Sequence record: PZ386972.1
Source: a phage
Strand: one strand, 5' to 3'
DNA: 64,000 bases
Shown: positions 1-64,000 of the stretch, one piece after another
Position numbering within the stretch: the stretch's first letter is position 1
How the letters are laid out: each line of letters starts with the position of its first letter
Position numbers and translations under genes: made by a program
Notes under the pieces: generated by a model
Seen by the model: the letters and a program-made list of their open reading frames with translations, nothing else
Databases searched by the model: none
Told to the model about the DNA's origin: nothing

Positions 1-115
1 TAATAGGGTATTTACTAGTCATTGTCTCTATGTGATAAGTGGTTTGCTTACTACAATAATCCCAAAGTTCATCATCGGGCTTGAAATAGGCTTTATTAGA
101 TATAACAACCTTCAT
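1..115 (-). CDS. hypothetical protein, N-terminal fragment running off the window edge
   Basis: Minus-strand ATG at 113-115 overlaps the TGA stop of the 112..609 ORF (ATGA overlap); reading frame stays open to position 1. Confidence 0.3.
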   Translation of the reverse strand, partial: MKVVISNKAYFKPDDELWDYCSKQTTYHIETMTSKYPI

Positions 116-609
116 AATTTTATTCTAAGTCTAGGAATTTCAGGCTCCTCTTGATGGACTTGATAAATAACAGGGCTATTATTTACCAGAATATAGCTTA
201 TATAAGCTGGAACATAGGATAATACAAACGGATATGGAACTTTAGCTACATAGCATTGGTATTTTCCGTTATAAATTCTAGCTGAATGCAAAACTTTAGA
301 GGTAACAACATCATAGAACGTAGTTTTCTTCCAATTAATAAGATTTCCATCAGAATCTATAAATTGGCTACGCTTTGACCCAACTAATTGGGACAACATT
401 GATATTCTACCTCTAATAGGATAGAGCTTGTATGGTAATTCTTTCCGTTTCTCAAATAGAATAAGCCTACGTTGAGAAAAAGTGCCAGGCAACTTCCTAT
501 TATCTAGCACATATTTATTATATCTTGTTGTAATTACGGAATAATCACCTTCTTGCTCAATTGATACAAACGCCCGTAAAGCATATACGGGCAATTTGAA
601 ATCAAGCAC
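112..609 (-). CDS. hypothetical protein (165 aa)
   Basis: ORF track; ends 8 nt into the DNA polymerase gene, same strand, operon-like packing. Confidence 0.5.
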   Translation of the reverse strand: MLDFKLPVYALRAFVSIEQEGDYSVITTRYNKYVLDNRKLPGTFSQRRLILFEKRKELPYKLYPIRGRISMLSQLVGSKRSQFIDSDGNLINWKKTTFYDVVTSKVLHSARIYNGKYQCYVAKVPYPFVLSYVPAYISYILVNNSPVIYQVHQEEPEIPRLRIKL

Positions 610-3169
610 CGAGAATCCTTCTCACGTTATCCAAATCTTTACATACAGCAATAAACTTATCATCCTTGTATTTGCTATGATCTGGATGCTCTTTATCCAT
701 TGCAGCTAGTTTCTTATACTCGAACTCTGCATCAAGTAATACACCCTTGACATAACGAGTATATTCATCATCATCAATACAAGCGATTGATGGGTGCTGT
801 TTCTTCATCTTACCACAAGAGTAGTCACGAGAACCTCCAGCTTCAGAATCAGAATCAATACCAATCGGACAACCAGGAATACTGATACCACGGTCTTTCT
901 GAATATTACGAATCAGGATTTCATTGTATTGGTCGATCAAGTCTTCACGAACAATAGCAACTACGGAGTCATGAACCAGCATAACAATCTTCATCTCTTG
1001 TTCTAGGCCAAGAGAAATGATCTCATTATCTGCATCTACAGCACCTAAAAGGAGACTATCAGAAGAAGCAGACTGAATGATTGCGTTAAATCCAGAACGA
1101 ATTTCTTCACCCTGAACGCCACGGTCTTCGGAGTGGATATTATGCAGACGACGTTTACGACCAAAGTGACTATAGATAAATCCATGATTCTTGATCTGGT
1201 CGTGACACTTATCAATCCAACGCTTAAGCTGTGGGAACTGACCGAAGTAAGTTTCAATATAGTCCTTCGCATCCGCAACAGTACACTCTACAAACGGTTC
1301 ACCTGTCTTAGCAGCCTGTTCCAGAAGAGCTTCGTTAACAGAATGAGCTACTTTAGCTGGGCCAGAACCATACAGAATACCGAAGGTGATTGCTTTAGCT
1401 GCTTGACGCAGAGCTGGGAACAGCTTTTTAACATCACGTGGTTCGCATTGGAGTTTAAATACCATGTGTGCGATGTTAGAGTGGAAGTCCGGGTATTTAT
1501 CAGGTTCATTTCTCATGTTGATAAATACCTGTTGCATATTTCTATCACCAGATAGAACAGCAGCATAATAAACTTCCGCAGTTGTTAAGTCCCACGCGAT
1601 TACACGATACCCCGGAAGGGCTACTACACAACCCTTGATAATAGATTCATCACGAGGTAACTGCTGCAGGTTCAGTTTACCAGAAGAACTCAGACGACCA
1701 GAAGTAGTCATGTGTTCGTGGAAACCAGTACGAATGCAACCATCAGCATCAATGCTCAGAAGAATCTTCTCAACGTAAGTAGAGATCAGCTTAGTCAGCT
1801 TACGAATCTCTAGTAGAGTCTTAGCAATTGGATGCTGCGTAGACAATTCGTTCAGAGCTTCTGCATCTGTAGAGTCTGCTCCAGTATCCGTCAATTTACC
1901 TGTTGGAGTTAAGCCAACATAGTCAAACAGAAGAACACGGAGTTGTTTAACAGAGTTTGGGTTAAACGCTTCATTCTGATCTTTCTCTAGCTGAACGACT
2001 TCTGGATAAGTATACAGCTTTTCACGGGCTTTATTCAGATTATGGGTTAACTGGTACTGAGCTTCTTTTAAACGATCAATAGAAATAGGTACACCACGAT
2101 CCTCAACACGCTGGAGAAATACACAACCAGGCATTAGGACATCATAATACAGGCTGCAAAGTTTTTCATTCTTCTCAATTTTTGGTAAGAAGAAGTTGTG
2201 CAAACGTATGGTAGCATCTGTATCTTTCGCAGCGTAAGGCCACATAATATCAAACGGAATTAAATCATAGGTGAAATCTTCTTTCTTGATTTTATGTGCT
2301 TTGCAGTAGTCCTCTTTGAACTTATCTAGTTCGAAGTCATAGTCACCCATATCGGTGTACTTCATCGCTAGAGATTTCAAGCCATGAGTACCACGACGTT
2401 CATCTAGAACATAGTGCTGCAACATGGTATCATGGAGCCTGCGTTCTTTATGCGCTTTATCAAAAGTAAGTCCCAGATGGTACTTATAAAAGTGCATATC
2501 AAACTTCAAGTTGTGAAAAACAATAGTGTGGTTTTCACTATCCAGAATTTTCTGGAGATAATATACTGCAACCTCTGTGAGACAATCAGAATCGATATAT
2601 ACACCCTGATATTCTTGGTGAGACATAGAAACACCAAGCAGATAACCATCTCGACAGTATAGTGCTGAGGTTTCGGAGTCGAATGCGACAGGTCCGATAA
2701 CCATATTATACACCATCTTGATATATTCTTCTGCCTCATCAGGGTCAGTAATAGGACGGTAATCACCAGCTTTTGCAATCTTCTCACGACCATTGATAAT
2801 ATCGTGGATATTCTCTACTGTTGCATCAAAAACTGGTTTCATTTCAGGTTTAAAGTGTAACTGGGCTGGGCTGATACTCGCAATCCAGTTAGCATATCCA
2901 TTATATTCTACACGTTTACCGGTATAATCACCAATACCTTTCTTACCTGCAAAGTACAGGAAAGGTTCGGCACCTACCAGTATAACAAAATCATAATCAT
3001 TCGGATCAAATGGGTTTTCTGGTGTTCCAATAGTAATGTGCTTTTTAAGCAAACGACCAGATAACTTCTCGTTACACATATGAAATACATCAACTTCCTC
3101 GCCGTATAGCTGGAAATGTTTATCGTAACGAGTGTTATTTAGAGCTTTATCAACTACTGCGATTTTCAA
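602..3169 (-). CDS. DNA polymerase, family A, with 3'-5' exonuclease domain
   Basis: 855-aa ORF; exo motif DSETSALY; Pol I motif B KAITFGILYGSG; motif C LVHDSVV; upstream minus-strand promoter at 3231-3259. Confidence 0.9.
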   Translation of the reverse strand: MKIAVVDKALNNTRYDKHFQLYGEEVDVFHMCNEKLSGRLLKKHITIGTPENPFDPNDYDFVILVGAEPFLYFAGKKGIGDYTGKRVEYNGYANWIASISPAQLHFKPEMKPVFDATVENIHDIINGREKIAKAGDYRPITDPDEAEEYIKMVYNMVIGPVAFDSETSALYCRDGYLLGVSMSHQEYQGVYIDSDCLTEVAVYYLQKILDSENHTIVFHNLKFDMHFYKYHLGLTFDKAHKERRLHDTMLQHYVLDERRGTHGLKSLAMKYTDMGDYDFELDKFKEDYCKAHKIKKEDFTYDLIPFDIMWPYAAKDTDATIRLHNFFLPKIEKNEKLCSLYYDVLMPGCVFLQRVEDRGVPISIDRLKEAQYQLTHNLNKAREKLYTYPEVVQLEKDQNEAFNPNSVKQLRVLLFDYVGLTPTGKLTDTGADSTDAEALNELSTQHPIAKTLLEIRKLTKLISTYVEKILLSIDADGCIRTGFHEHMTTSGRLSSSGKLNLQQLPRDESIIKGCVVALPGYRVIAWDLTTAEVYYAAVLSGDRNMQQVFINMRNEPDKYPDFHSNIAHMVFKLQCEPRDVKKLFPALRQAAKAITFGILYGSGPAKVAHSVNEALLEQAAKTGEPFVECTVADAKDYIETYFGQFPQLKRWIDKCHDQIKNHGFIYSHFGRKRRLHNIHSEDRGVQGEEIRSGFNAIIQSASSDSLLLGAVDADNEIISLGLEQEMKIVMLVHDSVVAIVREDLIDQYNEILIRNIQKDRGISIPGCPIGIDSDSEAGGSRDYSCGKMKKQHPSIACIDDDEYTRYVKGVLLDAEFEYKKLAAMDKEHPDHSKYKDDKFIAVCKDLDNVRRILGA

Positions 3170-3230
3170 ATTTAATCTCCTCTTGGTAAGTAAGTATAAC
3201 TTCAGTGTTTCTTCTCTAACTTACCAATAT

Positions 3231-3259
3231 ATTATATCAAAATATTGGGATAATAGCAA
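3231..3259 (-). promoter_or_regulatory. early promoter (-35 TTGCTA, 17-bp spacer, -10 TATAAT) reading into DNA polymerase
   Basis: Plus strand shows ATTATA at 3231-3236 and TAGCAA at 3254-3259, the reverse complement of the conserved plus-strand promoter. Confidence 0.6.
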
Positions 3260-3262
3260 ATA

Positions 3263-3592
3263 CTATTTATAGGTGTGAAGTAATTTACGCATTTCATTGC
3301 GCTGCTTTTCTAGTACCCGAAATTCTTCATCTATACGCAGAAAAGCATCTAGCGCTTTCATAGATTGCTCAGTATTTTCTACAACAGCCCAATCATATGT
3401 TAGGTATACCTCTTGACCTGTATCTTTTACTTTAAAGTAAATATAAGATGCAGGTAATTTAGGATCACCAAATAAATGGAAATTCTTTCGTTTATTAAGG
3501 GACTCCAGTGTTGTAAACCGCTCTAGTTTAACCTCTTTGTGTGTTATACTATCATACACTGGAACATCCGCATAAATATATACATATTCCAT
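3263..3592 (-). CDS. hypothetical protein (109 aa)
   Basis: ORF track; same-strand operon context between primase and polymerase. Confidence 0.5.
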   Translation of the reverse strand: MEYVYIYADVPVYDSITHKEVKLERFTTLESLNKRKNFHLFGDPKLPASYIYFKVKDTGQEVYLTYDWAVVENTEQSMKALDAFLRIDEEFRVLEKQRNEMRKLLHTYK

Positions 3593-3618
3593 AGTAGCTC
3601 CTCAGTTATTTAGGACTA

Positions 3619-4509
3619 TTATACCAAATCTTTAAGCGATTCAGCAACTAAAATTTCAATACGTTTTGCTAACATATCAATTTCTTCTTTACTTAAGTCA
3701 CCTGGGTCTTTACCTTCAGGCAGAAGAAAGTTAGCAACTACAGGTGTTAAACGCGTTTTTGTACGAATTAACTTAGCCAGTGCTTGTGCAGCTTTATTAC
3801 CAGAAGCATCATTATCTAGTAAGATAACAACAACTTTAACACCAGCAATAATATACGGACTGAACTTATCTGCAATGTTGTCTGAAGTAAACTGATGTGT
3901 ACCAAAGCAACAAGAAGCATAGTCTATACCATTATCCTCTAGATTCAGCATATCAAAGATACCTTCAACTAGAATAAGAACTGGAGTATTATATCGTACA
4001 GGAAAAATTGGCGGTGAAACTTGTTTTGGTTTTACTAGGTATTTAGGAGGGGCAGAACTGTTTATAGAACGACCCAAAAATAGGATATTGCGTCCAACAG
4101 CATCTGTGATTGGGAATACAATTCTGCCTTCCCAGTCTGCTTGGTGTTGGAAAGCAAAATATTTCTTCAAGGTCTTAGAACTTATACCTCGGAAATCACC
4201 TTCGAAAAGGTAAGCAGATTCAGGAATTGCAAGATTCGTAGATCCATTCCTAATCTCTGAAATCTTTTTACGTACCTGTGATAGTCTTGGGGACTGTCGG
4301 TACTGAGTCTCATTAAAATAATGGTAAATGCTCGGTATACCTTTACCGAAGCCACAACTCAAGCAGTGCATAATACCTGTTTCAGGATCAATACGCAAAC
4401 TTGGGTGTTTATCGTCATGATCTGGATTGAGACAACAGATGAGGATGTCCCCACCTGTGTCTTTATATTCAATGCCTTTCAGATCAAGTAGTTCTGTTAT
4501 TCTACTCAT
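3619..4509 (-). CDS. DNA primase (DnaG-like zinc finger plus TOPRIM)
   Basis: 296-aa ORF; zinc-binding CLNPDHDDKHPSLRID...CLSCGFGKG; TOPRIM-like LVEGIFDMLNL and VILLDNDASGNKAA; start overlaps helicase stop. Confidence 0.75.
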   Translation of the reverse strand: MSRITELLDLKGIEYKDTGGDILICCLNPDHDDKHPSLRIDPETGIMHCLSCGFGKGIPSIYHYFNETQYRQSPRLSQVRKKISEIRNGSTNLAIPESAYLFEGDFRGISSKTLKKYFAFQHQADWEGRIVFPITDAVGRNILFLGRSINSSAPPKYLVKPKQVSPPIFPVRYNTPVLILVEGIFDMLNLEDNGIDYASCCFGTHQFTSDNIADKFSPYIIAGVKVVVILLDNDASGNKAAQALAKLIRTKTRLTPVVANFLLPEGKDPGDLSKEEIDMLAKRIEILVAESLKDLV

Positions 4510-5978
4510 ATATCGCTGGCCTGTTCACCTGTTGAATTTTCAGCTTTGTCTTTCTTAGCACGTTTAGGTTGAGCCGGCTTATCCTTCTCAATAGGGATAA
4601 CGAACTCAGCTTCCATTTGAGATATATCTTCCATTGCTAGGTTGGTAGTGTTATCCATCCGCAGGGTTTCCCAGTTCATTTTAGGCATAAACTTCACGCT
4701 ATCAGAAGAACGAGTCTTAACGAAGTCAAACATAATAGCACCTTGACCATTATCAGCTTTTGCAGCATTAAGATTAGCAGCCATGTCTGCAGAATCAAGA
4801 ATCCCCTTTGACATACGTGTTCTACCATCTTGATCGATCTGGTAAGGAGCTACGCCAGCCACGTTATGTTTCTGGCAGATAGATTTGAAAGACGAGCTAA
4901 CAACCATCTGTTCTTTCCAGTCATACATATCAATGGTTTTAGAGTCTGGAAGTCGGGTTTGGTTAATATAGTCCAGTAAAGCTACTGTAACTTTATCTCC
5001 GTATCTAGCAACTAATTTATTTAATTCTACGTCAACTGTTGTAATGGACAGTTCAGGATCATAAACAATAATCATGGGAGTATGTAGTTCATATCCCTCT
5101 ATTAGCTTACTCTCCATATCGTAGAAATCACTCATCTTAGCCATTGTGTACTGTTTAACGAAGTTATCAAAAAGCTCTTCACCTCCATTAAACATTCTAG
5201 CTCTAGTTCTGGCCAATCTCAACAGAGCTGCACCTTCTAGAGTATTATTACGCATTGCTAGTGCTGATACACCAGCTAACATGGCTAGATTACGTCTAAA
5301 TACTTCATGTTCTTTCATCTCAATTGAGAAGTATGGAGCAATATCCCCATTCAAATATTGCTGAACCTGTATGTTTGAACAGATAATGGATTTACCAGTA
5401 CCACGCCAACCACCAAGCAGTAACGTTTCTGTGCGAGCTAAACCAATTTGAGCGTCGAACTCATTACAAATACCAAGAGCGATTAAGTTCAGTTTGGTAT
5501 CTTCTTCTCTCTGGAAAATACGCATGTTATCTGCGTTGAATACTTTTCCAGTATTCGTTACTTTCTCTTCTAATTTTAAGTGAAGGGAGGCAACTCGGTT
5601 GAGAATTTCTCCCTGATCCAGCATTGTTAAATCTTGAAGCACGTCTGTTTCTAGAAGCTTCAGGAATAAATCCTGTGTATATTCGGCCTCTAGGACTTCA
5701 AGTGCCTGTTCCATGCTCACTTCTGGAATTTGAGTGTTAGCTAAGACGACTAGAGCTTGAGAAAGGCGGGCGTTCCTATTAGCCTCAAGCATCAGTGCAT
5801 CAATGGACGGCATTGTGTTATATTTTTTATAATAATTCTGGACGGCTTGGTAAATTGAGGAGAAAGCGTCATTAAAATGATCTTTATGCAGTTTTGAGAA
5901 TGTTTCCAATGCTATTTGCTTCTGTTCAGAAGCTAGAAGCATCTTCAACACTACAGCTTGCACGTTAAACAAGGTCAT
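4506..5978 (-). CDS. DnaB-like replicative helicase
   Basis: ORF track 4506..6029; start moved to internal ATG at 5978 preceded by AAGGAGA RBS; Walker A-like GGWRGTGKS. Confidence 0.65.
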   Translation of the reverse strand: MTLFNVQAVVLKMLLASEQKQIALETFSKLHKDHFNDAFSSIYQAVQNYYKKYNTMPSIDALMLEANRNARLSQALVVLANTQIPEVSMEQALEVLEAEYTQDLFLKLLETDVLQDLTMLDQGEILNRVASLHLKLEEKVTNTGKVFNADNMRIFQREEDTKLNLIALGICNEFDAQIGLARTETLLLGGWRGTGKSIICSNIQVQQYLNGDIAPYFSIEMKEHEVFRRNLAMLAGVSALAMRNNTLEGAALLRLARTRARMFNGGEELFDNFVKQYTMAKMSDFYDMESKLIEGYELHTPMIIVYDPELSITTVDVELNKLVARYGDKVTVALLDYINQTRLPDSKTIDMYDWKEQMVVSSSFKSICQKHNVAGVAPYQIDQDGRTRMSKGILDSADMAANLNAAKADNGQGAIMFDFVKTRSSDSVKFMPKMNWETLRMDNTTNLAMEDISQMEAEFVIPIEKDKPAQPKRAKKDKAENSTGEQASDI

Positions 5979-6022
5979 TCTCCTTTGCACGCTTTCGTGC
6001 CTTCTAAATGCAAAAAGGGGAA

Positions 6023-6055
6023 GGAGCATAGCCCCCTCCCCTTAGGTTTAATTTA
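6023..6055 (-). terminator. rho-independent terminator (minus strand)
   Basis: GC-rich hairpin AGGGGAGGGGGCTATGCTCCTTCCCCT followed by a T-run when read on the minus strand. Confidence 0.5.
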
Positions 6056-6060
6056 CCAGA

Positions 6061-6828
6061 TTATTCAGCAGCCGCAGCTTTTGCATCCAGTTTAGCACGC
6101 TTAGCGGCACCATCATAGTCCTTAGCAACCAGACCACGACGAGACAGCATAGATTTAACACCGCGCTCAGATTTACCAGTTTTCTCAGCGATCTCAGCAA
6201 CAGTCATGTTAGCCAGATCCAGACCTTCTAACAGATCTTCACGAGTTTTAGCACTTGAGGTTTCCTGTACCGGCATAGCAGCGATACGACCTTCACGAAG
6301 CAGGCTCAGAGCTTTACCACGGATCTGCTTGATATTACGACCGAAGTGAGCAGCGATAGCTTCAATAGTAGCACCAGCAACAACCTGATTAACAAAATCA
6401 GTTTCTTCATCCGGAGTAAAGGAACGAACAGCAGCAGCTTTTTCAGTTGGTTTAACAGAAGCAGTCATTTCCAGACTCAGGATCTTACCCTGTACCTGTT
6501 TAGCACCGAACTGACCACCAGCTACAGCAGCAGCGATTTCAGCATAGGTATACTGACCAGCATGAGCGTTCAGGAAATCAACCAGTTCAGCTTCCTGCTC
6601 AGGAGTCCACGGGGATTTCTGTACTTCGTTAGCTTTCTGTACTTCAAAACCTTCTTTACGCAGTTTAGAGCCAACAGAGCGAGCAGTAACATCTTTGCCA
6701 GTTTCAGCAGCCAGTTCAGTAGCGATAGCAGCTACTTGTTCTTGAGAGATTACAGAAACACCCAGAGCAGTGGCTTTTGCTTTCAGAGACTCGGTTACAC
6801 CTTCTACGTTCCAGTTCAGTTTAGACAT
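6061..6828 (-). CDS. hypothetical Ala/Lys-rich protein with internal repeats (255 aa)
   Basis: ORF track; repeated GK(A/I)LSL segments; sits between ligase and helicase. Confidence 0.5.
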   Translation of the reverse strand: MSKLNWNVEGVTESLKAKATALGVSVISQEQVAAIATELAAETGKDVTARSVGSKLRKEGFEVQKANEVQKSPWTPEQEAELVDFLNAHAGQYTYAEIAAAVAGGQFGAKQVQGKILSLEMTASVKPTEKAAAVRSFTPDEETDFVNQVVAGATIEAIAAHFGRNIKQIRGKALSLLREGRIAAMPVQETSSAKTREDLLEGLDLANMTVAEIAEKTGKSERGVKSMLSRRGLVAKDYDGAAKRAKLDAKAAAAE

Positions 6829-7603
6829 TATTATTTTTCTCCAATAGTTCTTTAATCGACAGGATTTCTATCCCATTCGTTTCGGCTTTCTTATAAGATG
6901 AGGAAGAACGCTTCGATTCATCCTCACAGATTAGGTATTTGACGTCTTTGGTAACGGATTTCTTAACCGTATACCCTAGACTTTCTAAATAGTTTGTTGC
7001 ATCCGTTCGATTTGCAAAATCTTGCAAAGATCCGGTAATACATACCGCGATTCCATTTGGCTGGGCAACTAATTCATCTGTAATGATGACGTCAGCTTTA
7101 GTGCCCTTAATACCAGTTGAAAATTTCCACGGTAATTCGATAACATCCTTGCCTTGTGGGGAATTTAGCCAGGCTTTATAATTTTCTCCAGCCTTGCCGT
7201 CAGCCTTCACATCATGGAAGCTAGTGCAATTTTGGGATAATTTCTTTGCTGCAACCTCTCCAATTAGAGGGATTCCTAAAGAACCGAGAACTGAACCAAA
7301 GTCAATGTCTCCGCGAACTTTAGTATTTAATTCGCTAATTAACTTAGCGGCAACCTTGCTACCCACGGCTCTAACCAAATCTTCTTCGGTTAGGTAAAAT
7401 AGTTCTGAGATCTTCGTCAGCTCCAGCTTCTCAATAGTTTTTGGACCAAAGCCCTTTAACTTCATTTTTGTACAGAAGTTCTCAATTAACTTACTTGATT
7501 GCGCTGGACAGTTGGACTTATTCCGACAAAATAATTGTCCGTTGACAAGATCTAGCTTAGAACCACAAGAGGGACATTGTGTTGGAATTTCGATTTTCAT
7601 CAA
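6821..7603 (-). CDS. ligB: NAD-dependent DNA ligase, C-terminal subunit (Zn finger, HhH, BRCT)
   Basis: 260 aa; Cys4 zinc finger CPSCGSKLDLVNGQLFCRNKSNCPAQ; HhH GFGPKTIEKL; BRCT-like C-terminus; own promoter at 7631-7659. Confidence 0.8.
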   Translation of the reverse strand: MMKIEIPTQCPSCGSKLDLVNGQLFCRNKSNCPAQSSKLIENFCTKMKLKGFGPKTIEKLELTKISELFYLTEEDLVRAVGSKVAAKLISELNTKVRGDIDFGSVLGSLGIPLIGEVAAKKLSQNCTSFHDVKADGKAGENYKAWLNSPQGKDVIELPWKFSTGIKGTKADVIITDELVAQPNGIAVCITGSLQDFANRTDATNYLESLGYTVKKSVTKDVKYLICEDESKRSSSSYKKAETNGIEILSIKELLEKNNNV

Positions 7604-7630
7604 ATTTCTTCCTTATCAATTTATATAAAT

Positions 7631-7659
7631 ATTATAGCAAGTATTTAAGCATTTAGCAA
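7631..7659 (-). promoter_or_regulatory. early promoter inside the gap between the two ligase ORFs
   Basis: Plus strand ATTATA 7631-7636 and TAGCAA 7654-7659 (minus-strand TTGCTA, 17 bp, TATAAT). Confidence 0.6.
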
Positions 7660-7802
7660 CTACAATTTTAACTAACTTTGCTTACCCTCGCCATAACTTT
7701 CTATCCCTCAACTGAATGATAATAGTATATACCTAAGCGGCGAAAATGTCAATAACCACTTTATAATTCCGATATGGTAGATGGGTAGCAAAGGGTTATG
7801 TA

Positions 7803-8774
7803 TTAATCGTATACTCGTTCTACTATGCACGGGATTACACCACCAGCACGAATCACTCGAATCTGGCAACCGATCTCTAGATCGAGAGAGTTAATATAAT
7901 CAACGTTATTAAGAGTCGCTTTAACAATTGTAGCATCATCAATAATTACCGGTTCGAAATAACCAACTGGAGTTACTTTACCAGAAGCCCCTACCTGCCA
8001 TTCAACTTTAGTAAGAGTTGTAACCTCGCCTTCTTCATCCTCTTTAATAGCGAATGCTCCACGAGGGAATTTATTAGTCCAGCCTTCACGGAAGAATTTG
8101 TTGTTGTCATTAATACGAACAACTTTACCATCCGTCGGAATCCATTTAAAGAAGGAACGCACATTAACAACTGTTAAGAAGTTCTCATTCTCCAGCCAAA
8201 GCATATCTTTTAAATATGCTTCTGTAATACCTACAGATTCAGCAGAACACTGGATACCATATGCAACGAAGATTAAACCACCTTCTCCGATACGTTGTAC
8301 AAAATCATCACTATCTTTGAGGTTAATAGCACCAGAGGCAAAGTTACGTTTATTTTCTACTTCTTTTGTAATTAGAACTTCACCAGTGATTTGAGTAGGT
8401 ATTTTTTGGGAAATCTTTTTAGGGATATTCAGCAATCTTACGTTGCTTGTGACATCATTTCCCAGAATACCATTGCCACGAGTTAGTGCTTGAACAAATT
8501 CTCCATTAATATATAACAGAGAAATCGCACAACCATCTAACTTATCAGTTTCTACCTGACCTAATGGGTTGAATGGGGGTTTATCTCCACGATTATAATA
8601 AACTTTCTGTAAAGAATACATACGATATAGATGTGGAATATCACCCTTAGGTCCGATCTCTTCTTCTAACGGGAAGCGTTTTACCAGGCAATCATACTCC
8701 TCATCTGAGATTAAAGACATACCTTGATAATATGCTTCTTGGCAACGTTTAATAAAGTCTTTTACATTGGTCAT
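7803..8774 (-). CDS. ligA: NAD-dependent DNA ligase, N-terminal adenylation subunit
   Basis: 323 aa; adenylation KxDG motif (ETDKLDGCAI); OB-fold region; separated from the C-terminal ORF by 199 bp. Confidence 0.8.
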   Translation of the reverse strand: MTNVKDFIKRCQEAYYQGMSLISDEEYDCLVKRFPLEEEIGPKGDIPHLYRMYSLQKVYYNRGDKPPFNPLGQVETDKLDGCAISLLYINGEFVQALTRGNGILGNDVTSNVRLLNIPKKISQKIPTQITGEVLITKEVENKRNFASGAINLKDSDDFVQRIGEGGLIFVAYGIQCSAESVGITEAYLKDMLWLENENFLTVVNVRSFFKWIPTDGKVVRINDNNKFFREGWTNKFPRGAFAIKEDEEGEVTTLTKVEWQVGASGKVTPVGYFEPVIIDDATIVKATLNNVDYINSLDLEIGCQIRVIRAGGVIPCIVERVYD

Positions 8775-9047
8775 TTATTCTGCCTCATAGTATGTGGGTT
8801 GTCTAGTGGATCCGTGCCATGTATAATTTTTGCAAAGATGCAAATATGTAGTTTTTACTAGCCTATCTGACAACGGAGAGTATATTTCAGCTACTAATAC
8901 TTCTTTTTCGTAATGAAGTGAAATCAGCTTATACCCACTTCTAGTTTTAGTATACTTTTCTCCATTAATCTTCTCCTCCCACATAAGTATAAGAGGCTGT
9001 CCGATGTACGGGAAAGGTTTAAGTGTACTTATACTTATCTTTTTCAC
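8775..9047 (-). CDS. hypothetical protein (90 aa)
   Basis: ORF track; directly abuts ligA start. Confidence 0.45.
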   Translation of the reverse strand: MKKISISTLKPFPYIGQPLILMWEEKINGEKYTKTRSGYKLISLHYEKEVLVAEIYSPLSDRLVKTTYLHLCKNYTWHGSTRQPTYYEAE

Positions 9048-9077
9048 TTTGCAACCCTCTCATTAATTTATATAAAT

Positions 9078-9106
9078 ATTATATAACAAAACTGAGTTGA
9101 AAGCAA
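9078..9106 (-). promoter_or_regulatory. early promoter (minus strand)
   Basis: Plus strand ATTATA 9078-9083 and AAGCAA 9101-9106; 17-bp spacer. Confidence 0.55.
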
Positions 9107-9133
9107 GTACATTTATAAAGAAAAAGCCAAGAA

Positions 9134-9442
9134 CTAGGCATTCTTGGCTTTGAGTTCTTCAGCTCGTTTCTGTACTTCATGTAAAACCTCAGATTCGCTA
9201 AGAATCTGTGTAAACGCATAGAAAAGCTGTGATGTTGTTTCTAGGGTGTAAGGAAAAGAGAAGCCAGATTTCGTTGGAAACCATTCATCATTAATATCAA
9301 GAAGCCAGTAACGAATACCCATGTATAGATTCCCACGAAATTCAGATACTGTTAATCTTACTTGTTCCCCCTCCTTCTCCCAAAGTATGATGGACTGGTC
9401 ATCAACGTGTCCTTCATAGTTTTGATTTACCTGTTCGCTCAT
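9134..9442 (-). CDS. hypothetical protein (102 aa)
   Basis: ORF track. Confidence 0.5.
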   Translation of the reverse strand: MSEQVNQNYEGHVDDQSIILWEKEGEQVRLTVSEFRGNLYMGIRYWLLDINDEWFPTKSGFSFPYTLETTSQLFYAFTQILSESEVLHEVQKRAEELKAKNA

Positions 9443-9454
9443 TTACATATCCCA

Positions 9455-9482
9455 AATACACAAAAAGCCCCATATAGGGGCT
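9455..9482 (-). terminator. rho-independent terminator (minus strand)
   Basis: Hairpin GCCCCTATATGGGGC followed by TTTTTG on the minus strand. Confidence 0.5.
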
Positions 9483-9492
9483 AATTGGTTTC

Positions 9493-9789
9493 TTATCGGC
9501 CTACTGGAGAAGCACGATCTAACTCTGATTGGAGGCTAGTCACACGACGGACTTTCTCGACAGGAATAAAACGGAAGCTATCATTAGTACGAGAGAAGAC
9601 AAGGATTTCATCATCTTTCGCTTTACGAATACGTTCACGTTTAATACGCTCAGCCAGATATTTATCTTGGGCTGGATCAAATTCCATCGTACCCTGAAGG
9701 TACGTGGTTCCTTTCTGACGAAGTTTCTCGTAATGAAGATAAAACTCACCAAATTTTTCACATTGTGCGATAATTTCAGCTTTGGTCAT
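9493..9789 (-). CDS. hypothetical protein (98 aa)
   Basis: ORF track. Confidence 0.5.
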   Translation of the reverse strand: MTKAEIIAQCEKFGEFYLHYEKLRQKGTTYLQGTMEFDPAQDKYLAERIKRERIRKAKDDEILVFSRTNDSFRFIPVEKVRRVTSLQSELDRASPVGR

Positions 9790-9825
9790 AACTGTGTTCC
9801 TTTTGTTGGTGGATTTATCTAAAAA

Positions 9826-10236
9826 TTACTTAGTGATAGCTCGGATTGCTTCTGCCAGATGAGCAGCCGCTTTACCGGTCAGTTTGTCGATAATCGCATC
9901 ATCCAGAAAATCTGGTGCTAGGCCAGCATCAGAGAATGCTGAACGAAGATCGGCGTGAGCTTGGGCTTTGGAGGTACGAGAACCACCGGAAGCTTTTTCT
10001 CCAGTAGATGCGCTAGATTTAGAAGCAGAGCCAGCAGCTTTCTTGATATATACACCTGCTTTGGTCAGCTTCATACGAAAACCGTTCGGAGTTACACCAT
10101 TTTCCTGAGCAATTTCGCTAACAATTTCCATGCTAACACCCGGACGTTCATCCTCTGGGAATTGCTCCATACGAGCAATGTATTCGGAAGACATTTTTTC
10201 GAACAGTTCATCAGTCCACTGAGTTGGAGTAGTCAT
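9826..10236 (-). CDS. hypothetical protein (136 aa)
   Basis: ORF track. Confidence 0.5.
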   Translation of the reverse strand: MTTPTQWTDELFEKMSSEYIARMEQFPEDERPGVSMEIVSEIAQENGVTPNGFRMKLTKAGVYIKKAAGSASKSSASTGEKASGGSRTSKAQAHADLRSAFSDAGLAPDFLDDAIIDKLTGKAAAHLAEAIRAITK

Positions 10237-10293
10237 ATTTTATATTTCCTTAATTAAGAATTAAACAGAATAGTTCTTTCAAACTATGAGAAT

Positions 10294-10322
10294 ATTATAT
10301 CAAGAATTATAGGATTAAGCAA
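10294..10322 (-). promoter_or_regulatory. early promoter (minus strand)
   Basis: Plus strand ATTATA 10294-10299 and AAGCAA 10317-10322; 17-bp spacer. Confidence 0.55.
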
Positions 10323-10342
10323 CTGAAATTTTTCGGTAACTG

Positions 10343-10630
10343 CTACACATCTAGTTCAACGATCTCCCAATCATCCGCCAATGCTTCCTCTAAGGTTAGA
10401 GATGTGGTTTTCCATGTTGCGTCTTTTATATCGAACTTGGTATATCCATCTTCATTGGGCCACCAGGTAAACTCGACAATATCATTATTATCAACATCTA
10501 CTTTTATAATAGTAGAGTAACAGGTACGAACATCCCAGTTACCCCAGCTATCCCGTTGGAGATATTTTACATCTCCATCTTTAAGCAAATCTGTTAGCTT
10601 ACTCACGGCGTTTTCCTTTCTCTTTATCAA
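10343..10630 (-). CDS. hypothetical protein (95 aa)
   Basis: ORF track. Confidence 0.45.
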   Translation of the reverse strand: MIKRKENAVSKLTDLLKDGDVKYLQRDSWGNWDVRTCYSTIIKVDVDNNDIVEFTWWPNEDGYTKFDIKDATWKTTSLTLEEALADDWEIVELDV

Positions 10631-11303
10631 GTTTCAAGGCGGCCTTAACAGCTTCGTTAATCAACGTAATAATTTCTTCACGAGTCCACTTATATCCTAG
10701 AGATTTTACGTCTACCCCTAACTTTTCCAGATGTTTAACAGAAGCCAGCTCGTAATTCATATAATGAACGTTCTGTTGTTTGCCTTCTGATAGAAGCCAT
10801 ACACGGTAGCAACCAACAGGATTATCCATTGCTTTTTTGATTTCACCGATACACTGGTATCCAGGAACCCAAACAAGCTCACCAACTGCAAATTCTTCTG
10901 CTACAGCATCATCAGGAATAATCGGAGGATTCAATGGATCTACAATATCATTCAAACGAAGTAGAGCACCATAGCGTTCCAGAACAGATTTAACCATTGC
11001 TACAGAACGATAATTACGATCGGCAATCTCTTCAAAAGAATCACCAGATAAATACTGCTCAATAACGTTGGCTAACTCGATGCCTTCAATGAGTGTGCCA
11101 CGTTTCTTTTTCTTCATTTCGGCAACTTGAATCTGGCGGTCTTGCCATTCTTCAATCATCCTTTCCATAGTTGGATTGGATGATACGCCGAGCATTTCAC
11201 ATGCTGCTTTCTTAGTACCACCGTTCTCCAGATGCTCTATAACCTTTTTAAAGACTTCATCCGGGATTTCATGGATATGTTTCTTTCTGCGAGAACCAGC
11301 CAT
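10599..11303 (-). CDS. putative DNA-binding protein (N-terminal HTH-like segment)
   Basis: 234 aa; GGTKKAACEMLGVSSNPTMERMI resembles a helix-turn-helix. Confidence 0.45.
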   Translation of the reverse strand: MAGSRRKKHIHEIPDEVFKKVIEHLENGGTKKAACEMLGVSSNPTMERMIEEWQDRQIQVAEMKKKKRGTLIEGIELANVIEQYLSGDSFEEIADRNYRSVAMVKSVLERYGALLRLNDIVDPLNPPIIPDDAVAEEFAVGELVWVPGYQCIGEIKKAMDNPVGCYRVWLLSEGKQQNVHYMNYELASVKHLEKLGVDVKSLGYKWTREEIITLINEAVKAALKLDKEKGKRRE

Positions 11304-11334
11304 ATTTAAACTCCTCTCTCAAATTTATGAATCT

Positions 11335-11363
11335 ATTATACAGAAAAATTTTCCTGAAAGCAA
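11335..11363 (-). promoter_or_regulatory. early promoter (minus strand)
   Basis: Plus strand ATTATA 11335-11340 and AAGCAA 11358-11363. Confidence 0.55.
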
Positions 11364-11371
11364 ATAAATTT

Positions 11372-11614
11372 TTACGATTCCTTGAGCAAAGAAGCAAGTT
11401 CAGCATAGACTTTATCTAACTCAAAGCCGATGCGAAGAGATACGTTAGTTTTCCGTTGTTTAAGTAACCACTCGGATATGTTAGGGATGCCAGCTAATCT
11501 ATGTGGTACCACCCTACATAGCTTTTCCGAAGTGTCGTAAACAGGAACTTTACGTTCTTTTACTGGGAACTTCCTTGTTTCCCATTTTTTATTCTTCACT
11601 GTCATTTCTAGCAC
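11372..11614 (-). CDS. hypothetical protein (80 aa)
   Basis: ORF track. Confidence 0.4.
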   Translation of the reverse strand: MLEMTVKNKKWETRKFPVKERKVPVYDTSEKLCRVVPHRLAGIPNISEWLLKQRKTNVSLRIGFELDKVYAELASLLKES

Positions 11615-14456
11615 CTAGCTCTGCCATTGCTTCATCATGCATATGTTTCTCCTCATCAGTCATAAACTTATATGGAATTGGCATACACTCGATTTTACAA
11701 TAAGTTCTGTACCAGTCTACAATATTCTCCGTGTTCATATCCTTACCAATACCCATCATACCAAGATACATTCTTGCATATTTTGGGTTAGCACTCTGAC
11801 CTGTTTTAAGGAAGAAATCTTTCTTTTTACCTTTCAAAGCTTCTATGAATGGTTTGATAGTGACATTTGAACACTTCTTAATATCCTCCCAGAACATCTC
11901 GTGCATCTTATGAAAGAATGCAGCTCTATCATTCGGTTTATCTTTGATATATTGTTCAACATGCTCAACCGTTACATCTTTAATAGACTCAAGATGATAA
12001 TAGCGAACAAGAAGTAGTTTAGCTTCATACGCATCTGCATGGCGGGGGGCACAATAATCAGGAGTTGAGTACAAAATGGCTTTGATTCGCTCTTCTGTAT
12101 ACTCTTTACCTGCACCTTCGATAGTTCCCCAGCTTTCACTGAAAATATCAATAGTTGCACCCTGATCAAGCAAGTAATAACGTAAAGTACTAGTATAGTT
12201 CCTAGACTCCAGCTCCCTGCGACGTGCGTATAATTGCTGTGCTAACTCCAGCCAACCCTCATCAATGTTATATTGTTCAGAACCTGCGGAAAATCCACTC
12301 GTAGATTTATCAATAAAATAATAAATGTTCTGAGCGCCACGGTCGCGCCTGATTGCTTGAAAACGCATGTTTGGCGCTTGGTTACTAGTTCTAGTAATAA
12401 CGAATACGTTATCAAAATAGTTGAAGTCAACACCACTCGTTACGGATGGACTACATAATAAGCAATCAATTTGTTGGTCAATTAGCTCATTAGTTGTGTA
12501 ATCCAGAATACGTCGAATATCCACATCAGACGTAGAGTTTGAGTGGATTTCCTTAACTAACGCACCCGTATTACGACGCAATGCCATGCCCTTCTCATTC
12601 AGTTCATCCGGACCACAGTCAGATACTAGGATAGATTTCTCACCCATCTCTAGGGAAGTCTGAAGTGCAACCCAAATACTGGATTCATCAGGGAACTCAT
12701 AAGCATGAGCTTTTGACAGCATTTTACGATGATGATTATAAAATGCAACCGGTTTATCAAACTCAATCAAAGAACCATATGCTTCAATTGTTTCTGCACT
12801 AATATCCCCATCAGATAATATAATGATTTTTGCAGTTGCAAGAATATCCCGAAGAACCTGAATGCACTCGCGACGTTGTTTAACAACCGGGGCGAATAAT
12901 AGGTCATTCATTACTGCATCACATTCATCAATAAAGATTGCATCAATTTGACCAATAAAACTCTTGAACTTATGCAAAGAGTGAATAGTTGTGGACATAC
13001 GGTCAATAGCACCACGCTTAAAATTAAGCATATCTACAGACTTATCATATTGTCCTGCGCTAAATTTCTTAGCGTTTGAAGATACCAGCGCTCTAGTATT
13101 TGTAACTGCTAAGAAATTACCTTTAATAACTCCTGAATCTAACCAACGCACAACCGCCGTGGTTTTACCTGTACCTAGACTTGCTTTTACAAAAGTCATA
13201 TAACCTTCTGGCGGTACAGTATTTAATTTCAAAAAGTTATCAGTTTCTAGGGAATTAGTTTCTAGCTTTTTAAGTGGAATACCTTTTAAAACATCAGGTA
13301 TATCACGTTTAGAATTATTAACAAACGCTTTCAGAGCCTGTTTACGACCGTTATTAAAGTAATCTTGAATATTACGACTATTATCTTTAGTTGCAATATA
13401 TTCTGATAAGGCTGGACGGATTTCTTTTTCTAGCCATGCAAAATCAACACCATCCTCTAAAGCTCTGTGATAGAGTTTAGGTATGATACGTAGATACACT
13501 CCATCCTCAGCTTCTTCTAGTTCGCTGATAGTTTCCTCTACTTTATCAGAGGCAGCTTTTTTACCTTTAATTTGATCGAGTAAAGAGTAAAACTCCTCCT
13601 TAAACTCACCTCTAGTTGTTTCATAGTCAACCAGATTATTAGGTAAATTTACTTTAGAACCCTTAACAAATACCAGACGTGAAGCACCCTCCGCCTTAAA
13701 CGGATCTACTATACCATCAGTAAATAACGGATCTGCAAAATAATGGAGCTGTACGGAAGAGTAATAAGCTAAGTCGGCAATATCAAAGCCATACTTTTGT
13801 CTACTACTTTCGTTGATAGATGTAAATAAGAATTTGATTTGACCCTGAGTTACTTTAACATTAGATTCTAGTATTAGGTGCATTCGGATACCTGGTTTTA
13901 GCCCAGCCGAAGACGATGCATGAGCGATAAACCCTGCATCGAGAGGAAACATGTCCTCACTAATACTATTTAACATTCTAATAATATGTCGAGCCATGCC
14001 AACAAGATCAAACTTGTTACAACCACCTGTATCTACAATACCATCCACGTCCATTGCAATTATATGACTTGGATTAGATACATTAAAGTTGCCCTTCTTA
14101 CGCCGCACATTATTTTTAGGTGCAAGACATCGACCTCGTACCGCAACGATATGAGGATCAGACGTTAAACGTCTCATAAGAGGGAGCATTTCTACTAGGG
14201 TTTGAGGATCAACTTCATCAATTACATCAAACTTGAAGGGCATTGAAGCTGGTTTACCTTCAGAATGCTTTGAGGAAAATCTTTTAGCAAAAAGATAGTC
14301 TTCTGCTTTAACTTCTCGCCAAATGCCTGTGGCTAAATCGCGATGAAATCCTGCATGACCTTGTAGGATTGAGAACACAACAATACTCCTGTGTTGGAAA
14401 TGAAATAAGTTTTCTTTAGGACTATTCAGAAAGAATAGAACAACTGTTACTGTCAA
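11589..14456 (-). CDS. large helicase-like protein with Walker A/B motifs, possible origin-binding or replication helicase
   Basis: 955 aa; Walker A SLGTGKTT; Walker B IFIDECD; embedded in the replication gene block. Confidence 0.55.
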   Translation of the reverse strand: MTVTVVLFFLNSPKENLFHFQHRSIVVFSILQGHAGFHRDLATGIWREVKAEDYLFAKRFSSKHSEGKPASMPFKFDVIDEVDPQTLVEMLPLMRRLTSDPHIVAVRGRCLAPKNNVRRKKGNFNVSNPSHIIAMDVDGIVDTGGCNKFDLVGMARHIIRMLNSISEDMFPLDAGFIAHASSSAGLKPGIRMHLILESNVKVTQGQIKFLFTSINESSRQKYGFDIADLAYYSSVQLHYFADPLFTDGIVDPFKAEGASRLVFVKGSKVNLPNNLVDYETTRGEFKEEFYSLLDQIKGKKAASDKVEETISELEEAEDGVYLRIIPKLYHRALEDGVDFAWLEKEIRPALSEYIATKDNSRNIQDYFNNGRKQALKAFVNNSKRDIPDVLKGIPLKKLETNSLETDNFLKLNTVPPEGYMTFVKASLGTGKTTAVVRWLDSGVIKGNFLAVTNTRALVSSNAKKFSAGQYDKSVDMLNFKRGAIDRMSTTIHSLHKFKSFIGQIDAIFIDECDAVMNDLLFAPVVKQRRECIQVLRDILATAKIIILSDGDISAETIEAYGSLIEFDKPVAFYNHHRKMLSKAHAYEFPDESSIWVALQTSLEMGEKSILVSDCGPDELNEKGMALRRNTGALVKEIHSNSTSDVDIRRILDYTTNELIDQQIDCLLCSPSVTSGVDFNYFDNVFVITRTSNQAPNMRFQAIRRDRGAQNIYYFIDKSTSGFSAGSEQYNIDEGWLELAQQLYARRRELESRNYTSTLRYYLLDQGATIDIFSESWGTIEGAGKEYTEERIKAILYSTPDYCAPRHADAYEAKLLLVRYYHLESIKDVTVEHVEQYIKDKPNDRAAFFHKMHEMFWEDIKKCSNVTIKPFIEALKGKKKDFFLKTGQSANPKYARMYLGMMGIGKDMNTENIVDWYRTYCKIECMPIPYKFMTDEEKHMHDEAMAELGARNDSEE

Positions 14457-14877
14457 TTTCTCAACAAATTAATTGCAAATACTGAAGTGGGGTGGCAACT
14501 TCCACTTTCACGCTGCGCTGCTGCTTTGCTATATCGCACAAATCCTTGAGGATGGCCGCTAAGCCAGATTTGCTCACCTAATGCTTCATATACTAGCTCA
14601 TACTAGATGCAATATAACTTACAGAATCACGTCTCGGAGTTTTTCACTCCTCCCGTCTCACTTCACAACCACCTCTATCTAGGTTGCTTCGAGGCCTTAC
14701 CAGGGTTCCTACGGGACGCAGATCGCTAAGTATTCTATTAACTATTTGTTTAAAAACTAACACGTAACAGTTAAAACAACCCTTAATGTGGCAGCCTAAC
14801 TGTTCCGTATCGCGGATTGTAAACAAGAAAAATTAGCAAAATCAATTTTTACTAATGTCTCTCAATTCAATATAAAT

Positions 14878-14906
14878 ATTATACCAAGATTTTGGGCATC
14901 ATGCAA
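14878..14906 (-). promoter_or_regulatory. early promoter (minus strand), about 420 nt upstream of the 955-aa gene
   Basis: Plus strand ATTATA 14878-14883 and ATGCAA 14901-14906 (minus-strand TTGCAT, 17 bp, TATAAT). Confidence 0.5.
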
Positions 14907-14945
14907 GTAAAATTTTCCGGATGGTGCTATCATTGGTCTTAAGTA

Positions 14946-14975
14946 CGGATAAAACCGAGCCAAAATGACTCGGTA
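14946..14975 (-). terminator. rho-independent terminator (minus strand)
   Basis: Minus-strand hairpin CCGAGTCATTTTGGCTCGG followed by TTTTAT. Confidence 0.5.
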
Positions 14976-14997
14976 ATCAGAGTTCAGCTAATAAAAA

Positions 14998-15390
14998 TCA
15001 TTCATCATTTAATCCTGGAACATAGATCCCAACACGATTTAATTGTTCTTTAGCTTCTGCGAGAATATCTGGAGTGTACTCCCAAATATCGTCTTCCACC
15101 TGTAAAAGATGGGAAGAACAACCATCATGCGGCACACGACATATGGCCAAACCACGTGGATGGAACAAAGAGAAATTTAGGGCAACAATTAAACCCATAG
15201 CAGACAACTCATTCCAATCCAACTCCCATTCCCCCGCGTAGCCGGATAGGAAAACACCAACACAGGGATCATCTATTTGCTGCTCCGGAAAAGTGAAGGA
15301 GGCTTGTCTTACCCCCAACCAACGTTGTAGCAGCTTCTCCGCACGTTTCACCAAACTAGGATCAATCTGACGCCAATATACTTGTTCCAT
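14998..15390 (-). CDS. hypothetical protein, tandem paralog A (130 aa)
   Basis: Shares WxELxxMGLxxALNxxLFxP and C-terminal PGL motifs with the adjacent 15400..15828 ORF. Confidence 0.5.
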   Translation of the reverse strand: MEQVYWRQIDPSLVKRAEKLLQRWLGVRQASFTFPEQQIDDPCVGVFLSGYAGEWELDWNELSAMGLIVALNFSLFHPRGLAICRVPHDGCSSHLLQVEDDIWEYTPDILAEAKEQLNRVGIYVPGLNDE

Positions 15391-15399
15391 TCTGCCTCC

Positions 15400-15828
15400 T
15401 TAAGCAGTTAAACCTGGGATCATATACCCGAAACGTCGAAGTTTCTGAATCCCATCATTTACTTCTTCCGGTGAGTAAGACCAACCGTAACGTTCATTAA
15501 CCTGAAAACCAGGAGATTCACTAGTTTTATAGTTAACAACAAGGCGATGCTTAGCAGGCATAAACAGCTTATAGTTTAACGCAAAAACTAAGCCCATTTC
15601 ATCTAACTCTTTCCAGCCGACAATTTCTTCAAGACCCTCCTCTACCTGAACAATTAAACCAATACAGGGAGCCTCATCAATATCATCTTTAAAAGCAAAG
15701 GAGATTTCGTTATTCTCACACCATATTTTCAAAGAGTTAATAGCCTCATTATATAGGCTAGCTGGGAGAGTACGCCAAAAGTTAACCAAAATTGGGTTAG
15801 CTTCTTTAGAGAATACATTATTGAACAT
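15400..15828 (-). CDS. hypothetical protein, tandem paralog B (142 aa)
   Basis: Paralogous to 14998..15390. Confidence 0.5.
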   Translation of the reverse strand: MFNNVFSKEANPILVNFWRTLPASLYNEAINSLKIWCENNEISFAFKDDIDEAPCIGLIVQVEEGLEEIVGWKELDEMGLVFALNYKLFMPAKHRLVVNYKTSESPGFQVNERYGWSYSPEEVNDGIQKLRRFGYMIPGLTA

Positions 15829-15830
15829 AT

Positions 15831-16337
15831 TTACACCTTAAATTGCTGTAAGGATTTACACATTTCAAGATCCGGACTAAATTCTAGCATATAGCTAACA
15901 GCTTTTAAATCTTGAAGATTTATCCCAGTCCTACCGTTGACTATAACCGTTGGATACTGATACATCATAGCACCCGCATCATCAAGCACACACCAATGTT
16001 TGAGCTTATGCTTTTCAACGAAGCGAAGAACAGAATTACCCCTAGATAATCCACCTCCAGTAAAATCCGTTGTACCAAGAAAGCGATCGATAAGACCTAA
16101 TCCGGTCATAATCTGAACGTTCTCCATCTCATTTCTAACAGAGAACCAAGATGATACCCCAACAATCATTATTGGGGAAGGACGAATAAAGTCCTGAAAA
16201 GCCTTGAGAAGTGGTTTGAAAACCCAGTCACTTCCAAAGAAAATCTTTTCATCATCAGGTGCATGATGGTGGGAGATGCTCGAATTGAGCACCCCATCAA
16301 TATCTAGAAAAATAATTGGAGTATTACTTATTTCCAT
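15831..16337 (-). CDS. HAD-superfamily phosphatase-like protein
   Basis: 168 aa; HAD motif I IIFLDIDGVLNS; C-terminal DD motif. Confidence 0.5.
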   Translation of the reverse strand: MEISNTPIIFLDIDGVLNSSISHHHAPDDEKIFFGSDWVFKPLLKAFQDFIRPSPIMIVGVSSWFSVRNEMENVQIMTGLGLIDRFLGTTDFTGGGLSRGNSVLRFVEKHKLKHWCVLDDAGAMMYQYPTVIVNGRTGINLQDLKAVSYMLEFSPDLEMCKSLQQFKV

Positions 16338-16506
16338 TTTTGTTCCTTTCTAAGAACGTATCATACTCAACCGTATCAACATATATAACACCATAGTCAT
16401 CGGATTTATAGTCCATTTCCCACAGCTCACAGCGATAGCACCAACTACCATCAGCCCATACAAATATATCATCGGGATGTGTATAAACAGATTTAACTAT
16501 GGACAT
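16324..16506 (-). CDS. hypothetical small protein (60 aa)
   Basis: ORF track; overlapping-stop packing. Confidence 0.3.
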   Translation of the reverse strand: MSIVKSVYTHPDDIFVWADGSWCYRCELWEMDYKSDDYGVIYVDTVEYDTFLERNKNGNK

Positions 16507-16682
16507 ACCTGTTTCTCCTCATCTCCAGAGGAGAACCACATATTATCCGTAGTATAGATAATTTTATATGTGTATCCCAACCGTTTTCTTACACTAGGAA
16601 ACCTGTAGGCAAACCTATAACACCAAGTGCCAGACTCAGTTATAAAAATATCCCATTCATTATTTCTTGCTTCTCGACACAT
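16497..16682 (-). CDS. hypothetical small protein (61 aa)
   Basis: ORF track. Confidence 0.3.
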   Translation of the reverse strand: MCREARNNEWDIFITESGTWCYRFAYRFPSVRKRLGYTYKIIYTTDNMWFSSGDEEKQVCP

Positions 16683-17478
16683 AAGGTCTACCCTCTAAAT
16701 GAGCTTCTACACGAGCAATAAAATCAGGATCACTGAAAGCATCTACCGCACCCTTACTCCAATAAGGGATACTACGTTCTTCCAGCTGGTACATCTCACT
16801 ACGAGTCATACCCTGATAGCCTGGCTCCGCTGCTAGGGCACTATCATAGTAGTTAACTACCATAAATTTCGCAGCAGTCCTATTAAGAACAGGAAATAAT
16901 TCCCAGTAGAAGTTAATTACTTGGTTAGAGCAACCAACCACAACGATCATATCTTGGCTGGTAATACCATCAAAAACATTGTACATTTCTGCATATGCTG
17001 GAGCATGCTCTCCAAAGAAGATTACATTAGGTTTAACCCATTTATAATCATCTGGATCAATAGAAGTATATCCTACATCAATAACCAGTTTATTGCTACT
17101 ATTGTAGCTATCAGCTACAACAACCTCTTTTAAATATCCGTGAATGTGCAGAATGTCACTATGTGGAACGCCAGCACGCTCAATAAGGTCATCGACGTTG
17201 GTAGTCAAGTTTACTACTTGACCTGGATATTGTTTATACCATTCACCAATACGCAAATGCGCAAGATTGGGTTCAACAGTTTTTAGCTCTTCACGACGCT
17301 TGTTGTAAAACATATGGGTTTTATGATAAAAATTACCACGAAAGGCATGAATATTACATACTTCTTCTAGATCATAATCATCCCACAATGCTTTACCACT
17401 AGCAGTATCAGTACGAAAAGCTCGTACACCACTTTCAACACTCAAACCTGCACCGCTAATAATAATTAATCTACGCAT
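16660..17478 (-). CDS. Sir2 (sirtuin)-like NAD-binding protein
   Basis: 272 aa; N-terminal GAGLSVESGVRAFR matches the sirtuin Rossmann signature GAGxSxxSGIPxFR. Confidence 0.5.
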   Translation of the reverse strand: MRRLIIISGAGLSVESGVRAFRTDTASGKALWDDYDLEEVCNIHAFRGNFYHKTHMFYNKRREELKTVEPNLAHLRIGEWYKQYPGQVVNLTTNVDDLIERAGVPHSDILHIHGYLKEVVVADSYNSSNKLVIDVGYTSIDPDDYKWVKPNVIFFGEHAPAYAEMYNVFDGITSQDMIVVVGCSNQVINFYWELFPVLNRTAAKFMVVNYYDSALAAEPGYQGMTRSEMYQLEERSIPYWSKGAVDAFSDPDFIARVEAHLEGRPYVSRSKK

Positions 17479-17692
17479 TTTTCACCTGTTCTCTGAAGTT
17501 TTGCCCAATACTGTCTAATAGCTCAGCTAATTCTTTATTGCCTTTCTCCGTTAAGGTATTAGCAATAACTTCTAGCATAGTAGCGCAGGATTCAACACCG
17601 TCCTTATAGCCAGCTTCCCATTGCTGCATTAATGCGTTTTCCAAAGCAGCGTTTAAACCCTTATCTGGTAGCATCGGCTTCGAGAATGCCAT
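17471..17692 (-). CDS. hypothetical protein (73 aa)
   Basis: ORF track. Confidence 0.4.
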   Translation of the reverse strand: MAFSKPMLPDKGLNAALENALMQQWEAGYKDGVESCATMLEVIANTLTEKGNKELAELLDSIGQNFREQVKNA

Positions 17693-17879
17693 AAAGTTTC
17701 TCCTCTAGTTCCATAACACGATTTTCATAAGAGGCACGCAACTTTTCAATTGCCAGCGCACGCACTGTAACCTCATTAGAGTTAATAGCTAATTGGGCCA
17801 GATCTTCTGTTTCCATACGTCCGTTGTAAATTAAGCGATATTTAAGATGTTTTACATTCTTCATAGTTTCTCCTCTCAA
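17661..17879 (-). CDS. hypothetical protein (72 aa)
   Basis: ORF track; first gene after promoter 17892-17920. Confidence 0.4.
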   Translation of the reverse strand: MRGETMKNVKHLKYRLIYNGRMETEDLAQLAINSNEVTVRALAIEKLRASYENRVMELEEKLYGILEADATR

Positions 17880-17891
17880 ATTTATAAATCA

Positions 17892-17920
17892 ATTATACAT
17901 AAGTTTTAGCTCGAAAGCAA
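17892..17920 (-). promoter_or_regulatory. early promoter (minus strand)
   Basis: Plus strand ATTATA 17892-17897 and AAGCAA 17915-17920. Confidence 0.55.
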
Positions 17921-17962
17921 ATAAAATAAAAGCCAGGTCGACTAGCAACCCGGCTGATTAGC

Positions 17963-19837
17963 TTATTTAGCTCGAATATCCTGATGTTTCACCCTACCCA
18001 TAACTTCATGTTGTTTGCCGGGGTTAAATGGACGAGCACCCGGATTTCCAAGATACCCACAAACTCGACGAGTTACTTCAAGAGTTTCTGGGTCATGATT
18101 ACCACAGATAGGGCACTTAAATCCATCTTCGGATGCTATTGTTTCACCTAAGAATCCACATTTACCACAAGAATCTACTGGAGTATTAATACCGAAGTAA
18201 TGAACCTTACTAGCAGCATAATTAATAACCCATTCGAGTGCATCTGGGAATCGTTTCATATCCGGTAGTTCTACATAGGAAATACACCCACCAGAAGCAA
18301 TCGGAGTAAAGTTAGATTCATAATCAAATTTCACGTTAGGAGCAACTTTACGTTCTACATCAAGGTGATGCGAGTTAGTATAGTATCCTTTGGACAGAAT
18401 ATCTTCATGCTCCGGGAAATATTCACGATCTAGACGACAAAAACGGTCACATAGGGACTCTGATGGTGTAGCATACAGGCTATAACCTAACTTAGTTTCT
18501 TCCTTCTTCTGATCTACCCTATCCCGCATGTACTGCAGTACACGCTGAACAAACTTGATGCAGGTCTCGGACATTGTGTCTATATCTTTGCCAAACATGA
18601 ACTGTAGCATTTCATGGCAACCAATATACCCTAGAGATACAGAAGCACGGTTATAGAAATGATCGAATACGTATTCATCAGGCTCCAAGCGCAGTCCAAA
18701 GGCTCCTGACATATAGAGGATGGGTGCAGCTTTAGCTTGAATGTATTTTAAGCGATCAACTCTCCACTCCAATGCTTTTAACGCTGTATCCACACGTAGC
18801 TCAAGCAAATCAAAGAATAGGTCAATATTTCCTTCAGCTTCGATAGCAATTCTAGGCAAGTTTACAGAAACAACACCTAAGTTATTACGACCGGCAGTTT
18901 CACCATCTTCTGTAGCAGCTAGGAATGAACGGCAGCCCATAGAAACTTTGTAGTCTCCAGTAACTTCTACAACTTTGTCATAGCTGATATAATCTGGATA
19001 CATACGTTCAGCAGTACATTTCATAGCTAACTTCTTGATGTCATAATTAACATCTCCTGGTTTCATATTTACGCCATCACGAAGCACAAATACCAGTTTC
19101 GGGAAGATAGCTGTACGTTTATTGATACCTAAACCATCCATGCGTACTTTCAGTATTGCTTTCTGTACTAGACGTGCTTCCCAAGAAGTTCCTAGACCAA
19201 AACCAAAGGTAATAAATGGACTCTGACCATTAGAGTTGAACATCGTATTGATTTCATACTCTAGACCCTGACAAGCATCATAGACTTCTTTTTCAGTCAT
19301 CTCCGTAGCCATTACTGATGCTTTGGCTTCATCCTTAGTCCAACGTTTTGCAAAGGCATGATTTTTGTCATAGGATTTACGAACATAAGGAGCTAATACC
19401 TCATCTAATCGGTCTACAGAAGTACCACCATACTGATGGGAGCTAACCTGTGTGATAATCTGAGCTGTAATAGCCGCCGCAGTAGTAATAGAGTTTGGAG
19501 TACTAATTTCAGCATTACCAACCTTCATACCATTCTTCAACATATCTTCCAGAGCTACCAGACAACAATTAGTCATGCCTAATGCAGCATAATCAGCATC
19601 ATGGAAATGAATATCCCCAATCATATGAGCATTTCGAATCTGAATTGGCATTTCTTCTAGAATCAGATACTTACTCAATTCACCTGCAAGCATATCCCTC
19701 TGTGTAGGGAAACGTTCTGAGGGTTTATTGGCATTATTAAACAGCAGCTCTTCATCTGCTGACCCTTCGATAATCTCTTTGCAGTTTCTAATTAACGCCT
19801 GCATTTCTTTATACTTTAGTTCTTCATTGCGATTCAT
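17963..19837 (-). CDS. nrdD: anaerobic ribonucleoside-triphosphate reductase (class III, glycyl radical)
   Basis: 624 aa; C-terminal zinc ribbon CGKCGF...CPICG and glycyl-radical motif RRVCGYLG. Confidence 0.85.
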   Translation of the reverse strand: MNRNEELKYKEMQALIRNCKEIIEGSADEELLFNNANKPSERFPTQRDMLAGELSKYLILEEMPIQIRNAHMIGDIHFHDADYAALGMTNCCLVALEDMLKNGMKVGNAEISTPNSITTAAAITAQIITQVSSHQYGGTSVDRLDEVLAPYVRKSYDKNHAFAKRWTKDEAKASVMATEMTEKEVYDACQGLEYEINTMFNSNGQSPFITFGFGLGTSWEARLVQKAILKVRMDGLGINKRTAIFPKLVFVLRDGVNMKPGDVNYDIKKLAMKCTAERMYPDYISYDKVVEVTGDYKVSMGCRSFLAATEDGETAGRNNLGVVSVNLPRIAIEAEGNIDLFFDLLELRVDTALKALEWRVDRLKYIQAKAAPILYMSGAFGLRLEPDEYVFDHFYNRASVSLGYIGCHEMLQFMFGKDIDTMSETCIKFVQRVLQYMRDRVDQKKEETKLGYSLYATPSESLCDRFCRLDREYFPEHEDILSKGYYTNSHHLDVERKVAPNVKFDYESNFTPIASGGCISYVELPDMKRFPDALEWVINYAASKVHYFGINTPVDSCGKCGFLGETIASEDGFKCPICGNHDPETLEVTRRVCGYLGNPGARPFNPGKQHEVMGRVKHQDIRAK

Positions 19838-19866
19838 TATACTCTCCTTCTCTAACTAAGACTACT

Positions 19867-19895
19867 ATTATAACTCATTCGAGGGCGGATGTCAA
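19867..19895 (-). promoter_or_regulatory. consensus sigma70-type promoter for nrdD (TTGACA, 17 bp, TATAAT)
   Basis: Plus strand ATTATA 19867-19872 and TGTCAA 19890-19895. Confidence 0.6.
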
Positions 19896-19946
19896 CAATA
19901 TTTTACTATAAAGTTCTGTAACATGATCTGAGTCAAAAAATTTTAT

Positions 19947-19975
19947 TTGCCAATTTCTATTAAAAATTGTATAAT
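19947..19975 (+). promoter_or_regulatory. early promoter (TTGCCA, 17 bp, TATAAT) followed by palindromic CGTGCACG element
   Basis: -35 at 19947-19952, -10 at 19970-19975. Confidence 0.5.
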
Positions 19976-20087
19976 CACGCACTCGTGCACGCGATATAAA
20001 ATGATTATCTAGTATCACACATCTCACGTTAAAAGCAAGCAAATTTTTTATTTAAATGCAATATCATAGGCTTATTTAAAATTGTAG

Positions 20088-20116
20088 TTGCTTTTTACTG
20101 TATATATTGGTATAAT
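20088..20116 (+). promoter_or_regulatory. early promoter (TTGCTT, 17 bp, TATAAT)
   Basis: -35 at 20088-20093, -10 at 20111-20116. Confidence 0.55.
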
Positions 20117-20189
20117 ATATTTGTAAGTTGATAAACAAGATCTTTTTGTTGATCCTCTGTTAGCGAAGTACACTATAGGAGTGTTATTT

Positions 20190-20942
20190 ATGGGAAAAGC
20201 ACGTCAAAAAAGAGAGAACCGCAATGGTTCAAGAAAGCGTGGCAACAAATATGAGAATAACGTAATTCAGGCTGATTTTTCTAATGATTACGCTAACCCA
20301 GTTGCTAAATCCCTAGTAGGTAAAAACCGCGAGCAAAAATCATATATCAATATGATCAAGAACAACACAGTGACTGTGGGTATCGGTGAGCCAGGTACTG
20401 GTAAAACCTTTATTCCGTCCGTTCTTGCAGCTCAGGAACTCGTAGACATTCACTCAGATATTGAGCAAGTGATCCTCGTACGTCCTAATGAACCTCTAGG
20501 TAAGTCTCTTGGTATGCTTCCTGGTGATCTAGCAGAAAAGCTAGAGCCTTGGTTGGAGCCAATAGCTGATGGTATGAAATGGGCCATCGGCGAACATGCC
20601 TATAAGGGATATGTCGAACGTCAGAAAATTAAATTTTTGGCTATCGAACATGCTCGTGGCAGAACTTTCAACAACTCCTATGTAATTGTCGATGAAGCTC
20701 AGAATATTTCCGTTGAGGCAATGATTTGTCTCCTAACTCGTGTAGGACAAGACTGCCGTTTAATTATCTGCGGAGATATAGCTCAGAAAGACATTAAAGG
20801 TGACTCAGGTCTAGCACTCCTTATGGAAGTCTATGAGAAATACGAAAATGCCCCATTCTCAATGATCGAATTGATTGATAACGTTCGTTCTGTTGAGTCT
20901 AAAGCATTCTATGACATCTTTAAAGACATGGGGAAGGTGTAA
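20190..20942 (+). CDS. phoH: PhoH-like ATPase
   Basis: Walker A GEPGTGKTF; Walker B VIVDEAQN; start set to ATG 20190 with AGGAG RBS. Confidence 0.75.
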   Translation: MGKARQKRENRNGSRKRGNKYENNVIQADFSNDYANPVAKSLVGKNREQKSYINMIKNNTVTVGIGEPGTGKTFIPSVLAAQELVDIHSDIEQVILVRPNEPLGKSLGMLPGDLAEKLEPWLEPIADGMKWAIGEHAYKGYVERQKIKFLAIEHARGRTFNNSYVIVDEAQNISVEAMICLLTRVGQDCRLIICGDIAQKDIKGDSGLALLMEVYEKYENAPFSMIELIDNVRSVESKAFYDIFKDMGKV

Positions 20943-20943
20943 T

Positions 20944-21165
20944 ATGGGAAACGTCGTTCATCTGAGCCGTAAAACTAAAATACATCGTACTTCACTGAGT
21001 GCTGCTAATATGATTACACGTAAGGAAGGGGAAGAAAGTCCTAAGACAACCCTAGCGTGGAAAATTGTAACCTCAAATCCAAATAAACCATTCAATTATA
21101 ACGAGCTGAGCACCTCCATAGATATTCTATTAAAAGAAGTAGCTAGAGCTAAAGTAATTGAATAA
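20944..21165 (+). CDS. hypothetical protein (73 aa)
   Basis: ORF track 20875..21165, start moved to ATG 20944 immediately after the phoH stop. Confidence 0.4.
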   Translation: MGNVVHLSRKTKIHRTSLSAANMITRKEGEESPKTTLAWKIVTSNPNKPFNYNELSTSIDILLKEVARAKVIE

Positions 21166-21307
21166 GCTAAAAAGCTAGACTGGTAATATACAGGGCCTGG
21201 GTATGAAAATACTCGGGCCTTTTCTATCAGAAAATTTTATTTGCCTAATGACCGATAATAAAGTAGAATATTCCTTAAATCCTGATAACTATAAAAAGGA
21301 AAGCCAA

Positions 21308-23638
21308 ATGAGCCATCGCATTGAAAAAGTAATTAAACGTGACGGTACTGTAGAAGACTTTGCTCCTGAAAAACTCAATGGTTGGGCAGAGTATGGTTGC
21401 AAAACAGTTGATGTAAGTTGGTCCGCCATTACTATGGCTGCTCAAAAAACGCTACCTAAAGGGGTTGTAGATTCCGACACTCTGATGGACGCATTAATTA
21501 AAGCTGCTGAAAGTCTTATCAAAGATAACCCAGCATACGATGTGCCAGCAAAGGAATTACGTCTTGCGCAAATGCGTAAACGCCTTTATGACTCTTTCGA
21601 ACCGCCTTCTCTACGCTTCTTCCATGACCACATGGTTAGCGTAGGTGCATGGGAAGACATGAGTGCATGGATTACCGATGAGCAATTTGAAGCTCTGAAT
21701 CAGGTTATCGACCATGATCGTGACCGTCTTTTTACTAGTGGTGGGCTGAAGCAGTTCTTTGATAAGTATTCCCGTCGTAACATAGCCACTGGTGAAATTT
21801 ACGAAACTCCGCAGTTTGCCTACATGGGTATGGCAATGGCGATGCTATCTCAACCTAACTGGACAATTCTAGATGCAATCGACCTCTACAACGCAATGTC
21901 ACTCCACAAAATCAACGTTCCTACGCCGCCACTGGTTGGTCTGCGCTCTAGTGACCGTGGATTTGCTAGTTGCTGCCTCGTGGATTCCACTGACACGTTG
22001 GATTCAATCGACACCGCCGAGCACATCGTCTTCAAAATGGTCGCAGCCAGAGCGGGAATCGGGTATCATCTTGAAAGCCGATCAATTGCTGATCCGGTGC
22101 GAAATGGGGCATTCCCGCATTCCGGAAAACTGCCATATTATCGACACATTGACCGCTCAGTAAAGGCCAATACTCAGCAAACTCGTGGTGGTTCTGCTAC
22201 AGTATCTTATCCATACTTCGACCCTGAAATCATTCAATTGATGCAGGTTAAGCAACAACGTGCTACAGATGAGAATAAAATCGATAAGATGGATTATTCT
22301 CTGAGCTTTAACAACCTTTTGTTAAAACGTTATCTTAAAAACGAAGATATTACGCTAATGTCATACTTCTATGCTCCAGAAGTTCATGAAGCGTTTTATA
22401 GTGATGACGAGGCTAAATTTGAAGAAATCTACGTGGCAGCGGAGAAACGTGTGGCATCTCTTACAAAGATCGACCACGAAGGAAAAACAGTTCCTGCAGC
22501 TCCTAAAGTCTCTGCAAAAGAAATCCTAGATACTTGGCTACGTATCCGAATGGAAACAGGACGTATGTATGCTCACCACATTGGAGAATCTAATCGTCAC
22601 GGTAACTTCCTTGATCCGATCCGTATGACAAACCTTTGTGTTGAAATTACTCAGCCTACACGCCCGTTCCATCACATTACAGAGCTGTACAAGACAAAAG
22701 AGCAGCTTGATCAAATGAAGCCGGAGGATATTGGTGAAGTATCTCTGTGTAACTTAGGTGGTGTTGTACTTGGACGCATGGAATCTCTGGCTGAGTGGGA
22801 AAAAACTTGCTACATCCTTCTGAAATTTGTTGACACAATTATTGAAATTCAGGATTATCCGTTCCCAACTATGGAATATACGGCTAAGAAACGTCGTAAT
22901 GTTGGTATTGGCCTGATGAACGCAGCGGGTGCAATGGCAGCAGAAGGTCTGGCTTACGAAGGTATTGAAGCCCGTAACTGGATTCACCGTGAGGCTGAAA
23001 AACTGTCTTACTTCCTGCATAAAGCCTCTGTACGCCTGGCTAAAGAACAGGGTGCATGTGAGTGGTTTGATCGTACTAAACCATCTAAAGGAATTCTAGT
23101 AATCGACACGTATAAGAAAACTGTTGATGAACTGGTATCCGTAGGTCTAGAAATGGATTGGGAGTCTCTACGTGCAGATATTCTGAAATATGGTATGCGT
23201 AACTCTGTTCTGACTGCTCAGATGCCGGGAGAAAGTTCTTCTGTTCTGCTAGGAGTTACTAACTCTATTGAACCGCCTCGTAAGATTGTATCTATCAAGG
23301 GTAGTGCAGTGAATAAAGTAATTGCAATTGCTCCGGGTGCAACCGATTGGGAAACGTTAATGAGCTATAAACTGGCTTATGATGTAGATCGTATCGAGTG
23401 GATCAAATGGGTAGCAACTATGCAAAAATTCTTCAGTCAGTCTATCAGTACGAATATGTACTATGACTACACCAAGTTTGAGAATGAAATCATTCCTGGC
23501 CCAGTAGTAGTTCGTGATTTCATGACTGCTGTTAAGTATGGGTGGAAAACTTTCTACTATGCAAACTTCAATACCGCAAATGGTGGAGGTGCTGGAGAAG
23601 AAGCAGCCGGTTGTGCATCCGGTGGTTGTACTATTTAA
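21308..23638 (+). CDS. nrdA: ribonucleotide reductase class Ia large subunit
   Basis: ATP-cone start MSHRIEKVIKRDGTVEDF; active site NLCVEI; C-terminal Cys pair; start moved from 21203 to ATG 21308 with RBS. Confidence 0.85.
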   Translation: MSHRIEKVIKRDGTVEDFAPEKLNGWAEYGCKTVDVSWSAITMAAQKTLPKGVVDSDTLMDALIKAAESLIKDNPAYDVPAKELRLAQMRKRLYDSFEPPSLRFFHDHMVSVGAWEDMSAWITDEQFEALNQVIDHDRDRLFTSGGLKQFFDKYSRRNIATGEIYETPQFAYMGMAMAMLSQPNWTILDAIDLYNAMSLHKINVPTPPLVGLRSSDRGFASCCLVDSTDTLDSIDTAEHIVFKMVAARAGIGYHLESRSIADPVRNGAFPHSGKLPYYRHIDRSVKANTQQTRGGSATVSYPYFDPEIIQLMQVKQQRATDENKIDKMDYSLSFNNLLLKRYLKNEDITLMSYFYAPEVHEAFYSDDEAKFEEIYVAAEKRVASLTKIDHEGKTVPAAPKVSAKEILDTWLRIRMETGRMYAHHIGESNRHGNFLDPIRMTNLCVEITQPTRPFHHITELYKTKEQLDQMKPEDIGEVSLCNLGGVVLGRMESLAEWEKTCYILLKFVDTIIEIQDYPFPTMEYTAKKRRNVGIGLMNAAGAMAAEGLAYEGIEARNWIHREAEKLSYFLHKASVRLAKEQGACEWFDRTKPSKGILVIDTYKKTVDELVSVGLEMDWESLRADILKYGMRNSVLTAQMPGESSSVLLGVTNSIEPPRKIVSIKGSAVNKVIAIAPGATDWETLMSYKLAYDVDRIEWIKWVATMQKFFSQSISTNMYYDYTKFENEIIPGPVVVRDFMTAVKYGWKTFYYANFNTANGGGAGEEAAGCASGGCTI

Positions 23639-23647
23639 TAAAAACAA

Positions 23648-23670
23648 GGAGATCTTCGGGTCTCCTTTTT
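23648..23670 (+). terminator. rho-independent terminator after nrdA
   Basis: Hairpin GGAGATCTTCGGGTCTCC followed by TTTTT. Confidence 0.6.
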
Positions 23671-23684
23671 CTTTGAAATTTTAC

Positions 23685-23713
23685 TTGCTAATCGCTACCA
23701 GATTTGCTATAAT
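23685..23713 (+). promoter_or_regulatory. early promoter (TTGCTA, 17 bp, TATAAT)
   Basis: -35 at 23685-23690, -10 at 23708-23713. Confidence 0.55.
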
Positions 23714-23719
23714 ATTTAT

Positions 23720-24217
23720 ATGAAATTAACACAGAGTAGATTAAAAGAGCTAATCTCCTATGATCCTGAAACTGGTGAATTTACCTGGCTTCCAAGAAAA
23801 AATTTAGCAAAGCATTTATGGAACGCTAAAGCAGGAACCTACGATAAGCTAGGGTATCTTCGTATAAAAGTGGAAGGAGTTCAATACTTAGCTCATCGCC
23901 TAGCCTTCTTGTATATGACTGGAGAAATACCAGAAGGAAAAATTGACCATAAAGATACTAATCCGTCCAATTGTGCCTGGAATAATCTACGTGAAGCCAC
24001 GAGTTCCCAAAATTCTATGAACTCATGCGCAAGAGTGGATAACCAGCTTGGAATGAAAAATATTCGTGTAAAAGGCAATTCATTTCAGGTTAGGATAGGC
24101 AAAGACGGTAAATCTTATACAAAAACTTTAAAAACCATAGAAGAAGCTATAGAGTGGAGAGATACCAAACTACTAGAACTTCATGGGGACTTTGCAAACA
24201 ACGGAGAAGCTAAATGA
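23720..24217 (+). CDS. HNH homing-endonuclease-like protein
   Basis: 165 aa; HRLAFLYMTGE...IDHKDTNPSNCAWNNLREATSSQN matches the HNH signature; inserted between nrdA and nrdB. Confidence 0.7.
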   Translation: MKLTQSRLKELISYDPETGEFTWLPRKNLAKHLWNAKAGTYDKLGYLRIKVEGVQYLAHRLAFLYMTGEIPEGKIDHKDTNPSNCAWNNLREATSSQNSMNSCARVDNQLGMKNIRVKGNSFQVRIGKDGKSYTKTLKTIEEAIEWRDTKLLELHGDFANNGEAK

Positions 24218-25359
24218 CTACTTTACTTAACTTAGAATGGGATCATACTAACGCTGATCTTTTCCTCGGTGATTCTTTGGGTATCGCAGATTATGTGCGT
24301 GTGGCACATCCCGAACTGGAGCGATTAGCTCTGTTGCAGCGTTCCCAATTCTGGACTGAAACTGAAATTAGTCTTGAAGCTGATAAAAAGCAGTGGGGTA
24401 ATCTCCCGCGTGAAATTCAGGAAATTACACTCCTGAACTTAGCATGGCAAACTCAAACTGATTCCTTTATCAGTCGTGCCCCTGAAGCAGCTATTATGCC
24501 GCTTGTAAGTCGTCCAGAATTGGAAGGTATGCTCAAGCAGTGGAGCTACTTCGAAGATCTGCATAGCCGTGCATATAGTAATATTATTCGTAATGTGCTG
24601 ACTGATCCAGCAGAATTTATTGATTCTGTAACCAAAAACCAGGAAGCATTCGCACGCATCGCTGATTCTGTTGAACTATTCGATGAACTGTATCAGTTAG
24701 GTCAGTATTTCATCGCAGTACGCGATCATCGTGGTGACAATACATATCCAGAAACTGAGTTCCCTGAAGTTAAACGTGAAACTCAGGCTAAACTATTAGA
24801 CGCTTACTTTGCGATCTATGGTCTGGAAGCAATGCAGTTTTACGCATCCTTTGCATGTACCTTTGCATTAGCAGAGAACGATATTCTGCAAGGTATTGCT
24901 AAAAATCTGCAATTAATCGCTAAAGATGAAGCTCTGCACACTCAGATGTCCAAAGCAATCATCCAGATTATGTTCCAGCAGTTTGACAAAGATCTGGTGA
25001 ATGAAGCAGTGGCTAAAGCACCAGCACAGCTCCTGAAAACTCTGAAAACTGAAATTGAATGGGGTCATTTCATTTTCAAAGGTCGTAGTCTGATTGGCTT
25101 GAATGCAGAACTTCTAGAAGAATATCTGTACTTTGTGGGGCGTAATGCATTTATGCACATCGGTGTAGAATGGCCTAGTCATTTACCAGTAATCACCAAG
25201 AACCCCATTCCGTGGATCATGAACTGGCTGGATACCACTTCTTTACAGCCTGCTCCACAAGAAATCCAGATTGGTGCAGCATATCGTGTAGGTCAGGTAA
25301 CTGAGACCTCTACTGATACTCTGAAAGATCTGGGTAATGAATTTGGAGATTTCTTATGA
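24214..25359 (+). CDS. nrdB: ribonucleotide reductase class Ia small subunit
   Basis: 381 aa; ferritin-like fold with iron-ligand EALHT motif; overlaps upstream and downstream stops. Confidence 0.8.
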   Translation: MTTLLNLEWDHTNADLFLGDSLGIADYVRVAHPELERLALLQRSQFWTETEISLEADKKQWGNLPREIQEITLLNLAWQTQTDSFISRAPEAAIMPLVSRPELEGMLKQWSYFEDLHSRAYSNIIRNVLTDPAEFIDSVTKNQEAFARIADSVELFDELYQLGQYFIAVRDHRGDNTYPETEFPEVKRETQAKLLDAYFAIYGLEAMQFYASFACTFALAENDILQGIAKNLQLIAKDEALHTQMSKAIIQIMFQQFDKDLVNEAVAKAPAQLLKTLKTEIEWGHFIFKGRSLIGLNAELLEEYLYFVGRNAFMHIGVEWPSHLPVITKNPIPWIMNWLDTTSLQPAPQEIQIGAAYRVGQVTETSTDTLKDLGNEFGDFL

Positions 25360-25889
25360 TTACAGCAATGTATGCAGTTGGGCCGAATGGAGAGTTCGGC
25401 CTCCGCGGTAAACTTCCCTGGGGTTCCTTCAAAGAAGAACTAGATGCCTTCTATTCTCAACTGGACGTGTTGAATCCAGATAACATCATCATTGGTGCTG
25501 GTACTTATTTAGCTCTTCCATACGCCGTTAGGGAACGTATGATTGGAGCTTCTGATCTATTTATTCGTGCTGATCGTCCACTGCCAGACGATATTACGCA
25601 TGATATTTACACCCCAATTTCAAAGATTGGGGATACATTACCTACTTTTCTAAAAGATCAGCAAACAGTAGTTCTAGGTGGAGCTAATCTTCTTCTAGAA
25701 ATGTACCAACATGGGCATATAGAAAGTGCTTTTGTATCTACAATCTTTAGCGAACAGAAGCTAGAGGCAGATATACACCTAGATAGTATGATACTGGATT
25801 ATAACTATGAATCCACCCGATTAGTCTATGCAGTTGGCGCAAACAGTGATAACAGCCTGCGATTTGTACAGGAATTGGTTACTTATTAA
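25356..25889 (+). CDS. frd: dihydrofolate reductase
   Basis: 177 aa; N-terminal MITAMYAVGPNGEFGLRGKLPW matches the DHFR signature. Confidence 0.75.
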   Translation: MITAMYAVGPNGEFGLRGKLPWGSFKEELDAFYSQLDVLNPDNIIIGAGTYLALPYAVRERMIGASDLFIRADRPLPDDITHDIYTPISKIGDTLPTFLKDQQTVVLGGANLLLEMYQHGHIESAFVSTIFSEQKLEADIHLDSMILDYNYESTRLVYAVGANSDNSLRFVQELVTY

Positions 25890-26728
25890 TGCAACAATAT
25901 TTAAAAATTTTGACAGATGTAATTTTACTAGGTGAACCCCGTAATGACCGTACAGGAACAGGCACAGTTTCAATTTTTGATTCCTATGCTAAGTTCGACC
26001 TACGTGAAGGGTTCCCGGCTGTAACTACCAAACGCCTGGCCTGGAAATCAGTAGTAGGAGAACTTTTATGGTTCTTGTCTGGTTCCACAAATCTTCATGA
26101 TCTACGTGTATTCACATTCGGTCGTGACGAAGGACAGTGGACCATCTGGACTCCAAATTATGAAGACCAAGCCATAAGTATGGGGTATGATAAGGGTAAT
26201 CTAGGACCAGTATATGGTAAACAGTGGCGTAACTTTGGTGGGCGAGATCAGATTCTAGAACTTATTGAAGGACTCAAGAATAATCCTCATGGCCGCAGAC
26301 ATCTAGTTTCTGCATGGAACGTAGCTGAACTTGATAAAATGGCATTACCACCCTGTCACTACGGCTTCCAGTGCTATGTAAGTAACGAGGGATACCTAGA
26401 CCTTAAATGGACACAACGTTCTGTAGATTGTTTCCTCGGTTTACCTTTCAATATTGCTAGTTATGCTTTATTAACGCATATATTAGCAAAACTGACAGGG
26501 TTAAAACCTCGTTATCTTATCTTTAGTGGCGGTGATACTCATATCTATAATGACCACATGGAACAGGTAGAAGAACAGGTAAAACGTAAACCTCGTGCTT
26601 TACCTACTCTAGTAATGCCAGAGTTTGTAGATCTTTACGATTTATTAGAAAATAATACAGCAGCTTGGTCCTTCCAGCTTGAAGGATATGATCCGCATCC
26701 GGCTCTTAAAGCTAAAATGTCCTCTTAA
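25889..26728 (+). CDS. thyA: thymidylate synthase
   Basis: 279 aa; active-site LPPCHYGFQCYV. Confidence 0.85.
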   Translation: MQQYLKILTDVILLGEPRNDRTGTGTVSIFDSYAKFDLREGFPAVTTKRLAWKSVVGELLWFLSGSTNLHDLRVFTFGRDEGQWTIWTPNYEDQAISMGYDKGNLGPVYGKQWRNFGGRDQILELIEGLKNNPHGRRHLVSAWNVAELDKMALPPCHYGFQCYVSNEGYLDLKWTQRSVDCFLGLPFNIASYALLTHILAKLTGLKPRYLIFSGGDTHIYNDHMEQVEEQVKRKPRALPTLVMPEFVDLYDLLENNTAAWSFQLEGYDPHPALKAKMSS

Positions 26729-26733
26729 CTTAA

Positions 26734-26757
26734 ATAGCCCTTCGGGGCTATTATATT
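26734..26757 (+). terminator. rho-independent terminator after thyA
   Basis: Hairpin TAGCCCTTCGGGGCTA followed by a T-rich run. Confidence 0.55.
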
Positions 26758-26767
26758 TAAATTTCAT

Positions 26768-26796
26768 TTGCTTATTTAGTGAAATCTAAATATAAT
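26768..26796 (+). promoter_or_regulatory. early promoter
   Basis: TTGCTT 26768-26773, TATAAT 26791-26796, 17-bp spacer. Confidence 0.6.
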
Positions 26797-26821
26797 ATAT
26801 TTTATAAATTGGAGGTATACA

Positions 26822-27103
26822 ATGATTTCAGCCAAAGAAGCTCAAGAACTTGCAGGATTAACAGAAGTACCCGCATTTCTAAAGTTTATAGAAGAAAAGA
26901 TTGTAGAAGCTGCTAAGTCTGGAAATACAGAAGTAATTATTCGAGATAATCCTTACGCTAGGTGGCTATATAATCCTAGAGAAATGCCAGGAGCAGCTAA
27001 ATCGGTACTAAAAACCTTATCGGATAAGGGGTATCATCTCTCACAATACTACCGAGAAGCCGCCTTTGTAGACATGGGTCTTAAAATTAGTTGGGAGGTA
27101 TAA
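26822..27103 (+). CDS. hypothetical protein (93 aa)
   Basis: ORF track; GGAGG RBS. Confidence 0.5.
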   Translation: MISAKEAQELAGLTEVPAFLKFIEEKIVEAAKSGNTEVIIRDNPYARWLYNPREMPGAAKSVLKTLSDKGYHLSQYYREAAFVDMGLKISWEV

Positions 27104-27579
27104 TGTCGGTTTTCCACATTTATACAGATGGTGCTTGTAAGTCTAATCCAGGTCCAGGTGCTTGGGGTTTTATTGTCTATGATGATAACGACGATCGTTT
27201 AGGTTCTAAATCTGGATATAGTCCTAAAACTACAAATAATGAGATGGAACTCACGGCTATTGTAGAAGCTCTACGTTGGTCTGTTAAAAAAGATAATAGA
27301 CCAATTGCTATCTATACTGACTCTGCTTATTGCAAAAATGGCATGGAAAGTTGGATGTTTTCTTGGCAAAGGAAAGGCTGGAAGAAAGCAGATGGTGAAG
27401 TCCCTCTTAATCTAGAACTTTGGCAGGAAGCATTTAAATTAACACAGCAGTATATCAACTTTCACAATACTAATCCTACCTTTATTAAGGTTAAAGGACA
27501 TTCTGGTATTAGTGGTAATGAAGCTGTAGATGCATTGTGTAACACAGTTATTACTGAGGCTGAAATGGCCGAGATGTGA
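27103..27579 (+). CDS. rnh: ribonuclease H
   Basis: MSVFHIYTDGACKSNPGPGAWGF matches the RNase HI N-terminus; start set to ATG 27103 after GGGAGG. Confidence 0.75.
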   Translation: MSVFHIYTDGACKSNPGPGAWGFIVYDDNDDRLGSKSGYSPKTTNNEMELTAIVEALRWSVKKDNRPIAIYTDSAYCKNGMESWMFSWQRKGWKKADGEVPLNLELWQEAFKLTQQYINFHNTNPTFIKVKGHSGISGNEAVDALCNTVITEAEMAEM

Positions 27580-27599
27580 TAAATAAATTAAAAATTTTC

Positions 27600-27628
27600 T
27601 TGCTTAAAGCCACCTAATTTAGTATAAT
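27600..27628 (+). promoter_or_regulatory. early promoter
   Basis: TTGCTT 27600-27605, TATAAT 27623-27628. Confidence 0.6.
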
Positions 27629-27655
27629 ATTCGTATTGAAAGTGAGGAGGGCTTT

Positions 27656-27940
27656 ATGCGAATTTATAACTCAAATTCATTAGGATTTAAACCATTGAGA
27701 AAACGTGCACAATCACCTCGTCAAATAAGAAAGGCTAATATTGGTGAGCCAGAAACACGTCTTCCACCTCCTCCAGAACAACGTTTAGTTTATCTGGACG
27801 AAGAATTAGCTGAACGCGAAAGAAAAGCTCAAGAAGAGATTGAGCGTAAGAAAATGTGTACTGCCCCAGCCTACTCCAAAGGGGCTTATCAGTATATCTA
27901 TACAGCCGAAGAGGCCAAAGATGCGGGGCGTAAAAAATGA
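27656..27940 (+). CDS. hypothetical protein (94 aa)
   Basis: ORF track. Confidence 0.5.
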   Translation: MRIYNSNSLGFKPLRKRAQSPRQIRKANIGEPETRLPPPPEQRLVYLDEELAERERKAQEEIERKKMCTAPAYSKGAYQYIYTAEEAKDAGRKK

Positions 27941-28386
27941 AGATTACTGAATTTAAAGGTGCTTATAGTTTCTTATCTAACTTTTATTTATCACCAATTA
28001 CTTTCGAATATCTGAATGAAATATGGCATGCTGATACTGTAGAACATGCTTTTCAGGCTATGAAATCCGACCAAAAAGATGATGTAGCTCATGTACTACG
28101 CTCCCTAAATGCAGGAGTTGCTAAACGTAGAGGACGTAAATTAATTCTACGCTCTGACTGGGATAAGGTAAAAGATGATGTAATGTTAGAGCTTTTACGG
28201 TTAAAGTTTGCAATCCCTGATTTGAGAGACAAACTGTTAGCAACAGAAAATGCAACTTTGATTGAAGGAAATACCTGGGGGGATACATATTGGGGTGTTT
28301 GCCGAGGCATCGGGGATAATACTTTAGGAGTTCTTTTGATGCAGGTAAGGTCTGAAATTAAAAGAAGCTTACAGTTAATAAATTAA
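27937..28386 (+). CDS. NADAR (YbiA/DUF1768-like) domain protein
   Basis: 149 aa; YSFLSNFYLSPI...EHAFQAMK matches the NADAR signature. Confidence 0.6.
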   Translation: MKITEFKGAYSFLSNFYLSPITFEYLNEIWHADTVEHAFQAMKSDQKDDVAHVLRSLNAGVAKRRGRKLILRSDWDKVKDDVMLELLRLKFAIPDLRDKLLATENATLIEGNTWGDTYWGVCRGIGDNTLGVLLMQVRSEIKRSLQLIN

Positions 28387-28394
28387 AAATTCAT

Positions 28395-28423
28395 TTGCTA
28401 AACGCTTCAAATTCTCGTATAAT
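28395..28423 (+). promoter_or_regulatory. early promoter
   Basis: TTGCTA 28395-28400, TATAAT 28418-28423. Confidence 0.6.
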
Positions 28424-28461
28424 ATACTTCATAAATTGATAAACAAAAAGGAAAATAAATA

Positions 28462-28977
28462 ATGGCTAAGCAGAAAAACGCAAAAACTCAAGCAGCTCCG
28501 GCAGTTAAAACTTTCCCCCAGACTGAGGCTAACCGCAAAGCTCGTCTGGAACGCCACCTGCGTAAGCATCCTACCGATGCTCAGGCTGCGCAAGCACTGA
28601 ATAATCCGGCTCCGATTCGTCAAAAGCCGAAGGCTAAGAACGCTACTCGTTCTGTAGCCCGCCTTGTGACCTATGTACAGGGTTACGGTCACAAATCTGT
28701 TCCCGTAGCACTGAGTTTCAATGCTGGAGCAGAATTGTTCCCTCGTAATGGCATGGCCATGAAAGATTATGAGAAAGCAGTTAACCAGAAACGCAAACCA
28801 ACGGCAGATGTATTGCGTGATACTCGTGGACAGTTTGGTTCTGTTAAGCCAAATATCTTTGGCGTAGAGTATAGTAAAGATAATGTTCGTGCTCTGTGTT
28901 ACGGTGTAGGCATTAAGTTCACGGGTGATTCTGCTCGTAAATCTGCTAAACCAGCTCGTAAACGTAAAGAGAAGTAA
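28462..28977 (+). CDS. hypothetical basic (Lys/Arg-rich) protein (171 aa)
   Basis: ORF track; RBS. Confidence 0.5.
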   Translation: MAKQKNAKTQAAPAVKTFPQTEANRKARLERHLRKHPTDAQAAQALNNPAPIRQKPKAKNATRSVARLVTYVQGYGHKSVPVALSFNAGAELFPRNGMAMKDYEKAVNQKRKPTADVLRDTRGQFGSVKPNIFGVEYSKDNVRALCYGVGIKFTGDSARKSAKPARKRKEK

Positions 28978-29040
28978 TAGATAAATAGGGGCTTCTGCCC
29001 CTAGAATCTACTAATTCTCTAACTAATCAAGGATATTTTT

Positions 29041-29256
29041 ATGTTCTCTAAGAAACCACGTTCTGTTACTGAAATCGTTGCTTCCTTTACCACTATCACT
29101 GATGAGCTTCAAGCTCGTATTGAGGCTGATCAAAAAATTGCTGCGGATATTCAGAAACAGCAGGAAGAACTCGCTTTAAAGTTGGCTGAAACCAACAAGA
29201 GTGAAAAATCTGCCCAAACTATTATGGAAAATATCCTTAAACTGCTGGGCAAGTGA
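29041..29256 (+). CDS. hypothetical protein (71 aa)
   Basis: ORF track. Confidence 0.45.
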   Translation: MFSKKPRSVTEIVASFTTITDELQARIEADQKIAADIQKQQEELALKLAETNKSEKSAQTIMENILKLLGK

Positions 29257-29264
29257 TTTAAATC

Positions 29265-29288
29265 AGGGGGCGAAAGCCCCTCTTATTT
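29265..29288 (+). terminator. rho-independent terminator
   Basis: Hairpin GGGGGCGAAAGCCCC followed by TCTTATTT. Confidence 0.5.
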
Positions 29289-29297
29289 GGAGAAACT

Positions 29298-29534
29298 ATG
29301 CGTAATTTTGTAGCAAAGAATGATTTTAACCGTGCTAGCACCCATAAGTCAGCTAGGGATTATACACGACTTTCTAGTCATGAGGTAATGGATGCCTGTT
29401 ATGAAGAGCTGGAAGGTAGCTGGAATGAATGGCCCGACTTCTCTATGGAAGAGAACTGGGATGTCAGTGAGGATATGCTTCCTGGTTTTAAAGACCCCAA
29501 GAAGTGGGAGTCTATTAAAGAGACAGCTCTTTAA
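29298..29534 (+). CDS. hypothetical acidic protein (78 aa)
   Basis: ORF track. Confidence 0.45.
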   Translation: MRNFVAKNDFNRASTHKSARDYTRLSSHEVMDACYEELEGSWNEWPDFSMEENWDVSEDMLPGFKDPKKWESIKETAL

Positions 29535-29562
29535 TAGTTTTCTACACAATAAAGGATAGATT

Positions 29563-30264
29563 ATGAAAGTAAAACCATTTGGTATGCTAGATATTGAATC
29601 TCTAGGAACTCCAGGAGATTGTGGTACTACTCATATCGCAATGCCTTCTTTCGCTTTTGTGGCTATGCATGGGATTGATAAAGACCCTGACTTAGTATTT
29701 GTTACTTTGGATGTGCAGGATCAGCTTAATTCTGGTGCCAAAGTTACAGCATCTACTCTAGCATTCTGGATGGATCAAGCTAAAAATAGCCCCTCTGCTA
29801 TTCACATAATGGAAGCTATGAAGGAACGTAATCCAAAACTGATTGCCTTCCAAAATGGTAAACATCATTGCACTAATAAATTAGGCTCAAACTATGCTGC
29901 CTTCTCTATGGCGCAAAATATTATGGAGTTGGCTCTAGGCGAAAATGCTTTGTATTATGGCAATGGCCCAGAGTTTGATATGACTATCTACTCTGCAAAC
30001 ACGTTCCATGCTGGAACCAATGAAGAGGTAGTTCCGTGGAAATTCTGGAATTTAGGCAATGTTCGATCTCTTCGTAATCTCTGGATGCAAGCTGGTTATA
30101 GTTACAAAGATCTAGAGGCTGAAGGTATTAGCTGGGCAAAAGCTAAAATGGAAAAGATGGACACCATTCGTTATGGGATCTATCCGGTTAAGCACGACCC
30201 AGCATTCGATGCCCTAGTTGAGGGCTATTGTGTTGCAGCTATGATCGAAAAAATGAAAATTTGA
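29563..30264 (+). CDS. DEDDh-type 3'-5' exonuclease-like protein
   Basis: 233 aa; N-terminal LDIESLG (Exo I-like D-x-E) and C-terminal HDPAFDAL (H-x4-D). Confidence 0.4.
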   Translation: MKVKPFGMLDIESLGTPGDCGTTHIAMPSFAFVAMHGIDKDPDLVFVTLDVQDQLNSGAKVTASTLAFWMDQAKNSPSAIHIMEAMKERNPKLIAFQNGKHHCTNKLGSNYAAFSMAQNIMELALGENALYYGNGPEFDMTIYSANTFHAGTNEEVVPWKFWNLGNVRSLRNLWMQAGYSYKDLEAEGISWAKAKMEKMDTIRYGIYPVKHDPAFDALVEGYCVAAMIEKMKI

Positions 30265-30265
30265 T

Positions 30266-30294
30266 TTGCTTCCGGCTCCAAAATTCTGTATAAT
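30266..30294 (+). promoter_or_regulatory. early promoter
   Basis: TTGCTT 30266-30271, TATAAT 30289-30294. Confidence 0.6.
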
Positions 30295-30334
30295 ATATTC
30301 ATAAATTTGAGAAAACAATAAAAGGAAAACAAAT

Positions 30335-30517
30335 ATGCCAGTATCTAAAAATGTTCGTAAAAATGGTAAGAAAGCTACTCGTAATCTTGGTATCCGTCGT
30401 ATGGCTGAACGTCAATCAGGTATCCAGAAAATCTTTGATCTGCTAAATCGTGCTAATCCTAAAATTGATAACAGTAACGATACTGTTCTGCGCACTCTGC
30501 TGGCAATTGGTCTGTAA
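30335..30517 (+). CDS. hypothetical small basic protein (60 aa)
   Basis: ORF track. Confidence 0.45.
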   Translation: MPVSKNVRKNGKKATRNLGIRRMAERQSGIQKIFDLLNRANPKIDNSNDTVLRTLLAIGL

Positions 30518-30570
30518 TAGACCAAGTTTAAACAAATTCAAATCTCAAACTTCATATAAGGAAGCAAATA

Positions 30571-31209
30571 ATGACTACTCGTATTTCTAAAACTCGTGCT
30601 CTGGCAACCATCAAATCTCTGGAAGCTAAAATCCGTAAAGCTACTGAACAACAGCTCCTGATCGCTGTTGGTGAAGGTAAGGATAAAAATAAGGTTGTAG
30701 TTGGCGCTGCAATCGAAGTAGACGATCTATCTGCTCGTATTAAGGCAGATTTCCAATCTCTCCTAGATATGATGTCCCAGCGTGATCGTATAAAAGCTGC
30801 TCTGATTAAGAGCAATGCGGAAACAGTAGTTGAGATTGGTTCTCGTAAGATGACTGTTGCGGAAGCAATTGAAGCTAAGCGTTCTATGGAACTTAAAGCT
30901 CAACTGCTGGCTAACATGCGTAAACAGTTCCATGCCGCTACGGTTAAGTTTAATACGCAGAAAGCACAGTTTGATGCTAAATATGAGCGTCTGCAGGATA
31001 GCATGGCTACCCGCGATAAGAAAACTTCCGAAGATGAAGTTAAAATGCAGCTCAACCTGCTGGAACTCAAGAATACTCCATTCTTGATTGATCCGCTGGA
31101 ACTGGAAAAGCTGATTAAGCAGCATGACGAGGAATATCAGGACTTTGCAACAAATGTTGACTTTGTTCTGTCCGAGTCTAACGCCTCTACCTTCATTGAA
31201 GTAGAGTAA
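30571..31209 (+). CDS. hypothetical coiled-coil protein (212 aa)
   Basis: ORF track. Confidence 0.5.
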   Translation: MTTRISKTRALATIKSLEAKIRKATEQQLLIAVGEGKDKNKVVVGAAIEVDDLSARIKADFQSLLDMMSQRDRIKAALIKSNAETVVEIGSRKMTVAEAIEAKRSMELKAQLLANMRKQFHAATVKFNTQKAQFDAKYERLQDSMATRDKKTSEDEVKMQLNLLELKNTPFLIDPLELEKLIKQHDEEYQDFATNVDFVLSESNASTFIEVE

Positions 31210-31592
31210 TAATTTAAAAGCTAGTAAATCGGTAGACGAAAGCCCAAGCATCTTACCTCGCAGCAGCGGTTGAAATACGAGGTTAAATAAGACCGCTGAC
31301 CATACTATAAAGTATAATCTATTGGAGATTATGTTTATTACACCAGCCTTTTAAGCTGACACGTAAGAACAAAGCGTCGTTGATATTACCGACACAACTT
31401 CAAAGATCAACATTTAAGTATGAAAGCTGAAAAGTTTAAAGAACTCAAACTTCTAAACTTCTAAAGCTAAAAGATGCAAAGTATTCGTTGATGATTCAAA
31501 CCCTAGATCAAAGGTACATGGCTTATAAGATATGGCCTGTGGCGCCTCTAGGCTGTTTATCGGTTTACTAGTTTCACAATTTAAAAATGTAT

Positions 31593-31621
31593 TTGCTAAT
31601 TTACTAAGTTATTTGTATAAT
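31593..31621 (+). promoter_or_regulatory. early promoter
   Basis: TTGCTA 31593-31598, TATAAT 31616-31621. Confidence 0.6.
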
Positions 31622-31651
31622 ATATTTTTAAATTGATGAAACGAGGCTATT

Positions 31652-31969
31652 ATGACTTTTCATATTTTGATTGATGATGTGCGTAATCTTCACGGAATGG
31701 ACATTATCATTCGAACCCCAGAAGCCGCTGTAGAGTTTCTGAATAAAACTGATACCACAGGCCACTTCGTTTATATGGATAATGACTTGGCTGTAGATGG
31801 TATGGAAGGTTATCAAATTCTTCGTTTACTATTAGAATTTGGGCAGAGACCAAAGAAAGTGGTACTAGTAACCTCGAACCCAGTAGCTAAGCAAAATATG
31901 CGTAATGATTTGCTTGACTTAGGGTATAAAGAAAATCCCAATCGTGTTGAATATGATTGGCAGGAGTAA
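31652..31969 (+). CDS. hypothetical protein (105 aa)
   Basis: ORF track. Confidence 0.5.
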   Translation: MTFHILIDDVRNLHGMDIIIRTPEAAVEFLNKTDTTGHFVYMDNDLAVDGMEGYQILRLLLEFGQRPKKVVLVTSNPVAKQNMRNDLLDLGYKENPNRVEYDWQE

Positions 31970-32424
31970 AAAGAATGAAGGCAGCTTTGCTTTTAGTAGC
32001 TGCCCTTACCTTCAGCTTTAGTAGTCAGGCATCGCACGATGCAAAAGAAATAGATTGCATTGCTAAAAATATCTATTTCGAGAGTCGTGGTGAGGGCATA
32101 AAGGGAATGACGGCGATAGCACATGTTACTAAAAACCGTGTAAACTCCGGTAAATTCCCAGATTCCTACTGTAAAGTAGTATATCAGTCTAACCAGTTCT
32201 CTTGGGTATCTAAGAGACCAAAAGTTGATAAAACTGATGAGGCTTGGCAAACCGCTAAGAATTTAGCTAGAGTGATATACTACGTTGATTTACCACAAGA
32301 TCCTACACATGGAGCACTATACTTCCATAGTGGTAAAGATAAACCTTACTGGACAAAGAAGTTTAAGAAAACAACTAAGATTAAGGGACATACGTTTTAT
32401 AAACCTGTTGTCACTAAAACTTAA
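31957..32424 (+). CDS. secreted SleB-like cell wall hydrolase (Hydrolase_2 family)
   Basis: 155 aa; signal peptide MKAALLLVAALTFSFSSQA; NIYFESRGE...AHVTKNRV...QSNQFSW matches the SleB signature. Confidence 0.6.
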   Translation: MAGVKRMKAALLLVAALTFSFSSQASHDAKEIDCIAKNIYFESRGEGIKGMTAIAHVTKNRVNSGKFPDSYCKVVYQSNQFSWVSKRPKVDKTDEAWQTAKNLARVIYYVDLPQDPTHGALYFHSGKDKPYWTKKFKKTTKIKGHTFYKPVVTKT

Positions 32425-32433
32425 AAATTTACT

Positions 32434-32461
32434 TGCTTAAATACTTAAATTTCTGTATAAT
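32434..32461 (+). promoter_or_regulatory. early promoter
   Basis: TTGCTT 32434-32439, TATAAT 32456-32461. Confidence 0.55.
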
Positions 32462-32492
32462 ACTTTCATAAATTAATGAGAGGAAGCGAATT

Positions 32493-32663
32493 ATGAAATC
32501 AGTTGTAATTATTGGTGTTAACACTCGCGGTATTCGTACTACGAAAACTGTTAAAACTTCTAACGTTGCTGAAATCACTACGAACCCTAAAAAGTTTGAT
32601 TTCGCCAAAGTCTCAGCAGTTATGACAGAACAATCTTTTAACCAAGCATTGGGGATGAAATAA
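32493..32663 (+). CDS. hypothetical small protein (56 aa), below the ORF-track size cutoff
   Basis: ATG 10 nt after GAGAGGAAG RBS, directly downstream of promoter 32434-32461; stop overlaps next start. Confidence 0.35.
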   Translation: MKSVVIIGVNTRGIRTTKTVKTSNVAEITTNPKKFDFAKVSAVMTEQSFNQALGMK

Positions 32664-33097
32664 TGGGTACGAATATGCTTCGTGTGCTGCGAGAATTAAT
32701 TGAAAAAGCTCGCAAACACGGTGATACTGTGTCAGTCAAGCACCTTAGTACGATTTTAGGCGACTTACAACGAATTGATAAAGATTGCGTATCTAGACTA
32801 GAGTTTACTAACTGGGTTAAATCACAGTTCAAAGCAATTGAGAATACAATGACTTCTGCTGCAAAAGCAAATATCGAATATACTCCAGATGCTGAATATC
32901 TCGACTTGTTAGCAGGTCTAGAGCATGAATATGCTCTGGAGCAGTTAACTGAAGTTCAGATTCGTGAGTATTTTGCAGAACTGGTTAAATTAAACCCAGG
33001 TATTACCAAAGCTCTATTAATGAAAACTATTAAGGCAGAATTTCCTGGACGTTATGATGGTAAAACAACTGCTTTGATTGCTAGTGAATTTTTCTAA
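32663..33097 (+). CDS. hypothetical protein (144 aa)
   Basis: ORF track. Confidence 0.5.
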   Translation: MGTNMLRVLRELIEKARKHGDTVSVKHLSTILGDLQRIDKDCVSRLEFTNWVKSQFKAIENTMTSAAKANIEYTPDAEYLDLLAGLEHEYALEQLTEVQIREYFAELVKLNPGITKALLMKTIKAEFPGRYDGKTTALIASEFF

Positions 33098-33105
33098 AAA
33101 TTCAT

Positions 33106-33134
33106 TTGCTAAATACTTATAAATTCTGTATAAT
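33106..33134 (+). promoter_or_regulatory. early promoter driving an ~0.8 kb non-coding transcript
   Basis: TTGCTA 33106-33111, TATAAT 33129-33134. Confidence 0.6.
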
Positions 33135-33357
33135 ATATTCATAAATTAGGGAACAGCGAGCCGATTACGCTGAGTGCAGAATCCCAACCGGAGCGCATTG
33201 AATAGAGTCGGTGGGTTAGTTGTAAAACTAGTACACAGGGGGCGGCAATCCCGGTTAGTGGCTAGAACGTGTAAAATGAGGCGTCTGAAACCTCTCCCCT
33301 AAACTCTTCTCTGATTTATAAATAGTGGGGTGTGGAAATCACTTATGTAGTAACACT

Positions 33358-33429
33358 GCCGTCCTAGTATAATTGGTATTATCAAGCCGTAACTGGTGGA
33401 AGATGTAGGTTCGAATCCTACGGTCGGTA
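33358..33429 (+). ncRNA. tRNA-like element with canonical T-arm but no anticodon arm found by hand
   Basis: T-arm GTAGGTTCGAATCCTAC at 33405-33421; 5' segment GCCGTCC pairs to 3' GGTCGGT with one mismatch. Confidence 0.3.
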
Positions 33430-33931
33430 AGAACTGGATAACTGATGCTTTTAACGTAAAAGCTTCCTAGGTTAGTTGCGCACTGCCTAAACCACGCGGT
33501 AGTTGGTTCCAGACTAACCAACCAGTCTGCTGAATAGTTTTATTACGATTTAACTATGTCCAGGCTAAAGAAGAACTTTAGAAGGTATTCTAGGATAGTG
33601 AAGTTCTTTCTCCATATCGGAGTAGTTTTTCAAGCTATCCACAAAGTGGGAAATGCTGACATGAGAGATGTCACTAATGGTGCACAATAGCACAGGTAAT
33701 TCGCGATAACTCCTGTTGAGTAGCAGCAAAAGGTGGGAAGTCATGACCCCAAGCCTAACCGAGTCCTCAATATACCGCAGGACATAACCACTAAGTCACC
33801 CTGACTTAAACTGGAAAATAATAGACGTTACTGTATTTTGTCTTGAAATACTTAATGAGTGAGACTTATGACTCTCCCGGTATCGTCTGTATTTTTAAGA
33901 GTTTTTACGAGAGTTCTTAAAAATACTTAAA

Positions 33932-34006
33932 CGGGGTGTAGTCTAAGGGAGAGGCAGGAGTCTTCTAAATTCCTTTATGCAGGTTCGAATCCTGTCACCT
34001 CGGCCA
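33932..34006 (+). tRNA. tRNA-Arg (anticodon UCU)
   Basis: Acceptor CGGGGTG/CACCTCG; D-stem; anticodon loop CTTCTAA; T-arm GCAGGTTCGAATCCTGT; encoded CCA. Confidence 0.6.
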
Positions 34007-34040
34007 ATTTTATTAACTGTAACTAAAACAAAGGAAATAT

Positions 34041-34988
34041 ATGTTTAATACTAAAAATATGAAAGAACTGACTTCTGAGCAGAAAGTAATTCGTACTATT
34101 AAACGTTGGGGTATTGGTGCTGTAGTTGGTTTAGCAGGCTTGATTCTAGCCTTTAATTCATATACTATTGTTTCTGATGGTACGGTTAAAACTCAAACAT
34201 TCCTGGGTAAAGTAGATCCTAATCCAGTATTGCCGGGTTTCCATCTTGTAAACCCGTTTGCATCTTTCGATACTTTTAGTACAAAAGATATTGCTGTAAA
34301 ATTAGATAAACTTCAGGTTCCTAGTCAGGATAAGTTTAAATCCACTGTTGACCTGACTGTTATGTTGCAATTTGATGGTTCTAAGGCACCGATTAACCGT
34401 ATTAACGCAGGTACTCAGGATCAGGCACTAGACAAGTATGTAACTGAAAAATTACTGTCTACTATTCGTGAGTTTGGTAAGTCTGTACCTAAAGCACAAG
34501 ATTTGTTTGATGCTAAAATTCAGGCTCAATTGCAAACTGCAATTCAACAGGAAGTTGAAGAGTATGCGCGCCCATATGGTTACACAGTTAAGCAGGTATT
34601 CCTTCAGGATATTACCTTGCCGCCAGTAATCATGGAACAGGTACAGAATACCAAAGTTCGTGAAGAGCAAGTTAATGCTGCGAAAGCTGAACTTGCTCGC
34701 GTTGAACAGGAAGCACAGCAAAAAGTTAAACAAGCAGAAGCAGATCGTGAAGCTCGTAACAACCAAGCTATTGCTAATGAACGTGACGCAGATGCTAAAC
34801 TGTACGCAGCTAAGAAAGAAGCTGAAGCTAACGCCGCATTGCAACGTACCATTACTCCTGAAATGATTCGTTGGAAACAACTGGAAGTTGAAATGATCCG
34901 TGCTCAGAAGTATCAAGGTGGTGTACCTCAGACTGTGGTAGGTACTGGCTACGATGGTCAAATGATCATGGATATGCGTAATAAATAA
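34041..34988 (+). CDS. SPFH/band-7 (stomatin/prohibitin-like) membrane protein
   Basis: 315 aa; N-terminal TM helix; SPFH-like core (GFHLVNPF...); C-terminal Ala/Glu/Lys-rich coiled coil. Confidence 0.55.
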   Translation: MFNTKNMKELTSEQKVIRTIKRWGIGAVVGLAGLILAFNSYTIVSDGTVKTQTFLGKVDPNPVLPGFHLVNPFASFDTFSTKDIAVKLDKLQVPSQDKFKSTVDLTVMLQFDGSKAPINRINAGTQDQALDKYVTEKLLSTIREFGKSVPKAQDLFDAKIQAQLQTAIQQEVEEYARPYGYTVKQVFLQDITLPPVIMEQVQNTKVREEQVNAAKAELARVEQEAQQKVKQAEADREARNNQAIANERDADAKLYAAKKEAEANAALQRTITPEMIRWKQLEVEMIRAQKYQGGVPQTVVGTGYDGQMIMDMRNK

Positions 34989-35013
34989 TACCCGCATGTA
35001 ACATCTGAAGTAA

Positions 35014-35046
35014 GCCCTGCGTTTCCTGGAGAGCGCAGGGCTTTTC
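35014..35046 (+). terminator. rho-independent terminator
   Basis: Hairpin GCCCTGCGTTTCCTGGAGAGCGCAGGGC followed by TTTTCT. Confidence 0.6.
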
Positions 35047-35084
35047 TATATAATGTAATTATAAAACTAACTAGGAGATTAAAC

Positions 35085-35603
35085 ATGGGTGTTGATGAAT
35101 TAACACAGCATCTTCTATCTAGAGGATTTGATGCGGATAAATATCATTGCTGGTTAAGTCCGGAAGGATGGCTAACAGTCCCGTTGTATGATTTCTCTGG
35201 GATGTTGAGGGGCTATCAAACTTATAATCCTTCTGCTCCAAAAGGTCATGGTAAGTGTCCCTTTGAAGCTAAATATTTTACCTATTCTACTACCCAGTGT
35301 GTATGGGGATTAGAAACTCTCAATGGAGATGAAAAAGTAGTATTGATCGCTGAATCTGTATTTAAGGCAGTTGCGTTACATAATGCTGGTTATCCAGCCC
35401 TAGCAATGTTGGGTTCTTCTCCAGGAAAAGCGTTATTAAAGCAACTGAAATTATTACCTTTTAAATTGGTAGCTGTCGGGGATAACGATCCTGCGGGTGA
35501 AAAATTTGCTAGAAAATTAAACGGCTTTGTTTCTCCTGTAGATGTGGATGAGATGTCTACAGAAAACTTGAAAAATTTTCTTGCTATGAAGCTAAATTTC
35601 TAA
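35085..35603 (+). CDS. TOPRIM-like domain protein
   Basis: 172 aa; VVLIAESVFKAVAL...VAVGDNDPAGEKFA resembles a TOPRIM fold. Confidence 0.4.
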   Translation: MGVDELTQHLLSRGFDADKYHCWLSPEGWLTVPLYDFSGMLRGYQTYNPSAPKGHGKCPFEAKYFTYSTTQCVWGLETLNGDEKVVLIAESVFKAVALHNAGYPALAMLGSSPGKALLKQLKLLPFKLVAVGDNDPAGEKFARKLNGFVSPVDVDEMSTENLKNFLAMKLNF

Positions 35604-35609
35604 TATAAT
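35581..35609 (+). promoter_or_regulatory. early promoter embedded in the 3' end of the 35085..35603 CDS
   Basis: TTGCTA 35581-35586, TATAAT 35604-35609. Confidence 0.55.
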
Positions 35610-35624
35610 ATATCTTATAAATTC

Positions 35625-35713
35625 GGAAGAATAGCATAACGGTATTGCAGCAGATTGCTAATCTGTCGGTTTGAAATATAGCCTTGTGGGTTCGATTCCC
35701 ACTTCTTCCACCA
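35625..35713 (+). tRNA. tRNA-Ser (anticodon GCU), long variable arm
   Basis: Acceptor GGAAGAA/TTCTTCC; anticodon loop TTGCTAA; T-arm GTGGGTTCGATTCCCAC; CCA encoded; 89 nt. Confidence 0.6.
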
Positions 35714-35719
35714 AATTCT

Positions 35720-35797
35720 GGTTCTCAAGCTCATATGGTATGAGCACCCGGCTCATAACCGGAAGGTACGTAGGTTCGAATCCTCGGGGAGCCACCA
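35720..35797 (+). tRNA. tRNA with CAU anticodon (Met, fMet or Ile2)
   Basis: Acceptor GGTTCTC/GGGAGCC; D-arm GCTC/GAGC; anticodon loop CTCATAA; weak T-stem; CCA. Confidence 0.5.
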
Positions 35798-35816
35798 AAT
35801 TAAATAAGGACAACTA

Positions 35817-36005
35817 ATGGAATTATTCATAGTTTCTGTTAAATTTGCACAAGATAGAGAACGTTCGGATGAGTTTAAACAAGGGTACAGACTAGTAAAG
35901 GCTACATCTGAACTCCATGCTATGGACAAAGTAGTAGACTATATGTATAATGTAGAAGATGTTTACTACGTCAATGCTTTAGAAGCCTCAAAAGTAATTA
36001 ACTAG
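35817..36005 (+). CDS. hypothetical protein (62 aa)
   Basis: ORF track. Confidence 0.4.
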   Translation: MELFIVSVKFAQDRERSDEFKQGYRLVKATSELHAMDKVVDYMYNVEDVYYVNALEASKVIN

Positions 36006-36014
36006 GGAGACTAT

Positions 36015-36191
36015 ATGTCTAAGTTTCAAGAACTCAAGCAAGAGCTAGAAGAGTGTGCCTGCCCTGAGTGTAGGGGAATTGGTGAAAGTTCTGATGCAGA
36101 AGCAGGAGATACTTTTTGCAATATCTGGGTTTGCCCAAATTGCAGTGGTACAGGTATTAATCCTAACTGCGGTATTTCCCCTAGATATTGA
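36015..36191 (+). CDS. small Cys-rich zinc-ribbon-like protein (58 aa), below the ORF-track cutoff
   Basis: CPECRG...CNIWVCPNCSG Cys pairs; GGGAGA RBS. Confidence 0.35.
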   Translation: MSKFQELKQELEECACPECRGIGESSDAEAGDTFCNIWVCPNCSGTGINPNCGISPRY

Positions 36192-36302
36192 ACGAGGGTA
36201 ACACCTGTGAAACTAAAAGATTATTATATTGGTTGGTTTGTGGGACTAGTAGTAGGATTTTCACTAGGCTATAATATGTATCAACTAATAAACTGATTAC
36301 AT

Positions 36303-36379
36303 GGGGGTGTAATCGAATTGGCATAGGTACTGGACTTAAAATTCAGGTTTTGTGGGTTCGAATCCCACCACCCCTACCA
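36303..36379 (+). tRNA. tRNA, anticodon uncertain (hand fold gives UAA)
   Basis: Acceptor GGGGGTG/CACCCCT; T-arm GTGGGTTCGAATCCCAC; CCA; D-arm not resolved. Confidence 0.45.
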
Positions 36380-36554
36380 ACTTAAGGAAATAAGATGTAT
36401 AGACATCCACCTCCGCCAACACGTCGTTCTAGAGAAGTTATCCTCATGGAATTGACGAAAAACTTCAAGGCAACTCTTGAAGATAGAGATCTAGGCACGG
36501 ATGAAGACATTGATTTTATTTGTAGACTATTAAAGATGAAACTGGAGAAACAAC

Positions 36555-36761
36555 ATGGCTAATCCTGAAATTACCGCACAACGTTTCATGCTTAAAGGCA
36601 TGATTGCTGAGGCAGGTATGACCCAAGAGGTTGCAGACTTTCATAAGCAATTTCTTGATATTATAACTCTAGCTAAAGAGACAGGAGAAAGAGAACACGG
36701 AGCAGCAATTATGGCTATATCTCTTATTAGCCTAGACTTAGCTGAAGAATCTGGAGTTTAG
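36555..36761 (+). CDS. hypothetical protein (68 aa)
   Basis: ORF track. Confidence 0.4.
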   Translation: MANPEITAQRFMLKGMIAEAGMTQEVADFHKQFLDIITLAKETGEREHGAAIMAISLISLDLAEESGV

Positions 36762-36791
36762 CTCCTCCAAACAGAATTTTTAAAAATGTAC

Positions 36792-36821
36792 TTGCCTTTT
36801 GCTTTAAATTTCTGGTATAAT
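36792..36821 (+). promoter_or_regulatory. early promoter
   Basis: TTGCCT 36792-36797, TATAAT 36816-36821, 18-bp spacer. Confidence 0.55.
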
Positions 36822-36851
36822 AGTTATATAAATTGATGAAGGAGTTAACGA

Positions 36852-37127
36852 ATGCAAAATCGTGTTATAGCAACTGGTATTGAAAGTGCAATCTGTAAAT
36901 CCTGGGAAGGCTGGGAAGGTGAGATTGAATGGCTTTATTTCTACGATGTAGAACTTCTGCCGGAAGTTAAAGCTAAATGTGTTGAAGCTGGCATGGCTCC
37001 AGATGCAAAAGCTGATATTGATATTTCAATGTCTGAACTTAAAGGTCGTGTAATTACTGTTAGTGATGAGGGCGAAGAAGTTTTCGAACTTCCATTCTCC
37101 TTAACTGTCGCTCCTAAGTTCGACTAA
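36852..37127 (+). CDS. hypothetical protein (91 aa)
   Basis: ORF track; GGAG RBS. Confidence 0.45.
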   Translation: MQNRVIATGIESAICKSWEGWEGEIEWLYFYDVELLPEVKAKCVEAGMAPDAKADIDISMSELKGRVITVSDEGEEVFELPFSLTVAPKFD

Positions 37128-37132
37128 CTAAT

Positions 37133-37173
37133 ACAGCACTGAGCAAGTTCTTTAAAATTTGACTTGCTCAGTG
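37133..37173 (+). terminator. 12-bp-stem hairpin whose 3' arm overlaps the next promoter's -35
   Basis: GCACTGAGCAAG ... CTTGCTCAGTGC inverted repeat. Confidence 0.4.
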
Positions 37174-37192
37174 CCATAAAACTTGATATAAT
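37164..37192 (+). promoter_or_regulatory. early promoter
   Basis: TTGCTC 37164-37169, TATAAT 37187-37192. Confidence 0.5.
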
Positions 37193-37255
37193 AGTTATCT
37201 AATTTGGAAACATATCTAAAAGTGTTTAAACTAGTATTTGAATACTTTTAAATAT

Positions 37256-37343
37256 GGGCGTTTATTCCGTAGATGGTAGCGGAGGGGATTGTAAATCCCT
37301 GGTCATTGCGACTCGAGTGGTTCGACTCCATTAACGCCCACCA
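37256..37343 (+). tRNA. tRNA-Tyr (anticodon GUA), long variable arm
   Basis: Acceptor GGGCGTT/AACGCCC; anticodon stem GGGGA/TCCCT with loop TTGTAAA; variable stem-loop; CCA. Confidence 0.65.
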
Positions 37344-37361
37344 AATTTAAAGGTAAAATAT

Positions 37362-37844
37362 ATGTACACTGATAGAATTGTTCAAGAAGCTGCAAACAGA
37401 GGTCTTATTGATCTGGGATCACCAGTTGATATAACTAAAGAGCTAATAACAGAGAGCCTTACGTTTGGCACAGCTAACTTTGGCCGAGATAGTAACCGTC
37501 GGTATAGCTTGAAACTATCAGCATTATCTTTTATTAAGTACAATAAGAGTATTGGAGAAAAATCAAGTTGTGGTTTTATCTACGCGATAACTAATCCAGC
37601 TTGGACTGATTATGTAAAAATTGGCATGTCTTCTGACCCAAAAACAAGATTAGCCAATTACCAGACATATTCTCCACTACGTGACTATAAGTTAATACAT
37701 TGGTCATTTTGGTTTAATGCTAGAGAAGCAGAGAAAATGCTTCATAATAGCTTTCCAAAAAGAATTAATGAATGGGTAGTTTTGGACAGAAGTGTAGATG
37801 AAACACTTGCTGATTTTAATAAACTATCTAATAAACAATTTTAA
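37362..37844 (+). CDS. GIY-YIG-like (T5orf172-type) domain protein within the tRNA cluster
   Basis: 160 aa; GFIYAITNPAWTDYVKIGMSSDPKTRLANYQT resembles the GIY-YIG/T5orf172 core. Confidence 0.5.
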   Translation: MYTDRIVQEAANRGLIDLGSPVDITKELITESLTFGTANFGRDSNRRYSLKLSALSFIKYNKSIGEKSSCGFIYAITNPAWTDYVKIGMSSDPKTRLANYQTYSPLRDYKLIHWSFWFNAREAEKMLHNSFPKRINEWVVLDRSVDETLADFNKLSNKQF

Positions 37845-37845
37845 T

Positions 37846-37920
37846 GCACCTATCATCTATCGGTTAGGACATCAGGTTTTCAACCTGAGAAGCTTGGTTC
37901 GATTCCGTGTGGGTGTACCA
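37846..37920 (+). tRNA. tRNA-Glu (anticodon UUC)
   Basis: Acceptor GCACCTA/TGGGTGT; anticodon stem TCAGG/CCTGA with loop TTTTCAA; CCA. Confidence 0.55.
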
Positions 37921-37928
37921 AATTCTGC

Positions 37929-38005
37929 ATTCCTAGAGTGTTACTGGACAGCATGTCGGTCTCCAAAACCGTACGGTCTAGGTTCGAGTCCTAGTAGGTT
38001 TGCCA
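37929..38005 (+). tRNA. tRNA candidate, anticodon uncertain (possibly CCA/Trp)
   Basis: T-arm CTAGGTTCGAGTCCTAG and CCA end are clear; acceptor pairing needs two U-U mismatches. Confidence 0.35.
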
Positions 38006-38011
38006 AAATTT

Positions 38012-38086
38012 GCACCTTTAGCTGAGATGGATTAGCGCTTGCCTGAAGAGCTTGAGAGGTTCGTTCGATACGAACAGGGTGCACCA
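38012..38086 (+). tRNA. tRNA candidate, anticodon uncertain (possibly GAA/Phe)
   Basis: Acceptor GCACCTT/AGGGTGC; D-arm GCTG/TAGC; T-arm GTTCGTTCGATACGAAC; CCA; loop CTGAAGA with weak stem. Confidence 0.4.
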
Positions 38087-38088
38087 AA

Positions 38089-38376
38089 TTGAGGGAGCTG
38101 CTGATGCATCCTGAAAACTTCTTTATTTACTGCGCGGATAAGTTGCTGAAACGTAGAATTAACAAAGTCTATCATTATCGTGCTAGTCAACAGCCTTATG
38201 TATACGCTTTTGACGGTGATCACATCCCATTAGAACAACTATCTTGTGATTACATGATATTGAAGAACTTTGACGAGACAAAGATCTCAAGCGTTCATAA
38301 TCGACAGAATCCCTTAACGTGGAAATATAAGAAGAAAAAGAAAGGCATCAAATTCTTAAAAAATGTAGTTGCTTAG
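38089..38376 (+). CDS. hypothetical protein (95 aa)
   Basis: ORF track. Confidence 0.4.
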   Translation: MRELLMHPENFFIYCADKLLKRRINKVYHYRASQQPYVYAFDGDHIPLEQLSCDYMILKNFDETKISSVHNRQNPLTWKYKKKKKGIKFLKNVVA

Positions 38377-38397
38377 TTTCCAAAAGTTCTGTATAAT
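38369..38397 (+). promoter_or_regulatory. early promoter
   Basis: TTGCTT 38369-38374, TATAAT 38392-38397. Confidence 0.55.
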
Positions 38398-38425
38398 AAT
38401 TACATAAATTGAACTGGAGAAGCAA

Positions 38426-38713
38426 ATGAAACGATTAGTTAGATTTAAGTGTTGTGGTTCTGAACATATTTTCACACATCTTCGTGAATTTAAAATGTGT
38501 GATTGTGGTAAATCAGGCTATGACTCAGGAGATGGGTTCTACACCCGTACTCTAGGGAACTTCAATGATCTAGAATTTGAAGATCTCGAAAAACAAGAAA
38601 AAGAATTATGTATCTGTTATGAATGTGGTGATCAAGATTACTACTCTAAAACAGGTAAGAAAGTGTGTAGCAATTGTGGTTCCGATCATGTAGCTACACA
38701 TTATGAAAGATAA
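38426..38713 (+). CDS. Cys-rich zinc-finger-like protein (95 aa)
   Basis: Multiple CxxC pairs (CDCGKSG, CYECGD, CSNCGSDH). Confidence 0.45.
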   Translation: MKRLVRFKCCGSEHIFTHLREFKMCDCGKSGYDSGDGFYTRTLGNFNDLEFEDLEKQEKELCICYECGDQDYYSKTGKKVCSNCGSDHVATHYER

Positions 38714-38718
38714 TAAAC

Positions 38719-38794
38719 CGACCGTTGGCTGAATGGCTTAGGCGAAGGATTGCAAATCCTTTTTATGTGAGTTCAAATCTCATGCGGTCGTCCA
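38719..38794 (+). tRNA. tRNA-Cys (anticodon GCA)
   Basis: Acceptor CGACCGT/GCGGTCG; anticodon stem AAGGA/TCCTT with loop TTGCAAA; T-arm GTGAGTTCAAATCTCAT; CCA. Confidence 0.6.
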
Positions 38795-38796
38795 AT

Positions 38797-38936
38797 TTGC
38801 TGAAAGAATTGTTAAATCAATTCAGGCACGCGTAGGAACACTGTCTCCGTAATTGAAAGATGAGACACGGTTTGGAGAGGTATGCCGCTACACGCTACGG
38901 TGCTAACTCCGTCTAGGTGAAAATCCTAGTCAGCAA
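38797..38936 (+). ncRNA. structured RNA (~140 nt) with terminal pairing and T-arm-like hairpin, not a canonical tRNA
   Basis: 5' TTGCTGA pairs with 3' TCAGCAA; hairpins GTCTC...GAGAC and CTAGGTGAAAATCCTAG. Confidence 0.3.
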
Positions 38937-38946
38937 TATAAATTTA

Positions 38947-39029
38947 GGGTCGTTAGCCAAGCGGTTTGGCGGTGGACTGTTAATCCATGTCGAAAGACAA
39001 CGTAGGTTCGAATCCTACACGGCCCGCCA
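38947..39029 (+). tRNA. tRNA with GUU anticodon (Asn-like) and an atypical 13-nt variable stem-loop
   Basis: Acceptor GGGTCGT/ACGGCCC; anticodon stem GTGGA/TCCAT with loop CTGTTAA; variable GTCGAAAGACAAC; CCA. Confidence 0.45.
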
Positions 39030-39131
39030 AATTCTGTGTAGAGTTAAGTAAACCGGTAGCCAACCAGCTATCATTGCTGACATCGAATTCAGCCACAGAT
39101 ACCATTTTCATTAATAACTGAGGAAACAAGC

Positions 39132-39317
39132 ATGTCCAAGAATGTAATTGCACAGTTAGAAGTTCATCGTGATAACACAGCTAATAACATTAAGTGCCGA
39201 CAAAAAGATATTGAAGCTCAAAAGGCTGATCTTTTAATGAGTATTCGAGAGCTTAATGTACGAAAAGAGTTTCTTAAAGAACTTAATGCAGCTATTGAAA
39301 AACTCAAAGCTGAGTAA
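39132..39317 (+). CDS. hypothetical protein (61 aa)
   Basis: ORF track; AGGAAACAAGC RBS. Confidence 0.35.
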   Translation: MSKNVIAQLEVHRDNTANNIKCRQKDIEAQKADLLMSIRELNVRKEFLKELNAAIEKLKAE

Positions 39318-39326
39318 ATGAATTAT

Positions 39327-39403
39327 GCGACCGGGGCTGGCTTGGTAATGGTACTCCCCTGTCACGGGAGGGAATGTGGGTTCGAATCCCATCGGTCGCG
39401 CCA
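39327..39403 (+). tRNA. tRNA-Asp (anticodon GUC)
   Basis: Acceptor GCGACCG/CGGTCGC; anticodon stem CTCCC/GGGAG with loop CTGTCAC; CCA. Confidence 0.6.
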
Positions 39404-39420
39404 AATAAGGTAGGTTAGCT

Positions 39421-39579
39421 ATGGAACGTAGGGAGTTTACTCCGGAAGAGATAGAGCAGATAAAAGAATCTGCTATGAAAAATGCTAGAATATCTCTGTC
39501 ACTGGAAGGTATCATTATAAGTGATGTAAACTTTGAAAAAATCAAAGCCATAGCTGATGAACTGGAAAAAGTAATTTAA
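39421..39579 (+). CDS. hypothetical small protein (52 aa), below the ORF-track cutoff
   Basis: ATG after AAGGTAGG; fills the gap between two tRNAs. Confidence 0.3.
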   Translation: MERREFTPEEIEQIKESAMKNARISLSLEGIIISDVNFEKIKAIADELEKVI

Positions 39580-39580
39580 T

Positions 39581-39656
39581 ACATCCATAGCTCAATGGTT
39601 AGAGCTACCGCCTCTTAAGCGGAGGGTTCTAGGTTCAAGTCCTAGTGGGTGTACCA
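39581..39656 (+). tRNA. tRNA-Lys (anticodon CUU)
   Basis: Acceptor ACATCCA/TGGGTGT; D-arm GCTC/GAGC; anticodon loop CTCTTAA; T-arm CTAGGTTCAAGTCCTAG; CCA. Confidence 0.55.
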
Positions 39657-39682
39657 AACTAAACTAGCACGAGAAATATGCT

Positions 39683-40030
39683 ATGATTAATGCTAAAGAA
39701 GAGTTGTTACTTGCCCTAAAGAATACTAAGTCTGAAGTTAAGTGTATTAAGATAGAATTCGGTTATTATGGGAACAAAGAAGTTTGGATATTACCCGTAG
39801 GTTATACAGAAAAAGATATTGAAGATTTTCTAAATAATCTAGACTTCAAATATGATTCTGGTTTCGGTGGACAATTGCTTTACGGTAACGTATGGTTTAC
39901 TGATGGAACTTGGTTAGAGCGTGGTGAATATGATGGTTCTGAATGGTGGGAGTATAAGACTACACCAGCAATCCCAGAAGAATGCCGAACAATTAATGGT
40001 GAAGTAGATCGTACTTTACTATTAAATTAA
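39683..40030 (+). CDS. hypothetical protein (115 aa)
   Basis: ORF track. Confidence 0.45.
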   Translation: MINAKEELLLALKNTKSEVKCIKIEFGYYGNKEVWILPVGYTEKDIEDFLNNLDFKYDSGFGGQLLYGNVWFTDGTWLERGEYDGSEWWEYKTTPAIPEECRTINGEVDRTLLLN

Positions 40031-40038
40031 CAAAATTT

Positions 40039-40277
40039 CAGTGCAGAACACGGAGCTAGCAATTCGGAAGTGCTGACTCATGATAGGCTGCCTATGTACT
40101 TGCGAAGCGGTCGTGTCCAAGACTCGGACTCTTGCACTGAAAACAATCAAACATTCTAGCGTGGTTGATGGGGAAACCAGCTTGGCTAGGGCAGAAGCTC
40201 GTTCGATTCGAGTGAAAGAATGGTTCTCGTAAGTCCGCACAAGTGATAACAGGTTCGAGTCCTGTCTAGAATGACAC
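40039..40277 (+). ncRNA. composite structured RNA region with closing stems and two T-arm-like hairpins, unresolved
   Basis: CAGTGCAG (40039-46) pairs CTGCACTG (40132-39); ATTCTAG (40153-59) pairs CTAGAAT (40267-73); T-arm-like hairpins at 40197-40213 and 40250-40266. Confidence 0.3.
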
Positions 40278-40422
40278 TATAAAGTTTACTTATTATGTAG
40301 GTTCCGATAGATCGGCGGGTCTATTCTGGCATTTAAGAGAGGTCTCGCAAACTTCTTTGTCAGCCGTGGGGTTGATAGCCTCCAGGTGGCCTACACAATA
40401 AGTAAATTTATTAAAAATTCAT

Positions 40423-40451
40423 TTGCTATTCTGCTTAATTATCTGTATAAT
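40423..40451 (+). promoter_or_regulatory. early promoter
   Basis: TTGCTA 40423-40428, TATAAT 40446-40451. Confidence 0.6.
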
Positions 40452-40481
40452 ATATTTTATAAAGTGAGTTAACAAAATTAA

Positions 40482-40557
40482 CAGTGCGTAGCGCAGTTGG
40501 TAGCGTGGGAGCCTTGGATGCTTCGGGTCGCAGGTTCGAGTCCTGCCGCACTGACCA
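40482..40557 (+). tRNA. tRNA-Pro (anticodon UGG)
   Basis: Acceptor CAGTGCG/CGCACTG; anticodon stem GGAGC/GCTTC with loop CTTGGAT; T-arm GCAGGTTCGAGTCCTGC; CCA. Confidence 0.65.
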
Positions 40558-40563
40558 AACAAT

Positions 40564-40641
40564 TGCGGGTTAGATCTCTGGTAGAGATCGCTAGTCTCAT
40601 AAGCTAGAAAGAGGTAGGTTCGATTCCTGCACCCGCTTCCA
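40564..40641 (+). tRNA. tRNA with CAU anticodon and a 1:72 mismatch (initiator- or Ile2-like)
   Basis: D-arm GATC/GATC; anticodon stem CTAGT/GCTAG with loop CTCATAA; T-arm with TTCGATT loop; CCA. Confidence 0.55.
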
Positions 40642-40661
40642 TTTTAATAGAGGATTTCGAA

Positions 40662-40829
40662 ATGAAAGTATTTCGATTAGTAGTAAGTGACAAACGTTTA
40701 GGTAAGAATACCTCAAAATCCTTACTTGCTCATTATGGAAAAGATGAGAAAGAAGTAATGGCGGAGTTTGGGATTAATCACCCTTACTTGAAAGTTCACT
40801 CTATTAAAGAAGTATATAATGGTTACTAA
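40662..40829 (+). CDS. hypothetical small protein (55 aa), below the ORF-track cutoff
   Basis: ATG after GAGGA; between two tRNAs. Confidence 0.3.
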   Translation: MKVFRLVVSDKRLGKNTSKSLLAHYGKDEKEVMAEFGINHPYLKVHSIKEVYNGY

Positions 40830-40830
40830 T

Positions 40831-40909
40831 AGATCGCTAGCTCAATAGGTTTAGTAGCATCCGACTTTTAATCGGAAGGTTCTGGGTTCGAGTCCCAGGC
40901 GATCTACCA
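40831..40909 (+). tRNA. tRNA-Lys (anticodon UUU)
   Basis: Acceptor AGATCGC/GCGATCT; anticodon stem TCCGA/TCGGA with loop CTTTTAA; T-arm CTGGGTTCGAGTCCCAG; CCA. Confidence 0.55.
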
Positions 40910-40927
40910 ATTTCAAGAAAAACGCAG

Positions 40928-40956
40928 TTGCTTGATGCTTAATTTCTTGTTATAAT
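40928..40956 (+). promoter_or_regulatory. early promoter followed by a 9-bp-stem leader hairpin
   Basis: TTGCTT 40928-40933, TATAAT 40951-40956; hairpin TGATGAGGA-TTT-TCCTCATCA at 40969-40989. Confidence 0.55.
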
Positions 40957-41194
40957 ATTTATATAAATTGATGAGGATTTCTCCTCATCATAGTTCACTA
41001 AGGTATTAGCTCGACCTAGGACTGGCTGCCAAAAAGCACGATCCCTACGATTCGGGAGAAGTTCTAGATTAGTCCACTAGATTCAGCGGCAACTGAATAG
41101 TGTATCGGGTTTGCGAGATGACGCGGTTCCTTCCGCTCGAAGCGAAGGTGCTGTAGTTACGCCGAGCTAATAGCCTTAGTAAACTAAAGAATTT

Positions 41195-41273
41195 GGGGAA
41201 TGGGTCTGCATGGAGTGGACACCTCGCTTGCACCGAGGACATCAGAACGGTTCGATTCCGTTATTCTCCACCA
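41195..41273 (+). tRNA. tRNA-Ala (anticodon UGC)
   Basis: Acceptor GGGGAAT/ATTCTCC; anticodon stem CCTCG/CGAGG with loop CTTGCAC; T-arm AACGGTTCGATTCCGTT; CCA. Confidence 0.6.
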
Positions 41274-41278
41274 AATAC

Positions 41279-41355
41279 GCGTGATTGATGGAATTGGCAT
41301 ACATACCGTCCTTAGAAGTCGGGTTTTGAGGGTTCGAATCCCTTGTCACGCACCA
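41279..41355 (+). tRNA. tRNA, anticodon uncertain (hand fold gives UAG)
   Basis: Acceptor GCGTGAT/GTCACGC; D-arm ATG/CAT; T-arm GAGGGTTCGAATCCCTT; CCA; anticodon stem has a U-U mismatch. Confidence 0.4.
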
Positions 41356-41440
41356 AATTTGATGGTCAGAGTAAATTAAACCTACTATCTCGGTTGAGCT
41401 GTTTTAATGGGTTCGAATCCCAGCGAGGCGTAACTGCCTG
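41356..41440 (+). ncRNA. orphan T-arm-like hairpin plus adjacent hairpin; possible tRNA remnant or small RNA
   Basis: TGGGTTCGAATCCCA at 41408-41422 and AGGCGTAACTGCCT at 41427-41440; no acceptor partner found. Confidence 0.25.
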
Positions 41441-41467
41441 GCGTGATAGAGGCATCATCTTATTATT

Positions 41468-41558
41468 GGAAGAGCAAATCGAATTGGCGACGAAAACCGC
41501 TTGGAAAGTGGCTGACTGGTAAAACGGCTTGAGAGTTCAAATCTCTCCTCTTCCGCCA
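41468..41558 (+). tRNA. tRNA-Ser (anticodon GGA), long variable arm
   Basis: Acceptor GGAAGAG/CTCTTCC; anticodon loop TTGGAAA; T-arm GAGAGTTCAAATCTCTC; CCA; 91 nt. Confidence 0.55.
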
Positions 41559-41570
41559 AACAATTTATAT

Positions 41571-41665
41571 GGTAGGTCAATCCAATGGCTGGCGCTGGAC
41601 TCCGACTTGAAATCGGTTGATCGTAGTGATACGGTGTAAGGGTTCGATCCCCTTACCTACCTCCA
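41571..41665 (+). tRNA. tRNA-Ser (anticodon UGA), long variable arm
   Basis: Acceptor GGTAGGT/ACCTACC; anticodon loop CTTGAAA; variable stem CGTA/TACG; T-arm AAGGGTTCGATCCCCTT; CCA; 95 nt. Confidence 0.55.
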
Positions 41666-41670
41666 AGTCT

Positions 41671-41802
41671 TGAAGTATGCCGGAATCGGTAGACGGGGCT
41701 GCCTAAAAGGTTTATAGGGAACATCCACTCCCTACAACATACCTCATAAAGCGGCTGAGATAAATGGTCTATCTCGTGAAGGTTCAAGTCCTTCTGCTTC
41801 TT
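41671..41802 (+). ncRNA. structured region with terminal T-arm (GAAGGTTCAAGTCCTTC) and internal hairpins, unresolved
   Basis: Hairpins TAGGGA...TCCCTA (41714-41734) and GAGATA...TATCTC (41757-41775); T-arm 41778-41794; no CCA. Confidence 0.25.
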
Positions 41803-42031
41803 GATACATCTATGGCTCAAAGTGTAACGGTGCTATTTGATGCTCTTAGTAAGACTTTCCCGACATGCGTTCGGGAGTAAGCTGCTAAGGCTAGAATAGA
41901 AGAGTTTCTGAGAGCCGCCACAATTGAAAATTCGTACTCGTCTTGAGCTGCGTGCAATAGGAGATAACTTGATTAGTATTCTAGAACATGCTAATTGAGG
42001 ATGGTTTCGCTAACCCTGCGAGTTTTCAATT

Positions 42032-42108
42032 GTGGCTATATCATAATTGGTTAATGATCCTGATTGTGAATCAGGCCTATGTGGATTCGAATTCCACTAG
42101 CCACCCCA
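42032..42108 (+). tRNA. tRNA-His (anticodon GUG)
   Basis: Acceptor GTGGCTA/TAGCCAC; D-arm TCAT/ATGA; anticodon stem CCTGA/TCAGG with loop TTGTGAA; T-arm GTGGATTCGAATTCCAC; CCA. Confidence 0.65.
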
Positions 42109-42133
42109 AATTAACTTAAATAGGAAATAAAAT

Positions 42134-42331
42134 ATGGCTGATTTCTGCAAACAATGCTCCATTGATATGTGGGGCAGAGATACTGGTGATCTTTCTGGTT
42201 TGATTACAGAAGCTGAGGTCAAAGAAGGTTATGGTGCAGTTGTGATTTGCGAAGGATGCGGAGTTATTCGAGTAGATCATGAAGGCAAACGTTTAGAAGA
42301 ACAGGAAAACTTAGGAGAAACAAATGAGTAA
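42134..42331 (+). CDS. hypothetical Cys-containing protein (65 aa)
   Basis: ORF track; RBS. Confidence 0.4.
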   Translation: MADFCKQCSIDMWGRDTGDLSGLITEAEVKEGYGAVVICEGCGVIRVDHEGKRLEEQENLGETNE

Positions 42332-42560
42332 TGCTTTAATTAGTGAAATTATGTTAACACGTCTTGCAGAACTGCAAACTCTTCGAGATGAATCTCAGAA
42401 TAACTTAGCCTACCATAAACAGATGGTAGATACTCTTACTACTCGTATTGATACTTACGAGCGTGATATTGCAGCATTACAAGCTCTTTTCTCTGTATCA
42501 GCACCAGATACGTTAGAACAGCCTGCTGTATCTCAGCCAGTAGAAACAGCATCTAGCTAA
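42324..42560 (+). CDS. hypothetical protein (78 aa)
   Basis: ORF track; overlapping start and stop. Confidence 0.4.
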   Translation: MSNALISEIMLTRLAELQTLRDESQNNLAYHKQMVDTLTTRIDTYERDIAALQALFSVSAPDTLEQPAVSQPVETASS

Positions 42561-42569
42561 TAGCATTCT

Positions 42570-42645
42570 TGGGATGTAGATCAATTGGCAGATCGTCGGC
42601 CTCTGACTCCGAAGGTTCCACGTTCGATCCGTGGCATCCCAGCCA
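42570..42645 (+). tRNA. tRNA-Gln (anticodon CUG)
   Basis: U1-A72 acceptor TGGGATG/CATCCCA; D-arm GATC/GATC; anticodon loop CTCTGAC; T-arm CCACGTTCGATCCGTGG; CCA. Confidence 0.6.
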
Positions 42646-42651
42646 AACAAT

Positions 42652-42727
42652 TGGAGAGTAGTGTAACGGTTAGCACAACGGCCTTTGACTCCGTTAATGG
42701 TAGGTTCGATTCCTCCTTCTCCAGCCA
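42652..42727 (+). tRNA. tRNA-Gln (anticodon UUG)
   Basis: U1-A72 acceptor TGGAGAG/TTCTCCA; D-arm GTGT/GCAC; anticodon loop CTTTGAC; CCA. Confidence 0.6.
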
Positions 42728-42735
42728 AGTAATAA

Positions 42736-42811
42736 GCGGTTAAGCACACGGGTTGTGTCGCAGGCCTTCCAAGCCTCGCTGAGTAGGGTTCGATTCCCTC
42801 TAGCCGCTCCA
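42736..42811 (+). tRNA. tRNA-Gly (anticodon UCC)
   Basis: Acceptor GCGGTTA/TAGCCGC; anticodon stem AGGC/GCCT with loop CTTCCAA; T-loop TTCGATT; CCA. Confidence 0.55.
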
Positions 42812-42827
42812 ACTTTAAGGAAACATT

Positions 42828-43079
42828 ATGCACGTTTTTGAGTTTCGTAATAAAAGTACCGATAAACGAGTTATTGTTATTGGAGAAACATACCGAGCAT
42901 ACGAACAAACTGACGGCTCTGTTATCCTAAACGATGAGAAAGGAGGTTTTAGCTTTTATCCAGAAGAACCTTATGAAGAGTTTCGAAAACAATTTAACCT
43001 AGACTGGAGAAAGCATTTAAACACTGTTGCTTCATCTGTAGTATTGCCAACTACCAGTACTGTACTCTCTAATGGCTGA
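42828..43079 (+). CDS. hypothetical protein (83 aa)
   Basis: ORF track; AAGGAAACA RBS. Confidence 0.4.
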   Translation: MHVFEFRNKSTDKRVIVIGETYRAYEQTDGSVILNDEKGGFSFYPEEPYEEFRKQFNLDWRKHLNTVASSVVLPTTSTVLSNG

Positions 43080-43236
43080 TAACCTAAAAGTCAAGATCGA
43101 TAAACAAAAGAAACGTGTAGAAGTAGAGATTGGTGAAGAACGTGTAGCCTTCACCTTTGAATTTCTACAACAAATGGCAATGGCGGTTATGACTGATAAG
43201 TCTCCTGTTATTGAAAAAGAAATCCCGTTGAAATAA
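43072..43236 (+). CDS. hypothetical small protein (54 aa), below the ORF-track cutoff
   Basis: ATG overlapping the upstream stop region. Confidence 0.3.
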   Translation: MADNLKVKIDKQKKRVEVEIGEERVAFTFEFLQQMAMAVMTDKSPVIEKEIPLK

Positions 43237-43244
43237 CGGGTTCT

Positions 43245-43331
43245 GCTGGGTTGGCAGAATGGTTGAATGCACCTGATTTGTAATCAGGAGGAGTAATCCC
43301 GTTGCAGGTTCGAATCCTGTGCCCAGCACCA
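43245..43331 (+). tRNA. tRNA with UGU anticodon (Thr-like) and an atypical 15-nt variable region
   Basis: Acceptor GCTGGGT/GCCCAGC; anticodon stem CCTGA/TCAGG with loop TTTGTAA; T-arm GCAGGTTCGAATCCTGT; CCA. Confidence 0.5.
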
Positions 43332-43345
43332 ACTTAAGGACTATT

Positions 43346-43513
43346 ATGTTTAAATTATTAGTAGTTATCTGGTATAGTCAATCAAATAGAGCGAATACCT
43401 CCCACGTTATAGACTTTAATACTAAAAATGAAGCTGAAAAAGCATATTCTAATTTAATAGAACGTAATAAAGAATCTCGTAGTATAGTTTATGAAGTGAC
43501 TAAACTTTATTAA
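43346..43513 (+). CDS. hypothetical protein (55 aa)
   Basis: ORF track 43319..43513, start moved to ATG 43346 after AAGGA so it no longer overlaps the tRNA. Confidence 0.35.
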   Translation: MFKLLVVIWYSQSNRANTSHVIDFNTKNEAEKAYSNLIERNKESRSIVYEVTKLY

Positions 43514-43521
43514 AAATTCAT

Positions 43522-43550
43522 TTGCTTTCTCTCTTATTTATTGTTATAAT
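43522..43550 (+). promoter_or_regulatory. early promoter
   Basis: TTGCTT 43522-43527, TATAAT 43545-43550. Confidence 0.6.
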
Positions 43551-43580
43551 ATTTATATAAATTAATGAGAGGGAAGCCAA

Positions 43581-43874
43581 ATGAAACGTTATCTTTCTGT
43601 TGTGTTCCAAACTGGTGGTCAACGCTATACCTATGAATTTCCTGGCTCTTGGAAGATCAAAGAGGGTGATCAAGTAGTAGTGTTAACACCGCGTGAGGGT
43701 TTCAAGGTAGTAACGGTTAAGCAAGTATTTCCAAAAGAGCATGAACCAGCTAAAGGCATTCGCTATAAGATGATTCATGGTGTAGTTCGTCAAGTACCAC
43801 GAGCGGAAGTCGAAATCAAAGTAGATAAAGATGGTAGACTTAAATATACCTCTTGCTTAGATGAGCTGCTATAA
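43581..43874 (+). CDS. hypothetical protein (97 aa)
   Basis: ORF track; GAGGGAAG RBS. Confidence 0.45.
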   Translation: MKRYLSVVFQTGGQRYTYEFPGSWKIKEGDQVVVLTPREGFKVVTVKQVFPKEHEPAKGIRYKMIHGVVRQVPRAEVEIKVDKDGRLKYTSCLDELL

Positions 43875-44080
43875 TGAGGATTACTTTCACAGAAAAGATC
43901 ATGAGTAATGGTGTTATGATCATTACTGCATGGGATGGCAATCAGTGGTGTAGTGTTTCAGGTATTAAGCCTGAAGAACAAACACTAGAAAATATCTCAA
44001 AGATTAAGCGAAGAATGGCAGAACGTGCACGACTTCCAGGTGCACCTAGAAATGGCAAACGTTCTGCTGCAAAATGTTAA
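43874..44080 (+). CDS. hypothetical protein (68 aa)
   Basis: ORF track. Confidence 0.45.
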   Translation: MRITFTEKIMSNGVMIITAWDGNQWCSVSGIKPEEQTLENISKIKRRMAERARLPGAPRNGKRSAAKC

Positions 44081-44081
44081 T

Positions 44082-44158
44082 GCTTCGGTAGCTTAGCGAT
44101 CTAAAGCACTCGGCTGATAACCGAGAGATCGGGGGTTTAAATCCCTCCCGGAGTACCA
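44082..44158 (+). tRNA. tRNA-Ile (anticodon GAU)
   Basis: Acceptor GCTTCGG/CCGGAGT; D-arm GCTT/AAGC; anticodon stem CTCGG/CCGAG with loop CTGATAA; T-loop TTTAAAT; CCA. Confidence 0.6.
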
Positions 44159-44244
44159 AATTTAGGAATTAAGACTATGCGTCCAGGAAAGTTTAAAAAA
44201 GCTAATTGGTCTAAAGAGTATAAAGAATACTTACTTAGTCTAGT

Positions 44245-44320
44245 AAAACATAACAGTTAGTTGGCAGAGTGGTTATGCACCTCCTTCATACGGAGCGACT
44301 ACAGTGGTTCAAATCCACTA
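44245..44320 (+). tRNA. tRNA with CAU anticodon (third CAU tRNA in the cluster)
   Basis: Acceptor AGTTAGT/ACTAACT; anticodon loop TTCATAC; T-arm AGTGGTTCAAATCCACT; CCA. Confidence 0.55.
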
Positions 44321-44367
44321 CTAACTACCATTAAAAGAGCTAGAGATAGCTAAATTTAGGAGCAGCT

Positions 44368-44562
44368 ATGTTAACAATTAAAATAATGTCAGCCAAGAAT
44401 GGTGAACATATCCATACAGGCAAAAGTGTGAGCTTTAATCCTAGAAATAAAAGATTGGCTATAGTTGGAGTAGACCAAGCCATCTTTTTAAAAGAAGATG
44501 AAGTAGCATATGTCATGAACCAAACTGGTAAGACAGTTTCCGTATACTATGGAAAAGTATAA
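44368..44562 (+). CDS. hypothetical protein (64 aa)
   Basis: ORF track; GGAG RBS. Confidence 0.4.
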   Translation: MLTIKIMSAKNGEHIHTGKSVSFNPRNKRLAIVGVDQAIFLKEDEVAYVMNQTGKTVSVYYGKV

Positions 44563-44604
44563 AGAATAAATAGCTGAGCCAAATTCTAACATCTGGGAGA
44601 TCTA

Positions 44605-44973
44605 ATGAAAGCATATCAAAATCTTAAATCTGGCGTAATTAACCTTGTTCATGAAAATCAGATTATTCAGCTATACTCCGACAACGGTGAACTTAAACAG
44701 AAAGTTCTAGTTGAAGATCTAGAAGGTATCACACCACAATTCGATCCCGAAGCCTTCCGTGAAGTCAAAGTGGAAGTCGCCCCTCAAATCGAAGGTGGTC
44801 AGCACCTAAATGTCAATGTGTTAAGCCGTGATCAGCTTTTGGATGCGCAGAAACATCCTGAAAAATATCCTCAGTTGACCATCCGTGTCTCTGGCTACGC
44901 TGTTCGATTTAACGCACTGACTCGTGAACAACAGAACGACGTTATTAGTCGTACATTTACTCAGGCGATGTAA
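44605..44973 (+). CDS. grcA: GrcA/YfiD-like autonomous glycyl radical cofactor
   Basis: 122 aa; [11 protein letters not shown]...[21 protein letters not shown]...[11 protein letters not shown] closely matches the GrcA family and its RVSGY glycyl-radical motif. Confidence 0.75.
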
Positions 44974-45054
44974 TGGGGTTTGGGTACGATTTCTCCGAAC
45001 TACGTGAGGTAGTCGAGCAAACTCCATTTATCTCCCAAGTTTTAGGAGAAATGT

Positions 45055-45369
45055 GTGGATCGAGCATTAAGACGCCATCACCGGCAACGTGTGAAGAACA
45101 ACCGCAGGAAGTATTGGACAGTCTTCCCACATGAAGAAAGCCCTAAGCGGTTAGGTATTATCACTACTACTCCTTGCATCTGTTCTTGTTGGATGTGTGG
45201 GAACCCTCGCAAATACTATAAGAATAGTAAAGCAGGCATGAAAATTTCGGAGATTAGAAAAATGGAAGCAATGATTATGGGCATCTCAAATGATGAATTT
45301 GATGGCTTTGTAGGATTCGGAGAAGGAATCAGCTCAAGCTGTTTCGAAGATGAACGCCCCGATCTGTGA
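45055..45369 (+). CDS. hypothetical Arg-rich protein (104 aa, GTG start)
   Basis: ORF track; an alternative 52-aa ORF at 44973..45131 in another frame is equally plausible. Confidence 0.3.
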   Translation: MDRALRRHHRQRVKNNRRKYWTVFPHEESPKRLGIITTTPCICSCWMCGNPRKYYKNSKAGMKISEIRKMEAMIMGISNDEFDGFVGFGEGISSSCFEDERPDL

Positions 45370-45380
45370 TTAATAACAAA

Positions 45381-45414
45381 CCCCAGCTATTGAATAAGTA
45401 GTCTGGGGTTTTTC
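45381..45414 (+). terminator. rho-independent terminator
   Basis: Stem CCCCAG/CTGGGG followed by TTTTTCT. Confidence 0.55.
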
Positions 45415-45490
45415 TGTATATAGGTAAATAATTTATGTATAACAAAATTCATCCACATTAGGTTAATTTAAAAGACTTAATGGAGGTAAT

Positions 45491-45838
45491 ATGAGCCGTA
45501 CTTATCGTAAACAATCTGGTGATCAGTGGTGGAAGTCTAAAGAACAATTCTCTCAAGAATATTCTTTCTTCAAAGAAAATGGCTACTGGATTCGTGTTAT
45601 TTATGCTAAATCCTGGGATGATATAAGACAGGAAATGAAGGAAGCAACCATTCGTAATGAGAAAAAGGATGGTTATAACTGGAATTCTATTAGTAAGAAT
45701 GTTAAGTGGCATTCTAATAAAATGGTTCGTCAAGGGAATCGTCAAGAACTCCACCGCGTGATGAAAGATCCAGAAAATTACGACTATAATCGCGATCATG
45801 ACATGCGTAAGCGTGGATTATGGTGGTGCTATGACTAA
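45491..45838 (+). CDS. hypothetical Trp-rich protein (115 aa)
   Basis: ORF track; GGAGG RBS; preferred over the antisense ORF 45458..45799. Confidence 0.45.
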   Translation: MSRTYRKQSGDQWWKSKEQFSQEYSFFKENGYWIRVIYAKSWDDIRQEMKEATIRNEKKDGYNWNSISKNVKWHSNKMVRQGNRQELHRVMKDPENYDYNRDHDMRKRGLWWCYD

Positions 45839-45855
45839 ATTCTGAAATAATTCAT

Positions 45856-45884
45856 TTGCTAAACCTCTCTTTTCTTGATATAAT
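45856..45884 (+). promoter_or_regulatory. early promoter
   Basis: TTGCTA 45856-45861, TATAAT 45879-45884. Confidence 0.6.
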
Positions 45885-45914
45885 ATATTTATAAATTGAT
45901 GAGAGAGGTTTGAA

Positions 45915-46196
45915 ATGAAAAATCGCCTAGACTGTGCTGTTCATGTTCTTGAACATGATGTTGTGGGAACCTGTATGTCTTACCATGAAGCAGGTCGTTT
46001 AATTAAAGAACGTGTGGCAGATGTGTGCGGGTTGAAGATTACTGCTGAGGAAGCTGATGATCTCTTAGGTCAAGCACTGGAGAAAACCGAAATGTTCCTC
46101 TGCGATTCTTGTTCTTGGTGGTGTGAAGCTCACGAACGTTCTTTCAACGATTATGATGTATGTCGTGATTGTAGCGGGGAGGATGAAGATGAATAA
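45915..46196 (+). CDS. hypothetical Cys-rich protein (93 aa)
   Basis: ORF track; CDSCSWWC...CRDCSG. Confidence 0.45.
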   Translation: MKNRLDCAVHVLEHDVVGTCMSYHEAGRLIKERVADVCGLKITAEEADDLLGQALEKTEMFLCDSCSWWCEAHERSFNDYDVCRDCSGEDEDE

Positions 46197-46488
46197 GTTT
46201 ATTATTGCACTGATGATCTCCGCAGTTAGTTTCGGTTCTCTGGCATCTACCAAAGTTTCTATGAAAAATGGTAATGTTAAAGTCCAACAGAACGGCATTA
46301 TTACTGAATATGGTAAAGTTCGTGATGTTAAGGAACGTAATGGTAAAGTAGAAATATATACTAATAAAAACTTCTCTACTCCAGCCGTTACTATTAGCAA
46401 ACGCGGTGAAATAACCACTCAACGTACTAATAGCTCTAGTTCTTTTACTTGTCGTTATGATTGCGACTTTGAAGGTGAAGATGAATAA
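46189..46488 (+). CDS. hypothetical exported protein with signal peptide (99 aa)
   Basis: ORF track 46123..46488, start moved to ATG 46189 after GGGGAGG; N-terminus MNKFIIALMISAVSFGSLAS. Confidence 0.4.
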   Translation: MNKFIIALMISAVSFGSLASTKVSMKNGNVKVQQNGIITEYGKVRDVKERNGKVEIYTNKNFSTPAVTISKRGEITTQRTNSSSSFTCRYDCDFEGEDE

Positions 46489-46900
46489 TTTAGACCCTAG
46501 AATTAAATTTGCAATTACAGAAATCCAAGATCAAATTGATGAGGACTTCACTGTTTGGTCAAGGTCTGGTAATGGAGAATATTGCCAGCTTTATAGCATG
46601 AAAATGGGTATCTCAATTGAGCTTAATATCAACTCTGAAGGTAGAGTAGAAGCCCAACCCATGTTCAGTGTTCCAGGCTTCTCTGGATTTGTTTCAGGTA
46701 TAAAATTGTGTCTACCAAATAACCATCTTCATCGAGTTATTTGTCAGCTAGAGACTATCAAGCATTTCTTGCCAGAAGATAACATTAATGACTACTACCA
46801 CGAAGTTATAGCAGCTCATATGATGAAAGAATGTAAACGTCGGAGAGAAGAACGTGAAAAGGCTAAACATCAACAGCACGGTGCAGATTCCAGCAACTAA
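46481..46900 (+). CDS. hypothetical protein (139 aa)
   Basis: ORF track 46457..46900, start moved to ATG 46481. Confidence 0.4.
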   Translation: MNNLDPRIKFAITEIQDQIDEDFTVWSRSGNGEYCQLYSMKMGISIELNINSEGRVEAQPMFSVPGFSGFVSGIKLCLPNNHLHRVICQLETIKHFLPEDNINDYYHEVIAAHMMKECKRRREEREKAKHQQHGADSSN

Positions 46901-47150
46901 GGATATTTTAACATTCCTACGTAGTGAGAATACCCAGTTTTGGCATGACTATATTCAGGAAAATAAAAATAATCCAGATATAGTTGCTTTTGCCAAGAAA
47001 CGTATTGGGGAGTATAAAGATCCAGAGATTAAAGATGGGATGATTACTATGCAGTTATGGATAGCTATGAAAACCTTTGGACCCACTATGAGTCTAGGAT
47101 TTACTCCACTGTTTACTGATATTCTAATTAATGAAAAGGATCTGAAATGA
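46854..47150 (+). CDS. hypothetical protein (98 aa, non-ATG start)
   Basis: ORF track only; overlaps the upstream gene end. Confidence 0.3.
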   Translation: MKRLNINSTVQIPATKDILTFLRSENTQFWHDYIQENKNNPDIVAFAKKRIGEYKDPEIKDGMITMQLWIAMKTFGPTMSLGFTPLFTDILINEKDLK

Positions 47151-47431
47151 TTATCTCTCCCTTTGCTCTTTGGTTCGTCATCGGGTCTGTGGTTGCTATT
47201 TACAGCTTGATTGATGATCTATATATTTCTAAGAATAAAGATGTAATATTATACGTTATACATAAAACCCGACCATTAGACCTACCACCTCTTGATGATA
47301 AAACATTACTCAGGTGTGCTAGATCTATGATATTTATTATGGATATTCTTTTAGGGCCAGCATCTGTACTTTTCTTTTATAGAAAAACTCGTAATATGAA
47401 AAAGTTTAAAGCTGAAATGCGGAATATTTAA
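47147..47431 (+). CDS. hypothetical membrane protein (94 aa)
   Basis: ORF track; hydrophobic N-terminus. Confidence 0.4.
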   Translation: MIISPFALWFVIGSVVAIYSLIDDLYISKNKDVILYVIHKTRPLDLPPLDDKTLLRCARSMIFIMDILLGPASVLFFYRKTRNMKKFKAEMRNI

Positions 47432-47541
47432 AGAACTCGCGTAGGACCGAGTTGCGTCACCTGCAACTGTTACGGATAAGGGAGTCGTGCCCCTTAGTGC
47501 GGTAAGTGGTGAGGTGGCTGCTAGCCATAACTGGAGATGAT

Positions 47542-47886
47542 ATGACTATATTACTAATTCTTGTTACAACTTGGTTTTTAATTGGTGCTGGATATGCGAT
47601 AGCTATTATTAGACATTTGGACGAATATTCTGCTGAATGGTTTGTTAAGTATCTACGTATTGATGATCAGGAACATGAATTTAAGGATGAAAAGCAGAAA
47701 AAGGCAGTAGAGAAAATGACAGGCAAAGAATGTTTATTCTACATGCGTATTGTAGGATTCTTTGGGTTATTAATTGCTGGCCCAATTGGTTCTACTATTG
47801 CTCCGTACAAAGAAACAGTTGCTGACATCAAATTATGGAGAAATGCAGGGGTACTACGCAAAGCTAGAGAAACTAATATCACATAA
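47542..47886 (+). CDS. hypothetical membrane protein (114 aa)
   Basis: ORF track 47506..47886, start moved to ATG 47542 after GGAG; two hydrophobic segments. Confidence 0.4.
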   Translation: MTILLILVTTWFLIGAGYAIAIIRHLDEYSAEWFVKYLRIDDQEHEFKDEKQKKAVEKMTGKECLFYMRIVGFFGLLIAGPIGSTIAPYKETVADIKLWRNAGVLRKARETNIT

Positions 47887-47980
47887 GATTGACACTAAGT
47901 CAACTTACTAGCAAAAGCAAATAATGACAAAGCCCAGCCTGCACTTTTGCGACTGGGCTATTTTTGTAATAAAATTTTAG

Positions 47981-48009
47981 TTGCATAGATGCCCGAACTT
48001 TTGTATAAT
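47981..48009 (+). promoter_or_regulatory. early promoter
   Basis: TTGCAT 47981-47986, TATAAT 48004-48009. Confidence 0.55.
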
Positions 48010-48040
48010 ATATTCATAGATTGAGGCAAGAGGATTAAAT

Positions 48041-48739
48041 ATGAGGATTATTTCTAAATTCGCAGATGTATATGATTTGCAGAACAGTTTGTTTGATCCC
48101 GATCGTGTTTGGGAGCGTAAAACTGAAGAGTTACTGGTTAAAGTAACTGATGATGCAGAAAAGAACATCGTGCATAGTCGCCAGGTATTTCGTGAAGATT
48201 CACTATCTTTCCGTGGAGACTTCGAATACTTTGTAAATCCATTGTTCGTTGCAGGTGAAGTTTACTGGTTACACGAGCTGTACTGCTGGCATCCAGAGTT
48301 TAGCTTCAAAACGTTCGACCTCGACACTATGTTCGATAAAATGGAAGAGATGGGATTGCATGCTCGCTCTTACTTAATGGATAAGAGTCGTGGAGATGTT
48401 CGTGAAACAATGCGTGATTTGCTCGTTGAAGCAAAACCTAAAGCAGAACGTATCTTGTCCGAACTGCGTGTACCGATTGCATATGTGAAAGGTATCAAGA
48501 AGAACGATAACGATGATGTTCGTAACTTCGTGATTCAGACTAACATTCGTTTCCATCAGTCAGGTATTCCGTGGCAGGAAATTGAAAGTAACTTATACCG
48601 TTTACACCAAGTTCTCGAACAGTATATCTTCGGTGTACTAGGAACTGGTGAGCCTGATATGATTAAAGTATCAGATAAAGATAGGTTAGCAGCGCATGGA
48701 TTTGATACAAAAACTTCTTTCAGGAATATGGCATGGTAA
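48041..48739 (+). CDS. hypothetical protein (232 aa)
   Basis: ORF track; AGGATTAAAT RBS. Confidence 0.5.
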   Translation: MRIISKFADVYDLQNSLFDPDRVWERKTEELLVKVTDDAEKNIVHSRQVFREDSLSFRGDFEYFVNPLFVAGEVYWLHELYCWHPEFSFKTFDLDTMFDKMEEMGLHARSYLMDKSRGDVRETMRDLLVEAKPKAERILSELRVPIAYVKGIKKNDNDDVRNFVIQTNIRFHQSGIPWQEIESNLYRLHQVLEQYIFGVLGTGEPDMIKVSDKDRLAAHGFDTKTSFRNMAW

Positions 48740-49145
48740 GTGGTATATCCTGGGAGCAGGTCTAGCGATAGGCATCGGATTCGGTGCTTATCACTTAGTA
48801 GATAAAGTGGAGACTTTAGCGGGAGATCTTGCAGTAGCTACTAAAAAGATCTCTTCTCTAGAGACTTCCCTTAATAAGGTGAAAGCTGAAAGCGAACTTC
48901 GTGAGACTAGAATGAATCAGTATTTCACGATGAATAATATTTCTCAAGCAGATCTAGACAAAAAGATTAAGCAGCTAGATAAAGCTCTTAGTCGTCAAGA
49001 TGTTATCGCTGCAAAACCTGGATTGGTAACATTAATTGCTAAAAAGCAGAATAAAGAGTTCGAGGAAAGATTAGCGTGTTTAACTGGAAACTTGGAGTAC
49101 TGCTCGCAGCCACAATCACAATCACAGGCTGTGCAGAAGAAATAA
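48696..49145 (+). CDS. i-spanin-like protein (N-terminal TM anchor plus coiled coil)
   Basis: 149 aa; TM WYILGAGLAIGIGFGAYHL; coiled-coil body; C-terminal Cys residues. Confidence 0.4.
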   Translation: MDLIQKLLSGIWHGKWYILGAGLAIGIGFGAYHLVDKVETLAGDLAVATKKISSLETSLNKVKAESELRETRMNQYFTMNNISQADLDKKIKQLDKALSRQDVIAAKPGLVTLIAKKQNKEFEERLACLTGNLEYCSQPQSQSQAVQKK

Positions 49146-49429
49146 AACCAGAGCCATCTCATGAGTTAAAGCAAGCTCATGTAGATTGGCCTAAAGGACT
49201 TCAACCTTGTAGCTTTGACTTTAAATTTGAAAAGAAATTAGCTACAAATGGGGAAGATGGCGTAGTAGTTGTTATACCATACAAAGATTGGAATGCAAAA
49301 GCAAAATGTGAGGAAGCAGTTTACTCTTACATTTCACGACTGACTGGTATGGTCTGCTTTTATCGTCAAGATTTACAAGAAAAACGTTGCTTAGTTTACT
49401 ATCCACCAATTAACAATAGGAAAGATTAA
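49076..49429 (+). CDS. o-spanin-like outer-membrane lipoprotein, start overlapping the i-spanin-like gene
   Basis: GTG start after GAGGA; lipoprotein signal with lipobox ITGC (MFNWKLGVLLAATITITGC). Confidence 0.45.
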   Translation: MFNWKLGVLLAATITITGCAEEIKPEPSHELKQAHVDWPKGLQPCSFDFKFEKKLATNGEDGVVVVIPYKDWNAKAKCEEAVYSYISRLTGMVCFYRQDLQEKRCLVYYPPINNRKD

Positions 49430-50181
49430 TGTCAGTATTAGTCGGTTTACATGGTGAAGCTGGTTCGGGAAAAGATACCGTTGCAAAATTAATTATCGAT
49501 TGGTGTAATGACACGTATCCAACGTGTTTATCTCGTCGTTATAGTTTTGCTAAGCCCGTTTATGAACTTGCATCCGTAATCCTCGGTGTAACTCCAGAGT
49601 TTCTAGGAGAGCGCAGGGGGAAAGAGATTGACCAATGGTTTACGGTCACACAATCTCAGTTGGAACGAGCCAGGGATGTGTGGTTTAAGTACGGTATCGA
49701 TAAGTTTGAAGACTTCTCGTACGTTTGGCCTATTTTTGAGGAAAAATATCTTAATCCTCAACAACTTATCTCAGAGAATAAAGAAGACGGACTTTATAGT
49801 TTATTTATTTCTCCGAGAAAAATGTTACAGCTCGTAGGGACAGAGCTAGGAAGGCAGCTGGTGCATGAACGCATTTGGCTCATAATTCTGGAGCAATCCA
49901 TCGCTAAAGACGACCCAGACGTCGCCGTAATAACAGATGTTAGATTCCCCAATGAAGGAGAGCTACTCAGAGAAACAAACCATTTAGATATGGATTCTTT
50001 GATAGTAAATGTAGTACCCGCTGAGCAGAAGTTTACTATTAAATCAGATCATCCATCTGAAAGTGGTATTCCTGCAAAATATATTACCCACGAATTAGTT
50101 AATAAATTCGATGGTATCAATAACCTTAAACTAGAAGTTTATAACTTCTGTGACTTAGAGCTAGAACCACTAGTTGAATAA
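49429..50181 (+). CDS. deoxynucleoside monophosphate kinase-like protein
   Basis: 250 aa; N-terminal P-loop LHGEAGSGKDT as in phage dNMP kinases. Confidence 0.55.
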   Translation: MSVLVGLHGEAGSGKDTVAKLIIDWCNDTYPTCLSRRYSFAKPVYELASVILGVTPEFLGERRGKEIDQWFTVTQSQLERARDVWFKYGIDKFEDFSYVWPIFEEKYLNPQQLISENKEDGLYSLFISPRKMLQLVGTELGRQLVHERIWLIILEQSIAKDDPDVAVITDVRFPNEGELLRETNHLDMDSLIVNVVPAEQKFTIKSDHPSESGIPAKYITHELVNKFDGINNLKLEVYNFCDLELEPLVE

Positions 50182-50193
50182 TCAAGGATCGCT

Positions 50194-50793
50194 ATGACTA
50201 ATAAAAAAGAAGAAAAGACTAACCTGTTTCACTCCATTCGCCAATCTAATGAGTATACCTTTTTCTTTGATGAAGAATTAGGCCCGCCGGATGAATACCG
50301 TGATTTATCAATGGTACTTATGCAGGCAAATGAGGACGACGAAATTAATCTGATGATTAATGGCCCGGGTGGTTATGTTGATACTGCTGCACAGTTATCT
50401 AACTTAATTGCTAATTGCCGTGGAACAGTTATAGGACATCTGGTTGGTCCTAGTGCTTCTGCTTACTGCACAATTTTCCTATCCTGTCATGGATGGGTGG
50501 TACATCCACATGCTACGCTAATGGGACACACGTTCTCTGGCGGATTCTGTGAGAAAGGTCAAGAAATCAAGAAAGCCTATGAATCTTACAACAAGTTCGT
50601 AGAAGATATGATGCTAGATGTCTACTATCCGTTCTTCTCAATAGATGAAATCGACGAGATGGTAAAAGACAACAAAAATATCTATCTAGATAGCAAGGAA
50701 ATCCATAAGCGTATTGAAATCTTGGCAAAATATCGATCTGAGCAATATAATAAAGCCCATTTACCTAAATCCGAGAAGCACAACGAAGAGTAA
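50194..50793 (+). CDS. ClpP-like (S14-fold) protease family protein
   Basis: 199 aa; INLMINGPGGYV resembles the ClpP YINSPGG motif; downstream Ser and His in register. Confidence 0.45.
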   Translation: MTNKKEEKTNLFHSIRQSNEYTFFFDEELGPPDEYRDLSMVLMQANEDDEINLMINGPGGYVDTAAQLSNLIANCRGTVIGHLVGPSASAYCTIFLSCHGWVVHPHATLMGHTFSGGFCEKGQEIKKAYESYNKFVEDMMLDVYYPFFSIDEIDEMVKDNKNIYLDSKEIHKRIEILAKYRSEQYNKAHLPKSEKHNEE

Positions 50794-50803
50794 GTAATTT
50801 TAA

Positions 50804-50833
50804 GCCAGGGTTTAACGACCCTGGCTTTTCTTT
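50804..50833 (+). terminator. rho-independent terminator
   Basis: Hairpin GCCAGGGTTTAACGACCCTGGC followed by a T-run. Confidence 0.6.
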
Positions 50834-50896
50834 TATCTAAAATTCTTCTTGACAACGACAAAATTTTATGCTCCAGAAGTGATCTTTAAAAACACA

Positions 50897-50925
50897 TTGT
50901 AATTTTCCTCCAAAATTAGTATAAT
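50897..50925 (+). promoter_or_regulatory. promoter (TTGTAA, 17 bp, TATAAT) for the holin-endolysin operon
   Basis: -35 at 50897-50902, -10 at 50920-50925; an additional TTGACA at 50849-50854. Confidence 0.5.
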
Positions 50926-50949
50926 GGTAATGGTTAGAGGAGGTTACAA

Positions 50950-51606
50950 TTGGAAAAGTTCTTACAATTATTAACAGTACTGCTCCAAGAAGCGAAAGAT
51001 CCAGCATCGCTTCTTAAACGTCTGCTAACTATCTTAGTTGCTGTCATTATTTTCTTATTTGTTAGTAATACTAGCGAGGTGATGTCATTCTTAAAGACTT
51101 TCTCCACGTCTGCGGTTCTACAGGATGTTCAAACTCAAAGGATAGATAACTTTCCCAATGTAGCTAGAGAAAAGAGCATGGTACTCTTTTCTCAAACGGG
51201 TGCGGATGCTGTTTTTGTCGTCAAGTATAAACCCGATGCCATTAATGATTATTCTAACATTATTGCATGGGAAAGCAATGCGCAATTAGATAGGGCTGAC
51301 TTGGCCGATAAAGCGGTAAATAAAACGTCTGAGCTATATAGACGTCACTTGGAAGGCTTTAACTACGCATCGGATTTAAGTGTAAAAGTAAATAAATACA
51401 TGGGGTTAAATATACCTGCGTTTAAGAACGTTACTTTTAATTACATATACACTTGTCCGTATTTCAATCTAAACAATATCTATGCTGGATATATTGGTAT
51501 TGCTTGGAAAGATAATCCTGTAGATGCGGCCGATTCTGAGAAATTTAACGAGTATTTAACAAAGCTCTGTTCTCCACAACAGAGATCTTTAGGTAGATCA
51601 ATATGA
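50950..51606 (+). CDS. holin-like membrane protein
   Basis: 218 aa; strong TM segment LLTILVAVIIFLFV; immediately upstream of and overlapping the endolysin. Confidence 0.5.
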   Translation: MEKFLQLLTVLLQEAKDPASLLKRLLTILVAVIIFLFVSNTSEVMSFLKTFSTSAVLQDVQTQRIDNFPNVAREKSMVLFSQTGADAVFVVKYKPDAINDYSNIIAWESNAQLDRADLADKAVNKTSELYRRHLEGFNYASDLSVKVNKYMGLNIPAFKNVTFNYIYTCPYFNLNNIYAGYIGIAWKDNPVDAADSEKFNEYLTKLCSPQQRSLGRSI

Positions 51607-52016
51607 GTTTTAAATTTGGTAAAAATAGCGAAAAACAATTAGCTACCGTTAAGCCAGAGCTACAAAAAGTAGCTCGTAGAGCTTTAGAATTATCTCCATA
51701 TGATTTCACGATCGTACAGGGTATTCGTACAGTAGCACAAAGTGCCCAGAATATTGCTAATGGTACTTCATTTTTAAAAGATCCTAGTAAAAGCAAGCAT
51801 ATTACTGGGGATGCCCTTGATTTTGCTCCATACATTAATGGCAAAATTGATTGGAATGATTTAGAAGCATTTTGGGCAGTTAAAAAGGCTTTTGAACAAG
51901 CTGGTAAAGAACTGGGCATTAAACTTCGTTTTGGTGCTGATTGGAATGCTTCGGGAGATTATCACGACGAAATAAAACGTGGTACCTATGATGGTGGTCA
52001 TGTCGAACTAGTTTAA
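51603..52016 (+). CDS. endolysin, L-alanyl-D-glutamate peptidase (peptidase M15-like)
   Basis: 137 aa; HITGDALDFAP...DWNASGDYHDE...GGHVELV zinc-peptidase motifs. Confidence 0.8.
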   Translation: MSFKFGKNSEKQLATVKPELQKVARRALELSPYDFTIVQGIRTVAQSAQNIANGTSFLKDPSKSKHITGDALDFAPYINGKIDWNDLEAFWAVKKAFEQAGKELGIKLRFGADWNASGDYHDEIKRGTYDGGHVELV

Positions 52017-52026
52017 TTAATAACTG

Positions 52027-52050
52027 AGGCGGGGATATTCCCGCCTTTTT
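52027..52050 (+). terminator. rho-independent terminator after the endolysin
   Basis: Hairpin AGGCGGGGATATTCCCGCCT followed by TTTTT. Confidence 0.65.
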
Positions 52051-52093
52051 AGGCAAAGGGGGCTTTAATAATTTTTGAAGATAGGAGAAAGCC

Positions 52094-52510
52094 ATGTTTG
52101 CAGAACTATTCACTATGATGCTGCTAGGTATCTGGAAAATAAGTCTAGTAGTATTCGTTTTAATGATAGTCTTTACTATCATTGCATTAACTACCCGAAA
52201 TAGCTTATTAATAAAGGTTATTCACGGACTAGAGTATATAATTATGGGTTCATTCGGCGTTTGTAAATGCAATTGCCATAGAGATACGAAATATTGTTGG
52301 TTATGGATGGAACTAGAGAATCCTATATCCATAGCTTTGGCTGTTTCATTCGGTATGATTCTTATGGCCCTTACTCTAGCATTAATACCTTTGATGTTAG
52401 CTGGGGGAGTTACAGCGTATTTCACCCTTTTCTCCCCGATACTTATGTACTCAATTTACCCAATAACTATGTATCTAGTTAGGAAAAAATTTATACATAC
52501 AGTAGATTAA
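52094..52510 (+). CDS. hypothetical multi-pass membrane protein (138 aa)
   Basis: ORF track; several hydrophobic segments. Confidence 0.4.
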   Translation: MFAELFTMMLLGIWKISLVVFVLMIVFTIIALTTRNSLLIKVIHGLEYIIMGSFGVCKCNCHRDTKYCWLWMELENPISIALAVSFGMILMALTLALIPLMLAGGVTAYFTLFSPILMYSIYPITMYLVRKKFIHTVD

Positions 52511-52523
52511 GATAAAAAAGTAG

Positions 52524-52552
52524 TTGACTTTTAGCCCTAGTTATTATATAAT
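52524..52552 (+). promoter_or_regulatory. promoter (TTGACT, 17 bp, TATAAT)
   Basis: -35 at 52524-52529, -10 at 52547-52552. Confidence 0.55.
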
Positions 52553-52585
52553 ATATACATAAATTAGTTAAGAGAGGTATATATT

Positions 52586-53017
52586 ATGTCTGATCGTTTC
52601 TATACTCAAATGGCGGAACATTTTCGTATACCACATTACGAGCTAAACATTGCACTCCGTGATCATGACTCTCCTGAGTACAAAAAGCTCGAAAAGAAAG
52701 CGGAAAAATCTATTGATACAAAGGTAGGTGCATCTATGTCTAAGGGCAAAAAGTTAACTCGTCTTGATCTTAATAAAATTTTAACTGAACTTTTGGGTAC
52801 TGATATTGAAGGTGCTAAATTACCGCTTCTTGTATTAGAGACTATGATTAAAAAGGTCAAAAATAAAGAATATAAGAAGGTAGAAGTGCCAGAAGGCAGA
52901 TTAAAGGCTCCTTATCAGGAAGCATTAACCGAGTGTTTGGGTGTAAATCTTGATCTGAGCACCGCAACCGTAAAAACTATGAAAAACTTCTTAGAGGCCA
53001 TTAATAACTATGAGTAA
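52586..53017 (+). CDS. hypothetical protein (143 aa)
   Basis: ORF track; GAGAGG RBS. Confidence 0.45.
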   Translation: MSDRFYTQMAEHFRIPHYELNIALRDHDSPEYKKLEKKAEKSIDTKVGASMSKGKKLTRLDLNKILTELLGTDIEGAKLPLLVLETMIKKVKNKEYKKVEVPEGRLKAPYQEALTECLGVNLDLSTATVKTMKNFLEAINNYE

Positions 53018-53300
53018 ACTAGTATATCTATTGAAAGGTTCCACTTGCAATCCTTGCAAAATGTTTGAGCCAGTATTTGATAAAGTAGTCAATGACTATA
53101 ATTTGGAAATCCATAAAGAGACTGATAACACAGAATTAATGCAGAAATTTGGTGTGCGCCAAGTTCCTGTAGTAGTTCTGGCGGATCGCTTACCTAATGG
53201 TCGAGTAGAAGCTAATCATATTCTGATTGGACGTCAGCTTCGTAAAGAAACTATGCACGAAGCTATTAAAAATTTCCTGGATGATAATCCAGAGGACTAA
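53010..53300 (+). CDS. thioredoxin/glutaredoxin-like protein
   Basis: 96 aa; CxxC active-site-like STCNPCKMF; cis-Pro-like VRQVPVVV. Confidence 0.5.
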   Translation: MSKLVYLLKGSTCNPCKMFEPVFDKVVNDYNLEIHKETDNTELMQKFGVRQVPVVVLADRLPNGRVEANHILIGRQLRKETMHEAIKNFLDDNPED

Positions 53301-53308
53301 TAAACAAA

Positions 53309-53337
53309 GCCTGATCTTAGCGGATCAGGCTTTTATT
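53309..53337 (+). terminator. rho-independent terminator
   Basis: Hairpin GCCTGATCTTAGCGGATCAGGC followed by TTTTATTTT. Confidence 0.65.
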
Positions 53338-53341
53338 TTAC

Positions 53342-53370
53342 TTGCTTTTTGCTAAAAATTTTGGTATAAT
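53342..53370 (+). promoter_or_regulatory. early promoter
   Basis: TTGCTT 53342-53347, TATAAT 53365-53370. Confidence 0.6.
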
Positions 53371-53397
53371 ATTTATATAAATTGACCGGAGGATTAA

Positions 53398-53643
53398 ATG
53401 TTAGCGGAACAGGCAAAACGTTTAGCCAGAATAAATAGAGCTGCACTTCTTAAAAGCAGAAAGAAACAATATAAGTATGTTAAAAAGAGAATAGTTTCTT
53501 CTGTGGGGATTGGAGGTTCTTTTGTACAGTTTAATCGTGATGAAATTAGTTATGAAGCTATAAAAGCCCTCTATAAAGAGGGTTATACCCTCCAACTATC
53601 TAATGATTATGGTACAACTATTTTAACTGTTATTTGGGAATAA
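53398..53643 (+). CDS. hypothetical protein (81 aa)
   Basis: ORF track; GGAGG RBS. Confidence 0.4.
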   Translation: MLAEQAKRLARINRAALLKSRKKQYKYVKKRIVSSVGIGGSFVQFNRDEISYEAIKALYKEGYTLQLSNDYGTTILTVIWE

Positions 53644-54509
53644 TTATGAAAAAAGAATTTAATGTACATAAAACTCTAGTAGTGCCGGATGATGCCAACT
53701 TGTTTTTCGTTGGTGATATTCATGGATGCAACGATTTGCTAGAAGATGCGTTGAAATTAGCTGGGTATAATAGCAAAAAAGATTGCGTAGTATGTGTTGG
53801 TGATTTAATTGACCGAGGCACGCAAAACCTACAAGTTTTAGCCAAATTCCTGTATAATCCACGCTTTATCAGTGTCCGTGGTAATCATGACCAATTTATG
53901 ATTGTGGGAGATTGGGCTAATTGGATGTATAATGGCGGTATGTGGGCCATGAATGAACTAGATGCAGACACCATTAAAAATATTGCCGAAGATATGGCTG
54001 AAAAAATGCCAGTATTCCTAACTGTTAGACATCGTGGTAAGAAGTTTGGTGTTGTTCATGGTGGTGTACCTTTTACATACAAAGAATGTGGTAATGAAGT
54101 AGAAACCCCAGTATGGGATAATCTTATTGCACAAGTAGAAGCAACTAAGGAAGACCCACATGACCATCCGGGATACCATGTTGAACCATATTTATGGGAT
54201 CGAGATGTAATCCAAGAAATAGGCTTCTACTTGTCCAAAAATGGTGAGGAACACCCATATTTCCAGCGTTATGCAGGATTTAAAGAAAAATACATGGTAG
54301 AAGTGCCAGAAGTTAAAGGGGTAGATTTCGTATTTCACGGGCATACTGGGGTCCCTTACCCGCTTCTTTATAAAAACCGTGTTTATCTTGATACTGGCGG
54401 TGTTTTCAACGGGCAGTTGACGGTTGCGCAGGTTAATGATGAAACGGGCAAAATCACCACATTTACTACACTCCGGGAAGATAGCTGTGGTGTACAGAGG
54501 ATTCTTTAA
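53634..54509 (+). CDS. Ser/Thr protein phosphatase (PPP-family metallophosphatase)
   Basis: 291 aa; GDIHG...GDLIDRG...RGNHD signature. Confidence 0.7.
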   Translation: MGIIMKKEFNVHKTLVVPDDANLFFVGDIHGCNDLLEDALKLAGYNSKKDCVVCVGDLIDRGTQNLQVLAKFLYNPRFISVRGNHDQFMIVGDWANWMYNGGMWAMNELDADTIKNIAEDMAEKMPVFLTVRHRGKKFGVVHGGVPFTYKECGNEVETPVWDNLIAQVEATKEDPHDHPGYHVEPYLWDRDVIQEIGFYLSKNGEEHPYFQRYAGFKEKYMVEVPEVKGVDFVFHGHTGVPYPLLYKNRVYLDTGGVFNGQLTVAQVNDETGKITTFTTLREDSCGVQRIL

Positions 54510-54808
54510 TGAATGATAGAATGAAAGAAGTACGAGAAGAATTACGAGCAATGCGTATTGATGCCCTTCGTTGGAGGGCATTAGTTAATGCTTTCGTCAA
54601 AGGAGATACTGGGGTAATATATTCTGGGATAGCAGTCAATTTTTGTTTTAATTCTCCTACTGAAATAGAGGTAGAAACAAGGCTTACTACCTATCTTAAT
54701 GAGGTAGACCTTAAGGAAGGAGAGACTTCCGAGGAGTTTAAAACCAAAGTGTTAACCTCTTGGGTTGATAGTTTAATACAGAATAAGGAAAAGAGTAATG
54801 AAAGTTAA
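54509..54808 (+). CDS. hypothetical protein (99 aa)
   Basis: ORF track. Confidence 0.4.
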   Translation: MNDRMKEVREELRAMRIDALRWRALVNAFVKGDTGVIYSGIAVNFCFNSPTEIEVETRLTTYLNEVDLKEGETSEEFKTKVLTSWVDSLIQNKEKSNES

Positions 54809-55388
54809 ATTCTGGTCAGACTTGCACCTAGACCACCCTGGAGCGTTACGTTTCCGTCCGTGGTTTAAGAACATGAAGGAGCACGATGAGTATATTCTAG
54901 ACACTTTGTCCAAGCATATTGGTAAACGAACAAAACTTATTTTGCTAGGGGATATTGCAGTAGGTCGTGAAGGTCTGGCCAAATTAAAGTCGGTTATCCA
55001 CAATGTTCCTAACCAACTTATAATGGGCAACCACGATGCGGAACGTCAAGGACTGAGTATTAGGGACTTAGCAGAAGTTTATGACGATATTCAGGCTCTA
55101 GGTAAACAGACTGGAGGCGGCAAAAAGTTTTGGCTATCTCACTGCCCTTTGCACCATAATGAACTTCGTGGCAAACTAAATATTCACGGACACGTACATA
55201 CTACTTCTCTACGTGATCCACGTTATATCAATGTCTCATTTGAAATGAGTAAAACTCCAATTCCACTAGAAGATATTGTGTCTGGTAAGTTTACTAGTTA
55301 TGATAGAGTAGTTAATTGTACTACCGGCGAGGTATTACAAATAGGGGAAGACGTAGCTGCTGTATTGCGTGGTGATATAAATGTCTGA
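54798..55388 (+). CDS. calcineurin-like metallophosphoesterase
   Basis: 196 aa; SDLHLDHP, LLGDIAVGREG, MGNHD, GHVH motifs. Confidence 0.6.
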   Translation: MKVKFWSDLHLDHPGALRFRPWFKNMKEHDEYILDTLSKHIGKRTKLILLGDIAVGREGLAKLKSVIHNVPNQLIMGNHDAERQGLSIRDLAEVYDDIQALGKQTGGGKKFWLSHCPLHHNELRGKLNIHGHVHTTSLRDPRYINVSFEMSKTPIPLEDIVSGKFTSYDRVVNCTTGEVLQIGEDVAAVLRGDINV

Positions 55389-55496
55389 GTATATAGCTGA
55401 GGCTATTATTAAACGAATTATACAAGCGGTAGCAATACTTATAATCATTTGTATTGCTATTGGCACAGGATTAGGCATTTTAATTAAAAGTTTTAT

Positions 55497-55525
55497 TTGC
55501 TAAAATGCTTAAGTTTCTGTATAAT
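55497..55525 (+). promoter_or_regulatory. early promoter overlapping the end of a 39-aa hydrophobic mini-ORF (55384..55503)
   Basis: TTGCTA 55497-55502, TATAAT 55520-55525. Confidence 0.55.
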
Positions 55526-55555
55526 TACTTTATAAATTGATGAGAAGGAATCAAA

Positions 55556-55984
55556 ATGAACAAAGTTGATAAAGCTCTAGTTTTCGCAGCAGCAGATAAG
55601 TTTGAACAAGTTAAGGCAACTTTCCGAACCTTGTTCCAGTCTTACGTTCAGGATAAGTCTAACCCTATCTCTGAACGTTTGATGGTCTGGGAATGTTACG
55701 CAACTGATGCCCTATTAATGGCAGATTACAGAGGTGAGGCAGACGAAGAGATCGAAGAACTCTTTGCTGAAGAAGCACCACGTTACCAGGCAGTTTATTT
55801 CCAGGATCTAGCTGAACGCATCATTCCTGATGATCTTTGGGACAAATACTATGGCAATCCTGAAGATGATGGAATGACACCAGAAGCGTGTATTGAGCTG
55901 ATCTGCAAAGATCATCCTGAAATCGCAGAAAAATTTGAGCAAGTATTGGCTTCTGAGTTTTCAGGTTTCGTTAACGATTGGTAA
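55556..55984 (+). CDS. hypothetical acidic protein (142 aa)
   Basis: ORF track; GAAGGAA RBS. Confidence 0.45.
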   Translation: MNKVDKALVFAAADKFEQVKATFRTLFQSYVQDKSNPISERLMVWECYATDALLMADYRGEADEEIEELFAEEAPRYQAVYFQDLAERIIPDDLWDKYYGNPEDDGMTPEACIELICKDHPEIAEKFEQVLASEFSGFVNDW

Positions 55985-56001
55985 GTAATTAAAAAATTCA
56001 G

Positions 56002-56030
56002 TTGCTTTAAGCCTTAAAATTCTGTATAAT
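56002..56030 (+). promoter_or_regulatory. early promoter
   Basis: TTGCTT 56002-56007, TATAAT 56025-56030. Confidence 0.6.
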
Positions 56031-56062
56031 AAGTTCATAAATTAATGAGAGAGGAAATTCTA

Positions 56063-56314
56063 ATGGAAAACATGACTAAAAATGAAATGGCTAACGTTCT
56101 GGCAATTCTCCTCGACATGCAGGGTTTTGAGGGCCAGCTCATGAAGATGTCTATTCCGGCAATGAAAAAGATGTATGATTCCCTGAATAAGAATGCTATG
56201 GCGTTCAACCTCGCAAAACAGGAAGCACGTTTTGCGAAAGAACATCAGGCGACTGCCGAACGCCGTGCAGCATCTTTTGAGCGTGAAGTTAAGCAACTGA
56301 AAGGTAAGAAATAA
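56063..56314 (+). CDS. hypothetical protein (83 aa)
   Basis: ORF track 56045..56314, start moved to ATG 56063. Confidence 0.4.
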   Translation: MENMTKNEMANVLAILLDMQGFEGQLMKMSIPAMKKMYDSLNKNAMAFNLAKQEARFAKEHQATAERRAASFEREVKQLKGKK

Positions 56315-56478
56315 TGGAAAGAGTATCAATTTCAATACTGTCATTCCTTATAGGAGTACTAATATATAATATGGTTGCTCTTAACATACACTTAACTGAA
56401 GTAGACAAGTCTCTTCATGAGCTAAATGTAGAGATTTGCAAAGTAACTCCAAATAACGAAAAATGTAAGGGTATTTAA
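56314..56478 (+). CDS. hypothetical small membrane protein (54 aa), below the ORF-track cutoff
   Basis: Overlapping start and stop with neighbours; hydrophobic N-terminus. Confidence 0.3.
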   Translation: MERVSISILSFLIGVLIYNMVALNIHLTEVDKSLHELNVEICKVTPNNEKCKGI

Positions 56479-56759
56479 TGTTAATTGAAATTCTTATTGG
56501 ACTGCTAGTGCTTATGACACTAGCAGCGATTGGTGGAATTATTGGTATTGTAAGCATACGAAAAAATATGGAAGGTATGCTCATTACTAACAGCGGATTG
56601 CACCACCGTTTACTAGAGCAAGAACAAGATATTGAACTGGCCCAAAGACGCTCAGATATTCTTAAAGAAAAGTTAAATAATATTGAAGTAATAGTTGGAA
56701 ATAATAAATTACCTGCTAAAGTAATGCGTGCGCAGATAATTACGGAGATTAAAAAATGA
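56478..56759 (+). CDS. hypothetical membrane protein (93 aa)
   Basis: ORF track; N-terminal TM. Confidence 0.4.
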   Translation: MLIEILIGLLVLMTLAAIGGIIGIVSIRKNMEGMLITNSGLHHRLLEQEQDIELAQRRSDILKEKLNNIEVIVGNNKLPAKVMRAQIITEIKK

Positions 56760-57001
56760 TGATGTTTATTCTCGCATTTTATTTAGTTGTGGTTGGTGTA
56801 CTAGTTACTAAATACCACACATGGACACCAAAGAATGTAGCTAAGGTAGCTTTATTTGTTATTCCAGTACCTTTTATTATCTTCTCTATGTTACTGGTAA
56901 TGCTAATTGGTAAAGTAACAAAAACCGATGTTAAACGTATTGCTGATGAATTGCAACAGTCTTGTGATATGGTAGAGGATATTATTAAAGATGAAGCTTA
57001 A
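56756..57001 (+). CDS. hypothetical membrane protein (81 aa)
   Basis: ORF track; two hydrophobic segments. Confidence 0.4.
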   Translation: MMMFILAFYLVVVGVLVTKYHTWTPKNVAKVALFVIPVPFIIFSMLLVMLIGKVTKTDVKRIADELQQSCDMVEDIIKDEA

Positions 57002-57317
57002 TTTTAATGAATTAAATACCTTACATGAGATATTACAGTTTGTGAATAATAATATTAGTATTCCGGATGATACAGTAGAAGTTCTCAAGATAATTGAGAA
57101 AAAAGTAGGAATTGAGATTGAGGACTCCTGGAAGCCACTTTCTGTATTAACACCTCTTAATATGAAAGTGATAGTTAAAAATATTGATACTGGTGAAGAA
57201 TGTGAAATGATTCGTAAAGAACTAGCTGATAGCTATTCACCAAAGTCTGTAGTAATGTACCATGATGATACCGCTAAGATTCTACAGACAGCTAATTACG
57301 TATGGCGTCTCCCATGA
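56991..57317 (+). CDS. hypothetical protein (108 aa)
   Basis: ORF track. Confidence 0.4.
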   Translation: MKLNFNELNTLHEILQFVNNNISIPDDTVEVLKIIEKKVGIEIEDSWKPLSVLTPLNMKVIVKNIDTGEECEMIRKELADSYSPKSVVMYHDDTAKILQTANYVWRLP

Positions 57318-57416
57318 TTGATTTAGTACCAATTACTGCGGGGCTAATAGCACTATTAGTGCTCGCAGTTTTTATTATTGTGGAGCAGGCCAAAGTAATA
57401 AGGAGACTTAAAAACA

Positions 57417-57617
57417 ATGATTGATTTTTATAACCCTAACATTCCCACAGCAGCAACAGAGTATTGTGTATTGCTCCCTTTTGCCGCTCTGTTAGCAGCA
57501 CTCTTTAATATAGTTTTTAAAACAATAGGTCTAGATGTTCCTCCATATTATATTTCTGACCTCATTCCTTATATGTATGAGATGCTTCCAGTAGCGTTTA
57601 ATGGAGTTCGTAAATGA
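57417..57617 (+). CDS. hypothetical protein (66 aa)
   Basis: ORF track. Confidence 0.35.
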   Translation: MIDFYNPNIPTAATEYCVLLPFAALLAALFNIVFKTIGLDVPPYYISDLIPYMYEMLPVAFNGVRK

Positions 57618-58075
57618 CAGCACTACAACAACTACAGAATTACTGGTTTGATAATCAATTTAACGATCTCTTTATCCAGTTATTTGTCGAAACGAACGGA
57701 CGCTTCAACTACCGATTCTTTAATAAGTTTCACGAAACAAAATTCTCTCATACAGAAATTAATGCAGCGATCCAAGACCTAACGGGTTCTAAAGTAATTC
57801 AGTATCGTGAAGTAGACTTCACACCAGATTGTTTTGGGTTTGAATTGTTTAAGAAAGCGTATAAATTTGGTAAGTTTGAGGATGCTCGTCAATGGGTTCA
57901 CGATTTCTGGTACAACACTGATATTGTTCCTAGTCGTGTACTGATTCTTAACTGGATTGCTAAACAACATCCACCTAAAATGCAGTCATCCTTCTTACCA
58001 ACTGACACAGGAAACCTCTACCATGACAGAAAAGAAAAATCCATTGCTGGAGCAGATGAAGGAATGGGAGAGTAA
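57614..58075 (+). CDS. hypothetical protein (153 aa)
   Basis: ORF track. Confidence 0.45.
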   Translation: MTALQQLQNYWFDNQFNDLFIQLFVETNGRFNYRFFNKFHETKFSHTEINAAIQDLTGSKVIQYREVDFTPDCFGFELFKKAYKFGKFEDARQWVHDFWYNTDIVPSRVLILNWIAKQHPPKMQSSFLPTDTGNLYHDRKEKSIAGADEGMGE

Positions 58076-58394
58076 TATTGAATCTGGTCTAGTAGACGGA
58101 GAAGATATTGTTAACTCTATGCTAGAAATAACAATAGATAATGTTAACCCTATCTTGGCCAGTGAAACCTCAGATCTTATAGGACTTTCTAGTACTTTCG
58201 ATTCTTTAGCTAAATTAGCTTTAGATAATGAAGAGATAACCAAAGAAGATCTCGCCTCAGCTATGAATATGGCTATTAACGCTTACATTGGCAAACGTAC
58301 CGATGAACTTGACAAACAAATCAAAAAGCGTGATACAACGTTAAATCTTATGGAAACGGCCACTATTTTAAGAAGTGGTAAACAACTTCATTAA
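58023..58394 (+). CDS. hypothetical protein (123 aa)
   Basis: ORF track 57957..58394, start moved to internal ATG 58023. Confidence 0.4.
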   Translation: MTEKKNPLLEQMKEWESNIESGLVDGEDIVNSMLEITIDNVNPILASETSDLIGLSSTFDSLAKLALDNEEITKEDLASAMNMAINAYIGKRTDELDKQIKKRDTTLNLMETATILRSGKQLH

Positions 58395-58401
58395 TTTTAG
58401 A

Positions 58402-58430
58402 GGCCAGGACTTAATTGTTCTGGCCTTTTG
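58402..58430 (+). terminator. rho-independent terminator
   Basis: Stem GGCCAG/CTGGCC followed by TTTTG. Confidence 0.55.
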
Positions 58431-58448
58431 TGTTTCAAGGAACTTCAA

Positions 58449-58652
58449 ATGCAAGTATATGTCCTTACTAGAGATATAAATGAGTATAATCAGGATGGTG
58501 AGTATTTTGTAAAAGTATTCGCTGAAAAGCCAAGTAAACAACAATTATTAGATGCTGGAGTACCAGAAGACCAGGCTAAGTGTATACTACAAGATAAAGA
58601 GTTTACTGGTGATGCTTACGAATGTTTCTACCTTAGCTGTGAGAATATCTAA
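58449..58652 (+). CDS. hypothetical protein (67 aa)
   Basis: ORF track 58428..58652, start moved to ATG 58449 after AAGGA. Confidence 0.4.
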   Translation: MQVYVLTRDINEYNQDGEYFVKVFAEKPSKQQLLDAGVPEDQAKCILQDKEFTGDAYECFYLSCENI

Positions 58653-58653
58653 T

Positions 58654-59094
58654 ATGAGAGAAAAAGTAAATGAATTACTAATCAAGGAAGCTAACAACTT
58701 TCCAATAAATAGATTCATCAAATCGGATGGATCTATTAATAGAACTAAGATTAAGCAGCTACATCCCGACTTTCAACAAGAAGCACTAAACCTTATATTT
58801 ATCAAGAAAGCTGTTGCAGCTCATGGAGCTTTCTTTGGGTATGAGCGTGTAAATTACAAAACAATGCAACAGCAAGTAGAAATCTATTGTCCAGATCATG
58901 AAGGATATTACTGGCAAACTGCTAGATCTCATTTAGAAGGGCACGGTTGTCGACTGTGTGCACACAAGGTTGTGCAGCGTGTCACGGATTATGGAACTTA
59001 TACCGTACCAGCATGTTATCATAAATTTGTAATTGACGATAATCACATAGTTTGGTATAATAAGTTTTCAAAGTTAAGAATGGAGATAAAATAA
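58654..59094 (+). CDS. hypothetical Cys/His-containing protein (146 aa)
   Basis: ORF track 58552..59094, start moved to ATG 58654; CPDHEGYYW...GHGCRLCAH. Confidence 0.4.
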   Translation: MREKVNELLIKEANNFPINRFIKSDGSINRTKIKQLHPDFQQEALNLIFIKKAVAAHGAFFGYERVNYKTMQQQVEIYCPDHEGYYWQTARSHLEGHGCRLCAHKVVQRVTDYGTYTVPACYHKFVIDDNHIVWYNKFSKLRMEIK

Positions 59095-59279
59095 TGGAAA
59101 CTCTTTTTATTTTAATGCTAGTAGGTTCCTTGCTAGTTATACTAGCACTTCTATTTATTTGCAGTCTTCTTAATAAAGAGAACCTAGAGTTAAAGTGTGA
59201 GAACCAAATCCTTAATCGTGAACTTGAACAATATAACCTAGCAGCCCATAAACTGTTAGACAAACTGGAGAATAAATAA
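59094..59279 (+). CDS. hypothetical small membrane protein (61 aa)
   Basis: ORF track; N-terminal TM. Confidence 0.4.
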   Translation: METLFILMLVGSLLVILALLFICSLLNKENLELKCENQILNRELEQYNLAAHKLLDKLENK

Positions 59280-59884
59280 TGACTTTTAATGCACAACAAT
59301 CTATTCAAGTAGTACCGGATCATGAATTGAATACGTGGGATTATAGCTTTAAAGATTTAACTGCTACTGTACAATTCAAATCTATGAAGCTAACATTTGC
59401 ACACGCTGACATTAGCGCCTGTAAAGATCTTGAAAGTAAGCTCGAAGATGCTCGTAAGATTTTTGGTACGGCTCGCATCCCCGCTGATAACCTGATTAAT
59501 GCACTGATCGATGCAGGGTACAAACTCGTGAAGACCGAGGTGAACCGCCCTAGTACTCCAGTGACTATTAGAGATCCGTGGCAATCAGGGTCAATCGCAC
59601 TGTTAAATAAATCATCGGATTTGCACAATATTCCATGCGGTGGTACGCTGTCATCTAACCAATCCTATCGAGTTGGGGAAGATTATGGCCCTTCTGTACA
59701 GTTGAAACATACTCAAGAAGCTTTTGAATCTGATATGCGAAGCGTAGCACCTGCGGATGCTGGAGTTTCTAGGAGTTCTGTTTGTACTATTCATTTTAAT
59801 AATCCTGGTAAACATGGAAGTTTAGAGGATGCTATTATGGAGGCGTTGGGAGCTGCTATTAACGAGAGTAAAAAAGATCAATAA
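59279..59884 (+). CDS. hypothetical protein (201 aa)
   Basis: ORF track. Confidence 0.45.
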   Translation: MTFNAQQSIQVVPDHELNTWDYSFKDLTATVQFKSMKLTFAHADISACKDLESKLEDARKIFGTARIPADNLINALIDAGYKLVKTEVNRPSTPVTIRDPWQSGSIALLNKSSDLHNIPCGGTLSSNQSYRVGEDYGPSVQLKHTQEAFESDMRSVAPADAGVSRSSVCTIHFNNPGKHGSLEDAIMEALGAAINESKKDQ

Positions 59885-59903
59885 AGATCGTTAACTAATT
59901 TAT

Positions 59904-59929
59904 AGGTCTACGCCTCTCCAGACCTTTTA
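59904..59929 (+). terminator. rho-independent terminator
   Basis: Stem GGTCT/AGACC followed by TTTTATT. Confidence 0.5.
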
Positions 59930-59956
59930 TTAGGGGAGGCACATTAGGAGAATAAT

Positions 59957-60340
59957 ATGTTACATTACACAATCGCATTAAATCGTCAAATAACTAGTCA
60001 AACTCGTGTTATCATTCGTGAGCTGGATGCAAATAGAGTCCATCCAGAAGAGGAGGGAATAATCATAGAAGTATCTTTAGTTACTAATGGAGTGGATGAA
60101 GTAATCTATGAATCTCAAGCCTTAGCTGTACATCAGGTTGAAGATGCAAAAAAGATCCTAGAGATTTTGGTAGAAGAAATCATAAAGCTCAAACCTAATC
60201 GTAAGATCTTCAAAGAGTCTTTTATTAATGAACTGCGTTATATCCAGAATACTGCTGATTACTTAAGTTTTGAGTTCTTTACTGCTCACTACAATTCACT
60301 AGAAGATTTCTATCCGGCAGACAAAGTTCAGGAGGCTTAA
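59957..60340 (+). CDS. hypothetical protein (127 aa)
   Basis: ORF track; GGGGAGG RBS. Confidence 0.45.
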   Translation: MLHYTIALNRQITSQTRVIIRELDANRVHPEEEGIIIEVSLVTNGVDEVIYESQALAVHQVEDAKKILEILVEEIIKLKPNRKIFKESFINELRYIQNTADYLSFEFFTAHYNSLEDFYPADKVQEA

Positions 60341-60341
60341 T

Positions 60342-61073
60342 ATGAGTATTAGTGAGAATTTAAAGACTATTATTAAGCTGGCTAAGAATGCAGACGGCAA
60401 ATGTGTTTCTGAACTAACTCCTGATGAAGCTCATGCAGTAGCATTCTGTTCTGAGTTTCATCCCGCAGCTTATACAGAAGCTGGAATTGTTAAATATAAT
60501 AAAGAAGAAAAATTCGTAACTCTATCTCCTTCTTATATTGCAATGAGAAAGATCATCAATTCTGTTGGTGATAAGATTGTAGGGTTCAAGGCAGATTCAT
60601 ATCATGTCTTTGCAGATCAGGAACTTCCAGTATTTAAAGAAGGAAATGTTAGAGTTGCACTAGAATTATATCCCGAGGAAAAGTTCATTCCACCTAAACG
60701 TTGTGAATATGATCATCTTCCTAGACTCCAAAGAAAAGATACTGGATTCCCTTATACAAAAGATGAAGTGTTGCTAGGGATTGCTTCTACGATTGCGCAG
60801 GTTCATCTATGTCTCGAAAAGAACCTAGAGATGCCATTAATCTTACAGTCTGCACATAAAGCAATGTTAAATGACTGGGATCAATTCTTTAAGATTATAG
60901 GAGCTGTCGGATTAGCACGTTTACTTCCTGCATTTGAGAACTCTGAAGTATTTGGCGAAGGTTCTTTCGGAACTGTAGATTATGATGCGCTAAAATCCCC
61001 ACACTCCTATCTTGCAACTTTTCTCTTCATGGTCTCGAAGGGTATCGTTCTCAAATACAAGCGGAAGGAATAA
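60342..61073 (+). CDS. hypothetical protein (243 aa)
   Basis: ORF track; last plus-strand gene before the repeat region. Confidence 0.5.
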   Translation: MSISENLKTIIKLAKNADGKCVSELTPDEAHAVAFCSEFHPAAYTEAGIVKYNKEEKFVTLSPSYIAMRKIINSVGDKIVGFKADSYHVFADQELPVFKEGNVRVALELYPEEKFIPPKRCEYDHLPRLQRKDTGFPYTKDEVLLGIASTIAQVHLCLEKNLEMPLILQSAHKAMLNDWDQFFKIIGAVGLARLLPAFENSEVFGEGSFGTVDYDALKSPHSYLATFLFMVSKGIVLKYKRKE

Positions 61074-61090
61074 ACGTTAACAAAATCTTC

Positions 61091-61120
61091 TTGACAACTC
61101 ATTAAGGTACATGTTATAAT
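61091..61120 (+). promoter_or_regulatory. consensus sigma70-type promoter (TTGACA, 18 bp, TATAAT) pointing into the repeat region
   Basis: -35 at 61091-61096, -10 at 61115-61120; no plus-strand ORF downstream. Confidence 0.5.
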
Positions 61121-61156
61121 AATCTCATAGATTAAAAACAACTTCTGTTTTTAGCT

Positions 61157-61438
61157 CTAGGCAACAAGATTATTGCTATCCCAACTCGAAGAGTACACCA
61201 GAGCCCCTGGCGCTAGGATGTATTCTGCAGCAGTTTTCACGGGATTAGCATACAGATCTTGAACGCCTAGAGCAGCAGACTTACGAGATTGGGGGATCTT
61301 ATATTTAAAATAAAAGTAAAACTTTTGACCACATAATTTACATTCAAGATGATACACCTGTTGCCGCTCATCTGCTAGGATGGCACAACACTTTCCTAGA
61401 AACTCCAGAGTTCTCACGAAATAATCACGAGATACCAC
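61157..61438 (-). CDS. hypothetical protein (93 aa)
   Basis: ORF track only; no promoter or RBS support found. Confidence 0.3.
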   Translation of the reverse strand: MVSRDYFVRTLEFLGKCCAILADERQQVYHLECKLCGQKFYFYFKYKIPQSRKSAALGVQDLYANPVKTAAEYILAPGALVYSSSWDSNNLVA

Positions 61439-61446
61439 TCTTTCTA

Positions 61447-61518
61447 GGGCGGTTCTCCTAAGTTTCTAGGAACATATACTAGGCGGTTTAATACAGGGCG
61501 GTTATTGGGAGGGCGGTT
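61447..61518. repeat. four direct copies of GGGCGGTT
   Basis: Copies at 61447, 61482 (GGCGGTT), 61496 and 61511. Confidence 0.7.
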
Positions 61519-61636
61519 ATTTCTAGGAGACATTTTTTGAAAACACATTTCCAGAAATTACTGTCGGATTTGCACATTGTGTTTCTAGAAATTTATGGTC
61601 GGATTTGCACAATCGCCTAAGTTTTTAGGAACATAT
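61456..61636. repeat. 22-bp direct repeat CCTAAGTTT(C/T)TAGGAACATATA, two copies
   Basis: Copies at 61456-61477 and 61615-61636, one mismatch. Confidence 0.7.
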
Positions 61637-62161
61637 AATCTCTTGAAAATGGCAGCATTATTTCGGGCCGAAGGCCCATGATTGCCTGAGTTTTTAGAGC
61701 CACAAGAATTTTCACTTGTCAAGCTATTTTGCCCCATTTTGCTAATAAAATTTTACTTTATCTGCACTTATCTCAAATTAACCCAAATCTTCTCAACTCT
61801 TCTCCAAAATCCCCGCAAATCAGGTGCTCCGCACCAAACATGCGCCCCTCCCGCAGTTCCCCCAAATTTCTCTCGCTCTCTCAACTTCTCCCCAAACTCA
61901 CACAATCACACACCCTCTAATCGAAGTCACAAAAATCTTGTCGGATTCGCACATCTTAATCCTAGAAAAACCATGTCGGATTTGCACATACCCCACAGGA
62001 TTCGAACGCAGTTCGTGATTGCTGGAGTTTTTAGGAAAATTCATTGTCGGATTTGCACACTATAAAAATTTTTCGGGTCGGATTTGCACACTACCAAAAA
62101 TTGTCGGATTTGCACATACACGCCCCCGCGTAATCCATGGGGGCAAATGTCGGTTTTGCAC
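61563..62161. repeat. eight direct copies of the 15-mer TGTCGGATTTGCACA, irregularly spaced
   Basis: Copies at 61563, 61597, 61939, 61974, 62044, 62075, 62101 and 62147; variants GGTCGG, GATTCG, GGTTTTG. Confidence 0.8.
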
Positions 62162-62167
62162 AAAAGC

Positions 62168-62185
62168 GCAGGGCAATTGCCCTGC
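62168..62185. repeat. perfect 18-bp palindrome GCAGGGCAATTGCCCTGC
   Basis: Self-complementary sequence read directly. Confidence 0.8.
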
Positions 62186-62191
62186 CCACCT

Positions 62192-62345
62192 GAATGCAAA
62201 TAAAAATGAGAATCGTTTGCATTTAAAAAGTGAAATGAGAATGATAATGATTCGCATTTAGAAAGTGAAATGATTCTCATTTAGAAAGTGGAATGATTCT
62301 CATTTAGATAGTGAAATACAAATGATAATGATTCGCATTTAAGAA
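62192..62345. repeat. array of AATGAGAAT / ATTCTCATT and AATGATAATGATT (Fur-box-like) palindromic repeats
   Basis: AATGATAATGATTCGCATTT twice (62242, 62320); GAAATGATTCTCATTTAGA twice; inverted partner AATGAGAATCG at 62205. Confidence 0.7.
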
Positions 62346-62372
62346 CGGAAGTGAGAAACACTATTATTTAAG

Positions 62373-62381
62373 TTATCCACA
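62373..62381. promoter_or_regulatory. perfect DnaA box TTATCCACA
   Basis: Exact 9-mer match. Confidence 0.6.
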
Positions 62382-62445
62382 GACTTATTAACAGCACGAT
62401 TTGACTTGACAGAATCCTAGCCATTTTGAGGCGTTATTAACAGAC

Positions 62446-62454
62446 TTATCCACA
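62446..62454. promoter_or_regulatory. perfect DnaA box TTATCCACA (second copy, 73 bp from the first)
   Basis: Exact 9-mer match within repeated CAGACTTAT context. Confidence 0.6.
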
Positions 62455-62462
62455 GCTTATCC

Positions 62463-62482
62463 TACTGTATAAATATACAGTA
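62463..62482. promoter_or_regulatory. LexA (SOS) box-like palindrome TACTGTATAAATATACAGTA
   Basis: Matches CTGT-N8-ACAG with AT-rich core. Confidence 0.55.
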
Positions 62483-62847
62483 TTCCTACGCAGTGAATAA
62501 TTCTAATATAGCGTTAAAACGTCCTAGATCGCATTCTAACGCGTTTAATTTTGGTGGGGATACTAAAACAAGGGCAAAATTGGAGGAGGCTTGAAAATTA
62601 GTTAGCTCGCTAACGATCACACAAGGCGACACGTAACATCCTAATCATTAGCAGGCTAACCATCGCGGGCGCGGTCAAATAAGAATGATTCTCATTTGAG
62701 AATTGGGGCACTTCCTGATAGTTGCGCCCCGTGATTATTACAGTAGTGGGCAACCGTTACGCTTTGCCCATTCCCGCCACTCATCTTGATGTCTAGACTT
62801 GCGACGGCGTACTAAAAACCGTTTATACCAGTGATTAAACCATCGTT

Positions 62848-63081
62848 TCATAAATCCTCCTCCGGTAGTCGATGCGTGATTTTTTCCTCCTCCCCATAGG
62901 AATCCGCCAAATGCTGATAATAACCCTCGTGATCATAAATCACTTTATCATACTCGCCACGCTCGACCGCTTGCCGATTCTCTGGCGTATCGGGCACGTA
63001 AAAAACGTCTACCATCGTAGTAGTTTTGGTCACAATAATTTTATTGCTCATAGTAACTCCTAGTAAATATATTTTTGCCAA
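62848..63081 (-). CDS. hypothetical protein (77 aa)
   Basis: ORF track; GGAGG RBS on the minus strand upstream of ATG. Confidence 0.4.
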   Translation of the reverse strand: MAKIYLLGVTMSNKIIVTKTTTMVDVFYVPDTPENRQAVERGEYDKVIYDHEGYYQHLADSYGEEEKITHRLPEEDL

Positions 63082-63151
63082 TAGTGGCGAACGTTATCGC
63101 CACCAGCGGAATCATTAGCTGCCTCAACATTACCAACGAAAATATATAATT

Positions 63152-63511
63152 TCATTGCGCCACCTTTCGAAACGCTGTTTCAATACTATCAGCCGTGGAT
63201 TGAATATACGCGCCTTTCATTATCAGGCGCTCGGTGCATACCTTGCGGAAAATATTAATAAAATCCTCTTCATTTTCTGCAATCAATGCTTCCCCCATGA
63301 CCTGAATATCACAAGATGCAAAGGTCAAAAATTGAAATGCTAGTTCACGGGCAACGACCGCATTGATTTTATAATGCGCCTTGCCCTCATAAATATTAAT
63401 AACGCCCTTGTAAGCTGGGGAAAGCTGATTTAAGTAATTTGCTAGTAATGCCGGACGGCAATTAGCAACAAAGCGATTGCCTTCATAAATTATCATTTGC
63501 ATAGCTCCCAA
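63152..63511 (-). CDS. hypothetical protein (119 aa)
   Basis: ORF track; GGAGCTATGCAA start context. Confidence 0.45.
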   Translation of the reverse strand: MGAMQMIIYEGNRFVANCRPALLANYLNQLSPAYKGVINIYEGKAHYKINAVVARELAFQFLTFASCDIQVMGEALIAENEEDFINIFRKVCTERLIMKGAYIQSTADSIETAFRKVAQ

Positions 63512-63738
63512 ATAGTTCCGCCGATGATCATTAGCTGACTAATAATTATCAGAATAAAACCAATTGAAGGCAGGACGCCCCAATATTGGAACGCCCTTTT
63601 AATTTGTTGAATCATTTGTTAGCCTCCCAATCAGATAGCCAGATAAAAGCATAAAAATCCCCAATGAAAGGGGATCATTTTTAAATAAGGTGGCGGTAAA
63701 ACCGCCAACCATTGCAAGGATAATAATAATAACGCTTT

Positions 63739-63951
63739 TCATAGTACCCCACGAAAGGCCGCGTAAAAGGTGGCAAAGTGTTTAACCGTTTCAGCGATAA
63801 CGTTGCCGCGCTTATCAAATTTCTTTTCTGTAACACGGAAGGCGTTTTTATTCCGCGCTACATATTCGATTTTACAATCAGGACGCTCAAACGTGTTTAC
63901 ATCCACCAGCTTAAAGCCTTTCGAACGTGCAAGGGAAACGTTGCGAATCAT
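63739..63951 (-). CDS. hypothetical protein (70 aa)
   Basis: ORF track; AGGAGAATAAAAAATG start context. Confidence 0.4.
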   Translation of the reverse strand: MIRNVSLARSKGFKLVDVNTFERPDCKIEYVARNKNAFRVTEKKFDKRGNVIAETVKHFATFYAAFRGVL

Positions 63952-64000
63952 TTTTTATTCTCCTTTACTAGTCATGCAGCCCAGCAGATAAGAAAATGCA

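What the first reader, a model, noticed from the sequence alone, without database searches (positions are those of the whole stretch)
41803..42038. Perfect 14-bp long-range inverted repeat overlapping the tRNA-His 5' end
GCCACAATTGAAAA (41917-41930) is the exact reverse complement of TTTTCAATTGTGGC (42023-42036), and the latter overlaps the first five nucleotides of tRNA-His. About 92 nt lie in between, including hairpin TCCCGA...TCGGGA at 41867-41886. In the precursor RNA this would sequester the tRNA 5' end in a long duplex, a candidate RNase III or processing-control structure.
Basis: seen in the sequence. Interest (0 to 1): 0.5.

Follow-up and report, generated by a model that had tools for sequence, protein, structure and literature searches.

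The report
Processing stalk around T5 RNA III
The inverted repeat is real: it is the base of a conserved 20-base-pair RNA stalk in a T5-like phage that encloses the long-known but unexplained "stable RNA III" and takes in the start of tRNA-His, and its geometry suggests the host double-strand RNase (RNase III) cuts it to release the neighbouring RNAs.

Summary
The window is a T5-like phage tRNA cluster. The 14-bp repeat is exact, at the stated coordinates, and is the only such repeat in the window (0.06 expected). It is the core of a 20-bp helix (41917-41936 / 42017-42036). The helix is RNA III's 12-bp terminal stem plus 8 precursor-only pairs, made from the RNA I 3' end and spacer and from tRNA-His -1 to +5. 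Relatives carry five unrelated fillings at this site, one a bare hairpin, and all keep a 19-21-position helix. Across nine arm variants 96.7% of cells pair and 12/20 pairs change on both sides. Vibrio phage Brizo has the same 18-bp helix, and its arm co-varies with tRNA-His nucleotide 4. The annotated RNA III ends lie across the helix with a 2-nt 3' overhang, as do those of a second stable RNA (RNA 2H). Best explanation: an RNase III-type processing stalk, with RNA III the excised stalk-loop. The structure is shown here. The enzyme is inferred.

The parts
41814..41920 (+). Stable RNA I (rnaI), 107 nt. 5' GGCUC pairs with GAGCC, followed by G-CCA. Its last four nucleotides (GCCA, 41917-41920) are the first four of the stalk's 5' arm.
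   Evidence: Annotated as misc_RNA rnaI in phage 5, BF23, DT57C and T5. Mapped by alignment. 100/107 identical to T5 rnaI. Fold.
41917..41936 (+). 5' arm of the 20-bp precursor stalk (GCCACAAUUGAAAAUUCGUA).
   Evidence: Covariation.
41921..41924 (+). 4-nt spacer CAAU between the annotated RNA I 3' end and RNA III 5' end. It is paired in the precursor. The inferred cut on this strand is between 41924 and 41925.
   Evidence: Gap between the annotated genes. Pairing. The cut is inferred from the annotated RNA III 5' end.
41925..42030 (+). Stable RNA III (rnaIII), 106 nt: a 12-bp terminal stem with a 2-nt 3' overhang (AU), closing a multi-branch interior.
   Evidence: 106/106 identical to the annotated T5 rnaIII. 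Annotation. Fold -29.7 kcal/mol, z -2.85. Overhang check.
42017..42036 (+). 3' arm of the stalk (UGCGAGUUUUCAAUUGUGGC). The inferred cut on this strand is between 42030 and 42031.
42031..42108 (+). tRNA-His(GUG). ARAGORN and Rfam start it at G1 = 42032. The T5-group records annotate 78 nt starting at U-1 = 42031. Nucleotides -1 to +5 lie in the stalk. C73 and CCA are encoded.
   Evidence: 78/78 identical to T5.

Best explanation
The repeat is the core of a 20-bp long-range RNA helix, a processing stalk, in the polycistronic transcript of the T5-type tRNA region. Its 5' strand is the 3' end of stable RNA I (GCCA), a 4-nt spacer (CAAU) and the 5' end of stable RNA III. Its 3' strand is the 3' end of RNA III, then U-1 and G1-C5 of tRNA-His. 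Shown here: the helix exists, is far beyond chance, is conserved with compensatory changes, persists when RNA III is replaced by four other unrelated fillings (one only a hairpin loop), recurs in a different phage subfamily, and out-competes the tRNA-His acceptor stem in the uncut precursor. Inferred: the host double-strand-specific endonuclease RNase III binds this two-turn helix and cuts both strands inside the palindromic CAAU|UG. That single event would (i) release RNA III as a stalk-loop with a 12-bp stem and a 2-nt 3' overhang, which would explain why it accumulates as a stable RNA, (ii) leave RNA I with a 4-nt trailer (CAAU) that 3' exonucleases can trim back to CCA, and (iii) free the tRNA-His 5' strand so it can pair with its own 3' strand. 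On this reading RNA III is mainly the excised apical part of a processing signal. The same would hold for RNA 2H upstream of tRNA-Ala.
For: 1) Identity: the interval is annotated rnaI / rnaIII / tRNA-His in four T5-group records, and the window's RNA III is 106/106 identical to T5's. 2) Structure: the arm-to-arm segment folds at -45.4 kcal/mol, z = -6.7, with 0/200 shuffles as good. The stalk forms in the MFE and the centroid of 41800-42110. 3) Conservation: fillings A (RNA III, about 274 records), B (65), C (15), D (a bare hairpin, phage S124) and E (a metagenome contig) all keep a helix of 19-21 stacked positions. 4) Covariation on arms taken at fixed coordinates: 96.7% of cells paired, 12/20 pairs changed on both sides, 0/500 shuffles as high, slid registers 33-44%. 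Specific events: G:C to A:U in type D; G:C to A:U, U.U to G.U and U:A to U.G between two type C phages; U.G to U:A in L124; and in Vibrio phage Brizo, arm C to U together with tRNA-His G4 to A4. 5) RNA level and strand: every variant has G.U pairs, which would be A-C mismatches on the other strand. 6) Specificity: the longest uninterrupted helix containing tRNA +1..+4 is 14 bp at most (median about 8) in 783 control phage tRNAs, but 19-20 in 32/35 T5-type tRNA-His contexts and 19 in Brizo. tRNA-His is also the outlier among the window's 26 tRNAs. 7) RNase III fit, using rules read in PMC1540722: about two helical turns; the annotated RNA III ends lie across the helix with a 2-nt 3' overhang in T5 and DT57C; 12 bp above the cut, where at least 11 are needed; U:A next to the scissile bond; A:U at the position where G-C blocks binding; a U.G pair with U on the 5' strand at bp 11, matching the strict second distal-box position. 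8) Independent replicate: RNA 2H (window 41004-41175) also sits in a long precursor helix, its annotated ends also leave a 2-nt 3' overhang, and the helix base reaches tRNA-Ala +1..+5. 9) Precedent: E. coli RNase III takes part in phage T4 tRNA maturation (PMC4810235).
Against: No cleavage data were available, and no paper on T5 RNA III processing could be found or read. The 2-nt overhang argument rests on GenBank coordinates whose experimental basis I could not check. The tRNA-His start at U-1 may be annotated by analogy with E. coli tRNA-His. The first distal-box pair is G:C, not the canonical U:A, and in type B the distal-box positions are U:A and A:U, which that paper reports as poor. Within type A the arms are only weakly more conserved than the interior (1/40 against 10/80 variable sites, p = 0.066). 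U at -1 is the ordinary nucleotide before an RNase P site (69% of control tRNAs), so RNase P could make the tRNA-His 5' end, and with it the RNA III 3' end, without RNase III.
Confidence: 0.6

Rival explanations
1. The helix is simply the terminal, acceptor-like stem of a functional stable RNA III. Its ends are made by RNase P (5' end of tRNA-His, so 3' end of RNA III), RNase E and exonucleases. The 8 extra precursor pairs are incidental, because any upstream RNA ending in G-CCA is automatically complementary to U2-C5 of a tRNA-His that starts GUGGC.
For: RNA III is annotated as a discrete stable RNA. GCCA/UGGC complementarity also appears where ordinary tRNAs precede tRNA-His (Sf14 and L057). 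U-1 is the usual RNase P context. The RNA III sequence is nearly invariant in type A phages.
Against: Phage S124 (type D) has no RNA III at all yet keeps a 14+4-bp hairpin on the same base, with a compensatory G:C to A:U change. Four unrelated fillings each supply their own inner helix. In Brizo the upstream arm co-varies with tRNA-His nucleotide 4, and in Proteus phage 2 a dedicated non-CCA sequence pairs with tRNA-His +1..+11. A leader paired with the trailer is a poor RNase P context, and RNA III has no NCCA tail.
Confidence: 0.2
2. Processing control, not mere excision. The stalk is a kinetic trap that holds back tRNA-His folding and RNase P access until it is cut or unwound. This would tie tRNA-His (and RNA I) output to RNase III activity or to transcription timing.
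For: The stalk-intact fold is 9.3 kcal/mol better than the fold with the acceptor stem enforced. The 5' arm is transcribed about 190 nt before the tRNA's own 3' strand. The arm GCCAC is identical to the tRNA's 3' acceptor strand. In Proteus phage 2 a competing small hairpin overlaps the 5' arm.
Against: No evidence of regulation. This is a refinement of the main model, not an alternative to it. Nearest-neighbour energies ignore tRNA tertiary structure.
Confidence: 0.1
3. A DNA-level feature: a palindromic site (GCCACAAT|TGTGGC with a CAATTG core) used as an insertion or exchange point for cassettes, for example by the homing endonucleases that populate T5 tRNA regions. The RNA helix would be a by-product.
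For: Five different fillings occupy exactly the same site between identical flanks. CAATTG occurs at both borders. HNH endonuclease genes hegC and hegD flank this region in T5.
Against: Pairing extends 8-10 positions beyond the shared flanks with filling-specific sequence. It includes two or more G.U pairs per helix, which only make sense in + strand RNA, and it shows compensatory change. Each filling is single-copy per genome, so they are not MITE-like. Brizo, Proteus phage 2 and Sf14 keep the helix without the CAATTG palindrome. Cassette exchange through the conserved flanks can coexist with the RNA function.
Confidence: 0.07
4. A chance repeat, or an intrinsic terminator or attenuator.
For: A 64-kb AT-rich window holds a dozen imperfect inverted repeats. 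The consensus scan flags a weak 5-bp hairpin followed by a T-rich tail (TTTTCAATTG) at 42006-42022.
Against: 0.06 perfect 14-mers expected per window. Conserved with covariation in hundreds of genomes. The 3' arm is followed by the tRNA body, not a U tract. Terminator-like hits are no more frequent than in shuffles (2 against 1.4).
Confidence: 0.01

Closest known systems
Bacteriophage T5 stable RNA III and RNA I genes (rnaIII T5s01, rnaI T5s02; also annotated in BF23, phage 5, DT57C; Ksenzenko et al. 1982, BBA 697:235, title seen in a reference list)
   Same: It is the same locus: 106/106 identity for RNA III, the same order rnaI - rnaIII - tRNA-His, and the same lengths.
   Different: The records say only 'stable RNA with unknown functions'. 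Not in those annotations: the precursor-only extension of the stem into RNA I and tRNA-His, its covariation, the interchangeable fillings, and the RNase III-type stagger of the ends.
RNase III processing stalks of bacterial rRNA operons (long-range helices formed by the sequences flanking 16S and 23S rRNA; established knowledge, summarised in PMC4810235 and PMC6582327)
   Same: Sequences on both sides of a stable RNA pair over about two helical turns. A staggered double cut would excise the enclosed RNA and separate the neighbouring stable RNAs.
   Different: Here the excised product is about 100 nt with no known function, the stalk is only 20 bp, and its base is built from the functional ends of the neighbours (a CCA end and a tRNA acceptor strand).
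RNase III step in phage T4 tRNA maturation (McClain 1979; Gurevitz and Apirion 1983, cited in PMC4810235) and the T4 stable RNAs species 1 and 2 (rnaC, rnaD)
   Same: A phage tRNA cluster that also encodes small stable RNAs of unknown function and whose precursor needs host RNase III.
   Different: Tested here: the annotated ends of T4 rnaC and rnaD are not enclosed by a long helix. In the predicted fold the main T4 tRNA-Gln leader hairpin (about 11 bp) lies upstream of the tRNA rather than running through its 5' end as the T5 stalk does.
Phage T7 R1.1 / uR1.1 RNase III hairpin substrates (PMC1540722)
   Same: Two-turn helix, at least 11 bp between the cut and the helix top, A-U/U-A at the scissile bond, U.G at the distal position. 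The type D hairpin even has 11 stacked positions capped by a GCAA tetraloop, like uR1.1.
   Different: The first distal-box pair is not canonical. Most variants close a multi-branch loop instead of a tetraloop. Cleavage is untested.
B. subtilis scRNA precursor processing by Bs-RNase III (PMC1935012, abstract seen)
   Same: A small stable RNA matured by two RNase III cuts at 5' and 3' sites of its precursor.
   Different: A different organism and RNA. That product is a functional SRP RNA.

Membership tests
T5-group stable RNA III gene (rnaIII) | Sequence identity to the annotated T5 rnaIII over its full 106 nt | tested here: met
   106/106 identical. Alignment with phage 5, BF23 and DT57C.
T5-group stable RNA III gene (rnaIII) | Synteny: rnaI, 4-nt spacer, rnaIII, then tRNA-His directly abutting | tested here: met
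T5-group stable RNA III gene (rnaIII) | Accumulates as a discrete stable RNA in infected cells | not testable with these tools
   Only the database annotation 'stable RNA with unknown functions'. The primary papers are not held.
E. coli RNase III processing site | Double helix of about two turns (about 20-22 bp) | tested here: met
   20 uninterrupted pairs, 18 Watson-Crick and 2 G.U. Rule from PMC1540722.
E. coli RNase III processing site | Cuts on both strands leaving 2-nt 3' overhangs | tested here: met
   The annotated RNA III 5' end pairs with the nucleotide 2 nt before the annotated 3' end in T5 and DT57C. The same holds for RNA 2H. This rests on annotated ends, not on mapped ends.
E. coli RNase III processing site | [quoted passage not shown] | tested here: met
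   12 bp above the cut (41925-41936) and 8 nt below it on the 5' strand. Types B-E: 11-13.
E. coli RNase III processing site | Proximal box: A-U/U-A next to the scissile bond, and no G-C/C-G at proximal-box position 2 | tested here: met
   bp1 is U41925:A42028 and bp3 is A41927:U42026 (rules). My mapping of box positions onto the uR1.1 numbering is itself an inference from the text, because the figure was not available.
E. coli RNase III processing site | Distal box canonical UA/UG at bp 10-11 | tested here: inconclusive
   bp11 is U41935.G42018, which matches the strict U.G. bp10 is G:C, not U:A. Type B has U:A and A:U there.
E. coli RNase III processing site | Cleaved by RNase III in vitro, or rnc-dependent ends in vivo | not testable with these tools
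   No data found.
Processing stalk of a polycistronic stable-RNA precursor (rRNA-operon type) | Complementarity between the 5' and 3' flanks that extends beyond the mature ends and is kept by covariation | tested here: met
   8 pairs beyond the RNA III ends. 12/20 pairs change on both sides, 96.7% of cells paired, 0/500 shuffles.
Intrinsic (rho-independent) terminator | G+C-rich hairpin immediately followed by a U tract | tested here: not met
   The 3' arm runs into the tRNA-His body. Only a weak 5-bp consensus hit inside RNA III, no excess over shuffles.
tRNA or tRNA-like RNA (for RNA III itself) | Match to tRNA covariance or cloverleaf models | tested here: not met
   No ARAGORN call and no Rfam hit, even at E up to 10, for 41925-42030.
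MITE-like mobile insertion with terminal inverted repeats | Multiple dispersed copies per genome | tested here: not met
   Fillings B, C and D occur once per record (65 places in 65 records; 15 in 15; 2 in 2).
T4-type stable RNAs (species 1 / species 2, rnaC / rnaD) | Same precursor architecture (not a formal family definition; used for comparison) | tested here: not met
   In predicted folds the annotated T4 rnaC and rnaD 5' ends are unpaired and no flanking long helix forms.

The most novel reading that the evidence does not exclude
The leader stalk is an RNase III-dependent, RNase P-independent way of setting the 5' end of phage tRNA-His. Most phage tRNA-His genes sampled here lack the encoded G-1 that bacterial HisRS normally relies on and have U-1 opposite C73. 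A cut at -2|-1 inside the stalk would leave a 5'-phosphorylated extra nucleotide (the 78-nt form annotated for T5), which RNase P alone would not produce. Unrelated phages (T5 group, Vibrio Thalassavirus, Proteus Novosibvirus, Mooglevirus Sf14, a 163-kb contig) would then have converged on, or inherited, a tRNA-His-specific leader helix for this purpose, and the classic T5 'stable RNAs' III and 2H would be its excised by-products.
Probability: 0.15. Interest if true: 0.75.

Novelty: new member of a known kind. Interest (0 to 1): 0.48.

Why it matters
T5 RNA I and RNA III have been carried in the records as 'stable RNA with unknown functions'; the cloning paper dates from 1982. The analysis gives RNA III, and RNA 2H, a concrete and testable origin: the excised top of a double-strand processing signal whose base is built from the functional ends of the neighbouring RNAs. 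Nature has already swapped its interior five times without touching the stalk. It also shows that a long leader helix taking in the first nucleotides of tRNA-His recurs in several phage lineages, most of which lack the encoded G-1. That raises the question of how phage tRNA-His gets its 5' end and is recognised by the host synthetase. Practically, it warns annotators that the 'hypothetical proteins' called across this interval in many T5-like genomes overlie RNA genes.

Tried and rejected
- Rfam, at gathering thresholds and at E up to 10, finds nothing for RNA I or RNA III.
- Small ORFs overlapping the interval (38, 24 and 43 aa) are broken by the alternative fillings, so I dismissed them.
- Eight literature searches and one DOI look-up found no readable paper on T5 RNA III structure or processing and no T5 transcriptome with end mapping.
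- A duplex-energy survey reaching 400 nt upstream did not discriminate, because G+C-rich arms of upstream tRNAs give strong spurious duplexes in controls. I replaced it with the longest-uninterrupted-helix test.
- Adding the first 11 tRNA nucleotides to the upstream fold separates T5-type tRNA-His clearly, but other phage tRNA-His only weakly (mean -3.5 against -2.8, p = 0.006). A leader helix is therefore not a universal property of phage tRNA-His.
- The single metagenome scan returned only 10 loci, though one gave type E.
- The T4 rnaC/rnaD comparison showed no shared architecture.
- Terminator, promoter, chance and MITE readings were rejected.
- The RNA III internal 12-bp hairpin shows a disruptive, not compensatory, change in the Epseptimavirus copies (U:A to U.U; sequences). 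I make no claim about a conserved RNA III interior fold.

Full report
**What the window is**

The window carries 22-24 tRNA genes on the + strand. Positions 41300-42400 match 468 phage records, with Salmonella phage SCF best at 99.9% and the rest T5-like Demerecviridae. So the finding lies in the tRNA region of a Tequintavirus-type phage.

**Observation**

- The two 14-mers are exact reverse complements at the stated coordinates, 92 nt apart. The 3' copy covers G1-C5 of tRNA-His.
- It is the only perfect 14-mer inverted repeat with a gap of 150 nt or less in the window. Dinucleotide shuffles give 0.06 per window.
- Pairing runs on for six more positions, two of them G.U, giving a 20-bp helix 41917-41936 / 42017-42036.
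That is upstream of the 5' arm, inside RNA I.

**What is already annotated there**

Four curated T5-group records (phage 5, BF23, DT57C and the T5 RefSeq) annotate this interval as follows:

| Gene | Description in the records |
|---|---|
| rna1 | tRNA-like RNA |
| rnaI | 107 nt |
| rnaIII | 106 nt |
| tRNA-His | 78 nt, starting one nucleotide before the ARAGORN start |

The two stable RNAs are described only as 'stable RNA with unknown functions'. By alignment the window has:

- RNA I at 41814-41920, ending GAGCC-G-CCA
- a CAAU spacer at 41921-41924
- RNA III at 41925-42030
- tRNA-His from U-1 = 42031

RNA III is 106/106 and tRNA-His 78/78 identical to T5. The title of a 1982 paper on cloning the T5 stable-RNA genes appears in a reference list, but none of the primary papers could be read.

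**Anatomy**

- The inner 12 bp of the helix are the terminal stem of mature RNA III (5' UGAAAAUUCGUA / UGCGAGUUUUCA-AU 3').
- The outer 8 bp exist only in the precursor. They pair the RNA I GCCA end plus the CAAU spacer with the last two nucleotides of RNA III, U-1, and G1-C5 of tRNA-His.
- The arm-to-arm segment folds at -45.4 kcal/mol (z = -6.7), and the stalk forms in the MFE and the centroid of 41800-42110.
- The upstream GCCAC is identical to the 3' acceptor strand of tRNA-His, so the two compete for the tRNA's 5' strand. The stalk-intact fold is 9.3 kcal/mol better than a fold with the acceptor stem enforced. This ignores tertiary structure.

**Comparative evidence within the T5 group**

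Reading the interval between RNA I and tRNA-His in 37 loci, and later in metagenome contigs, shows five unrelated fillings at exactly this site:

| Type | Filling | Where seen |
|---|---|---|
| A | RNA III | about 274 phage records |
| B | about 62 nt | 65 records |
| C | about 132 nt | 15 records |
| D | a bare hairpin | phage S124 only |
| E | about 110 nt | one metagenome contig |

- All keep the basal helix, and each supplies its own inner pairs to reach 19-21 stacked positions.
- Type D changes helix position 10 from G:C to A:U.
- Two type C phages differ by G:C to A:U, U.U to G.U and U:A to U.G.
- One type A contig turns the U.G wobble at 41931/42022 into U:A.

**Comparative evidence beyond the T5 group**

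- Vibrio phage Brizo, in another subfamily, has an 18-bp helix in the same register around an insert of about 190 nt. Its upstream arm co-varies with nucleotide 4 of its tRNA-His: GCCAC:GUGGC becomes GUCAC:GUGAC.
- I took arms at fixed coordinates, so nothing was fitted. Across nine distinct arm pairs, 96.7% of cells pair, 12 of 20 pairs change on both sides, no shuffle in 500 reaches this, and slid registers pair only 33-44%.
- G.U pairs in every variant place the structure in + strand RNA, not in DNA.
- Looser versions of the same layout (an upstream tRNA ending in CCA, a long hairpin, then the tRNA-His 5' end drawn into the helix base) occur in three more lineages:
  - Proteus phage 2: about 24 bp covering tRNA-His +1..+11
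  - a 163-kb contig, L057
  - the unrelated myovirus Sf14

**Specificity**

- Among the window's 26 tRNAs, tRNA-His has by far the strongest leader/upstream duplex: -20.6 kcal/mol against -4.3 to -15.2.
- Among 783 other phage tRNAs, the longest uninterrupted helix that includes tRNA +1..+4 never exceeds 14 bp (median about 8). It is 19-20 bp in 32 of 35 T5-type tRNA-His contexts and 19 in Brizo.
- Not every phage tRNA-His has such a helix.

**Mechanism**

The annotated RNA III 5' end (41925) pairs with 42028, and the annotated 3' end is 42030. The ends therefore face each other with a 2-nt 3' overhang, symmetric within the palindromic CAAU|UG. A biochemical paper on E. coli RNase III substrates (PMC1540722) states the following features, compared here with the stalk:

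| RNase III feature | This stalk |
|---|---|
| Cuts both strands, leaving 2-nt 3' overhangs | Met, using the annotated ends |
| About two helical turns | 20 bp |
| At least 11 bp between the cut and the helix end | 12 bp |
| A-U or U-A next to the scissile bond | U:A |
| No G-C two pairs further in | A:U |
| Distal box UA/UG at pairs 10-11 | Half met: U.G at pair 11, but G:C at pair 10 |

A second stable RNA, RNA 2H (window 41004-41175), gives an independent replicate. It too sits inside a long precursor helix, its annotated ends again leave a 2-nt 3' overhang, and the helix base again reaches the first nucleotides of the next tRNA, tRNA-Ala.

I therefore propose that host RNase III cuts the stalk. 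That would release RNA III as a nuclease-resistant stalk-loop, leave RNA I with a 4-nt trailer to be trimmed to CCA, and free the tRNA-His 5' strand. The helix and its conservation are shown here. The enzyme and the cut sites are inferred.

**Rivals**

- 'Just the RNA III terminal stem, with RNase P making the ends' is weakened by type D, which has no RNA III, by the filling-specific inner helices, and by covariation with the tRNA itself. It is not excluded, because U-1 is the normal RNase P context.
- A DNA-level cassette site may explain how the fillings are exchanged. It cannot explain the G.U-containing, compensating pairs beyond the shared flanks, and the fillings are single-copy.
- Terminator, promoter and chance readings fail.

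**Comparison with known systems**

- The locus is the known T5 rnaI-rnaIII-tRNA-His unit.
- It works most like an rRNA-operon processing stalk or a T7 R1.1-type RNase III site.
- It has a precedent in the RNase III step of T4 tRNA maturation (PMC4810235).
- It differs from the T4 stable RNAs rnaC and rnaD, which are not enclosed by such a helix.
- No Rfam family covers it.

**Verdict**

I rate it a new member of a known kind, with moderate interest. Its main value is a testable origin for two long-unexplained phage RNAs and a possible link to the unusual 5' end of phage tRNA-His.

Noticed in passing
window 40982-41199 (RNA 2H at 41004-41175; tRNA-Ala from 41195): A second annotated 'stable RNA with unknown functions' (RNA 2H of BF23/DT57C) is enclosed by a precursor helix of about 28 bp that extends beyond its annotated ends. 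Those ends also leave a 2-nt 3' overhang, and the helix base is predicted to pair with tRNA-Ala +1..+5.
   Followed up: partly
IMG/VR and phage loci L040-L118; window 42031: Most phage tRNA-His genes sampled lack an encoded G-1. Outside the T5 type, T is at -1 in 25 contexts, G in 12 and C in 2. In other tRNAs it is T 69%, A 18%, C 12% and G 1%. T5-type tRNA-His has U-1 opposite C73 but otherwise the same acceptor stem as I recall for E. coli tRNA-His.
   Followed up: partly
window 41468-41554 and 41571-41661: Two tRNA-Ser genes (GGA and UGA anticodons), annotated in relatives, are missed by ARAGORN and fall below the Rfam tRNA threshold here. They appear only as sub-threshold tRNA-Sec hits (37.6 and 19.7 bits).
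   Followed up: no
window 41669-41813: 'RNA1', annotated in T5, BF23 and phage 5 as a tRNA-like stable RNA. It has a D-arm, a T-arm and a near-complete acceptor stem, but a long insertion where the anticodon arm should be. It is absent from DT57C.
   Followed up: no
window about 41661-41669, against L003 501-674 and L037 360-533: The window lacks the 174-nt ORF (trn 2.14 / T5.063) that lies between tRNA-Ser(UGA) and RNA1 in T5, BF23 and phage 5. HildyBeyeler instead has an extra CDS between tRNA-Leu and tRNA-Ser. The region is mosaic.
   Followed up: no
L039 (Escherichia phage SelmaRatti) 702-792: The tRNA-His gene is a chimera. The T5-type 5' half, through the anticodon arm, is fused to a different long-variable-arm 3' half whose acceptor strand (CTAGCAGCTCCA) does not match the 5' strand. 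The RNA III stalk upstream is intact.
   Followed up: no
window 41764-41880, 41924-41998, 41988-42119 and the corresponding places in many records: Many T5-like GenBank records annotate 'hypothetical protein' CDSs across RNA I, RNA III and tRNA-His. These short ORFs overlie RNA genes and are disrupted in the phages with other fillings.
   Followed up: partly
L038 (Proteus phage 2) about 655-675: A 9-bp hairpin (UGUAGACG-CUA-UCGUCUACA) overlaps the 5' arm of the tRNA-His leader helix. The two structures are mutually exclusive, which makes a possible switch.
   Followed up: no
type A 42003-42015 (GGTTTCGCTAACC) and type C filling (GAGAGTTCGCTACTCC, L019): The RNA III and type C fillings both end in a small hairpin with a TTCGCTA loop, reminiscent of a T-loop. 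This hints that the fillings may be decayed tRNA-like modules. Seen by eye in the sequences.
   Followed up: no

What the first reader, a model, noticed from the sequence alone, without database searches (positions are those of the whole stretch)
48696..49429. Overlapping i-spanin / o-spanin-like gene pair upstream of the holin-endolysin
48696..49145 encodes an N-terminally anchored coiled-coil protein. Its 3' end overlaps the GTG start of a lipoprotein (lipobox ITGC) at 49076..49429. This matches the two-component spanin architecture and sits about 1.5 kb from the holin and endolysin.
Basis: inference. Interest (0 to 1): 0.5.

Follow-up and report, generated by a model that had tools for sequence, protein, structure and literature searches.

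The report
Known T5-type overlapping spanin gene pair
The two overlapping genes are the already catalogued inner-membrane and outer-membrane spanin subunits of a T5-like phage, which break the host's outer membrane at the last step of lysis; this is an ordinary, correctly read feature.

Summary
48696..49145 encodes a 149-aa protein with one N-terminal transmembrane helix and a heptad-rich periplasmic domain. 49076..49429 encodes a 117-aa lipoprotein precursor with a GTG start, lipobox ITG|C19 and Ala at +2. The genes overlap by 70 nt in different frames. The window is a T5-like phage (Tequintavirus, up to 99.2% DNA identity). The pair corresponds to T5.045/T5.044, annotated 'Rz-like spanin' in the T5 reference genome. 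Kongari et al. 2018 describe it as the 'T5 family' of overlapped spanins with a 70-bp overlap. Both proteins match the PHROG families that hold T4 PseT.3 and PseT.2, which complement lambda Rz/Rz1 mutants. The o-spanin keeps the two C-terminal cysteines that are essential in T4 PseT.2. Across 28 related sequences, variable sites move from the third codon position of the i-frame to that of the o-frame on crossing the overlap, so both frames are translated and under selection. A strong terminator-like hairpin and a promoter-like site lie between the spanin block and the holin. The genes therefore look like separate transcription units, as annotated in T5. No direct experiment on the T5 pair was found. 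Verdict: interpretation supported, already known, low interest.

The parts
48696..49145 (+). i-spanin gene (149 aa), the homologue of T5.045 and T4 pseT.3. It is a predicted type II inner-membrane protein.
   Evidence: ORF. PHROG 739 at 1.6e-37. BLASTP against T4 PseT.3 gives 29% identity, E 3e-6. 86% identity to T5.045.
48744..48800 (+). Predicted transmembrane helix of the i-spanin (residues 17-35, YILGAGLAIGIGFGAYHLV).
   Evidence: Best 19-residue Kyte-Doolittle window, mean 1.55.
48792..48923 (+). Heptad-rich, coiled-coil-prone periplasmic helix of the i-spanin (about residues 33-76).
   Evidence: 8 of 8 a/d positions hydrophobic in 28-residue windows starting at residues 21-38. Kongari 2018 supplement lists a coiled coil at 33-76 for the near-identical AKFV33 i-spanin.
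49014..49025 (+). KPGL motif of the i-spanin (residues 107-110). K107, P108 and L110 are the only invariant columns shared with T4-type PseT.3.
   Evidence: Alignment A2.
49077..49103 (+). C-terminal Cys128 to Cys136 of the i-spanin (CLTGNLEYC), encoded inside the overlap. The motif is conserved in the sampled Demerecviridae and absent from T4 PseT.3.
49062..49066 (+). GAGGA Shine-Dalgarno sequence for the o-spanin, 9 nt before its GTG start and inside the i-spanin gene.
   Evidence: Sequence.
49076..49429 (+). o-spanin gene (117-aa precursor, 99-aa mature lipoprotein), the homologue of T5.044 and T4 pseT.2.
   Evidence: ORF. PHROG 812 at 3.3e-30. BLASTP against T4 PseT.2 gives 29% identity, E 1e-7. 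90% identity to T5.044.
49076..49145 (+). 70-nt shared region. It encodes the i-spanin C-terminal tail (residues 127-149 plus the stop) in one frame and the o-spanin signal peptide, lipobox and first mature residues in another.
   Evidence: The same 70-nt overlap is reported for T5 in Kongari 2018.
49121..49132 (+). Lipobox I-T-G-C (residues 16-19). Cys19 would be the acylated first residue of the mature protein. Ala at +2 means no Asp inner-membrane retention signal.
   Evidence: G18 and C19 are invariant in alignment A1. A lipobox was found in all 35 genomes checked.
49355..49390 (+). Cys94 to Cys105 of the o-spanin (CFYRQDLQEKRC). They align with Cys87 and Cys98 of T4 PseT.2.
   Evidence: C94, Y96 and C105 are invariant in alignment A1. 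Both T4 cysteines are essential for lysis in Kongari 2018.
50802..50827 (+). Intrinsic-terminator-like hairpin (11-bp stem, 6 G-C pairs, T-rich tail) after the Clp-like protease gene. It would end the block that contains the spanin genes.
   Evidence: A terminator is annotated at the equivalent place in T5.
50897..50925 (+). Sigma-70-like promoter match (TTGTAA, 17-nt spacer, TATAAT) upstream of the holin.
   Evidence: A promoter is annotated at the equivalent place in T5.
50950..51606 (+). Holin (218 aa), T4 T-holin family. It is the partner that acts first in lysis.
   Evidence: Pfam PF11031 at 8e-114. PHROG 860.
51603..52016 (+). Endolysin (137 aa), T5-type L-alanyl-D-glutamate peptidase. 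It is the partner that acts second in lysis.
   Evidence: PHROG 465 at 2e-54. Weak Peptidase_M15_4 match. Homologues are annotated as endolysin or L-alanyl-D-glutamate peptidase.

Best explanation
The two genes encode a two-component spanin of the T5/T4 (PseT.3/PseT.2) sequence type.

The 149-aa i-spanin inserts in the inner membrane through its single N-terminal helix, with its helical, partly coiled-coil domain in the periplasm. The 117-aa o-spanin is exported, lipidated on Cys19 after signal peptidase II cleavage, and sorted to the inner leaflet of the outer membrane, since Ala at +2 gives no retention signal.

The periplasmic domains bind each other and form complexes that thread through the peptidoglycan meshwork, stabilised by disulfide bonds that include the conserved Cys94/Cys105 pair. 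The holin permeabilises the inner membrane and the L-Ala-D-Glu peptidase endolysin removes the peptidoglycan. The freed complexes then cluster, change conformation and fuse the inner and outer membranes, destroying the last barrier to phage release.

Shown here: gene structure, membrane and lipoprotein signals, selection on both frames, homology to the T4 spanins, and conserved synteny. Inferred from the lambda and T4 literature: localisation, complex formation, disulfide chemistry, membrane fusion and the lysis phenotype.
For: - **ORFs and signals:**
- **Family matches:** PHROG 739 and 812, both 'Rz-like spanin', at 1.6e-37 and 3.3e-30. T4 PseT.3 and PseT.2 hit the same two PHROGs.
- **Direct comparison with T4:** BLASTP gives E 1e-7 for the o-spanin and 3e-6 for the i-spanin.
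- **Conserved residues:** the lipobox G-C and the C-terminal cysteine pair are invariant from the window to T4. Those two cysteines are essential in T4 PseT.2, and the T4 pair complements lambda Rz-am Rz1-am (Kongari 2018).
- **Public annotation:** identical gene coordinates are annotated as i-spanin and o-spanin, and as T5.045/T5.044 'Rz-like spanin'. The T5 family is catalogued with a 70-bp overlap.
- **Selection on both frames:** third-position variability switches frame at the overlap in 28 sequences.
- **Start codon:** the o-spanin start is ATG in 21 and GTG in 7 of those sequences, at the same base, and the change is silent in the i-frame.
- **Synteny:** the order spanins, dNMP kinase, Clp-like protease, holin, endolysin holds in Tequintavirus, a Klebsiella phage, Priunavirus and Novosibvirus.
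Against: - No experiment on the T5-type pair itself was found. Function rests on about 29% identity to the T4 proteins and on architecture.
- Neither protein matches any Pfam or NCBIfam model above threshold, and no homologue has a solved structure.
- The single-sequence AlphaFold model of the o-spanin has low confidence (mean pLDDT 51.6).
- The genes are not in the same predicted transcription unit as the holin and endolysin. The same is true of the validated T4 spanins.
- Lipoprotein processing was judged by pattern rules only.
Confidence: 0.93

Rival explanations
1. The lipoprotein has a different job, for example superinfection exclusion or receptor masking, as with the T5 Llp or Cor-type lipoproteins. 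In that case the upstream membrane protein is unrelated and the adjacency is coincidental.
For: Phages do encode non-lytic lipoproteins (established knowledge; T5 Llp). The pair sits in a block with nucleotide-metabolism genes, behind a terminator that separates it from the holin. No direct experiment on the T5 pair was found.
Against: Both proteins, not only one, are homologous to the T4 PseT.3/PseT.2 pair, which complements lambda spanin mutants. The functionally essential cysteine pair is invariant. The two genes stay together in every Demerecviridae genome sampled, even when a homing endonuclease gene is inserted between them.
Confidence: 0.04
2. The second ORF is a chance overlapping reading frame and only the i-spanin-like gene is real.
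For: It starts with GTG and lies partly inside another gene. Several public records do not annotate or name it (and one search list 'hypothetical protein' or 'none').
Against: In the o-only region, 53% of o-frame third positions vary against 12-16% at the other positions. The start is ATG in 21 of 28 relatives. The protein is conserved at 24-47% identity in other genera and in T4. It exists as a free-standing gene in Shivani-type phages.
Confidence: 0.01
3. The pair is a spanin, but its disulfide wiring differs from both lambda and T4. The i-spanin C-terminal CX7C and the extra o-spanin pair Cys45/Cys78 might form heterotypic i-o links or extra intramolecular links that change how the complex is held or triggered.
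For: T4 PseT.3 has no cysteine, whereas every sampled Demerecviridae i-spanin has S/A-C-L/V-T/S-G-x-x-x-x-C. Cys45 and Cys78 are present together in the Tequintavirus, Klebsiella-phage and Proteus-phage proteins. Both are absent in two Priunavirus-type proteins and in T4-type proteins.
Against: This is based on sequence pattern only. The joint presence or absence covers few independent lineages. The AlphaFold model is too poor to judge cysteine proximity.
Confidence: 0.2

Closest known systems
Phage T5 spanins T5.045 (i-spanin) and T5.044 (o-spanin); the 'T5 family' of Kongari et al. 2018 (PMC6139136)
   Same: 86% (i) and 90% (o) amino-acid identity. Same 70-nt overlap, same lipobox ITGC and same cysteines. 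Same neighbours: dNMP kinase, Clp-like protease, holin and endolysin. The AKFV33 and EPS7 sequences listed in the paper's supplement are nearly identical to the window protein.
   Different: The window's i-spanin is 149 aa with the N-terminus MDLIQKLL, as in AKFV33 and EPS7. T5 itself has 147 aa and carries the HNH endonuclease gene hegF immediately upstream, which the window lacks. The window's o-spanin starts with GTG, as do 7 of the 28 compared sequences.
Phage T4 PseT.3/PseT.2 spanins (experimentally validated; they complement lambda Rz/Rz1)
   Same: Same PHROG families 739 and 812. About 29% identity. Shared KPxL motif in the i-spanin. The o-spanin shares the lipobox and the C-terminal C-x10-C pair that is essential in T4. 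Both pairs sit apart from the holin and endolysin transcription unit.
   Different: The T4 genes overlap by only 4 nt and are classed as 'separated'. T4 PseT.3 has no cysteine and no C-terminal CX7C tail. T4 PseT.2 lacks the Cys45/Cys78 pair and the C-terminal LVYYPPINNRKD extension. Kongari 2018 lists T4 and T5 as separate families.
Phage lambda Rz/Rz1
   Same: Same functional architecture: a type II inner-membrane protein with a periplasmic coiled coil, plus an outer-membrane lipoprotein encoded out of frame, with periplasmic cysteines.
   Different: No detectable sequence similarity (no Pfam match). Lambda Rz1 is fully embedded within Rz, short and described as unstructured; its proline richness is from established knowledge. 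The o-spanin here is 99 aa when mature, only 7% proline, and predicted to have strand-helix-strand elements (low confidence).
Shivani/phiR201-type separated T5-family spanins
   Same: Same proteins (83-86% identity), same lipobox and same cysteines.
   Different: A 699-nt homing endonuclease gene sits between the two genes (666-nt gap). This replaces the i-spanin tail after Cys134 and the first residues of the o-spanin signal peptide. It shows that the overlap itself is not required.

Membership tests
Two-component spanin (functional class, Rz/Rz1 equivalents) | i-spanin: a single N-terminal transmembrane domain with a periplasmic, largely helical or coiled-coil C-terminal domain | tested here: met
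   Hydrophobic window at residues 17-35, followed by a heptad-rich stretch. Coiled coil at 33-76 listed for the near-identical AKFV33 protein. Hydropathy rule only, no TMHMM.
Two-component spanin (functional class, Rz/Rz1 equivalents) | o-spanin: signal peptidase II signal sequence with a lipobox Cys and no inner-membrane retention residue (Asp) at +2 | tested here: met
   MFNWK / LGVLLAATIT / ITG|C19, followed by A-E. A lipobox was found in all 35 genomes checked. Pattern rule only, no LipoP.
Two-component spanin (functional class, Rz/Rz1 equivalents) | Adjacent i and o genes in an embedded, overlapped or separated arrangement | tested here: met
   Overlapped, 70 nt, different frame.
Two-component spanin (functional class, Rz/Rz1 equivalents) | At least one periplasmic cysteine available for homotypic intermolecular disulfide bonds | tested here: met
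   i-spanin C128 and C136; o-spanin C45, C78, C94 and C105. Whether the bonds form cannot be tested here.
Two-component spanin (functional class, Rz/Rz1 equivalents) | Required for outer-membrane disruption: spherical-cell arrest when absent, and complementation of lambda Rz-am Rz1-am | not testable with these tools
   No experiment on the T5-type pair was found in the literature searches. The homologous T4 pair complements.
T5 spanin family (Kongari 2018) / T5.045-T5.044 | Close sequence identity to the T5 i- and o-spanins, with the 70-bp overlap | tested here: met
   86% and 90% identity. 70-nt overlap in the window and 27 relatives. Family description.
T4 PseT.3/PseT.2-type spanins (PHROG 739 / PHROG 812) | Significant profile and pairwise similarity of both subunits | tested here: met
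   Window proteins: 1.6e-37 and 3.3e-30. T4 proteins: 1.3e-37 and 5e-42 against the same PHROGs. BLASTP E 3e-6 and 1e-7.
T4 PseT.3/PseT.2-type spanins (PHROG 739 / PHROG 812) | Conserved C-terminal cysteine pair of the o-spanin (T4 C87/C98) | tested here: met
   C94 and C105 are invariant in alignment A1 and align with the T4 pair.
Lambda Rz/Rz1 sequence families (Pfam models, named from memory) | Match to the lambda-type Rz and Rz1 profile models | tested here: not met
   No Pfam match above E 0.01 for either protein. The resemblance to lambda is one of architecture only.
Unimolecular spanin (T1 gp11 type) | A single protein with both an N-terminal lipoprotein signal and a C-terminal transmembrane domain | tested here: not met
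   The o-spanin has no hydrophobic segment after the signal peptide. The anchoring helix is on a separate protein.

The most novel reading that the evidence does not exclude
Demerecviridae spanins may use a disulfide architecture distinct from both lambda and T4. It would consist of a conserved C-terminal CX7C on the i-spanin, encoded inside the gene overlap, plus an extra co-occurring Cys45/Cys78 pair on the o-spanin. These could give heterotypic i-o or additional intramolecular links that alter how the periplasm-spanning complex is locked or released.
Probability: 0.2. Interest if true: 0.25.

Novelty: already known. Interest (0 to 1): 0.08.

Why it matters
It matters little beyond correct annotation. 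[quoted passage not shown] Many public T5-like records still label these genes 'hypothetical protein', 'putative terminase' or leave the o-spanin uncalled, so the check is useful for annotation transfer. The only slightly open point is that the T5-type pair has apparently not been tested directly. Its cysteine pattern also differs from the T4 pair it is homologous to.

Tried and rejected
- **Profile libraries:** Pfam and NCBIfam scans gave no meaningful match for either spanin. The FtsL-like hit at 20.6 bits, against a cutoff of 50, reflects only a generic transmembrane-plus-helix shape.
- **Solved structures:** the PDB sequence search found no homologue.
- **Structure prediction:** the single-sequence AlphaFold2 model of the o-spanin had mean pLDDT 51.6 and pTM 0.36. 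It is too poor for fold search or cysteine-distance analysis. Only its secondary-structure order (strand, helix, strand, strand) was noted. Alignments built from fetched loci cannot be submitted for prediction. A 13-CPU-hour homologue search was not justified for a known family.
- **Related loci:** The search for related loci with the 8-sequence alignment failed because no block was conserved enough. Single-protein queries were used instead.
- **Literature:** searches for T5.044/T5.045 and for Tequintavirus spanin experiments found only genome announcements.
- **Rejected readings:**
  - A chance ORF, ruled out by the codon-position data.
  - A unimolecular spanin, ruled out by the lack of a C-terminal transmembrane domain.
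  - Membership of the lambda Rz/Rz1 sequence families, ruled out by the lack of any profile match.

Full report
**1. What is in the sequence**

The ORF list and the raw sequence show an ATG-initiated 149-codon ORF at 48696..49145 and a GTG-initiated 117-codon ORF at 49076..49429. Both are on the + strand. They share 70 nt in different frames.

The first protein has its strongest hydrophobic window at residues 17-35 (YILGAGLAIGIGFGAYHLV). A stretch with a perfect a/d heptad pattern follows. The second protein begins MFNWK-LGVLLAATIT-ITG-C19-AE. This reads as a short basic n-region, a hydrophobic core, a lipobox with its cysteine, and no Asp at +2. A GAGGA sequence lies 9 nt before the GTG.

Downstream genes are:
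- a dNMP kinase (49429..50181);
- a Clp-like protease (50194..50793);
- a T-type holin (50950..51606, Pfam PF11031, 8e-114);
- a T5-type endolysin (51603..52016).

**2. Where the window comes from**

A 901-nt query around the pair matches 447 phage records, nearly all Tequintavirus or related Demerecviridae of Salmonella and Escherichia. The best identity is 99.2%, to Salmonella phage vB_Sen_TUMS_E3. The window also carries a block of 22 tRNA genes, as T5 does.

**3. Is it real coding sequence in both frames?**

I collected 28 distinct sequences of the overlapped type from public phage records and IMG/VR.
- In the i-only part, 55% of i-frame third positions vary, against 17% and 7% at positions 1 and 2.
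- In the o-only part, 53% of o-frame third positions vary, against 16% and 12%.

The selection signature therefore changes frame exactly where the genes change.

Inside the overlap most variable sites are i-frame third positions. These are silent in the i-spanin and give conservative changes (V/I, T/A) in the o-spanin signal peptide. The o-spanin start is ATG in 21 sequences and GTG in 7, at the same base, and is silent in the i-frame.

The lipobox and all cysteines were found in all 35 genomes examined by script. Overlap lengths are:
- 70 nt in the Tequintavirus-type genomes;
- 88 nt in Klebsiella phage Sealy;
- 49 nt in Providencia phage PR1;
- 34-37 nt in Proteus phages.

In Shivani-type phages a homing endonuclease gene separates the two genes by 666 nt, and both proteins are retained. 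The overlap is thus conserved but not obligatory.

**4. What it is**

Both proteins match PHROG families named 'Rz-like spanin': PHROG 739 at 1.6e-37 and PHROG 812 at 3.3e-30. T4 PseT.3 and PseT.2 fall into the same two families. Direct BLASTP gives E 3e-6 and 1e-7 at about 29% identity.

In an alignment from the window to T4, the invariant o-spanin columns are the lipobox G-C, two prolines, and C94, Y96 and C105. C94 and C105 align with T4 PseT.2 C87 and C98. Kongari et al. 2018 report that the T4 pair complements lambda Rz-am Rz1-am and that both of those cysteines are essential.

The T5 reference genome annotates T5.045 and T5.044 as Rz-like spanins and notes the PseT similarity. Several T5-like records annotate the identical coordinates as i-spanin and o-spanin. 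Kongari et al. define a 'T5 family' with seven overlapped members (70-bp overlap) and two members separated by a homing endonuclease gene. Their supplement lists AKFV33 and EPS7 proteins that are almost identical to the window's.

**5. How it most likely works**

The following is inferred from the lambda and T4 literature summarised in PMC6139136 and from established knowledge.
1. The i-spanin is anchored in the inner membrane. The o-spanin is lipidated on Cys19 and sorted to the outer membrane.
2. Their periplasmic domains bind and, with disulfide bonds, form complexes caged by the peptidoglycan.
3. The holin triggers and the endolysin removes the wall.
4. The complexes then oligomerise and fuse the two membranes.

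Only the sequence-level prerequisites were shown here.

**6. Transcription context**

A strong terminator-like hairpin (50802..50827) and a TTGTAA-17-TATAAT promoter match (50897..50925) lie between the Clp-like protease gene and the holin. They sit at the same places as the terminator and promoter annotated in T5. The spanin genes therefore appear to be transcribed with the upstream 232-aa gene, the dNMP kinase and the protease, not with the holin and endolysin. The T4 spanins are likewise remote from t and e.

**7. Differences from the closest validated relative**

- T4 PseT.3 has no cysteine. Every Demerecviridae i-spanin sampled ends with a conserved C-x7-C motif (CLTGNLEYC in the window) that is encoded within the overlap.
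- The o-spanin has two further cysteines, C45 and C78. They are present together in the Tequintavirus, Klebsiella-phage and Proteus-phage proteins. Both are missing in two Priunavirus-type proteins and in T4-type proteins.

This hints at a different disulfide arrangement. It rests on few lineages and no structure. The only model obtained was of low confidence (pLDDT 51.6).

**8. Dead ends**

There were no Pfam, NCBIfam or PDB relatives. No paper testing the T5 pair directly was found.

**9. Verdict**

The feature is already known and catalogued, so interest is low.

Noticed in passing
window 49610..49614 (inside the dNMP kinase gene) and 48691..48695; whole window: The T5 nick-site consensus core RGCGC is under-represented in the window: 54 matches against 101 +/- 12 expected. 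An AGCGC at 49610 lies at the position equivalent to the 'major DNA single-chain interruption' annotated inside dnk in the T5 reference genome. Another AGCGC directly precedes the i-spanin ATG.
   Followed up: partly
window 48041..48739: A conserved 232-aa protein of unknown function (PHROG 4243, 3e-113, no Pfam hit; T5.047 homologue) overlaps the i-spanin start by 44 nt. Different public records name it 'putative terminase' or 'DNA polymerase III subunit epsilon', and nothing found here supports either name. T5 has the HNH endonuclease gene hegF between this gene and the i-spanin; the window does not.
   Followed up: partly
L003 1815..2513 (Salmonella phage Shivani); also L034-L036: A homing endonuclease gene is inserted exactly at the i/o spanin overlap and converts the overlapped arrangement into a separated one. 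Its ends overlap both spanin genes. The best PHROG matches are 'endonuclease' and HNH families, whereas Kongari 2018 calls it GIY-YIG.
   Followed up: partly
L005 2097..2549 (Providencia phage PR1, NC_041913): The annotated i-spanin (2208..2549, product 'outer membrane lipoprotein i-spanin') starts at an internal Met after the transmembrane segment. The open frame extends upstream to an ATG that adds MEQEVKKLSKTAGFFSILSANWATILILVLLILSG, the missing membrane anchor. This is probably a mis-called start and a mislabelled product.
   Followed up: partly
window 47147..47431, 47506..47886 and 52094..52510: Three small predicted membrane proteins of unknown function flank the lysis region. Their T5 homologues T5.049 and T5.048 are annotated 'contains two transmembrane domains'. 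A 138-aa multi-hydrophobic protein lies just after the endolysin. Whether any of them modulates lysis was not examined.
   Followed up: no
window 33932..44330: A block of 22 tRNA genes, all on the + strand, as in the tRNA region of T5.
   Followed up: no
window 50950..51606: The T5-type holin belongs to the T4 T-holin Pfam family (PF11031, 8e-114). The holin and both spanin subunits of this siphovirus are therefore homologous to those of T4, while the endolysin is of a different type (an M15-like peptidase rather than the T4 lysozyme).
   Followed up: partly

What the first reader, a model, noticed from the sequence alone, without database searches (positions are those of the whole stretch)
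53634..55388. Two metallophosphoesterases in one early operon
A PPP-family Ser/Thr phosphatase (GDIHG/GDLIDRG/GNHD) and a second calcineurin-like phosphoesterase lie 300 bp apart. This suggests dephosphorylation of host proteins, or of nucleotides and signalling molecules, as a takeover or anti-defence function.
Basis: partly seen in the sequence, partly recalled or inferred. Interest (0 to 1): 0.4.

Follow-up and report, generated by a model that had tools for sequence, protein, structure and literature searches.

The report
Two phosphoesterase genes in T5-like phage
The window comes from a T5-like phage, and the two neighbouring genes are the long-annotated lambda-type protein phosphatase and a small phosphodiesterase-type enzyme found in hundreds of T5 relatives; both look catalytically intact, but their targets are still untested, so the finding is real but ordinary.

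Summary
The window is a Tequintavirus (T5-like) genome, 98.8% identical to phage NBEco002 across this region.

- **First gene, 53646-54509.** It encodes a 287-aa lambda-phosphatase-type enzyme. This is the orthologue of T5.035, with every metal ligand invariant.
- **Second gene, 54798-55388.** It encodes a 196-aa small metallophosphoesterase of the aq_1665 / mycobacteriophage D29 gp66 family. This is the orthologue of T5.034, also with every ligand invariant.
- **Gap between them.** The 288-bp gap is filled by a 99-aa ORF found only in T5 relatives.
- **Operon.** The genes abut or overlap behind one terminator and one sigma-70 promoter. That promoter sits where T5 records annotate an early promoter.

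The two enzymes belong to different families and are not recent duplicates. The first keeps the arginine needed for monoesterase activity. The second lacks it, so it looks like a phosphodiesterase acting on nucleotides or nucleic acids.

One paper places the classical late-transcription mutation C2 in the phosphatase gene, and a low-sensitivity knock-down screen scored both genes as dispensable.

The parts
53306..53333 (+). Terminator-like hairpin ending the upstream thioredoxin operon
   Evidence: A 12-bp stem followed by a T-run. It sits at the same place as the terminator annotated after T5.037 in the T5 records.
53342..53370 (+). Sigma-70 promoter: -35-like TTGCTT, 17-nt spacer, extended -10 TGgTATAAT
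   Evidence: Read directly from the sequence. It corresponds to 'putative early promoter T5P10' and the unnamed promoter upstream of T5.036. The consensus scan missed it because the -35 hexamer matches only 3 of 6 positions.
53398..53643 (+). 81-aa ORF, orthologue of T5.036; function unknown
   Evidence: ORF, with a GGAGGA ribosome-binding site at 53388-53393. It matches PHROG 7354 (E 4e-53) and has no Pfam match. It was present upstream of the phosphatase in 23 of the 26 T5-like loci.
53646..54509 (+). Lambda-phosphatase-type PPP metallophosphatase, 287 aa, orthologue of T5.035
   Evidence: - Family and structure matches: Pfam, PHROG and PDB hits.
- AlphaFold model with pLDDT 92.4.
- Invariant residues: D24 H26 D53 D56 R57 N80 H81 H138 R186 H233.
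- About 65 extra, mostly helical residues (roughly 157-207) relative to lambda phosphatase.
54509..54808 (+). 99-aa ORF between the two enzymes; function unknown
   Evidence: It matches PHROG 14979 (E 6.7e-61) and has no Pfam, NCBIfam or PADLOC match. It occurs in 94 phage records, all T5-like by name, and lies next to the phosphatase gene in all 25 rows listed. It is absent from T5 itself.
54798..55388 (+). Small metallophosphoesterase of the aq_1665 / D29 gp66 family, 196 aa, orthologue of T5.034 (52% identity)
   Evidence: - PHROG 547.
- AlphaFold model with pLDDT 94.4.
- hhalign against D29 gp66: probability 99.3%, E 8.9e-21.
- Invariant residues: D8 H10 D52 N78 H79 H115 H130 H132 H134, plus P117 H119 R124 Y143.
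- 52% identical to T5.034.
55381..55503 (+). Unannotated 40-aa hydrophobic ORF overlapping the phosphoesterase stop; possibly a fifth gene of the block
   Evidence: ORF. It is intact at the same position in 23 of 27 T5-like loci, including T5 itself, and a different 33-aa hydrophobic ORF occupies the spot in two others. It is not annotated in NBEco002 or T5.
55497..55525 (+). Next promoter (TTGCTA, 17 nt, TATAAT) driving the downstream DUF7020 gene
   Evidence: Found in the consensus scan with 10 of 12 matches. It corresponds to promoter P-F30 / T5P9 in the T5 records.

Best explanation
This is the conserved early cassette T5.036 - T5.035 - (orf99) - T5.034 of a T5-like phage. It is probably transcribed as one unit from a sigma-70 early promoter. 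It encodes two catalytically competent binuclear metallophosphoesterases from different families, which most likely do different jobs.

**1. The 287-aa enzyme.** It is a lambda-phosphatase / PrpA-PrpB-type PPP enzyme. It keeps the phosphate-binding arginine and the GNHD histidine. It is therefore expected to be a Mn2+-dependent phosphomonoesterase, most likely a protein phosphatase for phospho-Ser/Thr/Tyr/His, with some diesterase activity like lambda phosphatase. Its most likely role is to remove phosphates from host or phage proteins during the early phase. One paper links it to the classical gene C2, which is needed for the switch to late transcription.

**2. The 196-aa enzyme.** It belongs to the phage-borne aq_1665 / D29 gp66 family. 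It lacks the monoesterase arginine, and by sequence it sits nearest to nuclease and diesterase members of the superfamily. It most likely acts as a Mn2+-dependent phosphodiesterase on nucleotides (2',3'-cyclic NMPs) or on nucleic-acid ends, as part of phage nucleic-acid or nucleotide metabolism.

**Shown versus inferred.** Shown: gene identity, intact active sites, folds, family relationships, gene linkage. Inferred: substrates, metal dependence, timing, and any biological role.
For: **Identity and context**
- 98.8% DNA identity to phage NBEco002, with the same annotations.
- Orthologues and an early promoter are annotated in three independent T5 records.

**Phosphatase**
- All lambda-type ligands and GDxxDR are invariant in 46 of 46 homologues.
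- The arginine is essential for monoesterase activity, and lambda phosphatase also cleaves 2',3'-cNMPs (PMC2190708).
- Klimuk et al. state that the C2 mutation maps to the 32-kDa putative Ser/Thr phosphatase ORF (PMC7472727).

**Phosphoesterase**
- Five metallophosphoesterase motifs are invariant.
- It is homologous to D29 gp66 (probability 99.3%). D29 gp66 is reported as a 2',3'-cyclic nucleotide phosphodiesterase, and A10ZJ24 Gp48, which that paper aligns with the cluster A phage MPEs, has diesterase and DNase activity (PMC12287305).
- No arginine at the GD+4 position.
- The next-best sequence matches are Mre11, SbcD, nuclease MPE, GpdQ and Rv0805.
- Homologues elsewhere sit beside thymidylate synthase, dCMP deaminase, DNA polymerase A or helicase/exonuclease genes.

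**Different families**
- Of 54 non-T5 loci carrying the phosphoesterase, 52 have no adjacent phosphatase.
Against: - No biochemical data exist for either T5-type protein.
- The C2 assignment is a single unreferenced sentence in one paper. None of the three T5 GenBank records labels this ORF as C2 in the stretches read here.
- CRISPRi-ART scored T5.034, T5.035 and T5.036 as 'Not Fit'. That does not fit an essential late-transcription gene. However, the same screen also scored portal, primase and tail genes as 'Not Fit', so its sensitivity is low.
- The physiological substrates of lambda phosphatase itself are unknown, and a nucleic-acid role has not been excluded.
- The phosphoesterase family has an invariant R124 and H119 outside the classical motifs. 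These could supply phosphate contacts, so the 'diesterase-only' inference is weak.
- Family members have very different reported functions: D29 gp66 is a 2',3'-cyclic nucleotide phosphodiesterase, Bxb1 gp47 is a non-enzymatic recombination directionality factor, and A10ZJ24 Gp48 is a DNase.
- The strict adjacency in all 26 T5-like loci, plus two unrelated phage lineages with either gene order, hints at some functional coupling. An 'independent jobs' model does not explain that.
Confidence: 0.55

Rival explanations
1. The two enzymes work in series on one substrate. The arginine-less phosphodiesterase opens a 2',3'-cyclic phosphate on an RNA end or free nucleotide. The lambda-type monoesterase then removes the resulting 2'/3'-phosphate. 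Together they would be a two-gene equivalent of the phosphatase module of bacterial Pnkp. This could heal tRNA or mRNA cut by host abortive-infection RNases, or clear 2',3'-cNMPs.
For: - The closest characterised relatives of both enzymes hydrolyse 2',3'-cyclic nucleotides: lambda phosphatase (PMC2190708) and D29 Gp66.
- The genes are adjacent in all 26 T5-like loci, and in two unrelated phage contigs with opposite gene order (L035, L038).
- The phage invests heavily in tRNAs, with 22 tRNA genes in this window.
Against: - No polynucleotide kinase or RNA ligase lies in the operon.
- From my own knowledge, not checked here, none is known in T5.
- 52 of 54 non-T5 loci have the phosphoesterase without the phosphatase.
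- Lambda phosphatase can already perform both steps on its own.
- The Pnkp hit is far below its cut-off (38.5 bits against 750).
Confidence: 0.12
2. One or both enzymes are counter-defence factors that destroy cyclic nucleotide or oligonucleotide immune messengers (CBASS, Pycsar, Thoeris, type III CRISPR), or that dephosphorylate targets of a host defence kinase.
For: - The genes sit in an early operon, are non-essential in a laboratory host, and are widespread accessory genes. The phosphatase family is in 1445 and the phosphoesterase family in 1377 of 50,697 phage records.
- The junction is mosaic and fast-changing, with allele replacement as in arms-race loci.
- A homologous mycobacteriophage phosphoesterase was reported to enable escape from host immunity (PMC12287305).
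Against: - No direct evidence was found, and no literature on the T5 proteins supports it.
- The mycobacteriophage mechanism reported is DNA degradation, not messenger hydrolysis.
- From my own knowledge, the known phage messenger-degrading enzymes (Acb1, Apyc1) have other folds.
- Both genes are conserved in essentially all T5 relatives rather than patchily.
Confidence: 0.1
3. The 196-aa enzyme is a DNase, like mycobacteriophage A10ZJ24 Gp48 or Pseudomonas putida MPE. It would contribute to host DNA breakdown or to processing of phage replication and recombination intermediates.
For: - It is homologous to D29 gp66, and PMC12287305 aligns A10ZJ24 Gp48 with the cluster A phage MPEs. That Gp48 degrades linear, plasmid and genomic DNA in vitro.
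- Its structural and sequence neighbours include SbcD, Mre11 and nuclease MPE.
- Bxb1 gp47 of the same family is needed for phage DNA replication.
- Homologues lie in replication modules.
Against: [quoted passage not shown]
- The PdeM / nuclease MPE family model scores 23.9 bits against a cut-off of 150.
- D29 Gp66 was described as a cyclic-nucleotide phosphodiesterase, not a DNase.
Confidence: 0.15
4. The 287-aa enzyme is not a protein phosphatase. It would be an ApaH-like dinucleoside-polyphosphate hydrolase or an enzyme that removes Np4N caps from RNA.
For: - ApaH shares the same three motifs.
- The protein is ApaH-sized (287 aa against about 280) because of an insert absent from lambda phosphatase.
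Against: - Lambda phosphatase and PrpA/PrpB score much higher in every comparison.
- The ApaH equivalog model scores 59.8 bits against a cut-off of 176.
Confidence: 0.08

Closest known systems
Bacteriophage T5 genes T5.035 (Ser/Thr protein phosphatase) and T5.034 (phosphoesterase), with upstream T5.036
   Same: - Same genome position, order, strand and promoter.
- The phosphatase is about 94% identical to that of the T5 locus (L029).
- T5.036 is about 85% identical.
- Annotated in three T5 records from 2004-5.
   Different: - The phosphoesterase here is a different allele: 196 aa against 173 aa, 52% identity, with a longer C-terminus.
- A 99-aa ORF separates the two genes here, whereas in T5 they abut.
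- The exact arrangement seen here is that of NBEco002, AKFV33 and about 90 other T5 relatives.
Bacteriophage lambda Ser/Thr phosphatase (NinI / ORF221; PDB 1G5B) and E. coli PrpA/PrpB
   Same: - Same metal ligands, the GDxxDRG arginine and the GNHD histidine.
   Different: - About 65 extra residues, mostly helical, between the motif IV and motif V histidines. These are shared only with the T5-like clade.
- Scores are far below the PrpA/PrpB equivalog cut-offs (98.8 and 80 bits against 326 and 332).
- The gene sits in an early operon of a virulent phage, not in the nin region of a temperate phage.
Mycobacteriophage D29 Gp66 (with Bxb1 gp47 and A10ZJ24 Gp48, which PMC12287305 groups with it as cluster A phage MPEs)
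   Same: - Homologous over the whole catalytic domain (hhalign probability 99.3%, E 8.9e-21, 30% identity).
- Small, single-domain, phage-encoded enzymes.
- Expressed early (stated for Gp48).
   Different: - Only about 28-30% identical.
- The host and phage family are different.
- Reported activities within this group differ from each other: 2',3'-cNMP phosphodiesterase, recombination directionality factor, DNase. Function therefore cannot be transferred with confidence.
Aquifex aeolicus aq_1665 (PDB 1XM7; COG4186 'predicted phosphoesterase')
   Different: aq_1665 is a structural-genomics protein of unknown function, so it gives no functional information.

Membership tests
PPP-type / lambda-phosphatase-like metallophosphatase | Motif I GDxHG, motif II GDxxDRG, motif III GNH[DE] | tested here: met
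   GDIHG (aa 23-27), GDLIDRG (52-58) and GNHD (79-82) are present. D24, H26, D53, D56, R57, N80 and H81 are invariant in 46 homologues.
PPP-type / lambda-phosphatase-like metallophosphatase | Two further histidine metal ligands (lambda H139 and H186) and the second phosphate-binding arginine (lambda R162) | tested here: met
   H138, H233 and R186 are invariant. They align to the lambda segments. The lambda residue numbers come from my own knowledge.
PPP-type / lambda-phosphatase-like metallophosphatase | Fold superimposes on lambda phosphatase | tested here: met
   [not shown]
PPP-type / lambda-phosphatase-like metallophosphatase | Mn2+-dependent hydrolysis of phospho-Ser/Thr/Tyr substrates | not testable with these tools
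   This needs an enzyme assay. No publication on the T5-type protein was found.
E. coli PrpA/PrpB equivalogs (NCBIfam NF008516, NF007425) | Score above the curated equivalog cut-off | tested here: not met
   98.8 bits against 326, and 80 bits against 332. It is related to these proteins but not an equivalog.
ApaH (symmetrical Ap4A hydrolase) | Score above the NCBIfam cut-off | tested here: not met
   59.8 bits against 176 for NF001204, and 35.6 against 222.85 for TIGR00668.
aq_1665 / D29 gp66-type small phage metallophosphoesterase (PHROG 547, COG4186) | Five metallophosphoesterase motifs: DxH, GD, GNH[DE], H, GHxH | tested here: met
   D8, H10, G51, D52, G77, N78, H79, H115, H130, G131, H132 and H134 are invariant in 44 sequences.
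aq_1665 / D29 gp66-type small phage metallophosphoesterase (PHROG 547, COG4186) | Full-length similarity to family members | tested here: met
   [not shown]
aq_1665 / D29 gp66-type small phage metallophosphoesterase (PHROG 547, COG4186) | Phosphodiesterase activity (2',3'-cNMP, bis-pNPP, or DNA) | not testable with these tools
   Reported only for mycobacteriophage members.
PdeM / nuclease MPE (ligase-associated DNA-damage endonuclease, TIGR04123) | Score above the cut-off, and a location in a ligase-helicase repair operon | tested here: not met
   23.9 bits against 150. No ligase or helicase neighbours are present.
Known anti-phage defence components (PADLOC) | Match to any defence-system protein model | tested here: not met
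   None of the four proteins of the block searched (81-aa ORF, phosphatase, 99-aa ORF, phosphoesterase) gave a match. This library does not cover counter-defence proteins.

The most novel reading that the evidence does not exclude
The conserved pairing may reflect a two-step pathway. The arginine-less gp66-type diesterase would open 2',3'-cyclic phosphates on cleaved RNA or on cyclic nucleotides. The lambda-type monoesterase would then strip the remaining phosphate. This would give T5-like phages a split, kinase-less 3'-end-healing or cyclic-nucleotide-clearing module that blunts host RNA-cleaving or nucleotide-signalling immunity.

The clade-specific 65-residue insert in the phosphatase, and the small ORFs around the genes (81 aa, 99 aa, 40 aa), could be specificity or regulatory subunits.
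Probability: 0.1. Interest if true: 0.6.

Novelty: already known. Interest (0 to 1): 0.2.

Why it matters
The practical value is modest. Lambda phosphatase is a standard laboratory reagent, yet its natural substrate is still unknown (PMC2190708). The T5 version sits in a virulent phage with good genetics, and one paper says the classical late-transcription mutation C2 maps to it.

If that link is confirmed, T5.035 would be a protein phosphatase required for a phage transcription switch. It would also give a way to find the natural substrates of this enzyme type.

The second enzyme belongs to a family present in well over a thousand phage genomes. Its three studied members are reported to do three different things, so a clear assignment in T5 would help annotate many genomes. 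None of this makes the present observation new: it confirms existing annotation.

Tried and rejected
2. **TTG start at 53634.** Rejected in favour of the ATG at 53646, which all annotated relatives and the alignment use.
3. **Defence-system membership.** PADLOC gave nothing.
4. **Primary papers on T5 gene C2.** Chinnadurai & McCorquodale 1974 and Szabo & Moyer 1975 are not held in the library. Searches for other papers on C2 found only Klimuk et al..
5. **Papers on phage phosphatases countering defence kinases or on NinI function.** Nothing relevant was found.
6. **Polyvalent-protein paper (PMC5512222).** It discusses only 2H phosphoesterases, not this fold.
7. **Co-location of both families in Listeria phage LP-125.** Only the phosphatase-like gene lies in the 7-kb stretch examined, so this gives no support for linkage there.
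8. **HIDEN-SEQ preprint.** It contains no data on T5 genes.
Full report
**What the window is.** The 2.3 kb around the finding is 98.8% identical to phage NBEco002 (Tequintavirus, Demerecviridae). It matches 440 phage records, almost all of them T5-like phages of Escherichia and Salmonella. The surrounding genes confirm this: T-type holin, M15 endolysin, thioredoxin, a DUF7020 protein and a block of 22 tRNAs. In NBEco002 the two genes are annotated 'NinI-like serine-threonine phosphatase' and 'phosphoesterase'. In T5 itself they are T5.035 and T5.034. Three independent GenBank records from 2004-5 annotate them as Ser/Thr protein phosphatase and phosphoesterase, with an early promoter upstream of the small ORF T5.036.

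**Checking the observation.** Both ORFs are present on the + strand.

Relatives and the alignment begin at the ATG at 53646, giving 287 aa.
- The three quoted motifs are present.
- The '300 bp apart' is a 288-bp stretch fully occupied by a 99-aa ORF (54509-54808). This ORF overlaps its neighbours by 1 and 11 nt.
- Upstream lie a terminator-like hairpin (53306-53333) and a promoter (TTGCTT, 17 nt, TGgTATAAT at 53342-53370), followed by an 81-aa ORF.
- Downstream, the next promoter is at 55497-55525.

Four, possibly five, tightly packed ORFs between one terminator/promoter pair and the next promoter look like an operon. The word 'early' rests on the T5 annotation, not on transcript data seen here.

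**The first enzyme.**

- Lambda phosphatase is the best match by sequence (E 3.4e-33).
- In an alignment of 46 homologues down to 35% identity, all metal ligands and both phosphate-binding arginines are invariant.
- The T5-like clade carries about 65 extra, mostly helical residues between the fourth and fifth motifs. These are absent from lambda phosphatase and from short bacterial relatives.
- It scores below the equivalog cut-offs for PrpA, PrpB and ApaH. It is therefore a distinct branch of the lambda-phosphatase clade.

**The second enzyme.**

- It only just passes Pfam Metallophos but matches PHROG 547 strongly.
- All five metallophosphoesterase motifs are invariant across 44 homologues, together with the family-specific residues P117, H119, R124 and Y143.
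- A family profile finds aq_1665 at E 1.5e-20, then only Mre11, SbcD, nuclease MPE, GpdQ and Rv0805 weakly.
- It is clearly homologous to mycobacteriophage D29 gp66 (hhalign probability 99.3%).

According to PMC12287305, the cluster A mycobacteriophage MPEs are highly conserved in sequence but do different things. D29 Gp66 is a 2',3'-cyclic nucleotide phosphodiesterase. Bxb1 gp47 is a recombination directionality factor that is also needed for replication. A10ZJ24 Gp48 is a phosphodiesterase and DNase required to overcome host immunity in M. tuberculosis.

**Monoesterase versus diesterase.** Keppetipola & Shuman showed that the arginine of GDxxDR is essential for monoesterase activity but not for diesterase activity. 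Diesterase-only members (Mre11, MJ0936, Rv0805, YfcE) lack it. The GNH histidine favours cyclic-nucleotide hydrolysis (PMC2190708). The phosphatase has this arginine in 46 of 46 sequences. The phosphoesterase has G/D/T/N/S/K at that position and keeps the histidine. This supports a division of labour: a mono- plus diesterase, and a diesterase. The caveat is that the invariant R124 and H119 of the second family might substitute for the missing arginine.

**Are the two linked?** They are not recent duplicates.

- Among 80 viral contigs carrying the phosphoesterase, all 26 T5-like loci have the phosphatase just upstream on the same strand.
- Only 2 of the other 54 do (L035 in the same order, L038 in reverse order).
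- Each family occurs in roughly 1400 of 50,697 phage records.
- Outside T5 relatives, the phosphoesterase sits in replication and nucleotide-metabolism modules.
- Within T5 relatives the junction is mosaic. The phosphoesterase has two alleles (52% identity) and the spacer varies from 0 to about 575 bp.
- The 99-aa ORF is found in only 94 records, all T5-like by name, and lies next to the phosphatase in every row listed. Phosphatase and phosphoesterase alleles assort independently.

Linkage is therefore strong inside one phage family and rare elsewhere. This is weak evidence for a shared pathway.

**Biological role.**

- Klimuk et al. (PMC7472727) state that the classical C2 mutation maps to the ORF for a putative 32-kDa Ser/Thr phosphatase. 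C2 was earlier associated with a 90-kDa RNA-polymerase-bound protein and with late transcription. They conclude that the effect of C2 on polymerase must be indirect. No primary mapping data were found, and the T5 records do not label the gene C2.
- A CRISPRi-ART screen of T5 scored T5.034, T5.035 and T5.036 as 'Not Fit'. The same screen also scored portal, primase and tail genes that way, so it cannot exclude importance.
- Host DNA breakdown in T5 is attributed to the pre-early protein A1, itself a predicted metallophosphatase. This argues against a host-DNase role for the enzyme here.
- No evidence for an anti-defence role was found.

- Both enzymes are predicted to be active.
- They belong to different families and probably have different substrates: proteins, or phosphomonoesters more broadly, for the first; nucleotide or nucleic-acid phosphodiesters for the second.
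- Their real targets are unknown.
- The most interesting open points are the unverified C2 link, and the possibility that the pair acts in series on 2',3'-cyclic phosphates.

Interest is low (0.2) and novelty is 'already known'.

Noticed in passing
window 55381-55503 (+): An unannotated 40-aa hydrophobic ORF (MSEYIAEAIIKRIIQAVAILIIICIAIGTGLGILIKSFIC) overlaps the stop codon of the phosphoesterase gene. It is intact at the same position in 23 of 27 T5-like loci, including T5 itself. Two loci carry a different 33-aa hydrophobic ORF there. It is probably a real small membrane protein missed by annotation.
   Followed up: partly
window 53398-53643 (+): The 81-aa first gene of the operon (T5.036 orthologue) is labelled 'major head protein' in RefSeq records and in PHROG 7354. 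An 81-aa early-region protein with no Pfam match is very unlikely to be the capsid protein, so the label looks like a propagated annotation error.
   Followed up: no
window 54509-55388; loci L007-L032 and L076: The phosphatase-phosphoesterase junction is a recombination hot spot. The phosphoesterase has two alleles (196 aa and 173 aa, 52% identity). The 99-aa ORF is seen only with the 196-aa allele, and spacers range from 0 to about 575 bp. Phosphatase alleles (about 78% or above 93% identity) assort independently of phosphoesterase alleles.
   Followed up: partly
locus L076, about 6516 onward: In one T5-like contig an ORF with HNH-endonuclease-like sequence follows the phosphoesterase gene where the 40-aa ORF normally sits. 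Several relatives also show 0.45-0.7 kb insertions within the 2.3-kb region (two-piece matches). These fit the homing endonucleases common in T5 genomes.
   Followed up: no
window 33932-44330 (+): A cluster of 22 tRNA genes lies here, including two tRNA-Lys, two tRNA-Gln, two tRNA-Leu and two tRNA-Met. This is the usual T5 tRNA region.
   Followed up: no
window 53646-54509, residues about 157-207 of the phosphatase: A mostly helical insertion of about 65 residues lies between the fourth and fifth metal-binding motifs. It is present only in the T5-like clade and absent from lambda phosphatase and the roughly 225-aa bacterial relatives. It may determine substrate choice. Its position relative to the active site could not be examined.
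   Followed up: partly
T5 supplementary fitness table (PMC11879866, file 16): In the T5 CRISPRi-ART screen the neighbouring RNA-polymerase-binding gene T5.026 is 'Fit'. Many known structural and replication genes (portal T5.152, primase, tail genes) are 'Not Fit', which shows limited sensitivity for T5.
   Followed up: no
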